Shown here one piece after another: positions 1 to 64,000 of a stretch of 64,000 nt of DNA (positions are counted from its first letter, which is position 1; each line of letters opens with the position of its first letter). The position numbers were made by a program, and so were the translations under genes. Below the pieces are notes generated by a model. It did not search any database. It was not told the DNA's origin and saw only the letters and a list, made by a program, of their open reading frames with translations. Origin of the DNA: Marsupella aquatica (Eukaryota; Plantae; Marchantiophyta). The DNA lies in NCBI GenBank assembly GCA_973895155.1, contig OZ316897.1, positions 17,156,058 through 17,220,057 on the forward strand, written 5' to 3'.

Positions 1-224
1 GCCTGTGCTTAACTTTGCTCAGTAGTTCTCTAATTAGTGTATTCTGTGAAGCATCCTGTTTAAGAATTGCAGTTTCCATGAGTAAGAAGGCTCAATTTTC
101 TGAGAATACCTCGTCACTTTGAATTATAAGTTTTCGTGGACGTCGTGATCTATGTTGAAATCGTAAAATGGGAGGGCCCCCAGAACTTAACGCAGCTTTC
201 ATTGTTATGTGCTGTTTCCTCCAG

Positions 225-398
225 GATAGGGAGAGGTGGAGCATGGGTTGGCTCCAAAAGGTTGAAATACTTGACGCTCAAAATAAAGACACTGCGTCCA
301 ATCTAGTCTGTAAAGCTTGTAAAGGGAAGGGGCGACAGCCCTGCACTTGTACTTTCAGAGATCCTGATGAGACTGTATTGGACATTATAGAGGTTTAG
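225..398 (+). CDS. Terminal exon of a gene starting upstream of the window; DnaJ-type (CxxCxGxG) zinc-finger-like C-terminus
   Basis: Polypyrimidine tract and CAG acceptor at 222-224, then the frame DRERWSMGWLQKVEILDAQNKDTASNLVCKACKGKGRQPCTC...IIEV ending at TAG 396-398. Contains a CxxCxGxG motif. Confidence 0.6.
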   Translation, partial: DRERWSMGWLQKVEILDAQNKDTASNLVCKACKGKGRQPCTCTFRDPDETVLDIIEV

Positions 399-1819
399 AG
401 TGATTAAAAGAATTAGAAATTACTGTATCATATGACACCAAGGAATGTTCGAATTTGTGGTCGTAGATTGGCAGAGAGAAAGGTGCTGAATCTGGAGCTG
501 CACTAGGCTAACCAGCTCTCTTTGTTTCAGCTGGTGAGAAATTGCACCGTCTGATTACGCTTGTTTGCGTTTTCTATGGGTAGCGCTTTTCCAATTTGTG
601 AGATGAGTTCCAGGGAAGGGGCCATGTCATTTGAACGAAGGAAAACGAAATGACAAGTCAAGGAGTGGCGGCAAGTTGAGATGATGTCATTCACGCTGAA
701 ACACCTTGACTCGCTCAAAGGTTTTAGAGAGAGGCTAAGCATTTTGAGTCGTAAAAATAGAGGACACCTACTAAGCTTTGTTGATATCATTCAAGAGCTT
801 CCTATCAATCATCGGGTATTCACCTCCTCGACGTCAATGAACCTAGCCGAGATCTAATGTCTGTTTGTCACCAAGGCATGTAGACATTCTCTACCGCAAA
901 CAGAAAGCAATCCAATTTCCTCGTGGCGCAATGTCGAGTAGATTTTCTCCAGCTAAATTATATTGCAAACTCAAGAGCCCGCTGAGAAGAGCATATCTCT
1001 GTCATCTGAGGTCCATTTTGACGAGCTGTTTAAGGGGCTGGGTGCGGGAGCTCGCAGGCCTTCCAATTTTGGTTTCAGAAGTGCAGTTTGTGCACTCTCC
1101 ATCTTTTTTGTGTGGATTTGTTGTGACCATGTGTGGTAGGTGGATCGAGGAGCAGGAGCCCACCAGATTTAGGGCCCTTCCAGTCAGAGGTTTGTGAGGC
1201 ACATAAACTGTTCACCGCTCGTCGCCTTGGGTCCATCACTATGTTAACACCAATTAGTATGAAATGACAAAAGTATCAACAGGAAATGGAATCCATAGCA
1301 TTTGATCCACTGCAGATCTTTTGAGTAATGGCGGGTGATCAAAAGAGAGGTGATCCTGAGACTTGTGCCAGGTCTGTAGTTTTCTCATTTTCGAGCTGAA
1401 TTTTTGGAATTGGGCAAACAGAGAAGGGTGGTGATCAAAAGATATGGATCCAGAATATTTTTCCAAAAATGTGTCTCATTAATTTAATATCCGACAGAAA
1501 GTGTGTTTTGAATGTTATTGGGCATTCCAACAGCTATCTTTCTCGAAGGAATGCCAAATGCCAAATCCGATTAGAGGATTGACTTAAAATGCAATCAATA
1601 TTTTCTGGTTTGGGTTTTAGCCCTAGTTAGCCTGTACATATATTTATTTTTTCATTTTTATCGTGTTCGCCAAGTCAAGACAATAGGTAGATTGTTTCTT
1701 GCATTGTTGTGTCAGTTTTGTGTTAGTTTGGACATAGCCTACACATGGATGGTTTCTTGTTTTGTGAAAGCCGAGACATAGTTACGACATGGATCCTGTC
1801 TTGTGGTGTCGTGTCAGTT

Positions 1820-2260
1820 TGAGTTATTCGAGACCGGTCTGTGACACAGTTATCTGTAGTATTTGAACTTCAGGGATATGAAGAACACCATTGGATCATT
1901 CAGTCTGTATTATAAGAACTTCAGGGATCGGAAGCGCACCACTGGATCTGGTTTTAGCCTTTTTTTTTCAGTAGCTAGAAAATTGGTAGATTCCATCTCT
2001 CTGAAAAGTGAAATTTTTGGCCAAACTTAGCCAGAATTTTTGTCTCTCACTTGGCAGTTTCCCACCTAGCCAGAATCTTTGAGTTAGTCGAGACCGGTCC
2101 GTGATAATTTAATCTGTATCATTAGGTCTTCAGAGATTTGACGAGCACCATTGGATTTGGTTTCAGCCTTTGGTTAAGTAGCTAAAATTTGCTAGATTCT
2201 CTCGCTGAAAAGTACCATTTTTTGAAAAAATGGGCCATGGTTTTTGTCCTCCACTACCCA
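1820..2260. repeat. Diverged local tandem duplication (~260 bp period)
   Basis: GAGTTAxTCGAGACCGGTC at ~1821 and ~2081, followed in both copies by similar blocks (CACCAxTGGATxTGGTTTxAGCCTTT, AGTAGCTA, CTGAAAAGT). Confidence 0.6.
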
Positions 2261-5200
2261 GAATCTGACGTCCTTAAATCTAGGGTGCTCTGACTGTCAG
2301 AAATTAGTCTAGGGAAAACTAGCCTGGCTAAAAACAAACAACCTCAAAAATTATGCTGATCAGGTTCCCAGGGTCTCAAAAACATTAAGAATGTGACAAG
2401 TATGGCCCTCAAGAATCTCGGTTTACTACAGGAACAATGGTTGGCTCCACCAGCTCCCATTCTTTCTCAAAGAAAAATGTTGTTTCAACCCAACATTGCA
2501 TTCAGTCGGGTCCACTTCTCTACTTTCTCACTGCACAATGCTATAATGTCAATCCCTGTTCAAATGCAATGGTCCAGCCCTGCAGTAGATAAGCTACAGC
2601 TTGAAGACATTCATTCGAAGTCAGACTGGCAGTCTGCAGCAGAATGATCATTCGACTACAGTAAAGTTGAAATATCAAGAAAGATGTACCTATGGAGTTT
2701 TTCTAGGGAGTTGCTGGAACAACGCGTTCGACTTACTTCCGACCTTTTTGGGATGAGATCGAATCTTCCTGGAAACGGACCGGCTCGGCTGAACTCAATG
2801 TGCGCTAGATGCGTTAATTTAGAGAAAAGCATGTGGCTCTCAGAGAAAGAGTCTGGTACGTCACTGACAGTATTCTGTGGATCAACATGGAAGATTTGGG
2901 AATGCAGGACGTCGTGGTCGAATAGTGGAGGACAATCTTTGGAGCTTGGACCTGCTGTTGCCCCAATAATAATCATCTGTACAATGCATCGCCCACCGCA
3001 CTGCACTGTCACTCTGACCATAGCTTGCCCCCACTGCTGCTGAAGTCGAATGCCTTTCAATTCCCATGATTGCATGCACTTATGCGGTCTGGATAGTTAT
3101 GCCGGTACTCTAGATTCTGTAGCTGGTTCTGATCATCTGATCATCATTCAGTAGGAATTTTTCAAAGACTGAGGTCAGAGAGGGCGAGAGAATTGAAGCC
3201 TCTGTCAAAAGCAGCAGACTGCAAATGGGATTTCTGAAGTATCGGCACGGACTGGCTATAAATCTACTTTTATGAAATGAGAGCGGATCAATGTATGCTT
3301 TCGACCTAGAGCGTGACCGTCGACCTCTTCAGCTTATGTGTTCCTAATTTGTCGGTTAATTTATATATGTTATCGACAGTTTCGATCAGCAGCAGCACAG
3401 TACCCTGGTAAATTCGTAATACCGTAGAGTACACTAACTTGAAGCTGCAGATAGTCCTTACTACCGTTTCTGGTCGAACGATGGGCTAACTCTTCTAGAC
3501 TTCCAGTTCTACAGCTGTGACGGGGCCGTTTCCAGTCGAAGGTATTTGGAGTAGTATGTAGTATATGGCAATGCAGCAGTCTGTGAGCTATTTAGTTCCA
3601 AAGAACGAAAGTGAATCTCAGGCGAGCCATTCAATCGAGAGTTTGGAACGGCTCAACTTAAAGTGCAGCTAGAAAGACAGCTAGAGAGAGAGTTCTTGAA
3701 TACTAAGTAACATAAGGGAATATTGAAAGTAGCGCCATCCACCGCCGAGCACCAGCAAGTCAAGTCGTTTCCTGACTTCAGAATCCTTCGAGATGTTAAT
3801 CTTGAAGATCGATGGGCGGATTTTCATGAGCTTCATGATTATTTTAATTACCCCGTAGATTCGTGATCCATGATTATCTATTCATTGCCCTTTCACAGGA
3901 GGAGTAACTTTGGTTCAAATGTGGCGATGGTCGCCTAAAGGGAATCCGTTAGTCCGTCGCCTTTGATTAAGACTTGGCCAAGGGGTTAGGCTAATTTCTG
4001 AAGCCAGAAAGCTCCAAGCTGATAGACCTGTGCTGGACATTAAAAGTGACGATTGCGATCAAGATACCCACATTCCTCAGATGTGAAATGAATGTGTCAA
4101 AAGATATGTTTTGTAGAGCGAAGTTTTGTCACACCAGAACCAAAAAATTCAAAGCAAATTAAGTTTTTGGAACCTTACAGTGGAACTTGACTAATTGGAT
4201 GATTCAACTTATCTAGCTTCGCAAGTAGAAAGGACTACTGTAGGCAAAGTTTACGAGGGCTCTACGAATCTCAGGTCACTAGGATGTACAAAAATCTCAG
4301 GTCACTAGGATTGAAGGATGTACAAAAATCAAATGGCCAGAAAGGAAGACAGCAAATCTGTAAGTGTTTGCTTCCTCAGCTTTACAATGTTGTGCAGATC
4401 CCCATCCAACCTCCCTTGCAAAGCTGCAGCTGGTTCGTAGATTCGAAGTGGGGGTCATAAAAGCTAGGGGATCTCCTGTAAAGATGGACTCGAGAGTTTA
4501 AGGACGAACCAGTAAACAATTGGACTGATGAGTTGGCAAGAATTTCTGTCGAGACGCCAGCTTTCGACATAACTATGGTCCAGATCGATCGGGTCGAGGT
4601 GTGAGAAAAGAGTAGAACCAGAATCAGAAAGTATATGATTTGATGGTCTTGCATGCATGCACACCAATGTAAACTTCCGGGTCCCACTTTCCTCTCAGAT
4701 GTGACGACCTGCAACCACGTCACCCTTGTATTCTGGCAATCCAGTCTATTTTTGTGTCTCAAACGGTGACTTTACTGAGAAGTACTGGCAATCCAATTTC
4801 GAAACAGCAACTTTTATCTTTGAGCGACGCTTCTGTTCTTGAGAGTACATCCCGGACCAGGTGCGCCTGACGGGTCCTCCACCTCTAGCTGTCATCTTCT
4901 TTTGTTATGGCAGTAACTGTAGACCCTGTCCAGTCCACTAAGTAACAATTTTAGAGTAGGCCCATTACCTTTCAAATCAGTGATGAAGTATTGGATTCCG
5001 GAAAGTGCCACTGCTTGAGTTACGAGGCGTCTTCACAATTCAAAATGATCCCTATCCTGAGAAGTTTCTACGGTCAGAGATTTTTACGTGATTGAAGATC
5101 CTCCTTTGTTTCTCAGCACAATGTTCGCTTTGTTTTGTCCTTCGGATTAGCTCTAAAATTGCTGTCCTATGGTAAGGTCACAAAACATTCGCGACCTTTC

Positions 5201-8200
5201 CGAGGTTCTTTCGAAGGTAACGGAGCGAAACATGCCCAGGTTGGACCTTCAGACTTGGAGGGACGTTCCTTAGTCGCGAGAAATGTGGAAGACAACCTTG
5301 TTTCCAACTCTTTGGTTCTGTCATAATTACTGTAGAGTTGTGGAGCTCCGGTTTCAGGACCTCCTTTGCGTTTATTCCGCCATACGTACTTTGTTTGGCC
5401 CTTTTTGAGTAATGCGTCTGAGTACAGCTTCTCTACGAGGTGGTTGAAGTTGAACAGTGGTTTGACGGATGTCGCCGATTAGATCCATGTGCTAATATGT
5501 TCCGCCAAAGTTTGAATCAGAGCTGGCTGTAGCAAACTCGTACAAGGTTGAGTGTGCCGGCCAGTACGTCTGTACAGCGGCACAGTTGATGGTCGATCCA
5601 ATTAATGAACTTAGGCATGGGCTTATGTAATAGAATTGGATGACTGAAAGGACGAGTTTTGTCTTCAAAGGGATGCTGGAGAAGACCAACTGACATGCCA
5701 ATGTTTGTCATCATAAATCCAACTGTGAACGTATTCTTTCCAGAGGCTCTGTCTGGATCTATTTAATTTTCCCAGTGCGTGTGCTCAAGTACCCTGCTGT
5801 TTTAGTTCTTTAATAATTGTTCGCTTGTTTGAATATTCTCTGGATGACGAATGATAGCGTTCAAAACTATCTTGCTTTGTCTGGAAATTTTTCAATGAAT
5901 TCCATTCGGAGCTCTGGTCAAAAGTTTTGCTTCAGAATCATTCGTTCAACTTTCTCCTGTCGTAACACGGGGTTCTGTCAGAGCAGTGGTTCTAAGGGAG
6001 CGTAATAGTGCACACTGTGGCACAAGTCGCGTCACGCAACTGCGACCAATGACTTCATCAATCAATTAAGACTATTGTAATCAAGTCTCCTCACGGTAGT
6101 ATCCAGGTTCATTCAGGGCACAATCACGAAGTTCAGAACCACTGAGCTGGACCCAAGGCACTCTCGGTCAATCGGGTTTGACATTGATTCACACGGGGAA
6201 AAGACCGACCGCTTGCCAAGAATCAACTGGACAGCATTATGATCGAATGATGGTCAAATGACACTGAGAATGACGGTGGAAATTCCCACTGTCTAGGATT
6301 CTGAAATGAGCAACGAGTGGTCAATTGTACATGTGGGTGACAGTCAAATTATGGTGCCTCGCTGAGTAGCAAAGCTGAAGACAATCTTTTGTCCAGAGCC
6401 AGGGCAAGCGGTCTGCACCGCATGTCTTGTAGATAAGAGATGAGACATTACAATTGTACTACGGTCTAGATCTTGAGTTACAACACTAGTACCGTAGGTC
6501 TGTCTCCTCTTAAAACAAAATTAATACATAACTCCTGGTTTCAATATGCTTTGAAGTTTGAAATGAGCTATGGATGCCGTAGTAAGCCTGGATAGTTCAT
6601 TTCGAAGAAAATTGGTAACCGGAATCGCTCATTTTAAGCAAATTCGAACTAACAATTTTCATTTGTTTTAGAGTAGAAATAAAATCAAACGCTCAGAATT
6701 GGGTTGTTTATTGGGTGTATTACGAATTGGAAGCTGGATGCGAATGGGACAAAGGGTCTGGTCGGCTGCCATCTCACTTACCATGCAATGAGCCCGCTGG
6801 CTGTCATTTAAGATATAGAGAGGCTCCAACATAGTTTCAACTTTCAAACCTGCGCACAAAATTAAACAGGAACTATCAGTTTGATTGTGACTAGTAATCT
6901 GCAACTTTCTAGACAGGACCGCCGGAAGTCTGTACGGTGTTCTACTTTTCGAGTTTTCCGAACTCCAATGTCAAATACCGCCGACTCAGCCACCATGGTT
7001 CGTTTCCCTTTACTTCTTCTTAACAAAGACAAGATAGGGAATGAATGGATACTGGTGCTCTATTCGGCTGATGCCGGTTTCAAAGCATCCGCAAGATTAC
7101 GGCGTTTGTCTCATCATGCCGCAAACCTCCGCCTATTGTGTACGACACAAAACCCTTCACCTACTCTCGTTACAAACAACCTACTTCTCCCAAATCTCTA
7201 CTTAGTTCGAGTAGCTGCAGGCACATGCGGCCCAACATAATATGATTTTAGTTCCTCCTTTGCAACAGAACTTGTTTACCTATCATGTCACCTGTCGTGG
7301 GCCGTTATTCCAATTCCATTCACAATTGTGTCATGATTGTTGACTAACAAGACCATACCGGTACAGAGTGGCGTTGGCTTCACGCGTATCAGTGGTAGTG
7401 GCGGTCAAATAGTTGATAATATCGATCTCGGCAGGAGAGCGCGTGTGGATTGATTCCCAAAGTTCCATGCGTAGAAGAGACGTAATGGCCAGTGCGGAAA
7501 TGTGATGCTTTTGAAGTGTCTTAAGTGAAAGGTCCGAGTTCTATGAAAGCTATGCCGCAAACCTACCAGTCTACTGTAGCTTCAGTGCTAATTTCCAACG
7601 AAGAAAACGAGAACACCCAGCACAAACGGAAACCTGAAGCTGCTAAACAAAGGGATATACAATTATACAGCCCAGGCTCTCTTGTAGTTTGTGCGAGATC
7701 TATAATAGCTGACGTAGTTGTTCGCTGTACGTAGGGAGTAATAGCATCAGCCAATCCCAATCCGGGTTTTATTTGTGGTTTGCCAATGATGTGCTCCTTT
7801 TGCCTCGAACGTAGGATTCAGTTCTTCTCAGCGGCGTTCCTCTACTACCGGAGTCTGCTATTGAGTGCCATGCTGAAATGATAATTACATACTTTACTAC
7901 CTACAGTACGTCCTTCGAATTGCCAATCCTCGTGATCGAAGTTGTAGCCCGATTTGTAGTTATGCAAGTACACTTTGATACAGGAATATGAGGCAATCGA
8001 AGCTGTGAATTGAGTGAGGCATTCTAAACGGAAAGGGACCCACGGAACGGATGTCGAGCCAGTTTGTTGCTGGTACTAAAAGCTAGGCAAGCTTATCAGC
8101 GGAGCGTGTGAGCTGCGAACAAGATCGAGCTCAACCCCGACCGCTCTTCCCATGCGTCCAGGCCGCTGTCTACTGGGCCCCCCAGAGCGAGAGTTGACCT

Positions 8201-9299
8201 TGCCAGACGCCAGTCGCCAGTAGCAAGGATACTCCTACTCCTAGAATCATGGCTGCACTTGTAGACTATGATCCTCAGGCACTCATATCAAATTCTGCGC
8301 ACTTTCCAACCTGTAAGAAAACTCAAGTATCCCCTACATTCTTCTCTCTCAATGGAGACGAGCTCGAGCTTGGAGACGAGCTGAGCTCACATTGTTTAAA
8401 TGTGAACAAATTCAAGGTGGGCCGTGATGCGAGGTGGTCCCACATTCCCACTCTCCCAGTCGAATTCCTGATTTTAAAAGATAGTTCCACGCGCACTACA
8501 GGAGTAACAGGAGTACAGGAGGATAGCCTTCGGCATAGAGTTGAAGCTTTTACTCACACGAGACAAGAAGTAACAGCGCTTTCATCGAGCCCAATAAGCA
8601 AAATCATGTGCCTTCAATGTGACAGTGATTACTGTCTCTGGGCAAAGGCACGCTTGAGCATGGGACCAGCAACGACATAGCCAATGAAACGGCCATAGAC
8701 TGTGAGGGGCCACGGGGAGAGAGTTCACATGGAAACTGGGTGTTTTTGTTTCTTTCCAATGACACTTTTTGCAGCTCGTAGCAAATCATGACACCATCCA
8801 CTAAGCGTCTAAGCCACTAAGCCAGCCAGCCCAGGCATGTATTTATCCACACACTATAATATGTTATCCCACCCATTTTACAAAAAGTAAGAAGGCAAGG
8901 AATGAATTGTGGTACTGTACTTAAAAAATGAGGAAGGTTTTTTATTTGGACGGTTGGATTTGCCAAAAACCCCTCTTGCCTGCCCTCCCCCCTCCCCCCC
9001 CCCCCCCCCCCTCTTTTTGGGTAGCATTACAACCATCCCTTCCATCCCTGCAAGGCCTTGCCCATGACCATTCCCCATATGACACGGTTCCTGTTGAGTC
9101 ATCACACTTTTGCTCCAGTTTCTGTTTTAAATCGGAAGCCGCCCATAACTCAGTTTCCAACAACTTTGAATTTGAATTTGGGCCCTTTGTTTGACTACAT
9201 TGTGCTGGGTGATAAGCACAATTAGACAATGTCTGTGCAAGCACAGAAAATGCTAAGTGGGGTAAAGAAGTGCAGGTGAGGCAAGAAATTATCTTGGCT

Positions 9300-12200
9300 A
9301 CAGTCCAAGTGCAATTGTGGGGGAGCCAAAACAAGAAATACCTCCCACAAGCTATTTAACCTAAGAATTATTATTTTCCATTCAGGATTTGTTGAAGGTC
9401 AAGCAAGTATGGAGTACTCCATAAACAAAATTGAAAAGCTTTCTGAAGTAGCAAGTCTCCTTTAACAACACTAACAGCAAAAGACAGCTAGAACTCTCAC
9501 TAAGTGGCAAGCAAGCATATGCATTTGTTTAACACTGCCAGACAGCAAAATGGGGAGACAGGATCCCGAACATAGGAGAGCCAATACAGGGGAGAAATCA
9601 AGCCAGGGAAGAACCATGAGTACCAAAGAGCCATTACGCCCAAGAGCCAGACAACCTTAGAGTCCCCAACAATGGTGATGTCTACCCGGCCTGCGAGCAA
9701 AGGTTTGTGGTCACGATAGGCGGAACATGGAATTTCTGTTTTGACAATATGATGTGCAATATGGTCCAGCCAGTGGTCCGGCAATACTTGTGTGGCCCAT
9801 TTGTGGGCCACATCACAACAACTGAACAAAGAACAGCCAGTGACTGCGTATTAGTCTAGTCTATTAACATTCTCAATGATGCATATCATTGCAAAGAATC
9901 AGAATACTTTTCAACTAACTTCCCAAATGATGATATAGTAGGAGCCAAATTACTTAGGTTGGCTTACAAGACATGGGGGCCCATCGCTTCCTTTTATTCG
10001 CTTCTAGATTAAATCTAGATGGCAGGCGATGGAAATTCTTGCAACCCGCTTTACAGGAACTCATGGCCCACTTATGGCCCCTTCAACGGATGGTGTCTAC
10101 CATGGCAAGTCCAAGGAAATATTAATTTAGAGTGTTTGTTTTGTCTAGACTTTCAGACTACCTCTAAGGCTGTCCAAATATTTCCAAACATTGGTTCCTT
10201 CATTAAAAGGGACAGTATTCAGATCACTAGATTGCCATCCAATTTACTTTGGTGAATGACCAATAGGGTGCCCCCAGGTCTTGTAAAGCCACCCTTACCC
10301 CACAGCTTCCACTGTAAACTATTATGTGTAACGCATAGTACTCTTTTTCACTCAGAGTAACTCTGGTATTTGAGAAAGCATATTTTATTTTCAGAAATTA
10401 TTGAATACCAGTGGCATTGGTTGAACTTCAGTTTAATTATGCGAGCCGAAAACTGAGCCCAAATGGGGTATTGTCAAATTCGAGCGGATGTTATTTTATA
10501 TTGTCTGAGTACAATGTATACCATTCAAACTATACATGCCATTCAGATCATTTATCCCTACTGTATATTCCGTGGAAACTGTATTCCTGTCATCATCTTT
10601 TTTCAAAAACTACCCACCTTATTTCATCATTTTTCATTTCCAAATCTGAGATGGATTGATATTCAAATTTCCCAGAATATCCTTCACTTGCTGGTCTACG
10701 CACTTACAAGCATTTGAGAGAATGGGTCCCTAAAAGTTTGCTAAAGAGGATTCCAATAATCAGGGAGTCTCAAAGCTGACAATCTTATTGTAGTTATGGG
10801 CTATTGGATACAAAATGTTATGGACTACAAAAGTCATAGACCTTTAACTTTTTGCCATAAGGATTGGTCTTATGTCATAATCATTAGTCACAGCAGAGGT
10901 TGGTGAAAGAAAAAACAAAAATGCTTTTACAAAGTAGTGAAAAAGTTTTGACCAATGTTTTATGACACCATCCATCCCTAATTTCCAAGCTTTGAGGCTC
11001 TCTATTAGTTCATACATGTTTAAGGAGTATTTCAGCCTATATTTCACCTTCCTGTGACCTTCCCTTTGTTCTTTGCAGAAGTCTAATTTTTGTTGCACTA
11101 TTGGTTGGTACCTATGAACTACATTGGATACTTAAGCCATTAACAAGCTCAACATATTTTGACAAATACTCTTTGGTTGCAGGCGTGGTCTAGTTAGTTC
11201 ACCTTAAGGGTGACTAAATAGACTATCATATATCCAAATGCTGAGCGTGAATGCCTTTGAGAATTACCAAGAAAAAATTGACGCCGGGCATTAAGTTGTT
11301 ACTCCTTATTCTGCAATGCTACAGTAGCTTCTGTCAGTGGAAGAATACATAATCATACTTCTTTTTGTGGACTGACTGTCTGACGAGCCAGGCAGAGGGC
11401 ACCACCAGTCTAGAGGAATAATATAATATTTAATATAAATTATAGTTTATAAGACTTGATCAGACAACTACTAGTCTACTGCAACCCCAATACCCCATCA
11501 TTCCTTTCTAATAAGTTTTGACACAGCGCCGTCTTTACTGGCCGGAGTGGAGCCTCTCGATTGGGCCTCAATGTGGCAGTCTGTGTGGCGGTATTGTCGC
11601 TCACTAGTCTAATAACCTACTCCCTCAGTAGCAAAGCTAACCCCACCAATTTTGGCCTTCACTCTACTATTCCACTGACATTGCCTTGCTTTGCAACACT
11701 TGCCACCAAAGTATCAGTCAGAGCGTGAATCCAAGTGTTGATGCCCTTCAGCGATAATTGTCTTTGTAATTTAGCATTGATGCCCTGTAGTGATTTTTGT
11801 CTTTGTAATCTGGCGTCGATGCCCTTAGAGATTTTGTCTTTTTAGTTTTCTCGAGCAGAATGCAGATTTGGATCAGCTCATTATGAAGATTTTGACTTAG
11901 TGAGTAAAAATAAGAATGGAGTAGGCTTTTAAGTATATTAAGGTCTTTGCCAGAACATTAGGGGTAATAAATAGGGGCATTGTGGTACATAACGCCACGT
12001 AGACAAGATTTTGCTATATTCTTAAATTTGCTTAGACTGTGTGGCATTCTTATTGTACATTGCCAAGATACAAATTGGGAGAACGTATTGGAAGGGTGGA
12101 GAAAAACTTTTTTGGTTTTATTTTCATTTCTTAATTGGAAATCACGTTCATAGATCCCGTCAAGGTGTTTCTTTTGAGCCCCATATGGCCTCCTGAGATG

Positions 12201-14200
12201 GACAGGCAATATTGCTAAATGCAATTATTCTATGTCATGGAAAAGTTCCAAGACTCCTGCACTGAATTGTCAATCCCTGCCCTAAATTTGGCCCTCAACA
12301 AATATTACTCTTCTAGAAAATGCTATGCACTTAAGAGTAAGTGAAAGTCTACCAAATTGTGCATTTACCAATAAGTGTGAATGTACGCCCATCATAGGTT
12401 TGCAGTCATAAAGTTTTATTTAGCAAAAACAATTCAGGCCTGGTTGCAAAAGGGAAGCATTGCAGTTTTCCAGGTTTTGCACTTATTAAGTGTGCACTTA
12501 GAGAGAGACCTTGTGCATACAAATAGGAAGTAATCATCATCTCACAAGTCGGTAAGAATCTCTTGGAAGGTGCCATTGTAGGCATGCAATACTATATTAA
12601 ATTTATGCGCTAGCACAGCCTCTGAGAAAAGCTACCATATTATATATTTGTTGTTATGTTATTGTTATGGTTACTACTCTAGGTACGTTGGTGACGCTCT
12701 ACTGTACCTTACGGCCTACTACAGGCTGCTGGTAGGGGTGTTGCACATTATTTTGCTGCCGGAAAGAGTCCCTAAAAGCCGTTCCTCTGTGGCAAGTTAT
12801 GCAGTACAAATCTAGGACTCATCATCATTTCTTTGACACTTTTGAACATTTGTCGTGCAATGATACCAGGGCCCCACAATGCCCACAACTCCACAGTTCC
12901 ACAACGTCCATAGTGGCATAGTCCCATACAACCCATCTTACTAGGATTAGGTCGAAGCTTTCATTACTCTGATTGGGTGCACCACGGGAGTCATGTTTAC
13001 AGTAATGATGAGTGACACTACACAACAATGCAAATTATCTCCTTTTAGCACGACAATATACAAATTATCTCTGGCTTTGCATGGATTAGGGAGGAGACTC
13101 AAGGTCGAAGCTAATCAATGCGATTAGCATTGATTAGCCCGTATGAAGCTGCCCGCTGTCTATTTCTAGTGATGCAAGTATTAGGTTAAATAATGGGTGC
13201 ACTTTATTGTGGTCACCAGCTGCCTGTAGGCTGGTAGAGGTGCTCTATGGGGCAGGGAGGTCTCAGGTTCAAACCATGCCAGCAAATGGAGCTTTTGACA
13301 TTCACTCCACCCAAAAGTGGGGTTCATTCATACCCTCTTGACATCCAAAACAATTTGGACTCACCCGGGTTTGTATGCGAGCAGCTACTTATGGAGTCTC
13401 TTAATGAGCCTCGAGCTTGAGTTTGGTGGTGAATTTGCATGGATAATGGGAGTGACATATTCATTGAGGCTAGCATGAATGCCAAGAGGATAATTTTGTG
13501 TACTTCCAATACTTTTTCATGTCACTTTTGGATATTTCTAGCATCATTATCTTAGCATACAAGGATACCTGATAACCTGAAATAAGCATGGATCACCTAG
13601 TATTTGGAGAGGGAATAGATTGAGTCTGTGCATGGCATCTGCAAGCATTGACAAATTTCAAGCTCACAAAGCCTTGTGCAGCGTCATCGAGCACTACATC
13701 TGGTTATCAGAAATATTCATCAAAAACTTCTTAATCACCTCCATTGGACAAAAATGCAGTATTTAAATAGATGTAAGACTACACTGTGTAATTCACAAGA
13801 TATTGGTGGATACAAGCCTCAAGAGCTCTAGGTCACAAGATTGGGAGTTGATGCCTTCCAAGAATTGTTGACACCCTTCAAGAGCTGTTGGCACCCAGGC
13901 ATTCAAACATCTTCGTCATTCAGTTGATCTGAGGGGCATGTCAAAGTTAACCTGTCTCAAACGAATCACCTCTGGATTGATTCATCCAAAAGTTGAGCTT
14001 CCATCAGGGTCACGGATGTGGATTTCTCATGGGGGCTTACAAAACAATGGGAAACAGCAAGTTTGAGGCTCACTACCAGCATCTCTAACCCCACAGGGTT
14101 TTGTTCCTGTAATTGGGTGTTAACCCAATGGAAAAAATATTTAAAAATCAGGTCCAACCCATTCACTTGGACACTATCTAGAACACTATCTGGATTTCAG
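9300..14200 (-). mobile_element. Highly decayed retroelement debris (LINE-like and possibly gypsy integrase-like fragments)
   Basis: Only weak motif remnants in broken frames: DHKPLL (9500-9829, like the APE-endonuclease SDHxP motif), LKAWKLGMDG (10844-11098, like the LINE RT KAPGxDG motif) and GGHMG near 12180 (like the integrase zinc-binding region). No intact ORF. Confidence 0.3.
13222..13285 (+). mobile_element. tRNA-derived SINE-like head (degenerate)
   Basis: A-box-like TAGGCTGGTAGAG and B-box GGTTCAAACC at tRNA-like spacing; I could not fold a convincing cloverleaf. Confidence 0.3.
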
Positions 14201-14214
14201 GAACAAGATTGTTT

Positions 14215-14293
14215 AGATCTGCATATGGAAAATCTTGTCAATAGATCTGCATATGGAAAATCTTGTCAATAGATCTGCATCTGGAAAAGCTTG
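14215..14293. repeat. 28-bp tandem repeat (~2.8 copies)
   Basis: AGATCTGCATATGGAAAATCTTGTCAAT repeated twice, plus a partial third copy. Confidence 0.85.
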
Positions 14294-14434
14294 CAGAGCA
14301 GTTGACTCCTAACCTGATTCGTTGCCTGGTTTCCAAGATCTAAGTTAATAATTGTCAATTGTTGATACCTGTTGTTTAGGTAAATTTATGTCATCACAAT
14401 TGGGGGTGGGGGGGGCTTTTCAATTGGCCCCTAA

Positions 14435-14527
14435 AGATACATATAATAGTACATTATCAGACTGGGTATTTAAGATACCCAGATACATATAATAGTACAT
14501 TATCAGACTGGGTATTTAAGGTACCCA
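14435..14527. repeat. 46-bp tandem duplication
   Basis: AGATACATATAATAGTACATTATCAGACTGGGTATTTAAG(A/G)TACCC occurs twice. Confidence 0.9.
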
Positions 14528-14690
14528 AGGCCCTAATACTCTAGAAAAGTAAAAATAAATTGGTGGAATTGGTTTATTCAAGCACAAGACGCGGGCCTTG
14601 TTTCCAGCGCCACATACAGAAATTTCGAAGTATATTGTACACATAGTCCTTTACCTTCCTTTACCGCAGCGTGTTTTTTAGTGGCTAAAA

Positions 14691-14897
14691 TTCGCCAAAT
14701 TCCACCTCCCCAAACATATTTGGCCACTTTTGGCAAATAGTTTCTGTCTCATTCGCTAGTGTTTCACCTAATCACAGACCCCAATAGCCAGAATTTTCGC
14801 CAAATTCCACCTCCCCAAACATATTTGGCCACTTTTGGCAAATAGTTTCTGTCTCATTCGCCGTGTTTCACCTAATCACAGACCCCATTAGCGAGAA
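14691..14897. repeat. ~105-bp near-identical tandem duplication, probably within a non-autonomous DNA element
   Basis: TTCGCCAAATTCCACCTCCCCAAACATATTTGGCCACTTTTGGCAAATAGTTTCTGTCTCATTCGC...CACCTAATCACAGACCCC occurs twice; further TTCGCCAC motifs extend to ~15040. Confidence 0.8.
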
Positions 14898-16090
14898 TCT
14901 AACGGTCAGATTTAAATCCAGTGAGATCTAACGGTCAGGAAATTAATTTAATACTAAATCTTTTGAGAATCTTCTCATTCACACACCGTACATTCGCCAC
15001 TTTGGCTCACACACAATACATTCGCCACTTTGGCGAAAGTGTAAAATCCTTAAAAAAATACGTGCTTTACGGTCCCTAGGGGGTGCAAGAGTAGATTCAA
15101 TAATTAGACCACAGTGCTGTAAAGTTTCGGTAGTTGGCGGACTACAGTGGATCGTCGCCATAGCTATTAGCTTCTCTCGATGTTTGCTCCCAGACATATT
15201 GCGCGAATCGAGGCAACAGTAGCATCCTAACTGACCGATCCAGTCCAGCCACCAGCCCACACAAGCCGTTCCAACGAGGACAGGCCAGCGGCCCATTCAG
15301 TGTGATTCAGGCACCAGCAGCCGGGCCACCATCGCTGATCGGTCGCTCGCCTGCCTCCCTGGAGTCCCTGCCCCCCTTGCTGCCTGCCCCCCTTGCTGCC
15401 TGCGTGCGTAACTCCCGGGGTCAAAGCGCATTACCGATAGTACTATTAGTGCAGTACTGTAATCAATAGCTGCTGCTGCTGTGCTACTGCTGCTGATGAG
15501 CTGATGAGCTCAATCACAGTCATCAGATTCTCTCAAGTCCTCAAGAGTCCAAAGCCCCGGAAGTGTGTGGGATTATATTAATTAATCTCGGATAACAGTA
15601 CGATGAGCTCATGAATCTGTCATGAATCGGAGCTGGAATTCTGTAGTGCTTTGCATTTCAGAGTTTGCCTCGACTCTACTAGTGCAATCATTAGCCAGAC
15701 TGACGACGAATGCAGCAGCAGTTTAGATTGGTGGATCGATCATCGACTTCCAGAATGTTGGAGCAGCAGATCAGGGCGAATTCGGAAGTTCATTGAGGCA
15801 TTGGGCAAACTTGCTCAATCTGGCGTGGAAGATGATGCTGATGACGAGGAGCCGGAGGTCGTCGAGGGGATGCTGCTGCTCATCACAACAGTATCGGAGT
15901 TTCGATCGAGCAAAGGAATGACGGAGGGCGTGAGGAGGCGGTCGAGTGCAGATTGCTGTTGGGCTGGTGTCATGCAGTGGGAGCGTCGAGCTGGAGCTGG
16001 CGGCATGCTGAAGGAGTCGAGAGGGGGCGGCGGCGGGTGTGAGAGCTCCTCCAAAGTCGTGGGACGGGGTTGTGAAGAGATTGCGAGAGA

Positions 16091-19000
16091 ATGAGAGTCC
16101 AGCTGCCGTGGGATGCGAGAAGGAGGTTGGATTGGAGGCTGTGGATTGTGTGGGTTGTGGTAGTAGTTGTCTTGGCATTGTGTAGTAGCAGTAGTACCAG
16201 GGTGGCTGATGGCCAGCAGCTGTCTGAGGATGCGCAAGCTCTTCTGGAGTTCAAGCAGGCTCTCCAGAACGCGACGGCGCTGGAAGGAAGCTGGAGCAAT
16301 GCAACGACAGAAGCTGCAAATCAAACGATTGCTCCGTGTGGATGGATTGGTGTCATGTGCTCAATCGATTCTCCTTCGGGTGCTGTCACAGCACTGGCTC
16401 TGTCCGGGATGAGTCTACGTGGGGTCATCTCTCCTGCTCTGGGAAGATTGAGCCATCTGCAATCACTAGACTTGAGTAGCAACAACTTCAGTGGCGTGAT
16501 TCCTCCAGAAATTGGCAACTTGAGTGCCCTCCAGGTCTTACAGCTGAGCAGCAACCAATTGACGGAACAGGTTCCTCTTTCGATCAGCTCGTTGATACAA
16601 CTACAGGTGCTCGATGTGAGCGGGAATTTTCTCAATGGGAGCTTACCTCCAGAGCTGGCGAATTGCACGAGCTTGCAATATCTGCTTACGCATGACAACT
16701 CTTTCACGGGCCTCATTCCTTCGGACTACGGCAGGCTATCCAACCTCTTGTCTTTTCGGAGCGGAGGGAATCAGCACTCTGGCTCGCTACCGGGATCGCT
16801 GGGGAACTGCACGAACCTCACCGTGCTCGGAGTTGCTTACAATCAACTATCTGGGAAGCTGCCCCTTCAACTTGGTAAGCTTCTCAAGCTCCGTTCTCTC
16901 AACCTCGTGGGCTCGCTCATGTCTGGCTCGATCCCTCCTGAGTACGGTAACATGACCTCCCTCGTGACGATGGCATTGTACAGCTCCTACATTTCTGGAC
17001 CCATACCGCTCGAGCTTGGCAAGCTCCAGAACTTGCAATCTCTCTGGCTCTACCTCAACAATCTGACTGGCACAATTCCCCGCGAAATAGGCAATTGTTC
17101 CTCTCTTCAGAGCCTCGACTTGTCCTACAATCAGCTCACAGGTGGCATTCCTGTGGAGCTGGGACAGCTCCAGAAGCTCACGGTGATCAATTTGTTTGTG
17201 AACAATTTGAATGGCACGATTCCGCCGGAGTTGGGCAACGCGGCAAGCATCACTACGCTGGAGCTCTATGAGAATCGGCTGGAAGGCTCCATTCCTTCTG
17301 AGCTTGGGAAATTGACATACTTGGCCGTGTTGGCAGCTTGGCAAAACCGGCTTTCTGGAGTTGTCCCTGCTACCCTGGGCAAGTGCACGCACCTCAACAT
17401 CCTGGACTTGTCCTTGAATGATCTCTCGGGTTCCATACCGGGGGAGATTTTCGCATCGGGTAGTTTGCAGCGTCTCTTTTTGTTCTCCAATTCTTTGTCA
17501 GGAACCATCCCGCCGGAAATCGAAATGTCAATCAACCTCACAAGGGTGCGTCTCGGATCCAACATGCTGAATGGCAGCATTCCACCAGAGCTAGCGACGC
17601 TGGAGTACCTCACGTACTTGGATCTTGAATCCAACAGTCTCACGGGCAATCTCCCAATGGACTTCGTTCAAAGCAAATCTCTTCAAGCCCTCCTCCTCGC
17701 TAACAACACGCTCTCAGGCGAGGTGCCCGGCGAGCTCGGAAACGTGACGTCGCTCATTCAGATGGACCTTTCGCTCAACTGGTTCACGGGCTCCATTCCT
17801 TCAGAAATTGGCAATTTAGCGAGGCTCATTACTTTGAATTTGAGCAATAACTTCTTCACAGGGGGCATCCCTCCCGAGTTGGGCAACTGCCAGGCCTTGA
17901 CCGAACTCGATTTGGGTGGCAATCTAATGAGTGGCCACATCCCGCCCGAGGTTGGGAAGCTGATCAGCTTGGAGATCAGTCTCAATCTCAGCTGGAACAA
18001 TTTTTCAGGCATGCTTCCCTCCACCTTGGGAAGTCTGACCAAGCTGTCGAAGTTGGACCTGTCGCACAATTCGTTGAATGGAGGCATCTCTCAGCTTAAC
18101 AACTTGGTGAGCCTCACATTTGTAAATATCTCCGATAACATGTTCACAGGCCCTTTGCCTGACATTTTTTTCCGCCCAATGATGACCTTGTCGTACTTCG
18201 GAAATCCGGGTCTGTGCATTGAAGACGTGGGCGGCGTCTGCCAAAACTCCCCTTCCTCAGCGTCTGATGGCAAACATTCCAGCCATCTCAGCTCAGCTCA
18301 AAAGGCTGCCATCTGGACTGCGTTGGTCATTATATTCATTTCGGTAGCTTTGATTATGATCTTCGGAATAATGTGTTTTGTGAAGCGGTACGACAAATCT
18401 TTCCAGCGCTACGTGGATCCGGCGACATCATCTCAGTGGACCCTCATTCCCTTCCAGAAGTTGGAGCTCTCAATTGAGGATGTTCTCTACTGTCTCCAGG
18501 AGATCAATGTCATTGGGCGGGGGGGATCTGGAACGGTGTACAGAGCCTCGCTGCCGGGAGGGCAAGTGATTGCCGTGAAGAAGCTATGGATGCCGGGCAA
18601 GGGAGAGATGTCTCACGATGCATTTAGCGCTGAAGTCGAGACTCTTGGCAAAATTCGGCACGGGAACATTCTTCGTCTCCTAGGGAGCCTTTGCAATAGT
18701 AATACCAATCTTCTTCTCTACACCTTCATGCCGAATGGTAGTCTCGGAGAGTTGCTGCACGCAGACGACACAGCCTTTCTCGATTGGGCCACTCGCTACA
18801 AGCTTGCCGTCGGAGCTGCCCACGGCCTGGCGTATTTACACCATGACTGTGTTCCACAAATTTTGCACCGTGACGTCAAGTCGAACAACATACTTGTCGA
18901 TTCCCGCTTTGAAGGTAACTACTCGGTAACAGGACAACGTCACGGTTATCCGTCAGTCAAGGTCACCTGAATTTTGCACCGTGTTGTTTATCTATGCATG

Positions 19001-20173
19001 ACCTCAATTCTACCTAAACATAGCATCCAGGAGCATGGTATGTTAACATACTTTCGATTCTCGCTTTGCAGCTCATGTAGCAGATTTTGGGCTTGCGAAG
19101 CTCATCTACGCTGCGGAAGATCACGCCTCGATGTCACGCATTGTCGGCTCATACGGATACATCGCTCCAGGTAAACGTTTTTCTCCGTCAACCCCGAGTG
19201 TACCTCAGCTTAAGATCTTGCTGGTGGGCTGGCATCCTCATCTCTTAATAGTTCCCATGCCAGCCTTCGTGAGAGGCGGTATCAATGATATCGCTTTGGG
19301 TGGAGATTTTGCTTCCTCTTTCAAGGCAGCTAACGATATGTAGGCATGTGTATGTCCATTCTTACTCACGTTTCCACGGCTTGATGATATTCCTGGCCGG
19401 CTCAGGGTCGGTAGGATTCGAACGAACTGCGTTACCGTAGCTACTGTGGCGCAAGTAGAGTGTCTGTCTTGCTCTGTAGTGTCGAGTCCAGAGTCCGGGA
19501 TGACAACCCTTGAAATTGAAGGTTGCGCTTGCGGATGAGAACTATCTGTATGCATCGTCTGTTGATGGGGTTTAAATGGGATGAGTGTCCTGTGGATGAT
19601 TGACCAAGATCATAACACAACTTGGTGTCCATCGTTGATTCCCATGGGAGACAGACAAGTTTTGCAGAAGTCAGTGAACCTGTTTTAACGAGCCAGGGCA
19701 TTGGATGTGCAGAGTACGCCTATACCATGAAAGTCACAGAGAAGAGCGATGTTTACAGTTTCGGAGTGGTGTTACTGGAGATTGTGACTGGCAGAAAACC
19801 GGTGGACCCGAGCTTCGCCGAAGCTGTAGACCTTGTTGGTTGGGTACATCACCAAGTAAGGGCAGGTATTGGAGATCGTACCATCCTTGATCCTCGGCTG
19901 AATGGTTTAACGGAAGCGCACTTACGTCAGGTGGAGGAGGTGCTGGGTATTGCGCTACTCTGTGTGACTTCTAGCCCCAATGAAAGACCCACCATGAGAG
20001 AGGTGGTAGCCATGCTTCTGGAAGTCCACGAGGAAACGTCGTTGAATTGGACGAAGAACGGTCCGTCATCAACTACATCATGCTCAAAACAGCCTATTCT
20101 TCCCAAATCCCCAGATTCCGATGACTCCACGTGGTCAAAGCCGCACTGCATGAGTGATGTTCCGTTGAGCTAG
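16091..20173 (+). CDS. LRR receptor-like Ser/Thr kinase, subfamily XI, RGI/RGFR-like; exons 16091-18914, 19072-19170, 19713-20173 (1127 aa)
   Basis: Signal peptide, LRRNT cap (PCGWIGVMC), more than 20 plant LRRs, a TM helix ([26 protein letters not shown]) and juxtamembrane WTLIPFQKL. Kinase motifs [30 protein letters not shown] and SDVYSFG join in frame across two GT-AG introns (3384 nt total). Confidence 0.96.
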
Positions 20174-21243
20174 GACAGGGCCTAGATAGTCTTCTCTCTT
20201 AGTTGATTAATGTAACAAGAGCAGAGGGTTCTCTGGGAAAATTTTGAACTAAGAAAGCTTTGCGTTCCGATTAGTGATTGAGCGTTTGTCCTTGGGTACC
20301 TGCCATTCTGAGAAGACTCAATTTTAGCGGACTGAGGAGACTCGATGCCTGCAGTGACGTTGTCCATTGGCTTTTCCTCGGAATCTCTACAATTGCACAT
20401 CTGCCTTCAGGCCCCAGGGCACTTCGTGGGCTCAGCAGTGAGTTGGTATACATTCCGCGGATTAGTACTAGATTATGTACATAACGTAGTAGTCCTCATC
20501 AACTTTGTCTAAACCCGGTCACGAATCTGCAAGACATCACTGCACGTTATAGTTCGTTGTCACTCCATTGGCCCTTCAAGTTGACCATACTCGAAACCTT
20601 GTTCGGCTATAGCAGTAGGGCTTAGCTGCATGATTGACATCGGACTTCACCATCGGCCTCCAGAATGACTGCGAGTTTTATGCGGGGATTTATGGTAGTC
20701 GTCACGAAGCTCTCTTGCACCAATATATGACACGACAAAGGAAATGAAGATGATCTACATGTCAAAGCTGCTAAACACAGGAAAGCAGGATTATGCCCGC
20801 TTGGGGGCCGCTAATGTTGTCCTAGGACCTCTAACTTATAACCCGGTCTCACGTTGGTCCTGTGAATCCAACTTCGGATATGAAAATGAGGTTACCTTTT
20901 GATGGCTGTTTCTGTCTAAATGTCTCCTAGAAAAACTTGGTTGCTTAAGGTGATTTGTCTCAAACTTGAGTCCAGAAAAGACCAATTCCCCCCTGAAAGG
21001 TACACAATCAGATTGCAACAAGTCAGCAACCCTAGAAACTGTCACGGAGAACGGTTAAGAGCGGCCTCCGAATCTTCAATCTTTCCCATTAGTTCATCAT
21101 TCTTTCAGTGAAGCTCTCGACAGCCCATTTCTCTTAGCGGAATTGTAGCGAATGCGGCCCTATTGAAACTGTTCATACGCTTGGTTTTGTAGACGGAATG
21201 TAAGACTGAGTTAGAAGTGCCAGAGAGAATGTCTCCTACTGAA

Positions 21244-21448
21244 CTGAATACAGAAAGGTACCCTCTCTCGAGAAGAAACAACATGAAACATGACCACACA
21301 AGGAGATACCCTTCAGTCACAAGAATTGGTTTCCAGCCAAGTACGAATACTGAATACAGAAAGATACCCTCTCGAGAGAAGAAACAGCATGAAACATGAC
21401 CACACAAGGAGATACTCTTCAGTCACAGGAATTGGTTTCCAGCCAAGT
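21244..21448. repeat. ~106-bp tandem duplication
   Basis: CTGAATACAGAAAG...CATGAAACATGACCACACAAGGAGATAC...GAATTGGTTTCCAGCCAAGT starts at ~21244 and ~21350. Confidence 0.9.
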
Positions 21449-22316
21449 CTCCTCTTTTGTCAGAAAGGTTTGTCAGTAGGAAATTGCTTTCTGCCTGAAT
21501 GGACTGAAAAAGGATCTTTTTGGGCAAACGAAAGGCAAGAGGGATGTCGTAGACTCGTAGCCAGTTTGAGCTTCGGATCCAACACACAAGAATTTGCAGG
21601 TCTACTTTGCCTAGGCTTGAGGTCGGTTCTGTCATGGTGCGAACAGCTAGTGATCAAACACGCGACAGTCCAGCTTACTATTCAAACCTCCCATACCTCG
21701 CTCACGGTCATCACTTCCCAGTGCACATTTGTTACAGTTGTATCACTACATCATTTTAACAGAAGTCGTAAGTTCATATTTTCGTGTTCCCTTTATTCAT
21801 TTTCGTCCTCTACACCTTTTAATTGAAAGTTGTAAGCGGGAAGGGGATTTCCCATTCGATCTACATCCAAACTTTAGCATGACCTTTTCCAAGGAAATAC
21901 AGGTGTATGACTAGTGAAAACCACTCCTATAACTATAGTAGAACCCTTTCACCTGTCTCGAGTTTCCCTGTTACCAGAAATATCGTTCTATGCTTCTAAC
22001 TCTTTCATTTTTGTGTGGTGGTGAGGGGTGTTGTGACAAATGGAATGGAGTGCCTAAGACTTCAATTTATAACAAGTAGATAATTTTAATATTAAAAAAA
22101 TGTAAATAGGACCTAAGGAAAAAGTTATAGCTCAGACGCCAACTCTTGTTTTGCTTGGATAAGATTTCTAAGCTTACATGAAATCTCTGAAAATATACTT
22201 TTATTAGGTATGAAGCACTGCAACTCTCGTTTCCCGTCGAGAGAGCTACTGTACCTTACATACAGTAAATCAATTAAAAGACTGACTCCACAGTTTAATC
22301 GCTAAGTGATCTAAAC

Positions 22317-22388
22317 GACTCACCCATTGCCATTATATATATCACACTGTCAGACTCACCCATTGCCATTGTATATATCACACTGTCA
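22317..22388. repeat. 36-bp tandem duplication
   Basis: GACTCACCCATTGCCATT(A/G)TATATATCACACTGTCA occurs twice. Confidence 0.9.
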
Positions 22389-24840
22389 AAAAGACAGGAT
22401 GCCCAAACGGGGAGACAGGATCCCAAAGCAAAAGATCCCAATAAAGGGAGGGAAAAGACCCCAAGAACACCAAAGAGGCCCCACAAAGCAAGGAGTATCC
22501 CACAAATACAATAAAAACTAAGAAGCAATTTCCATTGCATGTGGGATTGGGGCAGGATATGGCTGCAAGCAATTGAATCAGTTGAATCTGAGTCTGCTCG
22601 TAGTCTTCCTCTTCTTGTAGCTGGACGTGGCCTGGCCTAGCCTGTAACTAGCAGCTTTCAGCATGTGCAGTCAGACAGGGTGCGCAGCAGACAGAGAGCA
22701 GACAGACAAGTCGAGAAATTACACTGAGTGTGCAACACACTCAGTGGCTCCCACTGTAGCTCAGTGATTACGTACAATCATCCGTCCTCAATGACGTTAC
22801 TCTAGTTACATACTTATGAAGCTTTTAACAGTAACTCGTAAACTCGGCGGTGCAAACCAAGTGGCCTTTGAACACGAATCCTAGCACGTCCAATTATTCG
22901 ACCACCTTCCAATCCAATCTGCAAGCCTTGATGCAATCGTCTATCGCTCTTGGTAATATGCATGCAACCCAGACGCATTTGTGTAAAGCCCCACGTTTTG
23001 ATGCATACGGGAATACGCGTATATATAGCTAGATTATAGAAAGTCTCTGGACACAAGATACTCACCGTCACCAAAAGCAAATACCGGCTGCGGGCCGGGG
23101 TATATACTTAGTATATACACAAAATTGAGAATTCTAGGGTCCATTCTACGGGAAGGTCGGGTCGGGTCATGCTATCTTGAAAGACAGCATTCTAGCAACC
23201 TCTGATAACCAAAACACAATCATGTAACTGTGCTTTATTAATGCCAAATGAATCCATTCGACTATTCAGCGCGAAGGTCGGCTCGCGAGTCAAGACAATG
23301 TCGGCAAATCCCTGTACGTATGATATTCTCAACCTATTACCTGCTGTAGTTCTAGATCTAGTTTGATGAATGCTGAATTGAATGCTGAAGGCAACTTTCG
23401 ATCTGACAGAGGTCGATCATAGCTACTTCTTCACTCTGAAAAACATTTCCAACATCAAGCATTCTGTTCGATACATTCTAGGAAGCGAATGAGACGACGT
23501 TGATCTACACTTGGAAACTGTCCATCTTCACCTAAATATGCGATCCCGAGTGAAAACTAGCGAGACATGTGAACGACATTTCGCACGTGGGGTTTGAACT
23601 GAGGCACGAAACTCGTGGTCTTTGTTCTGGGCAACGAAGATCTATCCCATTATCCTTACGTGGATTCGCAATGTACATAAGAATTAAGGAATAGCTTTAG
23701 CATGCAGTGTGTATTGCCTAACCTGAGAGCAAGCCTGAGATGGTTGCGTTGATGAAGAAGGGGTGGAGAGCGAGCCCGGACAAGACCAAGGGGCGCTTCT
23801 AAAGCAAGTGCAAGTCATCGATGACCTAGACCACCATGTATGATCCGAAACCGATTACTGGTTAGTTTCCGTCACTTTGGTGGATTGCGACTTTGTCTGA
23901 TTCCGAAGCACTTTCGACCACTTTACCTCCCTCACGTGGACCCAAATGAGTCCAAATATATAGTCCCATCGCGCTCTTCCTTGGGCTTGTTCGTGCTTCG
24001 ATCTCAGTTAAATGAAAATTGACTCATATTCCGTTCCATAAAATACATACACAAATATTCAGTGGACATTGATATTGTCAATTGATGGAGGGGTACTCAC
24101 ATCTTCGATTCCAGTCGGGATTCCAATTCCTTGTGTATTGCGTCTTGTGTGAGCTCCATGCGTGCTTCCCAAGTATATTGAACCACTTTACCTACTCAAG
24201 TGGGACCCGATTGAGTCCACATCTATACATGTACACAGTTTGGCACCCTTGGTGCTTGTCCTTAGGCTTGTCAGGCTTCTTCCTCAGGTAAATGCACAAA
24301 CTCTGGAGTAAACAGGAAGAGCGCGACGACAAAAGCGACAGCCAGAATTTCACAATTTCATAGTTGTCCCGTCTTCACTTTTGTCCCGGTTTATTGCAGT
24401 GCTTCCAAATACATCATTCAAACTCGTTTTGTTTTTTCTTTGTACAGCAGTAGCACCAGTATCACACTAACAGGTATGCACTGAATTAATGAAATATTGG
24501 CAAACTGAAAGAATGACTCCCAAAATCGTCCAGAATCATCTATGACTATTTTGTGTACGACAGGCTCTTCCCAGCTCTAATGGAGGATATCGATGTTGAG
24601 GACGCCAGACCGATGATTAAAGTGTCTCTGGCACCACCATGCATCATGCCATCATATGCATGCTGAGCTTGATTAACTCCAAAGATCTAAAGAGAAATGT
24701 AGACCACATCACGCAAACGCTAGCTTGAAGTAATTGTGTAGCCTTAATTCAAACTACAAGTTGAGCGCAACAAGACCTAGTTACCTGCAGTTCTACCTGT
24801 TTGGAGAAAGAACTAAATCGAAGCCTCTTCTTCCACACAG

Positions 24841-26129
24841 CTACCTGCTGGAAAGGTAACGGGCGCGGTGATTAGATTGTCTGAGTCTGTCCACCACTAC
24901 GTCCACATCGTCTTCCAAATCGCTCAAGGCTGTGTTCTGCTTATCCACCTCGCTACCCATCTCAAACGACATATCTCTTAGCTTGTCAACAATGTCCCCC
25001 AGATTCGATAATGCTTCGTCTTGGTGCTCCCTCTCCACCTCTAGTTGCAACTTGGTCCCAGACAATCCTGCATACCTGTTTGCTTTCCTTTGGATGCGAT
25101 TTCTTGCATCTGCAGCAGCGTCAAAGAGTGCTGATGCCCCGTATCCCACTACTGTCCTTTTCTTGGAAGGATCTGGATCCACTCGAGGGCCTTTGATCCG
25201 ACGCCCTTTCTTGGGTTTCCATCTCCTGGTGAACATGCCTGATTTTGACATGTTAAACATATTGCTTGATCATTAGTGGGGTCCATATTACTACTGAGAA
25301 ATTATGGAAGGAAGCAGGTCGAAACCGGGGGAGAAACTCGCTAAGGCTAAATGGCAAGTTTGCTAAATCAATTCATCTAAGCTCCTCTTTTATTCAATTA
25401 TTAGTACCTCCAAAGCTGCCCAGGATCTTCTCTCCTTCGTGGAGCGTTTCCATTACATCTGAATTCCTGTAATGACTGCGGGGAATCTGCCGTCCTTGCT
25501 CGTGCAACATCTCCATCGTCGTCGCTGCAACTTCTGTGGTCTCCTCCACAATCGTCATACAGTTGTATATATCTTTCGTGACATCCTGCGTGCCATATTA
25601 ACATGTCATGTGGTTTTCGAAAACTTACTAGAAGAGCAAAAGAATCCTCCCAGTAGCTGGTCGTACGTAATGGCTATTGCTAGAAGGATCGGAGACTGAG
25701 CGGAGAGTTGTAGAGAAACCCTTCCATGCCGGCTAGCCATGCATAGTTGTATCAAGAATTTACTGTGTTATTCTCAGACGAATCATTAGTCTGGGCACGT
25801 ACCTGCGATTGAAAAATCGCATATGTTTCTAGTTCCCCAACATCTGCATAATGGGAACCAAGTTTGTCTGGTTCTTGCTGCTGGACCAAGGGAGCCAGAG
25901 GACTGCGTTGTAATCGTACTCGTTCGAAGGCTTGTTCACGATATTTTTCGAAGAGGTCGAATCTGGAGCGTTGTTGTTGGCTTGTCAGTCCTCTGTGGCC
26001 TGTGTTAAACGCAAGAGTTTCATTCCTCAGTCGATCGTTGTGAGAGCTTTCTACAATATCACTCACCGCACAACCAGCTCCGTTTCCCAACATTCTCCAT
26101 CTCCGTGTAGGACGTCTCCGTGTGAGCAT
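24841..26129 (-). CDS. SNAP25-homologous Qbc-SNARE (SNAP33/30/29 family); exons 26129-25803, 25585-25408, 25238-24841 (~300 aa; start codon uncertain)
   Basis: The spliced product contains VGELETYAIFQSQ|DVTKDIYNCM...TMEMLHEQGRQI...GEKILGSFG|GMFTRRWKPKK (Qb SNARE plus linker) and QDEALSNLGDIVDKLRDMSFEMGSEVDKQNTALSDL...NHRARYL (Qc SNARE). Introns are GT-AG with consistent phases. Confidence 0.9.
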
Positions 26130-28368
26130 CTCATTTGTTCCACGCACAACGGCCCATCGTGGTGGAAACTGCTTGGGTCAATTGGTCGTGGTGTTTTGGT
26201 CTAAAGAAGCTTGGCAAACCATGGTAGCGAAGGGCTGCCAGCCAGTCCCTAAGGCAGATTCTATGATCATTTCCCTCGGCGTACGTTACACGTACACCTT
26301 TGCCAATTACCCTAATGTATTGTCACGGCCAACATGGAGCTCATGAATGTGTGATAATGACCAATGGGAAAAATAGGACTCGATCAATTGGGTTACTGAT
26401 CTGACTTCGTCCAGACTTCGTGCATAGCACGGGAAGTCATGGAGTAGTCGATATTGTTGAAGAGCCTCAGACGCAATCAAAGCAAGACAATGTCAGGAGC
26501 GTAAACCTGGAGTATATTCCGAGCTTCGGAGATGAGACACAACACCACAATTGCTGACTGTATAGACAATTACATACTGTAGCTTTTTTTTCAAGTTAGC
26601 TCTTAGTCTTTTGGAGATCATGGTTTCGGGATCATTTGGTGAGGAGTACTCAATTAGGCGGCGTATCTCGATCCGGTTGATCCGGCCGTTTGAAATGTTC
26701 GTCAATAGAAGACAGTCTGTTGAAGATAAGTCTTTAGACTGCGCGACTCCATCAGCACCACGCCAAAGCTTATAATACTCCCAATTCTGTCCATTCTTTT
26801 CGGATTGAGTGAAATATGCTCCAGCTTTTCTGACGGCAGTTCTTTTTTCTCCGATTGACGCACTCACTGGAAAAACCTGTCAAGGCTGCAAAAAGGACAT
26901 GCATCAGACAGCATATTAAACAGCACCAGGAGACAAAGCCAAATGGTGAGGAGACAACCTCTAGGACCCACAAAAAGGATTCACGGTTCGATGATATTTG
27001 GTCTAAAGTGAGGGAAACACTGCAGTTTTATACATTAAGACATGACATTCTTCTGCATTCTCGTGAATTACTAAAATGTTCTTTCATGTAGGAAGTATAG
27101 AGATTTCCCTTTTGCAAATGTACACCAGAAAACTGGCTTTTGATGTAGCAGATTCAATTAGCCTCTGATTCTGGCACCCAGGCTGGCACATCATCAAAAT
27201 GGGGGTGATTTTTGCATTTCAGCTAACTTCCCTTTTATGTTGCTTTTACAGTAACCTCTGCTGTTGTACATACCTCGTACCTGTACATACCTCGTACTGT
27301 ACCTCCACCTGTGAAATAAAAAAACCTCTCCTTCACTTAACCTAGCCTCTTATCTCCTTCTCCTTTCATTTTTGTGAGCCCAGTATCTTTTTAATTAGTT
27401 TTGTTGGACCATTGCACCTGTGCGGTCCTTGACGTTTCTTCGCTGGTGGTACCCTCTGTTGACCCATATTCTTTCTGGGTCTGGGTCTGATTTTCTTCGG
27501 TTCATTTCTCAGTCCAAAAGAGGTCTGTCATTATAACAACTTCTTGAGAAAAGAGGTTGTAGAACACTTTATAATGCCTCCTCTTAGAGTTACTGAACTT
27601 CCACAACAAATGACTTGTGCTTACTTGAAATGTCCTTTTGACTTGTTTAGACATGAAATGCCTATCGCCTTCAGTCCTGCTTGAAAGTCCTTGTAACGAT
27701 TCAACTCAAATCCAAGTTCAAATTATTCTGACTTTGACCTAGGTCATCTGTAATACAACTGATTCACATAGTCCATCATTACGCTTCTTTGAACCAGAGT
27801 TTGGTTTGATTCTTTTTGGATTCATGTAAAGAGCACTAGCCCATATCTGTTCATTGCACGATTGTCATTGTGGCCATCTTGTCATTGCAGCCATGGATAT
27901 TGGTGTAAGTTGCATCAATGCAGTTGATGTGACCATTGTGTCGTTGTACTAGTCAAGGTTGTGGCCAAGTTGTGGTTGAAACCATTGGTGTTTTTGTGGT
28001 CATGTTATTGGGTGTGCAAGTGTACTGTGCATTAAATAGTCAAAGAAGAAAAGTCAAACATCTCAATGACTATATTTTATTGTGTGTCATGCAGTCATGG
28101 GCCCATTACAATTACCCCTAAGTCCAATAAGGCACCTTAAGAAAGGTGATCATGAGTGGTTGTTGAAATCACCACCATGAATTCTCGGTCAACCTGATTA
28201 CAATGCTATGTGTAGCATTGTCAACAGGGTCACGGGCTTAAAATTATGGTCTCGCCCCAGGTCCCAACCAATTTGGCTCTCCTCCAAAAATAAAGGACAG
28301 TACTGTAAGCTGACGGTTTGAGTATCATCAATGACAACTACCCAAAAGCATATGTGAAGGGAAAATAT

Positions 28369-28660
28369 ATTCACAACGAGAGGCAAGATCGAGGCACATT
28401 AATGCCTCGATCGTACTAATCAGGGCAGCAAGGGGCTGTGGGGCAGCTTAGAGGATTTTTGGGCAGGTTTGGGTGACACGTCGCCTGCCCGAAACTTTCC
28501 CGACGCAGGACTGGCCTTAAGGAAACCAGGGACACCTTCACTGCAAATAGCCCTGTCCCTTCCTTTGTTCCCGTCGACCCTCGCCCGTCGCATGGCGCCC
28601 TCCGACCCTCGCCCGTCGCCCATCGCGGCATCCCGTCAGTTGCCCATCCCGTCACTGTAT
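28369..28660 (+). repeat. Left terminal inverted repeat of the MULE
   Basis: ATTCACAACGAGAGGCAAGATCGAGGCAC...GTCACTGTAT is the reverse complement of 37617-37908. Confidence 0.97.
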
Positions 28661-28982
28661 TACGCTGTTGCCTGTCACCGTATTGTAACGACTCCAAAAA
28701 TGTACGCTTGTCTGTTTAGTGAAATTGCCTCCCTCCCCCAAAGGGTATCTACTACACACGAAGTTTGGTTTCGGGCCGTCTCATTTGCTTTCACGGACTT
28801 TGTTAGTGTTCACACAGGGGTCGAAGATCGACGATTGTTTGCAGGTCAGTTTTTGGTGTGCACAATGTGACAAGATTTTAGTTCAAAAATGCTAGTAGGA
28901 CCGACGTCGGTGGAGTGGCCAGGGTGAAGGTTCAATCTCAGGCAAGTTTTTTCACTTATATCAGTTTACTTGTGGGTCAGGA

Positions 28983-29891
28983 ATGGCCTCCTTGAGCGAT
29001 GTGCATCGTGCTGCAATCGAGAACGATACCCGAATTGTGGGTCCAATGCATGCTCGAATCCTGAATTTTGTAGCGAGAAATCCTTTCCCAAGGAAATTCA
29101 CGTATCGTGGGTGCATTGAAAGGACGAGATTGGGATTGTGTAAGGTTTCGATTGAAGGGCCGAATCACAAGCGCTGTCTCCACGACTCCTTTGAGAATGG
29201 TAACTACTCTGACATGTTTCGGTTTGAAGTCATTTTGTTAGATGACAGTTTACAGACTACCTATGGGCAACCTGCACTAGTCGCTGCAATTTGGGATGCA
29301 GCGACTACGCTGCTGCACATATCTGCAAGTGCATTGGCCGCTATGGACGAACATGATCAATTTTAGCTTGTGCACAACGCTACAAAGGATCTACCTCTCT
29401 GCAATGTCACATTTAGGGTGCAACGGGGGGCAATTCACCTCCAAGAGTTGGACATCATTTCCGACAGCAGCATATTGCAGTTGAGTCGTACTTGGCAGCC
29501 TTCGCTCACGCCAAGGCGAGGTGTCCACGGGAGCCCTTCTGCAAGGGTGCCTACTCTCGTTTCAGTCCCACTTGTTGTGAATACCACTCCACGAAGGATG
29601 GCTGTGAAATCAGTACCTATCACTCCGCCGTCGTCGCTTCTTGTTCATACCACTCCATCAAGGATGGCTACGAAATCAGTACCTATCACTTCGTCATTGT
29701 CAAGTTCCAAGCGCTCATCGCAATACAATGCAAGCACGTCAACAGCATTCACTTCCGAAGCAGTTAGTGCTGTAGAAGATGATTCTGGAAGTTCAAATTT
29801 AGAAGACAGCGGCATTGTGTCTGTTGTAAAGAGGCTAGCAAATGCCTTCAGTGCATCTCTAGACATGTACTCTTCTCGACACAGCGCATAA
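28983..29891 (+). pseudogene. Transposon accessory ORF A: RPA70 C-terminal (DBD-C)-like OB fold with zinc ribbon plus Ser/Thr/Pro-rich tail, interrupted by one in-frame TAG (29364-29366)
   Basis: ORFs 28983-29366 and 29370-29891 share a frame. FTYRGC-x8-CKVSI-x7-CLH...MFRFEVILLD...AAIWDAATTLLHISASAL resembles by eye the RPA1 DBD-C pattern (WYxAC..CxKKV..RCxxC..YRY.LxxxxxD..T.FDxxAxxxxGxSAxEL). Confidence 0.6.
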
Positions 29892-30222
29892 TAGTTCATT
29901 CATGGACATTTCTAGGGACATGGCAATTTTGTGTTGTCTTCTATCTTAGCTTACACATTTTTCCCACAATGTAAGCAAGGCCGTTGTTCATGCGAGCAGA
30001 TGATATCGAGATAACTTTTGGTTTCATTGTCTCCGTGTCCACAATGAATATTGTCATTTCTGTGTATTGTTTTTTTCCCGTGCTAGGTAGTTTCATTTAC
30101 AAATACATGTGTTGTCGTCTTTGGTTGAGAATGAGGATATTGGTATCTTTTACTACACTGACAGATGTCGGTTGACTTGCAGGAGGAAGTACTTTTTCCA
30201 TTAGCCATTTCCGTGAAATCAT

Positions 30223-32401
30223 ATGGCTAGAACAAAAAAGCAGGTACTAACCCAAATTAGGGTAATGCCCTCGCTTATTTGCATTATGCTATGTTTTTTA
30301 TACGTTGTCTCCCTCTTTTACAGTAGTGACTGTAGTATTGGTCGACCTTTGTCATGTGGTGTCGTGTGCTGCAGCTTCAAGTCTCTCGACCAAGACTTTT
30401 AAAGGGGTACAACACTGCTGTGCAACCGCATAGTGATGATAGTGGAGGGGAGCCCAAAACGCTTTTGAGTGGCCGTATATTGCGCCAAAAGAAACCGGGA
30501 CTCTCGCTAAAGGAGCCCGAAACCGAAACAGAGTCAGATGAATACGACAAGGCGCCAAGACAACGATCAGGGCAGCTGCAGGTCACTTCATCGCCTGTGA
30601 GGTCCCCTGTGAGGTCCGCGACTACTTTTGGCAAACCGAGGCGGGTTACTCGACACACAATGTCAAAAGATGCTCATCATCAGAAACGTTTGAATTCAAA
30701 CCACGAAACTGCGCAGAGTAAGAAGGTGGTGAGGGACAAGTATGCAAACAAGTCAAGTGTCGTAGATGTAATTACTTCTGCAAGTGAGGGTTCTGAAGAC
30801 CTTAGTTCTGCTACTGATCAATCAGAAGAAGGGTTTGACACCGATTCTCAAGACGGTGTACCCAAAAAACAAACAACCTTCAAGTTCGACGCACAGAAGG
30901 TGAATCCCGAACACACACTCGACATTGCGCATTTTTGTTTTCAACTGTTAAGTACAAATTATGTGTTACGCACTTCATGATTTTTTGACACTTCTAACTC
31001 ATTGCAGGCACAAAGGAACAAGTCAAAGCATGGCACTGCAACAGAGGGAGACCATTACACATTGTATGCCAATGCAGTGGTTTGCAAGGTTCCACCTTGC
31101 AAAAACCGAGTCTTCAAAACTGAGAGAACTTTTGGTAACCATGTCTTCAAAAAGCATGGTCTTATATCCACTGGCACGTCTGTATCCCTGTATGCCCTGG
31201 ATAGCGATGATGAGCAGAGACGGCACCTGTATAATGCACGGAGGAGGAAGCAGCCAGGTGCAATTGTCTGCACCTCTTATTATGATGCTAGAGGTTCAAT
31301 GCGAGCTCGATGGAGGCAAGCCAAGTACAGAATGAGGTAAATTCTTGCACATAGGTGATACAAATACGCGCATTAATGATTCATTATGTTTGTGTATTCA
31401 TATGCCAACGTGTGGCTCATGCAGGGCAAATATATTCAAAAGGTGGGTGACAAAATTTGAAGACAATCGATTCTCACATCCCCGCCCAATTGTGGGAGAA
31501 GAAGCCCTGTTGATTATTGTACTGAAATATGTGATGCCCAGTCTTGGGTATCATCCATGGAACAGCCTATTGAAGACCACAGAGTTCAACAAAGTGGTAG
31601 ATCTCATTTCTCTCTGCCCGACTACTGCTTCTGTTGGTACGTGGACTGACACATTGTCCAAGGAAGTAGAAGCCGACTGTCATTCACATTTGAGTGTGAA
31701 TGACCTCCAGGCAATGAAATCGGCCACTGCTGTGCTTGGCACAATCTTCAAAAGTGCAGTCAGTCCGAGTGATAGTGAACAGCTTAGGCATGCATTGCTA
31801 GCCCATAGACAAAATATTTGTGAAGAAGCAATTGCATGGCTTCAAACGAAAAAACACGCCATTCTCTGGGAGAACAACCACGGATGGAGCACATACGAGA
31901 AGAAGGCAGAGGAGGAGTACCAGGCTTGGAAGGTTAAAGCCAAACCAAACAGTTGTGCGACTACTCTACCTAATCTTGTGCAGGCATATAAGGCATTCAG
32001 CGGTTGCAGTGACGCAGAGGCCAAACGACAGGTGAAAAGATCATCATTTGTTCTAGGGTTCTACATTTGTGTTCTTGGCTTTGTCACTTTCTAGTGCTAA
32101 ACTGAATTGCATCTCATTCCAGGCCGCAACAGATAGTGTTTGGATTGACACTTCAGATGATGGTGCACCGCCCAAGGAGAGGAGAGCAAAACCAGTGGCA
32201 AGGAAAAGGAAATTCACTCCAGTCACCAAACTCGTGTCCAGGAAGAAAAAATTGGAACAACATGAACCGACTAATGGCACACCCACCAGTCGCGGGCCTT
32301 TATCGCTTACAGGTGATTTCAACCTTCAACTCGGACTTGCTGGTGGTCCAAACGGGGATCGACCGGGAAAGAAACAAGTCCCCTCTATAGCTAATGTATG
32401 A
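30223..32401 (+). CDS. Transposon accessory gene B (~586 aa): MARTKKQ N-terminus, disordered basic/acidic region, C2H2 zinc finger, helical domain, NLS-rich tail; exons 30223-30243, 30375-30899, 31008-31336, 31425-32031, 32123-32401
   Basis: Four GT-AG introns (donors CAG|GTACTA, AAG|GTGAAT, GAG|GTAAAT, CAG|GTGAAA; acceptors TGCAG or TCCAG) link the ORF-track fragments in one continuous frame. Zinc finger CKVPPCKNRVFKTERTFGNHVFKKH; basic clusters ARKRK and RKKK. The first microexon and the 3' end are the least certain parts. Confidence 0.7.
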
Positions 32402-33570
32402 GTCTTTTGGGAGGAGTTTACAGGACATCAATCGATGACTAGATAGGTATATTGCCAACCAGCCAACAATCTTGGAAAAAAATATGGATGACCTTGGCAA
32501 ACGGATAGCATCAGTTGCTGATCGGATCAATCGTCTTTGAGTGTCATCGGATCAATCTTTGGAGAATTTAAATGTTACGACTCATGTGTGCAGTCTAGGA
32601 GTGACTTATGTAAGTGGTGTGACATTGTATCACGTCCAAAATGGAAATCCAGTGTATTGAGTGCAAGAATGGAATATGTTCACCACTGTTGACTATGGAA
32701 TACATAAAGCCTAATTTTTCTCAATCGTCCGTGTTATTGTCCATGTTATGAATTCGAGTGCCGCGCAGTGCACTTTAGTTTCAGGTTGATGCTCATGTTT
32801 TCACTCTAAAATCAATGCATGCGAAATGCACACTGTTACTCAATGTAGGGATGGTAATTGCGCAGTATTGAATGTTGTGTACTACAAGAATGCAATCTGA
32901 GATGACATTCCGGATGGTTTGCTCACAAACAACAATACATGAGTGTTTTCTCCAATCTCTGCATGGTCGATCATTTTGTCAAAGTTGCGACATCCAACAC
33001 GGTGCAAAATTTTGCATTACATTCTCGTGCTTGAATTAAGCACGGTCTCCAGGAAGTCACTTGTAAACTCTGACATGTTTTATTGACAAACTCTAATCTG
33101 CTATACACACAACATTAGCGTCATGTAATGAAGTGGGGGCCGCACTACTGTCCCAAGTTGCCCCAACTGAGAAAGCATGTAGTAAGTCAGAGAAGCTGGG
33201 CGACATAGCCCATGTTTGACTAGATCCTATGTGAATGTTCCCAATCACTTGCGATTGGGATGGAGTTAAAGCTTCACTCAAAATTGCCGATTGTGAACAT
33301 CCTTCCTTTACAGCCTGTAGCGGATATGGTGGAGAAGCACGAGTCTTCCTCGGCCGAGTTGCTTTACTTGACTTCACATTAGCGTTGGAGGTAGCAACGT
33401 CCTTTGACAACGCTTTATCGGCTTTCTTTGATCTCGTCATCTTTTTAGCCGGTGCTTCACACCCTGCATCCGACATGATGCCATTCTCAACAATGAACAA
33501 GCGAATTTTCTACAAAAGAAGGGGAATATGGTCATAAATTTTGTGGCATACAAGGCGATGTAAATGGATT

Positions 33571-36500
33571 TCAATGTGTAGTGAACGCATCCCCTAAAGT
33601 CTTACCTTTTGTGAAAGCGTCCGTTGTTACTGCATTTAGCAAGTCTTGCAGTGCGTCGACTGCCATCTTGTCAAATTTTCCTTGAAATGAAAGTGATGTC
33701 TCCTTCTTCTTAATGTGTAATTTCTCTGGGGCACTCGTCATGAACATTAAGCTCTTGGCTTTGTCACTCTCGTCCTTCCCTTTCCTCTTTCGTCTGCCCT
33801 TGTAGAGTTTGTCTACCCATCCTCGTTTGGCCACTGTTGTGATGTTCGACTCTTCATTTGGAACCATAGTCTCCAACCTTGTCGAATCATGACATTCTAG
33901 TTCTAGCCTAGTCACGTTCTGTTGAGCCTCCCTGGTTTGCAGCGATTCACACCACGCCTTCAATTCCTTTAGAGCTTGTACTGCTAGAGATGGTATGTAG
34001 GAAACGGTGTCATAAGCCTTTTTTAGAATGGATTGGAACTCATCCAATGGAGGGGACATAAGAACCGCGTCAGGTTGGGCTGGTTCATCATCCCAGAACT
34101 CCTCATCATCATAGTGCAGAGTAACATCCGCAACTTCGGTCATGAATTCCAGTTCCCCGTTTTGGACCTTCAAGTGCACATCAAGCCCTCCGCAGAAGGT
34201 GCCCATCTTGGAACCAAGTTGTGTAAGGAGATCCAGGTCTGTTATTGTTTTCGTCATCAGCAGGACCTTGATCTACAAAACAAGGTTGACAATGGTTAGC
34301 CAGGGTGTCTCCGTAAAGTAAAGCACCATTTCCCTGAAGATAATTAGGCATGAATTGAAGCTTAGTTGATCATACCTGATGCTTGCAAGCATTTCCTTTG
34401 ATTGAATACCCGCAAGTGCAAGAGCAGGCATCATTATTCCAATGAGTAACAAGGTGCTCCTTCACGGAGGTATATTTCTCTGACATGCTTCTCACTGAGG
34501 CACACTTAGTTGACCCGCATTCAATGAGTGTGACGAAATGATCGGGGATTAGTTTGGCTCGATTCATGCATTTGTGGATGTGTTGTTCCACTGTACGATT
34601 CCTTAGCCTGCCTTGGAACTTATTAGCATACATGCACCAATAATGATTCTCAATGAGTTCGAGCCTCTCAATTAGCCATGGAATTGATCTGCCACTGACA
34701 CTACTCTTGTCTGCCTTCAATTCTACCTTGAGGGTGTGGTGCCACCGTTCAATTCCGCCATTTGTGTTCTGATTTGCATGCCTGTATAACCTTAAGTTTA
34801 CAGCCCAACGTGTGATTTTTCCGTGCCATTCTCTTTTGTAGTAGGCTACAAAAGCTGGTTGCGTTTCCTTCCATCTCTCAATGAATGCTTCAGACTCTGC
34901 TCCTACATCTGCATCAAACCAAGCCACATGAGTAATTTAAATTTGTTGATGAGAACAATGTAAGCACAACAGACTTAGGCATATGGTTTTACGAGCTAAC
35001 CAGATCCATCAGAGTACATTAACGCCCCAAGGTCTGCGTTAATCTGTGCTTTTGCAAACGGGCAAAACACCTTCCAGATAATGTTTTTGTCCAAGCCCTC
35101 CTGACGTGCCAGCTACAAAATGTGATCGGCACACCTGGGAAGACATTGCTGTGAAATGCAACACTGACATGTGAGGGAGAGAAGCACAATTAACACTGTT
35201 CATTGTCAGGTCTTATTCGTTCCTATGGGGCCTTGGCTCGCATAAGTAAGTAGCCAGCAAGGTTGGCTACCTTGACCAATAAAATAAAACTTGGACATGG
35301 CTTACGCATTATAAGTTGTAGCATGAATTCATGAGTAAACGATGATGGCATTTGCCCCGGGCATTGCTTGCATTTACCTGATTGCAATTTGCTCTTCATC
35401 TGCAACATCGATAATCCAACAATTTGGCTTCCATGGGCCAAGTTGTCCCATTTCCTTTCTCTTATTGTCTGCCGCCTCTTTCAGTGCTAATAAAACATTT
35501 GTGACTTGCACCGCTTTATACCTTTGAAGGACAGCGAAAGCGACAGGGATGGCATTCTGAAATTTGTCAAATACGACAACAGTGTAGAATGGAAACTGCG
35601 CACAAAGAATAATTACACGACATCAGGATTGTCGTGTGCATTGCAATGACAAATTAAGTGAGGGCAAGTAAAGGTATATTACAACTTTCAATCCATACAT
35701 ACCCCGCAGTGGTTTGTGCCGAATGTGGCATCGAACCCCAGTGCACTGTCATGTCCTAGCACTGCCAGTTTCTTCTTTTGCCAATCAGTCGACCAGGCTA
35801 AGATGAATGGCTGGTCCTGAGCTTTTAATTGCGGTTGGTAAAGGAGGACATCAGACTCATTTTGAGTGACCCAGTTTTGAACGCCAGCTGCATCATCAGT
35901 AGTGTAAAATGGTTGTCTCCAATGCTCTCTTACTGTCCAAACGTCTTTCGGTGTTAGCTGCATGTCCCTACTAAACATTACATGAGCATCCTCATCTGGG
36001 TGTTCTTTTCGCCATTTCAAAGCTACCTCGTCGAAGTGGGCCCTGATTATAGCCTTCGTTGACATGCCAGCTCTCAAATAGCGTTCTAATTTAGCCCTGA
36101 GTTTCAACAAAATACGTGGAGCTATGTGACAATTGGATGCATATGCAGATGTGTCCTGTAAGCCATGGCATATTTGCCCTTGTTTGTCGTGATGTTCCCT
36201 ATGTAACCAACGTACGAGGACCACATCCTTACGCTGTACAAAGTGAGTTGCAGTAAAGCTGCACCTGCAGCCTCGCCTGATTGAGTGGCCTGATAGCATT
36301 ACATATGGATGGTTAGCAATCATTGTGTCAGTTGAGATTCGGTCCTATCAAAGTTGCCAGGCATATCAGTTTTAGAACATAATGAGTACTGTTCAGTCAG
36401 ACCGCACACTTATATGGAATATGGCAAAGACATTGCCTGCCACGGGGCCTGCCACAACACACGCTTTCAATAGGTTATTGCAAAGACACTAATGTTTGAT

Positions 36501-37328
36501 ACTTTGATTCAAGTCGTGCTCCTCCCTGCAAAGGCCAATGTCAGAAATGAACAGATCGTTCGTTTGCATGGGAATAGTGTTTATACCTATAATGGTTTTC
36601 TTCTTCAGGTACACGCCTCCTTCTTTTGACGACAACTTTTGTGGAACCTTGTTGCCCATCACATTCTTCCATTGGCGCTTGTCTTCAGGGCCAAAGCAGC
36701 AGTTATACCAAATGACCGTTTTCTCAAGCGGCCCGGATCCATTAATCTTATGCTCCGCAGATCTTCTAATGGAGAATTGAGTGTGAAAGTTTTCCCTCAT
36801 GTTTTCTCCCCAGATGAAATCATTCAAGCAATGTTTAGGAATCCAAGCATAGTCGGCCCTAGTCCCAAACCATTGTAATACGCTTGCATCAAATTCGCCA
36901 GGGGGAGGGTCACATTTAAATTTGTCATGATAGCATTTCTTAAGGTCGGGTGTTGGGCGATTAGGAGGATTCCATGAGTCTTTGAAGACATCATCATGCT
37001 TGCCATCGTCCTGCTTCGCATTGTCATGCTTGCCGTCATCGTGCTTTGCATCACTGTGCTTCACATCGACATCATCCTGGTCGACATCCTCTTCCACTTG
37101 CATTGCACGGAAATTACCCTGTAAGCTACCCGACCCATCAATAAGCCCGTTGTTATTCACTACCTGTGAATCCTCAATGCTGCACTCGCGGTCTTTGAAA
37201 CACCCCACTGATCCAATTTTAAACGCCTGCATCCTGTCTTGCAAAAGTCCAATGGAGTTCGGACTTGATAATGTGAATACTCCACTCTGGAATGCAGCGA
37301 ACTTTGACCTCAAAGAGTTTAAATCCAT
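33571..37328 (-). CDS. MULE (MuDR-like) DDE transposase with SWIM zinc finger; exons 37328-36587, 36289-35703, 35595-35378, 35148-35001, 34908-34376, 34272-33571 (possible extra 3' exon 33500-33093); one apparent 1-nt frameshift at ~35086
   Basis: N-terminal zinc-finger-like RGCRCSF...HREHHDKQGQICHG; catalytic D in LGFDATFGTN; FPFYTVVVFD...IPVAFA; second D in WIIDVADEE; CSWH (CxxH); E in NTNGGIERWH; SWIM CSCTCGYSIKGNACKH. Exon phases balance only if one A is restored in the run at 35084-35088 (about 976 aa). Confidence 0.92.
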
Positions 37329-37616
37329 TCATGCATGTCGTTGAGGCCCAACCTCGTAATGGGATTTGGACAATGCTGTAAGCACACTTCCTGAATTGTC
37401 CCTGCAATCCATTGCCAAAATTGTCGTGCACCGCAAAACATTGCCAATGCAACTGACAGGAACTCAACAAGAGCCATTCTTTCCATGGATTGTCCATTGC
37501 GCCTTTGCCACCAAATTTTGAAAGCGTAAAATTTTGAAAGCGTAGTTACGAATTCAAAAATGGTTCTCGACTCAGTTCAGAACGCCTGTAGAGTACACGG
37601 CACATTCTTACTCGGG

Positions 37617-37908
37617 ATACAATGACGGGATGGGCAACTGACGGGAGGCCGCGACGGGCGACGGGTGAGGGTCGGCGGGCGCCATGCGATGGGCGAGGGT
37701 CGACGGGAACAAAGGAAGGGACAGGGCTGTTTGCGGTGAAGGTGTCCCTGGTTTCCTTAAGGCCAGTCCTGCGTCGGGAAAGTTTCGGGCAGGCGACGTG
37801 TCACCCAAACCTGCCCAAAAATCCTCTAAGCTGCCCCACAGCCCCTTGCTGCCCTGATTAGTACGATCGAGGCATTAATGTGCCTCGATCTTGCCTCTCG
37901 TTGTGAAT
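37617..37908 (-). repeat. Right terminal inverted repeat of the MULE
   Basis: Reverse complement of 28369-28660, followed immediately by the TSD GAAAATAT. Confidence 0.97.
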
Positions 37909-39282
37909 GAAAATATCGTATAAGAACTCTCACCAACCCATCTATCAGTTGTGAGCAGTACAGATTCATCACTTCTCCCACTATCCTAGAAAGTCGAAAA
38001 ATAGAGTAGCATTCATCATTGCTCCCACTAAGCCAAAAATATTTTATTTCAGAAAAGCTGGAGAGCAGCACGTACAGGCTCAGTGGATTTGAGGAAAGGG
38101 TTACTTATTAGGGGTGTTGGTTGGCTTCTGATTTGAGGTGCACCTTAGGATGCATGGGTAGTTCAGGCATGCCAGTTCCGAGTCAGTAGGTGGACAGGTG
38201 CCTTTGTCACCTGGGAGTCACCGTCAGCAAATGATGGGCCTTAGCTTGAGATAGATCAATACACAAGTGATCTCAAAGAACTAGTTGGCACATTACAAAC
38301 AGGACTATAAGTTCTACCAATGGAAAAGGTTTCTTAGTAGCTGGACCCCAGACCTAAGTTAGGGCACTACAATGCTTAAATGTATATGTGAGGCAAAGTT
38401 GTTCAATATATATATATAATTTACTTGAATTGTGTGAAAGGGACTACAGATGTAATTCTGTGGGCGATGGTCTGGTTGCTTTCCACTCGTTTTCTCCTTG
38501 TTGGCCTTGTCCACTTGACTGAATGTGTTTGGTCTTTGTGTGACGTCTGGCCTTTGACCGTTTTTTGTGGTCTGGCCGTTTTACTCCCTGTCTTATTGGG
38601 TTTTACTTTCCATATAAGTAAAGTGCTCCATTCAAGACAACAACAACAAAATTCAAGGTAATGCAAATAAGTATTTTTGCCCTAAGTATATATGCCAGTA
38701 TATATGGATACATGAATATTGACCAATCAAATTTCCTTGATAAATTGAATGTGCACCTTTAGATCTGGCGAGTAGGTCCCTTGTCTAGGGAGGTATTTGG
38801 GGAGCAAAATTTCAGTTTTTTTTTTGTTATTACTGGAAACAAATGGTGGATAAAACTTTTGTGAAAATTAGCCAGCATTGAAGCGGGCGTCGAAGGAAAC
38901 GTCCATCTCAATCTGTTCCTAAAACTCGGTGAAAGAACAATTGAGATCCAAAACCTCGTGAACACGAGCAATGGATTACCCCAATAACAGTCCCATCACT
39001 GTCTCCCATTCTAGTTAGCAATCTACACTAGTTTGACAACTGTACATAATTATAAGCAAAAACTTAGGTGTTAAATTGGCATCGTTCGCCGTATTTGTAA
39101 CAGCTGCAAAGACGATGCTCGAATGCTCGAACGATGCTGTGAATTTGGATTATAGGAGTTTCCAACATCTTTCAGCACGGCTGTGCACTCAAGCTAGGTA
39201 ACAGGTATGTAGCACGACCTTACAGTGAAGCTCAAGCTTAAGCTAAAGCTCACGCTCAAGCAGCAAGCAAGCAAGCAATTGC

Positions 39283-40691
39283 TCAGCAGGACACAAACTG
39301 GACGCTGCAGTACAGATGGCCAGATGCATTGCCTTGTCCATCGGTGTCAAGAGCCTTGAATCCTGGGAGGTCCAAGTCCAGTCCGTCAGCTGCCTTTTTG
39401 TCCAGTATGCATGCCTTCACAGAAGCTCCTCCGTCATTGTTCTTTATCTGCATTCAGCCGAGCGAAGGTATAGTGAGGACACCTTTAATTTTACGACGCA
39501 GCTATTCGGTTCATTACATGTATCTAGACAGTAACCAGCGTCAACCAGGATCAAAGATTTAAGGTGTCTTTGACATGCAAATTTCAATGAAGAGAAATCT
39601 TCAACTTATTGGATTCACTTGTGTAGCCTTCCCTGTCTGATGCTAAAGTCATTCCTCAGGAATGCGAAACCTTCCTGAGAGAGAATCTCAAATTGCTACT
39701 GAACATAGAAATGACCCATATAAAACATTTATCCGTGGGAATTCCTTTCTTGGGGCACCTTATCGGACGCCGCCTAGAAGTACGCTCGAAACAGAGATAC
39801 CGGACCATATACACACGTGAATCCAATAAGTTGGAGATTTCTCGTCAGTGAAACTATATCTACCAAGTTAAACAAGCTAGTAAGGATCTTGACACATTTT
39901 ATTTCCGTCTGCCCGTCCATCCATCGTCTTCAGGGGAAAGTGTCTACCCCGCCTACCAACGATTGAGCACATTCTAAATCGGTCGGCCTGGCGACATTCT
40001 GGGTCACCAAGAGTCGAGCACATTCGATAGAAAATCTAGAGGAGCAAACGAGGGCCATCTCTCACCTGACTGCAGTGACTAACATATGAAGGTGTAGGGT
40101 CGCAAATTCATCAAACAATTTGTCTAGAGCACCTCTTATTTAGAACTGCTGCTGGAAAATCAAGGGTCTGCTTCCGACTTGAAAGTAATATTATCTGCAG
40201 ATCCCTGGACCTAGTACTTTCCTTGCAACTTCATCAAGGTGATATCGACAAATCACAAAAGTGATTCAAGATAGACATTGAATTGAAACACTTTGTTCAA
40301 GACTCGGGAATCCTGTTGTAAGTGGCGTTCATACAAGCACAAATCTCTGATCTCTCGTAATCATGTGAAGATGGACAAAGACTGAGTTGAATCAAGCACT
40401 TACCTGCAAGCACTGTCCGCAAAGATTCATGCTCATGGGCGGATTGAGACTACCGCTGTACGCCACCCAGTAATCGCTCTCGCAGGCGTAAGGATTGTGG
40501 TTGTTCGGTGTATCACAATACAGCCCTTGAATGTTACCATTCTGATGTTCACTGCTGTAGTCTTGCTGCGTCACGTACACTGTCCCCAAATTTTGTGCCC
40601 ACGCACGATCAATGCCCACAGTGACCACGAGCACTGCCATCAGCCGAATTCTCCACATACTTGGGCGCGCCGAAAGGGTTGAGCTTGCCAT
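39283..40691 (-). CDS. Secreted barwin / PR-4-like protein; exons 40691-40404 and 39447-39283 (150 aa)
   Basis: Signal peptide (LMAVLVVTVGIDRAWA), then GLYCDT...YWVAYSG...LCGQCLQ|IKNNDGGASVKACILDKKAADGLDLDLPGFKALDTDGQGNASGHLYCSVQFVSC*. This matches the barwin consensus CGKCLRVTN...IVDQC.NGGLDLD..F..IDT.G.G...GHL.V.Y.FV.C. The intron is phase-0 GT-AG. Confidence 0.9.
39582..39853. mobile_element. Small inverted-repeat element (MITE-like) inside the barwin intron
   Basis: The 44-bp arms 39582-39625 (TTTCAATGAAGAGAAATCTTCAACTTATTGGATTCACTTGTGTA) and 39810-39853 are reverse complements with 4 mismatches. Confidence 0.65.
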
Positions 40692-41210
40692 GCTTTAGCC
40701 GTGTGGCTAAGCTGAGCTGAATCTGAGCCCTTTCGCCAATAATCACTGCAGCTCTAAAGCTCTAAGATGAGAACTGATTGAGCAACTATGGAATTGGAGA
40801 AAGCTAGTTACCCAAGGAGAATGATCGAAACTGGTTGAGCAACTATGAAATTGGAGAAAGCTGGTTTGCCAAAGGGACTATATATACACAAGTTGCAGAG
40901 TCGGGAAATGGGTGGATTACGTAAGAGTGACTGGGTATCCGCTTTTAAATATAACAAGGAAAATGGGGATTGAGGACATAAAGGGGAAGTCGCTGGAATC
41001 CGCTTTTAGATAACAGGGATTTGGGGATTGAGTACATAAAGGAGAAGTCGGTTACTTAACACCTACAGTAGCTATTATTTAGTTTACTAGGGGTATATGA
41101 ACTCACGGCTCATGCCATTATGAAGATTTCCCTTGCAAGGGTCCTTGCAATGGCCATACGTTACCCTATACCTTTTACTTTACTGACCTGGATGCCTGAA
41201 GACCTGGATG

Positions 41211-41373
41211 CAAGGAAAGACTTAACAGGACCCCTGGACTCAACAGTCCACCTGCTACTCTGCCCATCTTACCTGCTACTCTGCCCATCTTGCCCAGGTC
41301 TTCATGGCATCTTACTCACAAGGGTCTGGTTAAGTCCAGGAGATGCGAGAGGGTCCTGTTAAGTCTTTTCTTG
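41211..41373. mobile_element. 163-bp MITE with 23-bp TIRs and 9-bp TSD ACCTGGATG (Mutator-type)
   Basis: CAAGGAAAGACTTAACAGGACCC at 41211-41233 pairs with GGGTCCTGTTAAGTCTTTTCTTG at 41351-41373 (1 mismatch). ACCTGGATG lies at 41202-41210 and 41374-41382, and there is an internal 21-bp duplication. Confidence 0.75.
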
Positions 41374-41464
41374 ACCTGGATGGCCCTAGACTAGACTTAA
41401 AATGTGTTTATTTACTTCTACATCAAATTTGACAGACCAGGGGTCTAGTTGATAAAAGTTAGTT

Positions 41465-43248
41465 TAGGGGAATCTCAAGAGGGATATGCTTAATAGGCCC
41501 CCTCCTGGAGATACTTTGCTTAATCAACCCCTTGGAGACTTTTTTGCCCCAATGAGCCCCTCTTTATGATCCGTACCCTTTGTTCTTGTGTTCTTGTGTA
41601 AGTTCGTATAAAGTGATTTTTCAAAATAAAGACCAAACTAGGTGACAGTGCACTGTACCCGTTCAACCACAAACTATGCAGTGACTAGGAAAAAATCACA
41701 GTGACCGTGCAAAGATTGAACAACAACTATTACCATGCGCAAGAACTGAACTGCAAGCATTTGCACGTTCTCGCCGCTTCTATCGACATTAGGGTTATCT
41801 TATGCAAATACATTGACATGACTGCCTTCACTTAATTTGTAAATGGATTTCCACAATTTTTTTGATATCCTCCCATTCCGTCTTTTGGCCCATGCTCAAA
41901 CGGTAACTTACAACTCTACACAGCTTTTCACAAGGCGCACTGCACACTGACCTACCACCCCACCTACCACCATCAAGACCTAACACCTAAACCCTACAAC
42001 CCTACAACTGTAAATAGCTCCTTCATATGGAGAGTTTCCATAATTTAATTGGTAATGTCAGATCATGATTTAGTCATGGCTTATATGAATGCACTCAACA
42101 AGAACCATGGCTATAAACTAGTAAGACAATCAAATGAAAGGGAAACAACCCAAGGTTAAGTTACAATAACCAGATCTTACATTACAAAACCAGTCACTGA
42201 AATGTTAATGGGGGACTAGTATTTATTACTAGATGCAAATTGAATATAGGAAAAACCTTCAGTTTGGAGGTAGTCTCAAAAATTTGTGAGACCCTTAACA
42301 CCACATCATTCACATTCAAGTTGGTCGCCCACTAATTAAAATTGCAAACTGGAAGGATGTACATTGCAAGAAAATGACAAGTATTTCAGGGTTGGGGTTT
42401 GAGGGTTTTCTAATACCCAAACAGTGCTAGAAGACATTGTGGGCATTGTCTTTTCATCACACTTAGCATTTTTTCCAGCAAGAGTATATGGTGCTTGCCC
42501 CAGCCATTTAGGCGGAGGTAATCGGGGGGTAAATGGCCGACACGGATGCTTTTGGAAAACATTGTGGACATTGTCTTCCCACTACACTTAGCATTTTTCC
42601 AGCGAGAGTAAATGTTGCTCGCCCAAGTCATTCAGGCGGGAGTAAATGGCTGACACTGGTGGTTTTGGAAGACATTGTGGACATTGTCTTCTTACCACAC
42701 TTAGCATTTTTTCCAGGAAGAGACTATATGTTGCTCGCCCAAGCCATTCGGACAGGGGTAAATGGCCAACACTGGTGGCATGTCTCAATGGTGGCAGGTC
42801 CATGCGCCATGCACCTCGTGAAAAACTGCGTAAAGTTGTTAATGTTTGAGCGTGAACGAAAGACATAATGGAAGGATATAAAAAAAATGTGGAAATCCAT
42901 TTACAAAGTGAAGACATTCATGTCAATGTATTTGCATAGAGGCGGCGCAAACATGCAAACTCTTGCAGTTCAGTTCTTGTGCATGGTAAGAGTTGTTGTT
43001 TGATCTTTGCACAGTCACTACTATTTTTTCCCGGTCATTGCATAGTTTGTGGTTGAATGGGTACAGTGCAGTGTCACCCAGTTTGGTCTTTGTAAGGCTG
43101 AAAACTCACTTTATAAGAACTTACACAAGAACAAAGGGTACGGATCATAAAGAGGGGGCTGATTGGGGCCAAAAAGAATTCAGCGGGTTGATTAAGCAAA
43201 GTATCCTGGAGTATGCCTATTAAGTGTATCCCTTGGAATCTCGAAAAA
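41465..43248. mobile_element. Non-autonomous foldback / long-TIR element with ~480-bp diverged arms and internal ~120-bp tandem repeats
   Basis: ~41470-41960 is the reverse complement of ~42770-43245 (e.g. CTCTTTATGATCCGTACCCTTTGTTCTTGTG vs CACAAGAACAAAGGGTACGGATCATAAAGAG). Three copies of ACATTGTGG(G/A)CATTGTCTT...CACACTTAGCATTTTT lie at 42430-42780. No clear TSD. Confidence 0.8.
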
Positions 43249-43469
43249 CTGCATGATTGCAAATACCTCCAAGAATGTCAGCTATTGTAAGGCCCAGGAC
43301 GGTACAATAGAGGGAATCCGAAGGAACCAGAGCGAAAAAGAGATTGATCCTGAGATCCCCACTCTTTTCTCAACATCTGTGTTACATAAATTAATACCTT
43401 GAGTACCCTAAACTGCTTTCTACCAAACTTTGGGGATGCATACCTTCATATCTTCCACCAAAGAGCATA

Positions 43470-44095
43470 CTGTCAATTGCTTTGAAGCTCGGGGGTCTCA
43501 CTATATGGATGTCTCCCCATCACTTGCGACGTTTTTAGGCCTCGGACCTTCTAAAATGTAACCAACAAAAATATTTTTAACCCCTATAAAGTTAGAATAT
43601 TCTTAGAATATTCCAAAATTTTGGTTATACGGACCCTAATGTTTTTATAAGTTTCAAAATTTGATTTAAAAGACCCTATTGCTCGGGGGGTTGACTATCA
43701 AAAATCTTAGGAACCACGTGCGATCCAAAATAGGTATTTTTGATAAAAATTAACTAAATTTTTAAAAAACGTGAGAGGCAAAAGAAGGTATTATAAACTC
43801 ATGTTTATAGAATATTCTCTAATATATATTTTTTATAATATAAAATAGGTTATTAATATTGAAAATGGAGAATATTCTTGAAATATTTTCTTTATAAAAT
43901 AGGTCTATTTATATTAGGCTAGGATCGCACATGGTACCCCAAAATATACACTTAGTTAACCCCCCGAGCCCTATTGTTCTTCTCATAAAAAAATTAGGTC
44001 TTCCTTTTCAATCAACATAATGACCCTATACTTCGGCGCACGTGATGTGTCATTTTTGTGGAAGTCAAACCCCCGAGCTTTGAAGGCATCCAATG
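43470..44095. mobile_element. AT-rich element with nested inverted repeats (MITE-like)
   Basis: Three nested pairs: AAGCTCGGGGGT (~43485) with ACCCCCGAGCTT (~44069); GCTCGGGGGGTTGACTA (43681) with TAGTTAACCCCCCGAGC (~43953); GGAACCACGTGCGATCC (43710) with GGATCGCACATGGTACC (43922). Confidence 0.55.
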
Positions 44096-45156
44096 CAAAA
44101 GAATTAACGAGTTTAGTGAGTCACTGAGTTCAAATAAACAGTTTTCAAGACTGGTTTACCATGCAACACATTCTAGATTTTCCTCTCAAGCCATTGCTCG
44201 AATTCTCTTGAAGTAGAGTACAAAGGGTAATCCATTTATTAATGCGTCATAACCTTTCATGAAACAATGATGTTCCTAGGCTCTGATGTGATTTTCCTTC
44301 GCCCACTACACTTGAATGCCCAGATGTTAAAGTCCACTCAATAGGGCATCTCAAAGCTTCAAAGTTGCCAATCAGGTTGCCAATGATGGCTTTTGGCAGC
44401 CAACAAATGGTCATAATGTTTTTGGAGGGCTATGTGAAAGTTTGGTTTTTTTTTCACTAGCCTAGTGACTTATGGTCATTGCATATAATCAATCAATATC
44501 ACAAAAAATGATGGCTTATGAATTTGGTACTCCATAACTTTTTCTGTCTGACTTGTGGTTATGGCATAGAACCAATCAATATCATGTTTATGAATTTGGT
44601 ACTACATAATTTTTTCTGTCATCACATTAATCTTTGAGATCCAAAAATTATCGCTTATGAATTTGGTACTCTCATAAGTTTTTCTGTCCATCAAAATAAT
44701 CTTTGAGATCCCCAGTATCTCAACATTATGCTGGAGAAGGAATGAGCTTCAGACAAGCCAAATGTCCAAAGCCCCTGACCTCATCTTGATCAACAGAAAG
44801 AACAGGCTTTGAAGAAATCACATCGGTCTGCTTACCCCACGTAGACAGTAATCGGGTCCATGTAGCTTATGTACAATTCTGACAACAGCCAAAAGTGTTT
44901 GGCCTGGTCACCACGTCTTTGATTTGTCTTAGTTCCATGGCCATAAAAACGTTCTGAAAGAGATAAATTGAATTGGCTAATTGACTGTTGTGAGCGTAAC
45001 AATCCCTTCTCATCTTCGACCAGTTCTCAACATCTCTGTTTGCTGAAGTTTTCCAATTCCTAGCCTATACATCCCCAACTTCATAAACCGGCCCAATTTG
45101 CTCCTTCCCACCATATATGAGTTCTTGCAGAGATCCAAATTCTTCAGCGGTAAAGC

Positions 45157-45560
45157 CTATTTTTTTGTCACAGCATTTCTTGTAGCTTGGCTGGATTCGG
45201 GTGGATGCAATTCTCTTACTTGAACGTTCCTCAAACTTTGGCTGGGTTCTGTTTGATGAATCTCTTCATCAGTGAGCCTCTTCGCTTTGCTGGGTCCCAT
45301 TTCACGAAACTCGTACACTTGACCCTTCTGTCTCACTCGAATGTTCCTAATGCCTGGGTCAGACTCGATTTCATGGAACTCTTTTACTTGAACGTCCCTC
45401 CTTGCTTGGCTGGACTCTGCTTCATGAAACGTTTTTACTTGTATGTTCCTCACTGCCCCGCTGAAATTCACTTCATGAGACTCTATCACTTGACTGCTCC
45501 TAGTTGCTCGGTTGGGTTCCACCCCGTCAGGTTCCATTTCATGAAACTCAGCAATTTAGC
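45157..45560 (-). other. Degenerate ~51-bp repeats forming a short ORF with ~17-aa repeats (possible decayed gene)
   Basis: The ORF repeats the motif (R)N(I/V)QV(K/R)(E/T)FHExE(P/S)SQ about 6 times. Upstream frames are riddled with stops. Confidence 0.35.
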
Positions 45561-46843
45561 TGATCTACTAGGAACTCGCCATATCTACTCTCGTCAGCTT
45601 TCTGTACTTCACCTCCTGTGGCGGTTCCTGTAAGCATTAGTTGGGCCTTATTGTATCCTAAAATTCACCCGTCTCGTCGGTAAGAAATCGACCTTCACTA
45701 ATTTAAAAGAAGATATACATCACCCAGCAGTTCTGTATGGAAGAAGCTCAATCATGGCAGGGAGGACATCACGGACAGACAAGGGGGGGCACAGATTGAA
45801 TGCATTCGCCAGTTTTGATCCTCAGCTCTGGTTGGGGACACATTTCTGAGATGTCCCTTTCTGCTGTTGGCAAACTTGCTATTGTTGTAGGGAAGTTGGA
45901 GTTGATGAGCCGGCTATTGAAATTTCGTTCACTCTTGCTTTCCCAATGAGTGGGTCGTAATTAAATAGGTGCAGAGGTAGTCCTCACCAAACTCTGGAGA
46001 TGACGGCGTAATCCCACGTCCTTCTCCACTCATATATTTGACTAGAATAAGGTGGATCCAGCCAGATTAGGACGTGGCCATTTGAGATGACCAAGTAATG
46101 TGAGGAGTAGAGTAATAGCAATCTATTATGCCTGCGGAGCACTGACTGGTGAAGTTGTGAGTGCGAGACAGAAATAGAACGATAAAGAATATGAATGATA
46201 CTTCGACACGTAAGATCAACTATGAAGCAGAGTCAGGAATTCTGAACAATTTCATGAACCCTAAACCAATCAATTAAGCTTTGAAATAATTCCTTCGCCG
46301 TTGGTCCAGAGAAGTACAATTGCCAACTTTGAACTCCACTCCGCCAATCTATCCGAAACACCATCTAGATGTGACACACAGAACAGCTAGAAAGAGAGCC
46401 AAAACCGACTTCCATTAGGAGATCGCACTCTGAACGACAGTCAAGCCCCTAGTCACATGTGCGACACCCTGTGTCGGGCCGAAAAACCTCAACCCCGACT
46501 CTTCTGCGTGTTATACATGGCCATCCAGATGTCGGGCGTTGCAATAGGTTATGTTGAAACCCAAAGCCAGCCAGACAAGAACATCAATCAAGAACAAGAC
46601 ATATCATGCTTTTCTCTGAGAATGAGCCGATTAACTGGCCGAAACATCTTGATTTTACAGTCCACGCTTGTTACCACTAGTGAGGTAGCTCTCGCCAGCG
46701 CCAGCCCGGGGTATATCCTTCCTATAAAATGACATCCACAAATTGAAAAAGGCATACGGAATATAGGGTGGCTTTAAGTGCTATTTGGAAACCAGGAAGC
46801 ACCCCTCGGAATAACCACCTGAATGTCGTGCCTACTTTCATCA

Positions 46844-49285
46844 CTAATCACGCTCACTGATTGCAGTCAAGTGGTGATCAACTTCTGTGGTTGATAGGAC
46901 TCGGAACTTTGGGTCCTCTGCACTAACAACCCCAACCTGCCAGCCGGAAGCAAAGAATAGAACGGCGTCAGCTCACTTTCCTGTCACTGAAGTTGAGTGC
47001 CATCAGGCAAGCCCTCCGACAGACCTTCAACCGTTGAAATAGTACATTTCTGGGAATAGCTTTGGTGACATCAGTTCTGATTTCTGAGCTATATGTTTGA
47101 ACACCACATAGCATGCATTACACTTCCCATCAAAACTCTGCACATGAAGTTCCCCCTTACCTCAATCTCAGTAGGTTTGAAGTCCTCTAAGAGAATTGAT
47201 TGCAAAGCTGAAATTGCAGTCTGCACAGCACAACAGTGCTACTACCGTTAAACTTTGTGAAGACTTGATGCAGACTATCAATAGAATGATCCACTGAATA
47301 TGGTTTTCGGCCGTGTTAACAATAACCTTCATGCCTCTTAACAATGATAGAGGCCATAGTCCCCTGTGAATGGAAAGTTTATCCAAAGCGGAAGAGATCA
47401 ATAGATCTGACAATAAAATACCTGTACAGTCTCGTCATAGGTTAATTTAGGATCATTTTTCATCTTTTTCTCCAGAAAGTTCACGGCTTCCTGCTCCTTC
47501 GACCCTGAGCTTGTCGCCTGCATAGATGTCCCAATACGTACATGGCACGAAGAATATCAAAGTCACTTCTATGAAAGATGTATGAACTAAGCTAGACCCC
47601 AGAAGAAGGAAGGACAGTAATTACTCACCTTGTAACCAACATAGTGGCCAGCTGGATCACACTTATAAAGCTGGGGTCCAAGCTCATCATCAATTCCAAT
47701 GACCATGGCAGCTGCAGAGCGCAAGAAGATGTCAACCAACAATAATGTGTAAAACGAGATACTAGGTTAACCACTTTGACCATACACTCAGAAATCCTAA
47801 CTTACAATAGTTGACCAACCTCAGGGGACAATCCAGGCGTAGTTGGAAAGCTCATTAAAATGAATCTACAAGAAGCATGACCTGGACCAAACAGACAACC
47901 GAAGTGACACAAACTCGAAGCATACAAGAAAGGAGTTTATAGATATGGTTTAAGGGGAATAACAGTACTGCCAGAGAGCAGAAACTGTACGCATACTTAT
48001 GTGATCAAACAACAAAAACCACTAAGGATGCTACAAAACAATTGCCATTGTAAGTCCGGCACTCACCAACTCCGAGCGGCCGCATATAAGCATGTTGAGT
48101 ATAGACTTGCGACTTATCTGCTAGCCTGAATGCAAAGGTCCAACTCGACATAAGTTATTCCTAGTTTGACCTAATTTGCTGTCATGGTGCGCAGAGGAAT
48201 AATAAGAGACAAGAGAATACACCATGGTGCCGTACCTCTTTGCAAGGTAGTCAACAGGAACTTCGTAGCCCAACTTAAATTTAAACTCTGCTGCCTCATT
48301 TCTTGCATGTTGTACTAATGATCGTGCATCAGCTGTAGTAGAGATGACATTGTATTAGAACTCCGGAGAGAATTGACCATCTTTGGCGTTCTGTAGACCC
48401 TCAAAAAGCCAGAATAATTTAACAACTCACCAACGATCCATACAAACTACGCTGAATCAAAATAAGATTTACCTGTCATGCCTGTCGCGAGCAGTCCAAT
48501 AAACTTTGTGATTGGAAACAAATGGGACACACTGGTACGATCCAGCAATTTGTCCTGTACATCGAAGATGCTGGACGAGTTAGAGACTATAATCGTATGC
48601 CCCTGTTGGGAATGTCAAGAGAGAGGTCCTTAAACCCTAAATTGCTCCTCTAACGTCCACCATCTGAAGTTCCGCCCGTGAAATTGAACCCCAAGACAAG
48701 AGAAAAGAGCCCACTGGAAAGGACTGCTAGCAAAATTAGAGAGGACACGGGGGGACATCGTACCGGAACTTTCTTCTGAGTAACAACGCATACTGAATCT
48801 TTGCCACGAACTCCGATAGAAGTGATTCCGGCAGCTTTCACCGCCTTGAAGGCATACTCTACATTTCACAACAGTCATAATTAAGGTTAGTATCCTTTTC
48901 CCTCCTCGCTATCCCTCTCTCCTCCTCCACTACTTGTTAGTCCGAGCCCTCCTCTGCAATAGAGTCTTTAGCCTGCTCACGCGGCGACCTAGGGAAAACA
49001 TGACCAATCCAATCTCTCCCTCTTGTCGAAACGACGACCCAAATTAGGGCAAAAGAGTGGCAAGCGTTACAGAGGAGGAGGGTAACGCAATTCAGAATCC
49101 AACGGAGCCAATGAGGAACAAATCCTCCACTCCTTCATTCATTCATTCATTCATCCATTCATTCATTTATGGGACGGGCGATGTGAAGTGCGAGTGTGAG
49201 ACCACTTACCGACTTGAAACAGGCGACCTTCGGGGGAGAAGATGGTGATGTGACGATCATATCCGGCGCCTGTTCCTCTACTCAT
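46844..49285 (-). CDS. PAA1: 20S proteasome subunit alpha type-6 (alpha1, PAA); exons 49285-49210, 48858-48764, 48554-48473, 48332-48236, 48125-48067, 47711-47629, 47517-47422, 47220-47161, 46936-46844 (246 aa)
   Basis: [62 protein letters not shown]...[11 protein letters not shown]...KCDPAGHY...LTAISERD*. Nine exons total 741 nt, and all introns are GT-AG. Confidence 0.97.
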
Positions 49286-49569
49286 CGTGCTGAGCTACGC
49301 GACTCCTTCCTTTCTTCTGCGAAGCGCTCTTCCTTGAGAGATCGAGTTCTTCCTTGAGCGATCGAGAGAGAGAGAGATTGCAAAATTGGAACCCGAAGAC
49401 GTGTGAGGGAGAGTTCTCAAGAATGTCGTCCGAGTAAACGCTTCGTCGCGAAGCGAAGGACTTCACCGTTTTCCCAAAGCAATCGTCACTTACAGCCTTA
49501 CAGCTTTGCTTACATGTAACCAGGTGTTTCCTCTTACAAAATGGAATGAACTTGCTACAATAGAAACTC

Positions 49570-49754
49570 CAGAGAGATACTTGATGGACCCCAAAAATGC
49601 AAAATGGAAACTCCATAAAGATATTTGATGGACCCCCAAAATGCAAAGTGTTACTTATGGACCCATGAGTGATCTGGACCGTTGATCTATCTCAAATCAA
49701 TGTACCCAAAAGCTCATGGGGTCTCATGGGGTCCATCAAGTATAATTATCTCTC
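49570..49754. mobile_element. ~185-bp Mutator-type MITE upstream of PAA with candidate 9-bp TSD TAGAAACTC
   Basis: GAGAGATACTTGATGGACCCC pairs imperfectly with GGGGTCCATCAAGTATAATTATCTCTC. TAGAAACTC lies at 49561-49569 and 49755-49763. Confidence 0.55.
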
Positions 49755-51487
49755 TAGAAACTCTCGGTGTGTCAAAATGCTCCCATGGAGTTTTGCAACT
49801 CAGATGGACCACATTTAACTCACAATATCAGAGAGAATATTACTAATTAGTCCATCCCAGTTGTGTGGTTTCTGTCTACGGTCTATGGGAACATTGTATT
49901 CTTGATTACCTGTTCCGTGAATCTAAATAGAATAGAGATTATGACCAAAGAAAATCTTGCCAACAAAAAGAATTCTATGCTAACTCGAGTTTATATTTGC
50001 CCCATCTTATTGTTTTGTTCACCCTCACTTTGTCCTTATTTTTTAGTCCAGTGTTATCCTCAATTGGAGTTAGGGTGTCCTTGTTTAGAGTCCAATGTTG
50101 TCCTTATTTTTGAGTCAAGTTTTGTCCTTATGTGGAGTAAGGGTCTAGAGGCTTCACTCTAGACCCTTGCCCATAAGCTATTTATTAGTAAGATTGCAAT
50201 TGACAATAGGGAGTCTCAAATTTTATAATTTGACTGACCTTAACTCTCTACTTACCAGTTATGGACACAAAAAAATTTGGACTACCAAATTCAGAGTCCA
50301 CAACTTTTTGGCATTAAGATTGGCCATATGCCATTACATTAATCACTCTAGAGGCTAATCAAAAATTACAAAACTTTTACATGCCTTGTGAAAAGGTTAT
50401 GACTTCCTTAGTCATCATCTGTAATTTTGAAGCTTTGAGATGCACTAATATTGTCAGTGTTTTTTAATCGTATTCACAAATGTGTCAAAGTTTGGTATAT
50501 TATGGATGAGTGCTTTTATTGTTTTTACAAATCTTCTTTTAAAACTTTGCCACTAAAGATGTTCCAATTGACAATATTGCCATCAGTTTTTTTTTGTACT
50601 GACAAATATGTCACGGTTTTGTATGTGGATGACAAGTTCACCAATCTAACCAAGGTAGTGAAATGCAAAAACTGTAGCACATTTGGAAATACAATAAAAA
50701 CAGTGACAATATTGTAAATTTGGAACTTCTTTACTGGCAATGTATTATTGTGTTTACAGCATATATGCCAAGGTGTTCGTGTATAGATGGCAAGTACACC
50801 AACATAACCAAGCTAACCATATATGAAACTGTGACATATTTGTACACACAATAAAGATACTGGTAGCATTGTCAATTTACACATCCTTAGTGGCAATGTA
50901 GTTAAAAGTTGTTTCTAAAGGAAGATTCATAAACTACTCACACAAGCTACAGATTCACTAAAACCTTTTGATTCTATCATATTTCCCAAAGTGGTCAAAA
51001 GTATCAACCTGGGCTCAAAATTAATTAAGAGGGAAGTTACCAAAGCTACTAGCCTGGCAGAATACAAATCAAGGCAATGTCTTGTCTAACATGGACCCTA
51101 ACTCTATAAATGTATACAAGTGTTGGCTGAACACAAACCAGCACAAATATTGGTTTTAACAAGGACCCTAACTCCATAAATGTATCCAAGTGCTTGGTCG
51201 ACCACTAGCCACACAAAATTGGAAACAATGTGTTTAAGGTACTATCCCATCAGCCCTCACCCTCAAATTTTGTTTGAGGGCAAGAATGTGGCTCATTGCA
51301 TGCCTCCTCTGCAGGTCACCTTCTCATGTGCCTGCTCATGTGTTGAGGGCAATTCTGACCTAACCGGGACTGGGTGTTGAATGAAGGTAAGTGAGCAAAG
51401 GGGAACAACAACATTTTTCTTTGTGAGTGAAGAGGGAAGTAACAACAAGTGATTTTGTTACGCATTCAATACCAGCTCCATTTGCCT

Positions 51488-52030
51488 GCTCGATTAGCTC
51501 AGATCAGTTGGCCAGGGGATGAGCCTAGAACCGAGAGGTCCCAGGTTCAATCCCCCCTCCACATGCAAGGGGTTGTGGCAGAGTGTGTGGGTGGGTGGGG
51601 TGTTCTGGTGGGAGTACTCGTTTCTTCTCAGCCCTAGCCCCTTTGGGCTCTGGTACGGTCCAACCCTCTCTCCTTCCAGGTCCTGGGTATGACACCCCTT
51701 GTGGGCTACCCTACATAATTGCATGCTCTGAAGTTGATAGTCTATCCTCTGTTGGATGGGTATGACCCCCCTTGTGGGCTACCCTATTGAGTTGCATGCT
51801 CCGAAGTTGATAGTCTATCCTCTTGCATGCTCCGAAGTTGATAAGACATCCTCTGTTGGATGGGTCAGCTTTCGGGTTTTCAAGGAAAAAATAAAATCTA
51901 TCCTCCTTTGGATGGGTCAGCTGCTGGGTTTTCATGGGAAAAAAAAAAGTTTATAGTCTGTGGGATGGGTTGGAAAAAGAAAAAAAGTTTATCCTCTGTG
52001 GGATGGGTCCACTTTCGGGTTTTCAAGGCA
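51488..52030 (+). mobile_element. tRNA-derived SINE-like head followed by a repetitive tail
   Basis: A-box-like TAGCTCAG..TTGG and B-box GGTTCAATCCC at ~51496-51554. Repeated TCTATCCTCTGTTGGATGGGT and TTGCATGCTC(T/C)GAAGTTGATA blocks at 51690-52030 may belong to a separate element. Confidence 0.45.
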
Positions 52031-52564
52031 ACAATAATGATTTCATGAGGCCAAATTTTAGCTACAGGTCGAACAGAAACTTTTTCACGAGCGACCAAAT
52101 CTTGGAAATTACGGTTTGCACTGCAAGACAATGAAAACTCCACTGGGTTCACACGAATCGACCATTTAAGTCCAACCATCAGAGAAAAATGCACCATACG
52201 ATTTGACATCAAACTCGGAAAAGAACGAAAGTCGAGAGACGAGGTGCATCACGTTCGTCCTGGCTCCGAATGATATTTGATTGTTGAGAATGAGGTAAAG
52301 TAAACCCTTTGCTATTGATCATTGTTACCTCTATATACCAAGCAGTAACGCTGCCAGGTGAATATCCTAATCTAGAATCCGACAGAAATCTTTCGATCAC
52401 CCATCTTTCAATTGGTTAAACATTGTCCTGTACAACCTCAGAACGGTCTATGTACATTTGCATACCCATGATACAGGTATTGGGTCAAGGATTCCCTAGA
52501 GGGAGAACTAAGTGCGAACCGCCAGTAAATCATATCACTAATTTGGGCTCCTTGGTACCCCTAT

Positions 52565-52815
52565 GAGATTTCCTTGTGCACTACAGAATGCTCCTTACCT
52601 TTTCGGAATAGATTCCCGTGTGCACTATAGAATGTAGCTTGAAGAATTCTCCAGCAGAGCTCCTCAATCCAACATTGAAAGAAAGGTTCTCCAAGTGGCT
52701 CCGAAAACCTCCCAAGTCGGCATCCTTTGGAACATTCTGTAGTGCACAAGGGAATCGTGTAACCTCAGGATCGTTTGGAACATTCGATGGTGCACGAGGG
52801 AATCCTGTAACCTTT
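52565..52815. repeat. Short direct and inverted repeats (MITE-like)
   Basis: CCTTGTGCACTACAGAATG (~52572), a variant at ~52616, and inverted copies CATTCTGTAGTGCACAAGGGAATC (~52733) and at ~52782. Confidence 0.5.
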
Positions 52816-53117
52816 GGACTCTACCTGGTGCTCCATATAGTATGGTGGTTTCCAAGTCCTTCTAGAGGATGGAATTTAGAGTAGGGCATCACATACTTAC
52901 CAGCCTTCGTGATTGGCAGCACTCCTGCTCCATGGTGAAAAATGTTTCAGCTTGGGGGCCATGTAAGTCGGGGCTGAAGTCTGTAGACCCAAGAACAAAG
53001 ATAAGATCTACGATCGATGAGAACTCCTCAATGCTGCTGCACTAGAAGACCAAGGGCATCTTGCAAGTGGAGCTGTGTGCTTTCCTAAGCCTCTGATTCT
53101 TCTATATGCAAGCTCCG

Positions 53118-54359
53118 TCAGTACAATCTTAGCCGAGTAGAAATCTTCTGCCGACAGAGTGGGCAACTTTGTAAGCCCTTCGCACAATTGCGACAGGTCT
53201 GATGCCCACAATTGAAAGCCATATCTTTCCTCTCAGTCAGGCAGACAGGGCAAAGGTAATCATTGCCGGCATCTACACTCGCAGTAGCCTCTTGACTTGA
53301 TGGTGGGTTTTGAGGGGCCCTGCCTCCAATCCCATTCTTAGGGCCCCGCATAGCAATTTTTTCTAGAGGCGGATATTGGAAGCCTTGATTGCTTGCAACA
53401 CTACTGGACTGGGCATAGCTGGAATACATGTGACCTGGTTCACGGTGATCTACCTGCCATACTGCTGGAGGTGGACGAAGAACATTTGTGTTTGGCAATC
53501 GTCCAGTTCTTCGGCCTAATAGTTCGAGCTCGATGGTAGCTTTGTACTGTTGAGGAATTTCCATCAGCGCTGCAAGTGCAAACAGGGCTTCCCTCTTGCC
53601 GACATCCAGATTTTTGGCCATAATCTCTGTGAAGTTGACGAACTGGAAATTGTCAAACGACCTGAACGGAATGTTGTCGTCAAACTGTTGCATCGTTTCC
53701 CAAGGACCGTCCCCAACGCCAACCAATACGATCGAAAGTGGATACTCACTAGCTGCGACAATTGCATCGATGGTTGCTTTCTCCTGAAGACTTGTCACCT
53801 GCCCGTCTGCGACGATGACCAGCACATGATATTGCCCCCCGCTCTCTTCGGCGGTCTTCATTGCTGCCTCGATGATTGGAGCAAAAGAGGTAGGACCAGA
53901 AAGCTTCAAGTTAGGCACAATTTCCCGGTACCGAATTAGTGCGTCGTCAAATCCATTGCACGGGTGATGATCTTCATAGAAACTAAAGACGTTGTGGTCG
54001 TGCGTTGAAGCGTCTCCAAAGCCAAAGCACGGGATCAAATTGTCCTCATCGAAGGATGCAAGTGTTCTTCCGATGATCGAAATGGCTTGCTCGTACGGAT
54101 TCCGATACGCTCCAATATTGTGCAAACATTGATTATTGAACGAAAACTTGCCCGTCCACTCGTTGCTTTTCGTGAAATCGATGCCGACAATGAGGTTCGA
54201 CGACTCGAGACCAGCTTGTCTCAGCGCATTCGTAACCTGATCCAAGCTATGATAATCGTCCGCAATGTGCGAGAATTTCTTGGAGACTTTTCTAGGAAGG
54301 GGACGGGAGGAAGCCCTTGGAGGTGGTGCTCTTCTGGTGCTAGACTGGCTGCCGCCCAT
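53118..54359 (-). CDS. RGLG: RGLG-family E3 ubiquitin ligase (copine/vWA domain plus C-terminal RING), intronless, 413 aa
   Basis: Myristoylation-type start MGGSQS; GLESSNLIVGIDFTKSNEWTG, NPYEQAISIIG, GPTSFAP, YHVLVIVADGQV, GVGDGPW, FDNFQFV, ALMEIPQQYKA; C3HC4 RING CPVCL...CGHQTCRNC...CPLC. Single uninterrupted ORF. Confidence 0.95.
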   Translation of the reverse strand: MGGSQSSTRRAPPPRASSRPLPRKVSKKFSHIADDYHSLDQVTNALRQAGLESSNLIVGIDFTKSNEWTGKFSFNNQCLHNIGAYRNPYEQAISIIGRTLASFDEDNLIPCFGFGDASTHDHNVFSFYEDHHPCNGFDDALIRYREIVPNLKLSGPTSFAPIIEAAMKTAEESGGQYHVLVIVADGQVTSLQEKATIDAIVAASEYPLSIVLVGVGDGPWETMQQFDDNIPFRSFDNFQFVNFTEIMAKNLDVGKREALFALAALMEIPQQYKATIELELLGRRTGRLPNTNVLRPPPAVWQVDHREPGHMYSSYAQSSSVASNQGFQYPPLEKIAMRGPKNGIGGRAPQNPPSSQEATASVDAGNDYLCPVCLTERKDMAFNCGHQTCRNCAKGLQSCPLCRQKISTRLRLY

Positions 54360-55027
54360 AGCTACAAGCTCTTACAAATCCTCGACAATGACAAAAATAC
54401 CTCAAGGCTCGGAGAATTTTTCCTGTCGAATCAGGAAGGACACGTTTTTTAATCTCGGTGCGCTTAAAAGTCAGCAACAGTGACTTCCGACTTTTTCCGA
54501 GTCGCAAATGGGACCAGAGTCCTTCTCACGGCAAAGATATCTCTATCTTATAGCAATCAGCCGGACTATAGGTAGCTATCGATCCATGCCTCCACCGGCA
54601 ACCGCAGCCCCTCTGCTAGTAATATGAACGTGCAGCTCAAGCCAGTCAATTCAGGCTCCCCCTAAAGTTCACGCGTTCAACACGGATCACAGCAGCTCTA
54701 CCTCGTCGTCGTGATTTCGCTTTAGTCAGTTTTTGCGTCCAATTCGCTTATCTCGAAGTCCTTTAGAAATTCCAAAGATCTTGATGTTCAGGTTAAACAG
54801 TCAATGTTGGTTTGTAGTGTAACGCGCCAACGACAGCATGAGCCGCTTGTGCCTTTATCTTCCCCTGACGAAGCGACGTTCTTTGAATAACAAGCAACAG
54901 GGGTTACCGATAAACGAGGCTCGCAATCATCGAATGATGTCACTCTCCCGATCCTGGCACCTGGACTGCCCTTATATACACCTTCGTGGCTGTGTGGTCA
55001 AGTACAGATTTGCGTTAGACATGGGTT

Positions 55028-55113
55028 TGGGAGCTAGTCAGTCACGCACAATCATGGTCCTGAAAATTTTGGGAGCTAGTCAGTCACGCACAATCATGGG
55101 CCTGAAAAATTTT
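55028..55113. repeat. ~42-bp tandem duplication
   Basis: TTGGGAGCTAGTCAGTCACGCACAATCATGG(T/G)CCTGAAAA occurs twice. Confidence 0.85.
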
Positions 55114-57769
55114 GAGTCTAATTATGGAATGCCCTTCCAATCTTCCTAGAAGTTTCCTCGAATTCCCTGGGAAGTTCCCAGAACTGGCTAGGCTCTGTGG
55201 AAGCTTCCGTAGAATGCAGCTGCGTCTCGGAAACTTCCGAGTGCCTAAAGGAACACGTAACTTCAATACAAAGATGTTACAGAGAGCGACCGCATCCAAA
55301 GAAGTTGGTGCGTCTGGTGTTTACGTTTCGTCTTTCGGAGACGTGCGGGAGCTTCTCTGATAGGTTAGGAACATTGCCAAAGGTTTTGTACTCGTCAAGG
55401 ATAAGAAGTAGATGCCGCATGACTAGAGCTCCGATGTGTTGACCTGTCATAAGAAATAACTAGTACATTGCAATAAATCTCACATTTTCAAAATCAATGA
55501 TGCCAATACCTGGAAAAGGAGCAGTGAGTTTTAATCAAACAAACCTGAGTTCGCAAAGGGTTGAAGTTGTAAGCACAGGTTTTTTGAGCGACACCCTTTG
55601 CTGATAAGTAATTTCTCGGTGGCTCACGAAAGCCTAGATAAGGACCGTCCAGCTGAGAATGCTTCAAGTTTCTAGATCATAGGGATCCTTCTTCAAAGTC
55701 CAACTGCGTTCTGCGCAATAAACGCCTCAAGTGCAGATGAAACCGAAGACTGCGGTTTCCACTCACACGTTGAAAATCGCTCTCAACCGTGCCACTCCCG
55801 AATTCGCTGGACCCGTCATAAATTTGCAATGTTGCTTTCTCATGCCTAACTTACAGAAGTTTCTCAGGCCACGAAGTTTTTGAGTGATAGCTCAGTGGTA
55901 GAAGCTGTCGACACTGTCCGTCACGGCAAATGAACGTGAGCAACGTAGCTAATGTAAGCGCGAATAATCTTAATAAGGTGCTCTGGAAAGATCGCACTCA
56001 TGAGCAGTCGAGCTGTTTTTGCACTCAGCTTATGACTGCAGAATCTAGCGGTGCTTCCAAGGAGGGAGTGACTCTTATTTCAAACTGCACGCGTGACTGC
56101 TAGGCCAGAATTCTGCAGAGACCACCAACTGAAATCAGCACGCGACTTCGGTGAAACCCCGTACCAGTTCATTTCCACAGAAGAAGTCGAATGGTCACCA
56201 CATCGGGAACACATATTTCAGTCAACAAACAAGATACAGAAAATGCAAATTGCCTAAACCTGCATTCCAATTTCAATTGACATTGTAAGTGAATTGCTCT
56301 CATCCAGACGAAGCAGACGAGATAATCTGTAGACCACGGTATGCACAATGGTGCGAATGTAAACTAGCAGTCATTGGCAGCGGAACTTGTTTTGCAGTTG
56401 GACAATGGTCAATAGGAACATTGAGACTCTGCGCACATGACCAACCCGGGGTTCTAAAATGTGTACAAATCACCCGTTTTGCGCATTTTGCGATTGGTAC
56501 ATGGAGAGAGAACAGAGGACATATGTCAAGACCATGAGAGTGCACTTGGTTGCAGGGTCAGTTTGCACTCACCGTAGGAGGCGGAAGCAGGATGGAGCGT
56601 TACAGAAAAGCTCCCTTGAAGATGCGAGTCACCAAGATCTCTTAAGTAAACACATGGCAGGCATGCTCGCGTGTACAGCAAGGGCACCAAATCCGACATG
56701 AACTCCACGGGATCGAACTTCGGCACGCGCTTCCGCAATGAGTTGCATTCTCGTGACCTCTCCCCGACCTTTATGGCAGCGACAGTATTGCACGGCATCT
56801 GCGAATCCTTTGGGCCGTTTGAAATTACCGCCCCAAGTATGGTAATCTCAATCGTTATGGTCTAAGCAGCAACGTCCGTGTAACGTTGAAGTTGGAAATG
56901 AGTGTGGCCTTTAGATCGTTGAGCAGCCACGGCACAGTAGTGGTTGAATTCGTGCCTTTGTGGTCTGCGAGGCCCACTGGATGTTTCCATTCAATTTCCA
57001 TAAATTTGAAATTTCCCTTCATACCGTTGCATACTTTCCCAGCCACGAACATAATACATTCGTTGGAAAATCTTTGCCGAGAACTTCAACCGTGACAGAC
57101 TATCGTCGATGTGATGAATAACCCGATTTGACAGAGTATCTTCACTACACGGAATTCAAACGCTACATTGCAATCACGTAGTCGTGGGACAGAGCTTTAA
57201 AATCTAAAACTCGAAAGGAGAGTAGAGGAGGAATAAGTTGTCACCGATGCAAGTGCCGCGAAAGCTTAAAAGGCTGCTGGGGAATCGATTCCAGTACGAA
57301 AACGTAGAGCCATTCATTTTCTTTGCGTACACAGATGGATAAGAACGTGGTCGAGGACATATTGACCATTTCGCGAGGCATCGAGCTTCTCGGCACTTTC
57401 CTCCACTTCAAAATAATTTTTTTCTGGAGACATGGATTGAATTCTACAGCGGAGACCTTCGTCAGGAGCAATTTGTGGGGCCGGCCAGGCTGAGCACATC
57501 GGAGAGAGGATTGGAAGTCTGGGGCTTTCGAAGAATGTGCGTTCACCGAGCTTCAGAATTGGCTATGGAGTCCATGAAGAGTGAGTGACACCGGAAGTTT
57601 CCCTTCCCAACTTTCTCTTCCTGTATCAATCCAGTCAAACTCTTCGTAAGTGCACACTGCCGCAAAGAAGCCAGGGCCTTGCACTTACATGTTGCTGCCG
57701 CTACCTGATAAGTGCACATATTCAGACTTTTGACTTCTAGATAATAAGCTTAGGACAGACCCTTTGAAT

Positions 57770-58122
57770 ACTAGCCTAACCTTGTGACCAGAAAGTCAAA
57801 AGACATTTCCCGCTTTTGAGCTCGATTATTAGCTCGTAACCTTGTGACCAGAAAGTCAAAAAAAGCTTCCCGCTTTGAGCTTGATTACTAGCTTGTAACC
57901 TTGTGACCAGAAAGTCAGAAAAAGTTTCCCGCTTTTGAGCTCGATCACTAGCTCGTAACCTTGTGACCAGAAAGTCAGAAAAAGATTCCTGTTTTTGAGC
58001 TCGATTACTACCTCGTAACCTTGTGACCAGAAATTCAGAAAAAGTTTCCCGCCTTTGAGCTCGATTACTAACTAGTAACCTTGTGACCAGAAAGTCAGAA
58101 AAAGTTTCCAGCTTTAGAGCTT
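57770..58122. repeat. 60-bp minisatellite, ~6 copies
   Basis: Unit approximately TAGCTCGTAACCTTGTGACCAGAAAGTCAGAAAAAGTTTCCCGCTTTTGAGCTCGATTAC, in register every 59-60 bp. Confidence 0.95.
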
Positions 58123-58769
58123 TCGCTTTCTGGGAGCAGGGTTCAGGCTAGAACCCCTGCCCAGGCCTCCTTTCTAGTGCATAAATATTGTTGGGAAAAG
58201 ATCACATCTGGGCAATAGATTATAGGAATAGCAGGCACATCGGAAACCGTTAGGTAAGGTGAGCCTGCATTCAATATGGAAATTAAGTAATATGAGGATT
58301 CTTTTGGGAAGAAGCGAGGGCCTTGCACTTGCGTGTGTTTTGCACTACACACTAAGTGCACATGTTCAGACATTGCACTTCTAGAGAAGACATGATGATT
58401 CGTCTTGTTGATATAGTGCCTTGACTAAACCCATGTCCTAAATTCTGTCACCTGTCGTATGATTGGAACATTAACTCTACCCAACAATAATATGCACCTT
58501 ATCCATGTGAGTTCCACACAGGATTTTGTGCTTTTTACCATTCTTTGGTTTTGCACTTACATATTGTGATTTAGTGGAAAACTCTTTGAACTTGGAAAAC
58601 ATTGAAGAACCTGACACCTTCCAATTAGGCAGGGCTTGCACTTAAGGTGTGTGCACTTAGGACAAGCTGACTGTATCAATTTCCTCACACCCCTGGAAGG
58701 TGATGCACATGCAGGAGCAGCAACAAGAAGAGATACAATACTTTGAAGCAGCCATGAAAAGTGACATAA

Positions 58770-59130
58770 GTGAGTGAGATAGTTTGAATAACAGTACCAT
58801 TCAAGGCGCAGTTGTGACCTAGATGAGTGAATTGTTTGAATAACAGTCCCATTGAGGTCTGGATACAAAGTAGCCTAACTGAGTGAGAAAGTTTGAAAGT
58901 TAGTCCAAGTCATGACAGCACTCTTAAGAAGTGTTTTAGATGAGTGAGGAGGTAGTTTGAATGAGAGTCCCATTCGGGACAGCAGTCCGAAAAATAATCT
59001 ACAAGAGTTAGAGATATGAATGAGAGGCTCATTCAAGACACCTGTAGTAACAAGTGACCTGAATGAGATAGTTTGCATGAGAGTCCCATTTAGGACAGCA
59101 GTCATAAAAAGTGACCTAGATGAGTGAGAT
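58770..59130. repeat. Degenerate ~55-60-bp tandem repeat
   Basis: Recurring GATGAGTGAGATAGTTTGAATxAxAGTCCCATT and GTGACCTAGA motifs, about 6 copies. Confidence 0.6.
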
Positions 59131-60639
59131 CCCCCAGATCGACACCAGGTGGGGGCCCCATTCTAGATGCCTGGCTGAATTCTACGTATGGAAAAATAAA
59201 TTCTGATCTAAAAAAAGTTGATGCTGGGATGGACCACCAGTTTGTTTTTACCTTTGAGAAGGTCAAGAAGAAGCCCAGCCCAGTGCAAGTACTGCAGCCG
59301 GGATGCCACCTTGGGTTAGGGAAAACTCTCTTGGTTTATTGAAGGAAGGACAAAGAACAATAGCAACGTACCTTGAGGGTTAAACTATAGAGCTGAGCCC
59401 AGGCCGGACCTGGCCAGGAAGACAAAACGAACCCATAGCCAACACACAACAACCCACAGAAAAAATGAAGAGCACTAGTAGGGGAGTAACCCATGATGGA
59501 CCACCATTGACCTAAGTATTCCAATGGACAAGCACTTTTATGTTTAAAATTGTGAACAGTTATGTAAGAGAAATGTGATATGTAATGTATCTCAGCAAAA
59601 TCCGCCCCAGTAATCATATCTATTCACCCAAAGCCACTGAAATCATCATCATTCTATATATAATGATGTGTAAGAGTGCAAAGGCCCACAAACTTGTTGA
59701 ATCAATGGCCAGATTTCCAACCTGATTTGCTTTGGGGTGAACATAGTAAAATCATGAGGTGAATTTGACATTTCTGAGCTAGTGAGGGCTCTAGACACAC
59801 AAGAATTCCTTCCTTACTTCTGTCCATCTGCAGGGAAAATAAAGGGGTGATAGGGAAATGCCAGACATGACCTAGATAGTAGTGTTACAAGGAAACATTT
59901 TTGAACTGCTTAATTTATGTCAGGTTAATAAGAAGAAGCCTACTTGGAAACTAGAAGATGAAATCTATACATGTGACAAACAATATATATATAGAGAGTT
60001 TCAAAATATACTTAGTATATCATATATTTTGTTTGAGGCTGCTATATGGTGGAACACTCTTTGGTTATCTTGTCCCATTCAATTTGATTGAAATGTATTT
60101 TATGTTAATTTGGCCTAATACATGTTTTAGCCATGTATTATTTAGAATTTAGTCATTTTTGGCAGCCCCTTTAACTTTTTTAATTTCCTTAGTTTTAATA
60201 TGTCCCCTACATTTTTTTAACATTTTGAGGGGCATAGTTTTTATTAGGTTCCCTATATTTTTTAACATTTTGAGGGGCATATCATGAGAAGGTTTGACCT
60301 TTCAACCAAGCAACTAGTACACTATTCATTGATGAGTGCACCTTATATATCATTGGTCATAGAATTTACATTGTTCATGATTTATTGATAAACAGTGTCA
60401 CCTAAATAAAGAGCCCCACATAGAGCAGAAAATTAAAAAAAACAAAGTCAAGTAGTTCACGCTCTTCTCTTTGAATCATAAAACCGCAACTCCCGGTATA
60501 TAAGGACCTCTTGTATTGTACGGCCATTAATGCTTGCAAGGGCGCATAGAAACCCAGGATCGGGGAGGAGGAATGGCTGGAAACTTGAAAGTTCACCGAA
60601 TTTTATACTCAAAACTATTTACTCATTTTCAAAACAAAA

Positions 60640-61110
60640 AATACCCAGTCGTAGATCTCATTAAGATCTTTATTTTGCACCCTAGATCGCCTTATAACAT
60701 GGATGAATAAGATTTCTAGAGGCATTACAAAATGGACGGCAAAGATTGAAAATAAACAAAACCGACGGCTAGGAAGGCTTGGATTTGTTTTATTTTTCAT
60801 TTGAAAAATATTAACTCATTTACAAAACGGACAACACCCATCCATAGATCTCTTTGAGATCTTTCTTTTGAGCCATAGATTGGCCACTATGATGGACGGA
60901 CGAGATTTATGGAGACAAGAAATGCAGATGGCTCAGATCGACCCTTCCCCCTGAAATTCAAATTTCAAATTTGGCCAATCAGATTGCCCCGTTTGTTTTT
61001 TTGTTATTTCTCGCAAAATATCCAACCATTTTGCCTGCTTTTTTTCACAGACGTAGATCTCAACGAGACCTACGATTTGAGCCATAGATCAGATCTGATC
61101 TGATCTGCCT
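60640..61110. repeat. Degenerate ~200-bp-period repeats rich in AGATCT (likely non-autonomous DNA transposon remnant)
   Basis: TAGATCTC...(G/A)AGA(T/C)CT...TTTG...TAGAT blocks at ~60651, ~60845 and ~61054. Confidence 0.35.
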
Positions 61111-63065
61111 GTATTTGCAGTTAAAGTGTTTTGAATCATAAAGTGCTGTACTTACACAGGTACATTAATTAGTGTAATATCTTTCAATGAATGCACATGT
61201 AGTATTGTGTTTTTCTCACTTTTAAAAAGGTGTGCAATTTTTTCATTAACTTTTTTATAATCATTATTTCAATACTTATTTTTCATAAACTAGGGTTAAA
61301 AGTAAAATGTCTCCTCATTTCAATTCTTTCAGATAAGTCAAAATAGGCATGTAGTAGGAACATGCTATATAGAAGGATGAGTTTCACAGGGCAATCAAAG
61401 CTTTGCAACCAGCAAAGGAGGTCCCATGTTTCAATGGTCCATCATGAAAACTTTTCATAATCACATGAAATAATTTGTGACCATTGAGAACTTGTTTTTC
61501 CTAGAGGGTAGATGGTACTTAGGGGCACTTTACAAGACAAGGCGGCAACTGTGTACCACCCCTTTGTTGATTATTAAATCTGAGCAGTTGAAAGCAAATT
61601 GAGTTACTGCATTCCTTATTAGACCATGGAGGCAATTTAGAGCTTCAGGGTTTCCAATCCCATCCTAGTCCTACTTGGAATTGAGTGTTACCTAGCATAC
61701 AAGAGCAAGAGCTTGTGCCAATAGATTATATCATCTCTAAAAGAGGTCCAAACCTTTGTTGGCTGGGCTATGTAGCGAGATCCTATTCACATGAGCTCCC
61801 CGAAACCTCAAACTGTTTTTGGTCTAGTGAGTATATTTGGGCATGTAAAGTGTGCGTTTGAAGAGGTCAAGAGATTTTTGCCAAAACTATTATTGTTTGT
61901 TAAATCTAGGTCAAGTAAATGCAGTCTGTACACTAGAACATAAACCAATACATTATATTTATGATCTACAAAACAAGTGATTTGAATTACATGTGTTTTG
62001 GTTTATGTTCTGGTTGTCCGACTGAAGTAAATTTAACGCGTGATAAAATACTTGCCTCATTGGACTTGTGAAGTGCGGGTGCAAAAGTTGTGGGCATTAT
62101 TCTTTTCACGGATCCAAACTGGAGGCCTGGACTGGGCCCAATTTTATTGAACATAAAGCCCGGATGGACTTGCACGTTGTTAGTGAAGCTCTCATGGATA
62201 AACCAAACCTGCATGGACTGGATCAAAACATAAAAGTGTGCTTGGACATTGCTATTTACATTTCTGTCCATAAAGTACAGTGTCAATAACCAAATCTGCA
62301 CTTCTATCCATAAATTTTCTTTGTCACTAACTCTGTCACCACTTCTATCCTAAAAATATGTCAGTGGCCATAGTATTTTTTTATTGAGAGCTTTGTTGCT
62401 TTCTCCCAATACTCTTCCCCTCCACATAATTACTCTACCTATTTTTAAGATTTTAATAAAAAAGATAACATTTAAAGTACATTTAATTTGGTTCTTATGT
62501 AAAGACCTTATAAAGTTTCATCTATTCAAAGTAGATGAAACTTTGAATAGATTGAGTGCTTCACATTTTATTCATACCGCCTTAAGTAGTTTGCCCAATC
62601 ATAAAACCAAATGAACTTAATTTACTCAAAAATATTTTTTAATATTCAAAAGCCCCGCAAAGGGAGGAAAGCAAAAAACTACTCATGAGCCAAGGTGACA
62701 ATTCCCACCAAGGAGGCCAGGTAACGCCCAAATAAGCTCAATTGTCACATATAGATTACAATTTTTCTACACACTTTCTTGAGATTCTAGGGCATCGATA
62801 CTTTACGGAATGATTATACAATTTCCAGAAATGCTGTTGCAAAATATTTTTTATAGAGCATTGCTTGTTATCGGAAATATAGTCATTTTTCCCTCGGGGG
62901 CCCATATCACGTGTGGAGTTTACAAGTAATAACACCCTAAAACTTAAGAAAATAAAGTTGAATTTTTACTATTTTTCCCCTAACTTTATGGAATATTCTA
63001 TGAATATTCTCACTTTTGATATTAAAAAACTTATAGTTCTTATAATTCTTAAAATTGGATTAAAA

Positions 63066-63435
63066 TGTTAGATATTGCTCTAGTCTTGTGACTCATGAGC
63101 TAACCACAGTTAGTCTAACTCGGGTTAGGACTTAGCTAATGTTAGTGGTAGTGCTGGTGTGCATATAGCCAGGGCTGATGCCAGACCCTGGTGGAACTTA
63201 GGCTCATTGTTACGGAGCTAGTTGAGAGATAGGGAGAGCTTGTGCTGTGGATGCTTGGTATGGCCGGTCGACCTAGAGTGCAGTAAAGCTCTTGTGTGTT
63301 CCCATGGACGTAGCCTCATGTGGAGGTGAACCACGTATCTCTCTGTGTCGATTATTGTGCGTTGGATGGTTCATGGGCTTGCAATTACGAATGTCGTCTA
63401 TGCTTAACATAAAACGCCCCTATATTTCTTCAACA
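63066..63435 (+). mobile_element. Probable solo LTR (Ty1/copia-like)
   Basis: Begins TGTT and ends AACA. It is a GC-richer island within AT-rich flanks and contains CCCATGGACGTAG...GAACCACGTATCTCTCTGTGTC, resembling the motif common in plant copia LTRs. No exact 5-bp TSD. Confidence 0.5.
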
Positions 63436-64000
63436 AAATTGTAAAGTCTTCCACGCATTAGAATTAAAAACCCCTAACTTCTTCGCATGCAATGGGTCGG
63501 AAGAACGGAAATGAGGACCCAAGATTTTTCCATTGTGAAGCTAAAGGAAATTTTAATTTACATGAGCATTGTTGTGGAATCCTATTTTTCAAAGACCATT
63601 GCTCTTGCTGTAAAAAGTGTTTTGACTAATTTTATTGTTATCGAGCTACTTAAGATTTTTCCTTTGGGGAATATTGTTGATGAATCATATTTTTCAGAGA
63701 ACAATGTTCTTGTCATAAAGAGCATCTTTTTTGCTGCAGAGCTATCGAAAATCATGTTATTCATATGACACTACTCTTGTTACAAGGAGTGCTTCAAGTA
63801 CTTTGCCACTAGGGAAGCTACATGAAATGTTAAATGCGCATCTTCATTCTCGAGATATATGCTTGATGGGCCCCTTGGTGAACCTTTCTTACCTGATGGG
63901 CCCCTAGGTAACTTTTTTTTACCAAGTCTCTTAATGACCAGTACACCTGTTCTTGTGTGGTGCCTACACCTGTCCTTGTGTGGTGCCTACTATGTATGGT

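What the first reader, a model, noticed from the sequence alone, without database searches (positions are those of the whole stretch)
28369..37908. Three-gene Mutator-like transposon: transposase plus two convergent accessory genes (candidate new transposon accessory/anti-silencing system)
Seen in sequence: 292-bp TIRs, an exact 8-bp TSD, a spliced DDE/SWIM transposase reading inward from the right TIR, and two unrelated genes reading inward from the left TIR (an OB-fold-like ORF A and a MARTK/C2H2 gene B). Established: maize MuDR has convergent mudrA/mudrB, Arabidopsis VANDAL MULEs carry extra genes including the sequence-specific anti-silencing factor VANC, and some MULEs carry Ulp1-like proteases. 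Neither cargo here looks like those by eye. Inference: the cargo is a co-evolved module (ssDNA binding plus chromatin/DNA targeting) rather than Pack-MULE host fragments, because gene B has a complete, frame-consistent 5-exon structure.
Basis: partly seen in the sequence, partly recalled or inferred. Interest (0 to 1): 0.9.

Follow-up and report, generated by a model that had tools for sequence, protein, structure and literature searches.

The report
Liverwort transposon carrying an RPA-like gene
A cut-and-paste jumping gene, likely from a liverwort, carries two extra genes: one is predicted to fold like a single-stranded-DNA-binding domain of replication protein A and likely helps handle the DNA breaks that jumping makes, while the other is an unmatched zinc-finger gene that may regulate the element; this copy is broken in two of its three genes.

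Summary
Real Mutator-like element (MULE), 28369-37908, with 292-bp TIRs and an 8-bp TSD. The transposase is 43% identical over exon 2 to a Riccia MULE/SWIM protein. This copy is defective: gene A has an in-frame stop and the transposase a frameshift; gene B (5 exons, 586 aa) is open. Gene A belongs to a diverse family (69 clusters; the named members are from the liverworts Calypogeia and Riccia). The family is one RPA70 DBD-C-type zinc OB fold (pLDDT 94; Z 12.8 to RPA70C), a disordered linker and a C-terminal amphipathic helix. Divergent copies in DNA runs keep A next to B, and their differences in A are mostly synonymous (11 of 17), so A is not a recent Pack-MULE capture. B has a C2H2 finger and no relative found, but the searches were weak. 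Anti-silencing has no direct support. Best reading: a MULE with its own single-stranded-DNA-binding helper, a cargo I found described only for Helitrons. Not shown: DNA binding, expression, that distant A relatives sit in MULEs, and selection on B.

The parts
28361..28368 (.). Left target-site duplication, 8 bp
   Evidence: identical to 37909-37916
28369..28660 (+). Left TIR, 292 bp; holds a 10-bp inverted repeat at TIR positions 19-44 and a 7-bp tandem array (CCCGTCG, about 8 copies, 28570-28626)
28983..29891 (+). Gene A, single exon, 302 codons, broken here by TAG at codon 128 (29364-29366). Codons 1-160: RPA70 DBD-C-type OB fold with C44, C53, C65, H67 as likely zinc ligands; then an S/T/P-rich linker; C-terminal amphipathic helix at about 29823-29879
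30223..32401 (+). Gene B, exons 30223-30243, 30375-30899, 31008-31336, 31425-32031, 32123-32401; 586 aa, open. MARTKK start, low-complexity N-terminal third, C2H2 finger (31083-31157), basic segment (aa 241-300, 25% K/R), about 195-aa unmatched domain, basic tail
   Evidence: no relative found
33606..37328 (-). MULE transposase, exons 37328-36587, 36289-35703, 35595-35378, 35148-35001, 34908-34376, 34272-33606. Likely catalytic D 35730-35732, D 35407-35409, E 34748-34750 (triad assignment recalled); CxxH motif in exon 4; SWIM finger at the end of exon 5; frameshift near 35085-35090
   Evidence: table 4
33093..33509 (-). Possible last transposase exon (138-aa open frame); does not join in frame at the nearest splice sites, so uncertain
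37617..37908 (-). Right TIR, 292 bp, 97% complementary to the left
37909..37916 (.). Right target-site duplication, 8 bp

Best explanation
This is a broken copy of a multi-copy Mutator-like transposon, likely of a liverwort, that carries gene A, predicted to encode an RPA70-type single-stranded-DNA-binding domain that likely serves the element's own transposition, and gene B, a zinc-finger gene that likely acts as a DNA-binding regulator. Shown: ends, TSD, transposase class, gene order, A's family and its selection among copies. Predicted: A's fold. Inferred mechanism: the transposase binds the TIRs, excises the element and inserts it with an 8-bp stagger. A would coat the single strands at the resected donor break or the insertion gaps. 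Its conserved C-terminal helix, on a flexible linker, would recruit a partner (transposase, a host repair factor, or another A). This would favour sister-templated gap repair or completion of insertion, so copy number rises. B would bind the element's DNA through the C2H2 finger and basic segment and promote expression or insertion, as MURB is needed for MuDR insertion. This copy needs A and transposase in trans.
For: Fold: alignment-based model pLDDT 93.7; Foldseek's best hits are human RPA70C, E 7e-5; VIA Z 12.8, rmsd 2.9-3.5 over 134-138 residues to U. maydis RPA70 DBD-C and Teb1 OB-C; profile hit to yeast Rfa1 DBD-C, E 8.6e-4. Family: 69 clusters at E<=1e-3, median pairwise identity 28%, the CCCH set intact in 45 of 53 rows, conserved aromatic and basic columns, none longer than 383 aa. 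A terminal amphipathic helix scores above the preceding linker in 39 of 48 full-length members. Dispersed like a mobile gene: 10 Calypogeia fissa proteins on 9 contigs, and 1 Riccia sorocarpa protein, among 30 clusters looked up. Selection among copies: of the 40 differences listed, 17 fall in A and 11 are synonymous against about 27% expected (p=0.001); transposase 6 of 10 (p=0.03). Three coding-only pieces over A and B exon 4 differ by 10-13% with 0 gaps; the 8 pieces that are at least 18% non-coding and longer than 180 nt, or lie outside exons, have 1.8-5.2 gaps per 100. Linkage in divergent contigs: left-end region to A start (X3 record 16), and A end through B exons 1-2 (X3 record 18, X4 record 24). 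MURB is needed for insertion (PMC10401008, passages).
Against: No DNA binding, expression or transposition was measured. The genomic context of all 69 A relatives is unseen, so distant members may ride other elements such as Helitrons. The one Riccia A relative (R1sor_014200) and the one Riccia transposase found (R1sor_019175) are not neighbours, though each may be one of many copies. No listed divergent contig bridges B and the transposase. B shows 2 synonymous and 2 non-synonymous differences, which is uninformative. The codon test uses only 40 of 2,378 differences, chosen by the tool for support and not independent. Identity to RPA70C is only 12-15% and TM-scores are about 0.55; related OB-C domains (Teb1, POT1C, RMI1) also serve protein contacts, so the fold does not prove ssDNA binding. 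Many MULEs transpose with a transposase alone (PMC9168764 passages; AtMu1 in 10.64898/2026.08.24.746577 passages).
Confidence: 0.5

Rival explanations
1. Anti-silencing module: B (perhaps with A) binds the element's DNA and removes or blocks methylation, like VANC of VANDAL; B's MARTKK start could act as a histone H3-tail decoy.
For: B has a C2H2 finger, a basic segment and an N-terminus matching the first residues of H3 (the H3 match is recalled). It lies opposite the transposase like mudrB. Both TIRs hold a CpG-rich 7-bp array and keep CpG o/e of about 0.9, against 0.6 in B, the transposase and the flanks.
Against: No DUF1985 or DUF287 match in any B exon. No motif array in 2,974 nt of interior non-coding DNA: the top 8-mer occurs 5 times, reached by 4 of 100 shuffles, whereas VANC targets are dense tandem arrays in introns and upstream regions (PMC5735166 passages). 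Transposases can themselves demethylate termini. Conservation of MARTK among B relatives could not be tested.
Confidence: 0.2
2. A is the ssDNA-binding gene of another element class, most likely a Helitron, and was picked up by this one MULE family; A and B are passengers or serve only this family.
For: RPA-like genes are established Helitron cargo in plants and animals (PMC4683698 passages; PMC6431247 passages). Contexts of distant A relatives are unknown.
Against: A-family proteins are single-OB and at most 383 aa, while the rice Helitron RPA is 472 aa with several binding sites and that clade was found only in monocots and dicots. Copies 11-14% diverged keep A inside this element with a synonymous excess. 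Helitron ends around A were not searched.
Confidence: 0.2
3. Pack-MULE-type capture: A and B are host gene pieces drifting neutrally inside an ordinary MULE.
For: A is broken in this copy. MULEs often capture host DNA. The host genome could not be searched for a source gene.
Against: A is a complete gene of a family with its own start, zinc ligands and terminal helix; the part after the stop still aligns with a relative to the last helix. It is far from host RPA70 (12-15%) and shows a synonymous excess. The transposase is broken too, so decay is copy-wide. For B alone this rival is less well excluded.
Confidence: 0.08

Closest known systems
Maize MuDR (mudrA/mudrB)
   Same: Long TIRs, MULE transposase, helper gene on the opposite strand; MURB is needed for insertion (PMC10401008 passages; PMC9168764 section 13).
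   Different: Two extra genes here, 8-bp TSD; MURB is described as distinctive of the MuDR subfamily; direct comparison of A or B with MURB was not run.
Arabidopsis VANDAL (VANA, VANB, VANC)
   Same: Three-gene MULE with accessory genes (PMC6446971 introduction).
   Different: No DUF1985/DUF287 match and no interior tandem motif arrays; this element has long, near-perfect TIRs.
Barley Abermu MULE
   Same: 8.2-kb MULE with three ORFs, one opposite to the transposase (PMC9168764 section 13).
   Different: There ORF2 is co-directional with the transposase and no OB fold is mentioned in the parts read; here both extra genes face the transposase.
Plant Helitron RPA homologues (PHRPA, Mothra)
   Same: Transposon-borne, fast-evolving RPA-like ssDNA-binding gene (PMC4683698 passages).
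   Different: Rolling-circle elements of monocots and dicots; longer proteins with several binding sites. A is one DBD-C-type domain plus a helix, inside a TIR/DDE element.
RPA70 DBD-C / Teb1 OB-C
   Same: Zinc-ribbon OB-C fold, Z 12.6-12.8.
   Different: 12-15% identity; CCCH in place of the C4 ligands (C4 recalled); no other OB domains; the terminal helix lies after a long linker, not directly after the domain (RPA70 layout recalled).

Membership tests
Mutator-like elements (MULE) | Long terminal inverted repeats | tested here: met
   292 bp, 97%
Mutator-like elements (MULE) | 8-11 bp TSD (PMC6446971) | tested here: met
   8 bp exact
Mutator-like elements (MULE) | DDE transposase with MULE domain (PF10551), often SWIM | tested here: met
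   Indirect: window exons did not hit PF10551 themselves, but align at 34-43% over five segments to a Riccia protein with PF10551 E 3.6e-12; SWIM weak in the window, E 0.01
Autonomous MULE copy | Intact transposase frame | tested here: not met
   Frameshift near 35085-35090 (table 4)
VANDAL / VANC system | VANC domains DUF1985 and DUF287 | tested here: not met
   No Pfam match at E<=1 in the four large B exons or A, each scanned alone
VANDAL / VANC system | Dense tandem target motifs in non-coding interior | tested here: not met
   a 7-bp array exists only inside the TIRs
VANDAL / VANC system | Sequence-specific loss of methylation | not testable with these tools
   needs transgenics and methylomes
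Pack-MULE | Small non-autonomous element without transposase gene | tested here: not met
   9.5 kb with a full-length transposase gene
Pack-MULE | Cargo is a near-identical fragment of a host gene | tested here: inconclusive
   No host genome held; A is a whole gene far from RPA70; B has no match in weak searches
RPA70 DBD-C-like OB fold (gene A) | OB barrel with zinc ribbon and helical insert | tested here: met
   Predicted model
RPA70 DBD-C-like OB fold (gene A) | Binds single-stranded DNA | not testable with these tools
   needs binding assay
Plant Helitron RPA (PHRPA) | Lies in a Helitron with RepHel or Helitron ends | tested here: inconclusive
   This copy lies between MULE TIRs; Helitron ends were not searched; contexts of relatives unseen
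Plant Helitron RPA (PHRPA) | Falls in the PHRPA clade | not tested
PMD-carrying MULEs (PMC6446971 table 1) | Plant mobile domain ORF, often antisense | tested here: not met
   No PMD match in A or B exons

The most novel reading that the evidence does not exclude
Probability: 0.25. Interest if true: 0.85.

Novelty: new variant of a known kind. Interest (0 to 1): 0.6.

Why it matters
How cut-and-paste MULEs gain copies, and what helper genes such as mudrB do, are old open questions. A helper with a recognisable ssDNA-binding fold gives a direct biochemical handle on the repair step. It would also extend transposon-borne RPA-like proteins from rolling-circle Helitrons to a DDE/TIR superfamily, and it points to an unannotated family of at least 69 divergent clusters whose named members are all from liverworts. 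Gene B is a candidate new transposon regulator.

Tried and rejected
No whole genome is held, so copies could not be collected by BLAST. No RNA holder listed. Word-indexed search with B exon 4 (longer proteins only) found none of 415 candidates. This is weak: the same tool missed the 41%-identical Riccia transposase with exon 5, and only 10 of 69 A relatives share 3 or more 5-mers with A. ESM Atlas: no useful hit for A or B exon 4. PDB sequence searches with A alone and B exons 3 and 4: nothing below E 0.37. Single-sequence fold of A: pLDDT 45, not used. Metagenome scans for A and transposase, and viral scans for A and B exon 3: no relatives. Viral structure library: no match at E<=0.001. Homodimer prediction for a full-length A relative: no verdict, score 0.00, alignment not used. 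The A tree (quick method only, 61 rows, 23 of 58 inner branches open) was not used for claims on origin. B was never folded and a closer codon-level look at B in other copies was not obtained. Earlier scan findings by sequence and place: none. Literature searches for a MULE or other cut-and-paste element with an RPA/OB cargo, or for this family, found no such report in the listings; nor for an H3-tail mimic in a plant transposon. Repbase, subscription journals and supplements were not seen, so prior annotation is not excluded.

Full report
Observation. The element spans 28369-37908 (9,540 bp). Its TIRs are 292 nt with 8 mismatches, all beyond position 173, and an exact 8-bp duplication flanks it. 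Four contigs of run X3 leave the sequence at exactly 28368 into unlike flanks, so this end occurs at other sites. The window also holds an LRR receptor kinase and a copine/RING gene. The nearest named relatives of gene A and of the transposase are from the liverworts Calypogeia fissa and Riccia sorocarpa. A liverwort host is therefore inferred, not shown.

Transposase. Six exons read inward from the right TIR through GT-AG introns. Exon 2 finds one protein among 447 candidates, Riccia R1sor_019175, at 43% identity. That protein carries the MULE domain PF10551 (E 3.6e-12) and PF21056, with a weak SWIM match, and aligns to five of the window's exons in order. The CxxH motif and SWIM finger are visible in the window; the D, D, E assignment rests on recalled family motifs. 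The frame shifts by one base in exon 4: the Riccia protein follows one frame before about 35088 and another after it, and one contig of run X4 has an extra base at 35085. The last exon is uncertain.

Gene A. It is a single exon of 302 codons with a TAG at codon 128. Read with X at the stop, its first 176 residues find 69 clusters among 1.84 billion representatives. Of these, 50 are 190 aa or longer and none exceeds 383 aa; median pairwise identity is 28%; C44, C53, C65 and H67 are all present in 45 of 53 rows. The model built on the 56-row alignment has pLDDT 93.7. Foldseek ranks human RPA70C first (E 7e-5, TM 0.55). The wide VIA search gives Z 12.8 for U. maydis RPA70 DBD-C and Teb1 OB-C and 12.7 for human RPA70C, against 7.9 or less for generic OB folds. 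The family profile hits yeast Rfa1 DBD-C (E 8.6e-4); 6 of 56 members touch Pfam CDC24_OB3 and 4 touch Rep_fac-A_C. After the domain come an S/T/P-rich linker and a terminal amphipathic helix, stronger than the preceding linker in 39 of 48 full-length members. The window's helix matches that of its closest relative almost letter for letter, so the stop is a recent lesion in a once complete gene.

Gene B. Five exons give an open 586-aa frame: a MARTKK start, a low-complexity third, one C2H2 motif (aa 208-232), a basic segment, a 195-aa domain and a basic tail. No relative, Pfam family or PDB chain was found. These blanks are weak, because the same word-indexed tool missed a 41%-identical transposase. 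B was not folded.

Copies. Four runs from two studies and two organism labels hold 58-92% of the element's words; the best holder may be the source sample. Records under 90% alike are 176 of 319, 107 of 250, 355 of 769 and 347 of 787, and all three genes are covered. Divergent contigs join the region inside the left TIR to A's start (X3 record 16) and A's end to B exons 1-2 (X3 record 18 with 14% substitutions; X4 record 24). No listed divergent piece bridges B and the transposase, and none spans the element. Of 40 listed differences (2,338 more not shown), 34 lie in modelled coding DNA: A 11 synonymous of 17 (p=0.001 against 27%), transposase 6 of 10 (p=0.03), B 2 of 4, uncertain last exon 1 of 3. 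Each letter was scored alone, and one in A gives a stop when so scored. Of 12 listed indels (369 not shown), 7 are in introns or a TIR, 4 add up to six bases in transposase exon 2, 1 is at the frameshift, and none is in an A or B exon. Three coding-only pieces over A and B exon 4 have 10-13% substitutions and no gaps. One more distant contig in each of X3 and X4 matches B only in patches of exon 4 and across to the start of exon 5 (table 5).

Mechanism. Shown: a MULE family with A under selection and next to B. Predicted: A's RPA70C-type fold. Inferred: A coats single strands at the donor break or insertion gaps and recruits a partner through its helix, favouring gap repair or insertion; B binds element DNA as a regulator. 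The parallel is MURB, needed for insertion but not excision (PMC10401008, passages). Against a need for helpers, several MULEs move with a transposase alone (PMC9168764, passages and section 13; 10.64898/2026.08.24.746577, abstract and passages). For anti-silencing, VANC has DUF1985/DUF287 and dense tandem motifs in non-coding DNA (PMC5735166, passages). Neither is seen here, though both TIRs hold a CpG-rich 7-bp array.

Comparison. Extra ORFs in MULEs are known: mudrB, mutB, vanB/vanC, PMD and others (PMC6446971, first seventh of the text and passages), and the three-ORF Abermu. RPA-like cargo is described for Helitrons (PMC6431247, passages; PMC4683698, passages). Ten searches of the open library found no MULE with such a gene and no description of this family in their listings. 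Repbase, subscription papers and supplements were not seen.

Verdict. A real MULE and a new variant of a known kind. The strong result is gene A, an old and diverse RPA70C-like gene riding a cut-and-paste element. The main gaps are the contexts of distant A relatives, any function of B, and all biochemistry. Interest 0.6.

Noticed in passing
window 53118-54371, minus strand: A 417-aa single open frame with a complete copine domain and RING finger, RGLG-like (name recalled). It appears intronless, while flowering-plant RGLG genes have many introns (recalled), so it may be a retrocopy.
   Followed up: partly
window 41419-43289: A second inverted-repeat element of about 1.9 kb with long imperfect arms (about 550 bp); no target-site duplication found within 8 bases of the aligned ends.
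   Followed up: partly
window 28735 and 36527: Contigs in runs X1, X3 and X4 join these places, skipping 7,791 bases, with a second skip 28428-28666 in X1 and X4: a likely internally deleted non-autonomous derivative lacking A, B and most of the transposase (table 5).
   Followed up: no
window 37329-37412, minus strand: An in-frame upstream ATG followed by 27 codons and a TGA directly before the transposase ATG: either an upstream ORF or a further nonsense lesion.
   Followed up: no
window 37879-38534: Contigs of the second organism label (X3 record 21, X4 record 28) start 30 bases inside the right TIR and run into this flank with one difference, hinting that the same insertion is shared by both labels; one base short of the tool's bridging rule. 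Run X5, same label as X3, holds almost none of the element's words.
   Followed up: no
window 16076-20173, plus strand: LRR receptor-like kinase gene about 8 kb from the element.
   Followed up: no
window 29571-29701: A 66-bp tandem duplication inside A's linker; divergent copies are 30 bases shorter here, in frame (table 5).
   Followed up: no

Follow-up and report, generated by a model that had tools for sequence, protein, structure and literature searches.

Why does a cut-and-paste transposon carry a gene related to the DBD-C domain of RPA1, and does that gene serve the element in which it lies? The question is raised by ORF-A, found on the + strand at 28983..29891 of the window, by which is meant the whole 64,000-nucleotide stretch of the genome of the liverwort Marsupella aquatica that was analysed. 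With a probability of about 0.85, ORF-A is an accessory gene of a Mutator-like element (MULE) family, DBD-C-like, kept by selection and broken in the window copy. Accessory genes of MULEs and RPA-like genes of Helitrons were known before; what is new, as far as the literature was searched, is an RPA-like OB gene in a MULE.

The element and its copy in the window

ORF-A is enclosed by a 9,540-bp Mutator-like element, 28369-37908, whose bounds are set by terminal inverted repeats (TIRs) and a target-site duplication (TSD). The left TIR (28369..28660, + strand) and the right TIR (37617..37908, - strand) are each 292 nt long and pair with 97% complementarity, and the 8-bp duplication GAAAATAT that precedes the left arm (28361..28368) recurs as an exact 8/8 copy behind the right one (37909..37916). 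A spliced transposase gene (33093..37328, - strand) runs inward from the right end, its exons being of MULE type, with the motifs FDATF (D), IIDVADE (D), CSWH and GGIERWH (E) and a SWIM finger read in the translations. A Pfam scan of these exons returned SWIM at E=0.01 and, on one exon, MULE at E=0.21, both below cut-off, as introns split the domain; no long relatives of the transposase were found in a search that is weak by the tool's own note. In MuDR the accessory gene and the transposase gene run inward from opposite TIRs, and the accessory genes and transposase of the window element are laid out likewise. MULEs are defined, in the available part of the source, by long TIRs and a TSD of 8-11 bp (PMC6446971), and the element combines 292-nt TIRs and an exact 8-bp TSD with a DDE transposase bearing a (C/D)xxH motif and a SWIM finger, which bears out the earlier note in placing the frame inside a cut-and-paste MULE.

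Two other classes were considered for the element and set aside. A Pack-MULE carries host-gene fragments and no transposase, whereas this element has a transposase gene and ORF-A is a whole gene with an excess of synonymous differences between copies. As for Helitron cargo at this locus, TIRs and a TSD are present, and in 14 ORF queries from the element Pfam detected no Helitron family domain; a Rep/helicase ORF was likewise not detected.

ORF-A begins with an ATG at 28983, 322 bp from the end of the left TIR at 28660, and comprises 302 codons with a single in-frame TAG (codon 128, 29364..29366), after which the frame is open to a TAA at 29891. It consists of a single RPA1-DBD-C-like OB domain (28983..29465, about codons 1-161, with an inserted predicted zinc site, as drawn from the profile alignment and a low-confidence model), a Ser/Thr/Pro-rich linker with CDK-type sites (29466..29807) and a conserved C-terminal amphipathic helix motif recognised by homolog comparison (29808..29873), all on the + strand. 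The motifs first noticed here, HARILNF, FTYRGC-x8-CKVSI-x7-CLH, MFRFEVILLD, AAIWDAATTLLHISASALAAM and NVTFRV, are all present on the + strand where they had been placed; their order is as given, the spacer from CLH to MFRFEV being 10 residues and not 9. The frame had been taken to span 28983..29500, of which the start is correct and the end is not, NVTFRV lying beyond the TAG and the frame running on to 29891. The CDK-site linker, the terminal helix and the linked gene ORF-B add to what the earlier note describes.

Codon 128 is a sense codon in the full-length homologs, and the TAG that replaces it in the window copy falls before strands beta4-beta5, so that a working ORF-A protein is likely not made from this copy. 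The transposase frame is not intact either: it changes near 35085, after CSWH, and a contig from a related copy carries one additional base there. With a nonsense codon in ORF-A and a frame change in the transposase, the window copy of the element is likely dead.

The rest of the window holds host genes named from translation only: an LRR receptor kinase gene (16076-20173, +), a SNARE-like exon (24841-25269, -) and an expansin/barwin-like exon (40392-40694, -). A second element of 1.7 kb at 41510-43205, with long imperfect inverted repeats, a TSD-like flank TCCTGGAG and internal repeats of 113-125 bp, is probably a non-autonomous TIR element, and tandem arrays whose repeat unit is about 60 bp long lie at 57755-58173 and 58776-59128. 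A candidate second OB-like copy at 53972-53820 (tblastn E 0.005) was rejected, the family profile giving it no support.

The ORF-A family and its relation to DBD-C

Word-based searches yielded 13 homologs of ORF-A, 12 of them from Calypogeia fissa, and a profile search against 1.84 billion representatives extended the family to 100 protein clusters at E<=0.001 (64 at E<=1e-10). P0099 and P0108, whose matches were false and driven by repeats, were removed. When the proteins were searched back against the ORF-A domain with tblastn, 96 of 109 matched at E<=0.05. The named members are from the liverworts C. fissa and Riccia sorocarpa (one each among the 10 looked up). C. fissa sequences fall in at least two separate clades of a tree built from family members only, as expected for a long-diversifying mobile gene. 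Scans of metagenome contigs for homolog loci found none.

The family alignment (A7; 76 rows from 110 proteins, short fragments, near-duplicates and long fusions being left out) has a median pairwise identity of 28%, and its near-invariant columns are Y41, C44, C53, C65, H67, F81 and D87. Four of these are the predicted zinc ligands, which in the window lie at 29112..29183 (+ strand) as C-x8-C-x11-C-x1-H: C44 (29112), C53 (29139), C65 (29175) and H67 (29181), assigned by conservation and by alignment to the zinc finger of yeast RPA1. Among rows with a residue at the position, C44 is kept in 71/73, C53 in 69/75, C65 in 73/76 and H67 in 70/74, and the complete CCCH set, spaced C-x8/9-C-x9..11-C-x1-H, stands in 58 of the 76 rows. 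The ligand set C,C,C,H proposed earlier remains the predicted one, and the possibility that its Cys and His residues would vary among other members, which would have counted against the domain assignment, is answered by their conservation in the 76-row alignment. As judged from the aligned sequences, the Cys/His pattern is not a product of chance, and the gene is real and old.

The case for homology to DBD-C is built on the family, the window ORF-A protein alone finding no match in Pfam or among PDB sequences. Searches of Pfam and PDB with small alignments gave nothing useful (CDC24_OB3 in 2/14 at E 0.059). The family profile matches yeast RPA1 DBD-C (6i52_C) at E=2.4e-5; the YxxC, C and C positions and a 'T/A-x-F/W-D...LLG' region align between the two, three Cys falling on zinc-finger Cys of RPA and H67 adjoining the fourth. 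Rep_fac-A_C (PF08646) was found in 5/96 homologs at E<=0.05, one of which, P0080, exceeds the curated cut-off (30.4 vs 28.5 bits), and CDC24_OB3 in 5/96 at the same threshold with none above cut-off. The comparison with Rep_fac-A_C that had been called for thus fails on the window protein and succeeds on a single homolog out of 96, and the likeness in the order of elements to RPA1 DBD-C, claimed from the one sequence, is supported by the family profile together with that homolog. In the ESM Atlas, the homolog P0001 shares 179 features with a Rep_fac-A_C cluster (0.92), and POT1 and MEIOB clusters rank below it.

Structure prediction points the same way, weakly. Both AlphaFold models are of low confidence (pLDDT 41.8 and 48.4), the first returning only noise in Foldseek and the second, of P0001, being template-free and made from an alignment that held no RPA sequences. 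The elements predicted for P0001 (E17-30, E79-87, E99-107, H108-112, H116-120, H124-135, E141-147 and E157-163) follow the order of DBD-C in this low-confidence model. Foldseek with the P0001 model gave RPA, RMI or Teb1 names in 10 of its 12 first rows, the best at E 0.26; neither model gave a match at E<=0.001, so the check by AlphaFold and Foldseek suggested earlier agrees in direction and falls short in strength. A viral fold library likewise held nothing at E<=0.001. With VIA, the top 8 of 48,161 structures for the P0001 model were Teb1 OB-C, RPA70C, CTC1 and RMI1 folds, at Z 4.4-5.3, below the tool's caution level of Z 8 (rmsd 3.6-5.7, 104-127 residues aligned). The fold neighbours of the model include RMI1-C, POT1C and CTC1, and RMI1-C and POT1C are protein-binding folds.

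DBD-C is described, in the text available, as an OB fold of five strands, three helices being placed between beta3 and beta4, and with a zinc finger between beta1 and beta2 that is C4 in eukaryotes and C4 or C3H in archaea (PMC8329085). ORF-A has in common with RPA1/RPA70 DBD-C (PF08646; 6i52_C, 1l1o, 4gnx) the OB fold, the zinc finger at beta1-beta2 and the helices at beta3-beta4, the ORF-A side resting in part on the low-confidence model; its zinc finger is predicted from sequence as C3H, not C4, the fourth ligand being the His of a C-x-H pair where RPA1 has a fourth Cys. Counted with DBD-C among the nearest known counterparts are its relatives Teb1 OB-C, CTC1, the CDC24/MEIOB OB3 domain and archaeal C3H RPA. 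Taking profile, domain and model evidence together, it is established that the ORF-A family is homologous to the DBD-C class. The differences are also plain: RPA70 has four OB folds (DBD-F, A, B and C), whereas ORF-A stands alone without DBD-F, A or B; it has a short beta4-beta5 loop and a long CDK-site linker before the terminal helix; and similarity is at a level of about 20-25%, with 95/96 homologs below the Pfam cut-off.

The groove in which ssDNA would lie appears to be partly conserved. In U. maydis the residues that stack on bases are Y479, Y487, I524, W537, F541 and F590 (PMC8329085, in the part available); by spacing through the yeast alignment, about two of these six appear to stay aromatic in the family and two to be mostly Arg. 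Aromatic or basic residues are kept on the groove at Y41 (71/73), F/W104 (70/74), R80 (56/76) and position 100 (R in 35/76), the Arg being partly like the basic replacements of stacking residues described for archaeal RPA in the same source (PMC8329085). We infer that ORF-A binds ssDNA. Its affinity may be weak, because the beta4-beta5 loop is short in most family rows, few stacking residues are kept and the OB domain has a median net charge of 0.

Between the OB domain and the terminal helix, the tail of ORF-A is a low-complexity linker that is rich in [ST]Px[KR] sites, a motif that we take to be the CDK consensus. There are 40 such sites in 55 tails against 9.3+/-3.0 in shuffled ones, and the reversed P[ST] order is not enriched. 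The excess is significant in 4/5 groups, the exception being the P0018 clade; neither the OB domains nor four other exons of the element show it, and in the ORF-B linker it is borderline. Disordered nuclear proteins commonly have SP/TP-rich tails, which calls for caution in reading the sites as CDK targets. The terminal amphipathic helix was found in 44/55 tails against 13 shuffled. In the window copy, whose sites are TPRR twice and TPSR, a 66-bp tandem duplication (29571-29701) doubles a TP(R/S)R site, and a diverged copy is shorter there; two of the three CDK-type sites may stem from this one duplication.

Other copies of the element and the neighbouring gene ORF-B

Read contigs from four public runs of two studies cover the whole element stretch with diverged copies. 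Several of them end at 28368/28369 with other flanks, and TIR ends with different flanks indicate other insertions of the element. Contig pieces about 85-90% identical and of similar depth extend over ORF-A, ORF-B and the transposase, and one piece of 536 bp that spans the OB region aligns without gaps and with 68 substitutions. Linkage of ORF-A to the transposase in the other copies rests on depth and overlap, because no listed contig spans both. Three runs have contigs in which about 28735 is followed directly by 36527 (regions 28428-28735 and 36527 onward), which suggests that internally deleted, non-autonomous derivatives without ORF-A and ORF-B exist in the element family.

The differences between copies bear on whether ORF-A is maintained. 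Among the 12 best-supported rows, 9 of 12 differences in ORF-A are synonymous (2,213 further differences lie outside this sample), and in the OB part the best-supported rows give 8 of 11 against 22-29% expected (P 0.0005-0.003). On these 12 best-supported differences, the sequences show ORF-A to be under purifying selection between element copies.

ORF-A has a neighbour inside the same element. ORF-B, a spliced second accessory gene with exon limits inferred from GT/AG sites, lies downstream on the same strand (30223..32401, +), and its C2H2-like exon (C-x4-C-x12-H-x4-H, near 31009-31337, +) matches domains that stand behind the OB domain in distant gene models. Six such models, including R. 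sorocarpa P0098, run from the OB domain into another domain. A profile of seven segments from OB-fused models placed the ORF-B exon first among 1,685 segments of the window (E=1.6e-4, the next at 0.62), and the OB domains of the lineages with joined models are only about 25% identical. The fusions themselves may be gene-model joins; they are counted as adjacency only, because P0055, which stands alone, and P0094, which is fused, share 92% over 115 residues. Read so, the gene models show ORF-A and ORF-B to be neighbours in distant lineages too, MULE residence being shown for the element family of the window and the distant homologs being known from gene models alone. In P0098 (KAL3696492) two ORF-B-like domains come after the OB domain, which suggests a duplication of ORF-B in its lineage.

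The probable first exon of ORF-B, 30223-30269, reads MARTKKQ before a GT donor, and in one distant copy this 47-nt start block alone is kept. The ARTK start presumably resembles the histone H3 tail, which offers a histone mimic as a weak lead from the sequence; a literature search on ARTK-type starts for ORF-B found nothing specific, and the ESM Atlas gave no lead on the ORF-B exon (best 0.77).

What ORF-A might do for the element

The reading of function that we favour, tentatively and at somewhat under even odds, is that ORF-A is a selected MULE accessory OB protein that binds ssDNA at excision or insertion sites and is likely controlled by cell-cycle kinases. When a MULE is excised, the donor flanks are left capped by hairpins, which the transposase itself probably cannot resolve; host enzymes open and mend the capped ends, and either end joining or copying of a sister chromatid or homolog repairs the break, as set out in the available part of the source (PMC5499845). 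ORF-A would act in this donor-site repair as a small element-encoded ssDNA-binding module at the transposon ends, recruited through its terminal helix to itself, to ORF-B or to the transposase and switched on by S/G2 phosphorylation of the linker. By shielding donor ends it would bias repair towards the sister chromatid as template, so that cut-and-paste would end in a net gain of copies; in liverworts and other plants that are mostly haploid, we reason, the sister chromatid would be the only homologous template. The full scenario is unlikely in its entirety: an ancient liverwort cut-and-paste lineage with a CDK-switched mini-RPA mimic and a zinc-finger partner, timing donor-site repair to S/G2 and forcing sister-chromatid copying.

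The accessory proteins so far known from plant TIR elements serve as anti-silencing factors or DNA-binding regulators. A credible rival, though not one that we expect to prevail, has ORF-A and ORF-B forming a VANC-like anti-silencing or transcription-activating module, in which the C2H2-like domain of ORF-B would find element DNA while ORF-A would bind ssDNA or R-loops or serve as an adaptor. The two genes are adjacent on one strand and joined in distant models, among them P0098 of R. sorocarpa, whose UniRef name is C2H2-type; divergence into about 100 clusters has been fast, as fits an arms race; and the ARTK-like start of ORF-B adds weakly to the same side through its presumed likeness to the histone H3 tail. 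MULEs offer a precedent in VANC, the anti-silencing protein of VANDAL MULEs (PMC13317346, 10.64898/2026.08.24.746577; each as far as available). Against this, no VANC-type or Ulp1 Pfam domain was found in the element ORFs scanned, and homology to DBD-C together with the CDK-type sites indicates replication or repair over chromatin.

It is improbable that the OB domain binds no nucleic acid and acts as a decoy, imitating RPA70C, CTC1 or POT1C so as to recruit or titrate RPA32/14, CST or Pol alpha-primase of the host where transposition takes place. The short beta4-beta5 loop, the replaced stacking residues, the median net charge of 0 and the fold neighbours RMI1-C, POT1C and CTC1 would suit such a decoy, and so would the presence of a C-terminal helix, since that of RPA1 forms a three-helix bundle with RPA2 and RPA3 (PMC8329085, in the part available). 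The conserved aromatic and basic surface residues on the groove strands speak against it, and the helix of ORF-A is placed after a long linker, not directly behind the fold.

Passive cargo of Pack-MULE type, meaning an RPA fragment that was taken from the host or a Helitron and does nothing for the element, is very improbable and largely refuted by selection and conservation: the nonsense codon of the window copy, the many truncated gene models among C. fissa homologs, and the known capture of host fragments by MULEs (PMC6446971, available part) and carriage of RPA genes by plant Helitrons (PMC7385966, PMC4344730, likewise) are outweighed by a gene that is whole, with start, linker and helix of its own, over about 100 clusters at about 28% identity, by the synonymous excess, by the lack of any canonical multi-OB RPA1 or Helitron protein among the 96 homologs, and by the transposase of the window copy being broken too, which makes the decay element-wide.

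Helitrons replicate by a rolling circle that exposes ssDNA, and their RPA-like genes are multi-OB; ORF-A resembles these RPA70-like genes in being transposon-borne and RPA-like, and differs from them as a single-OB gene in a TIR/TSD/DDE element. In most family members the OB domain starts at or near residue 1, and 0/96 homologs have RPA DBD-A/B or Helitron domains (E<=0.05); the idea, raised in the earlier note, that the gene was acquired from a Helitron finds no support in these homologs, whose single-OB architecture is their own. RPA-like genes are recorded in plant Helitrons (PMC7385966, PMC4344730, in the parts available), and MULE accessory genes include maize mudrB, mutB of yeast Mutyl, VANB and VANC of Arabidopsis and the Ulp1 of KAONASHI (PMC6446971, available part). 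ORF-A and ORF-B are like these as extra ORFs kept in autonomous-type MULEs; the available part of that source calls none of them an OB fold, and no Pfam domain is common to them and ORF-A or ORF-B. Across listings, abstract openings and main texts, the literature search turned up no MULE described as carrying an OB-fold or RPA-like gene; the main texts of PMC6446971, PMC13317346, 10.1101/2024.04.02.587720 and 10.64898/2026.08.24.746577 use RPA terms 0 times.

Two questions of long standing are by what means cut-and-paste elements increase in number and what purpose mudrB and other MULE accessory genes serve. A conserved and unannotated family of about 100 clusters, which combines an RPA70C-type fold with CDK-type sites and is found in a DDE element, provides a concrete candidate protein for transposon control of host repair. 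Should ORF-A prove to be an anti-silencing factor or a decoy instead, it would still be a new use of the RPA70C-type fold. If the repair reading is true, this would be a cut-and-paste transposon that steers host repair by a protein of its own, and a way for such elements to multiply in haploid plants without a homologous chromosome.
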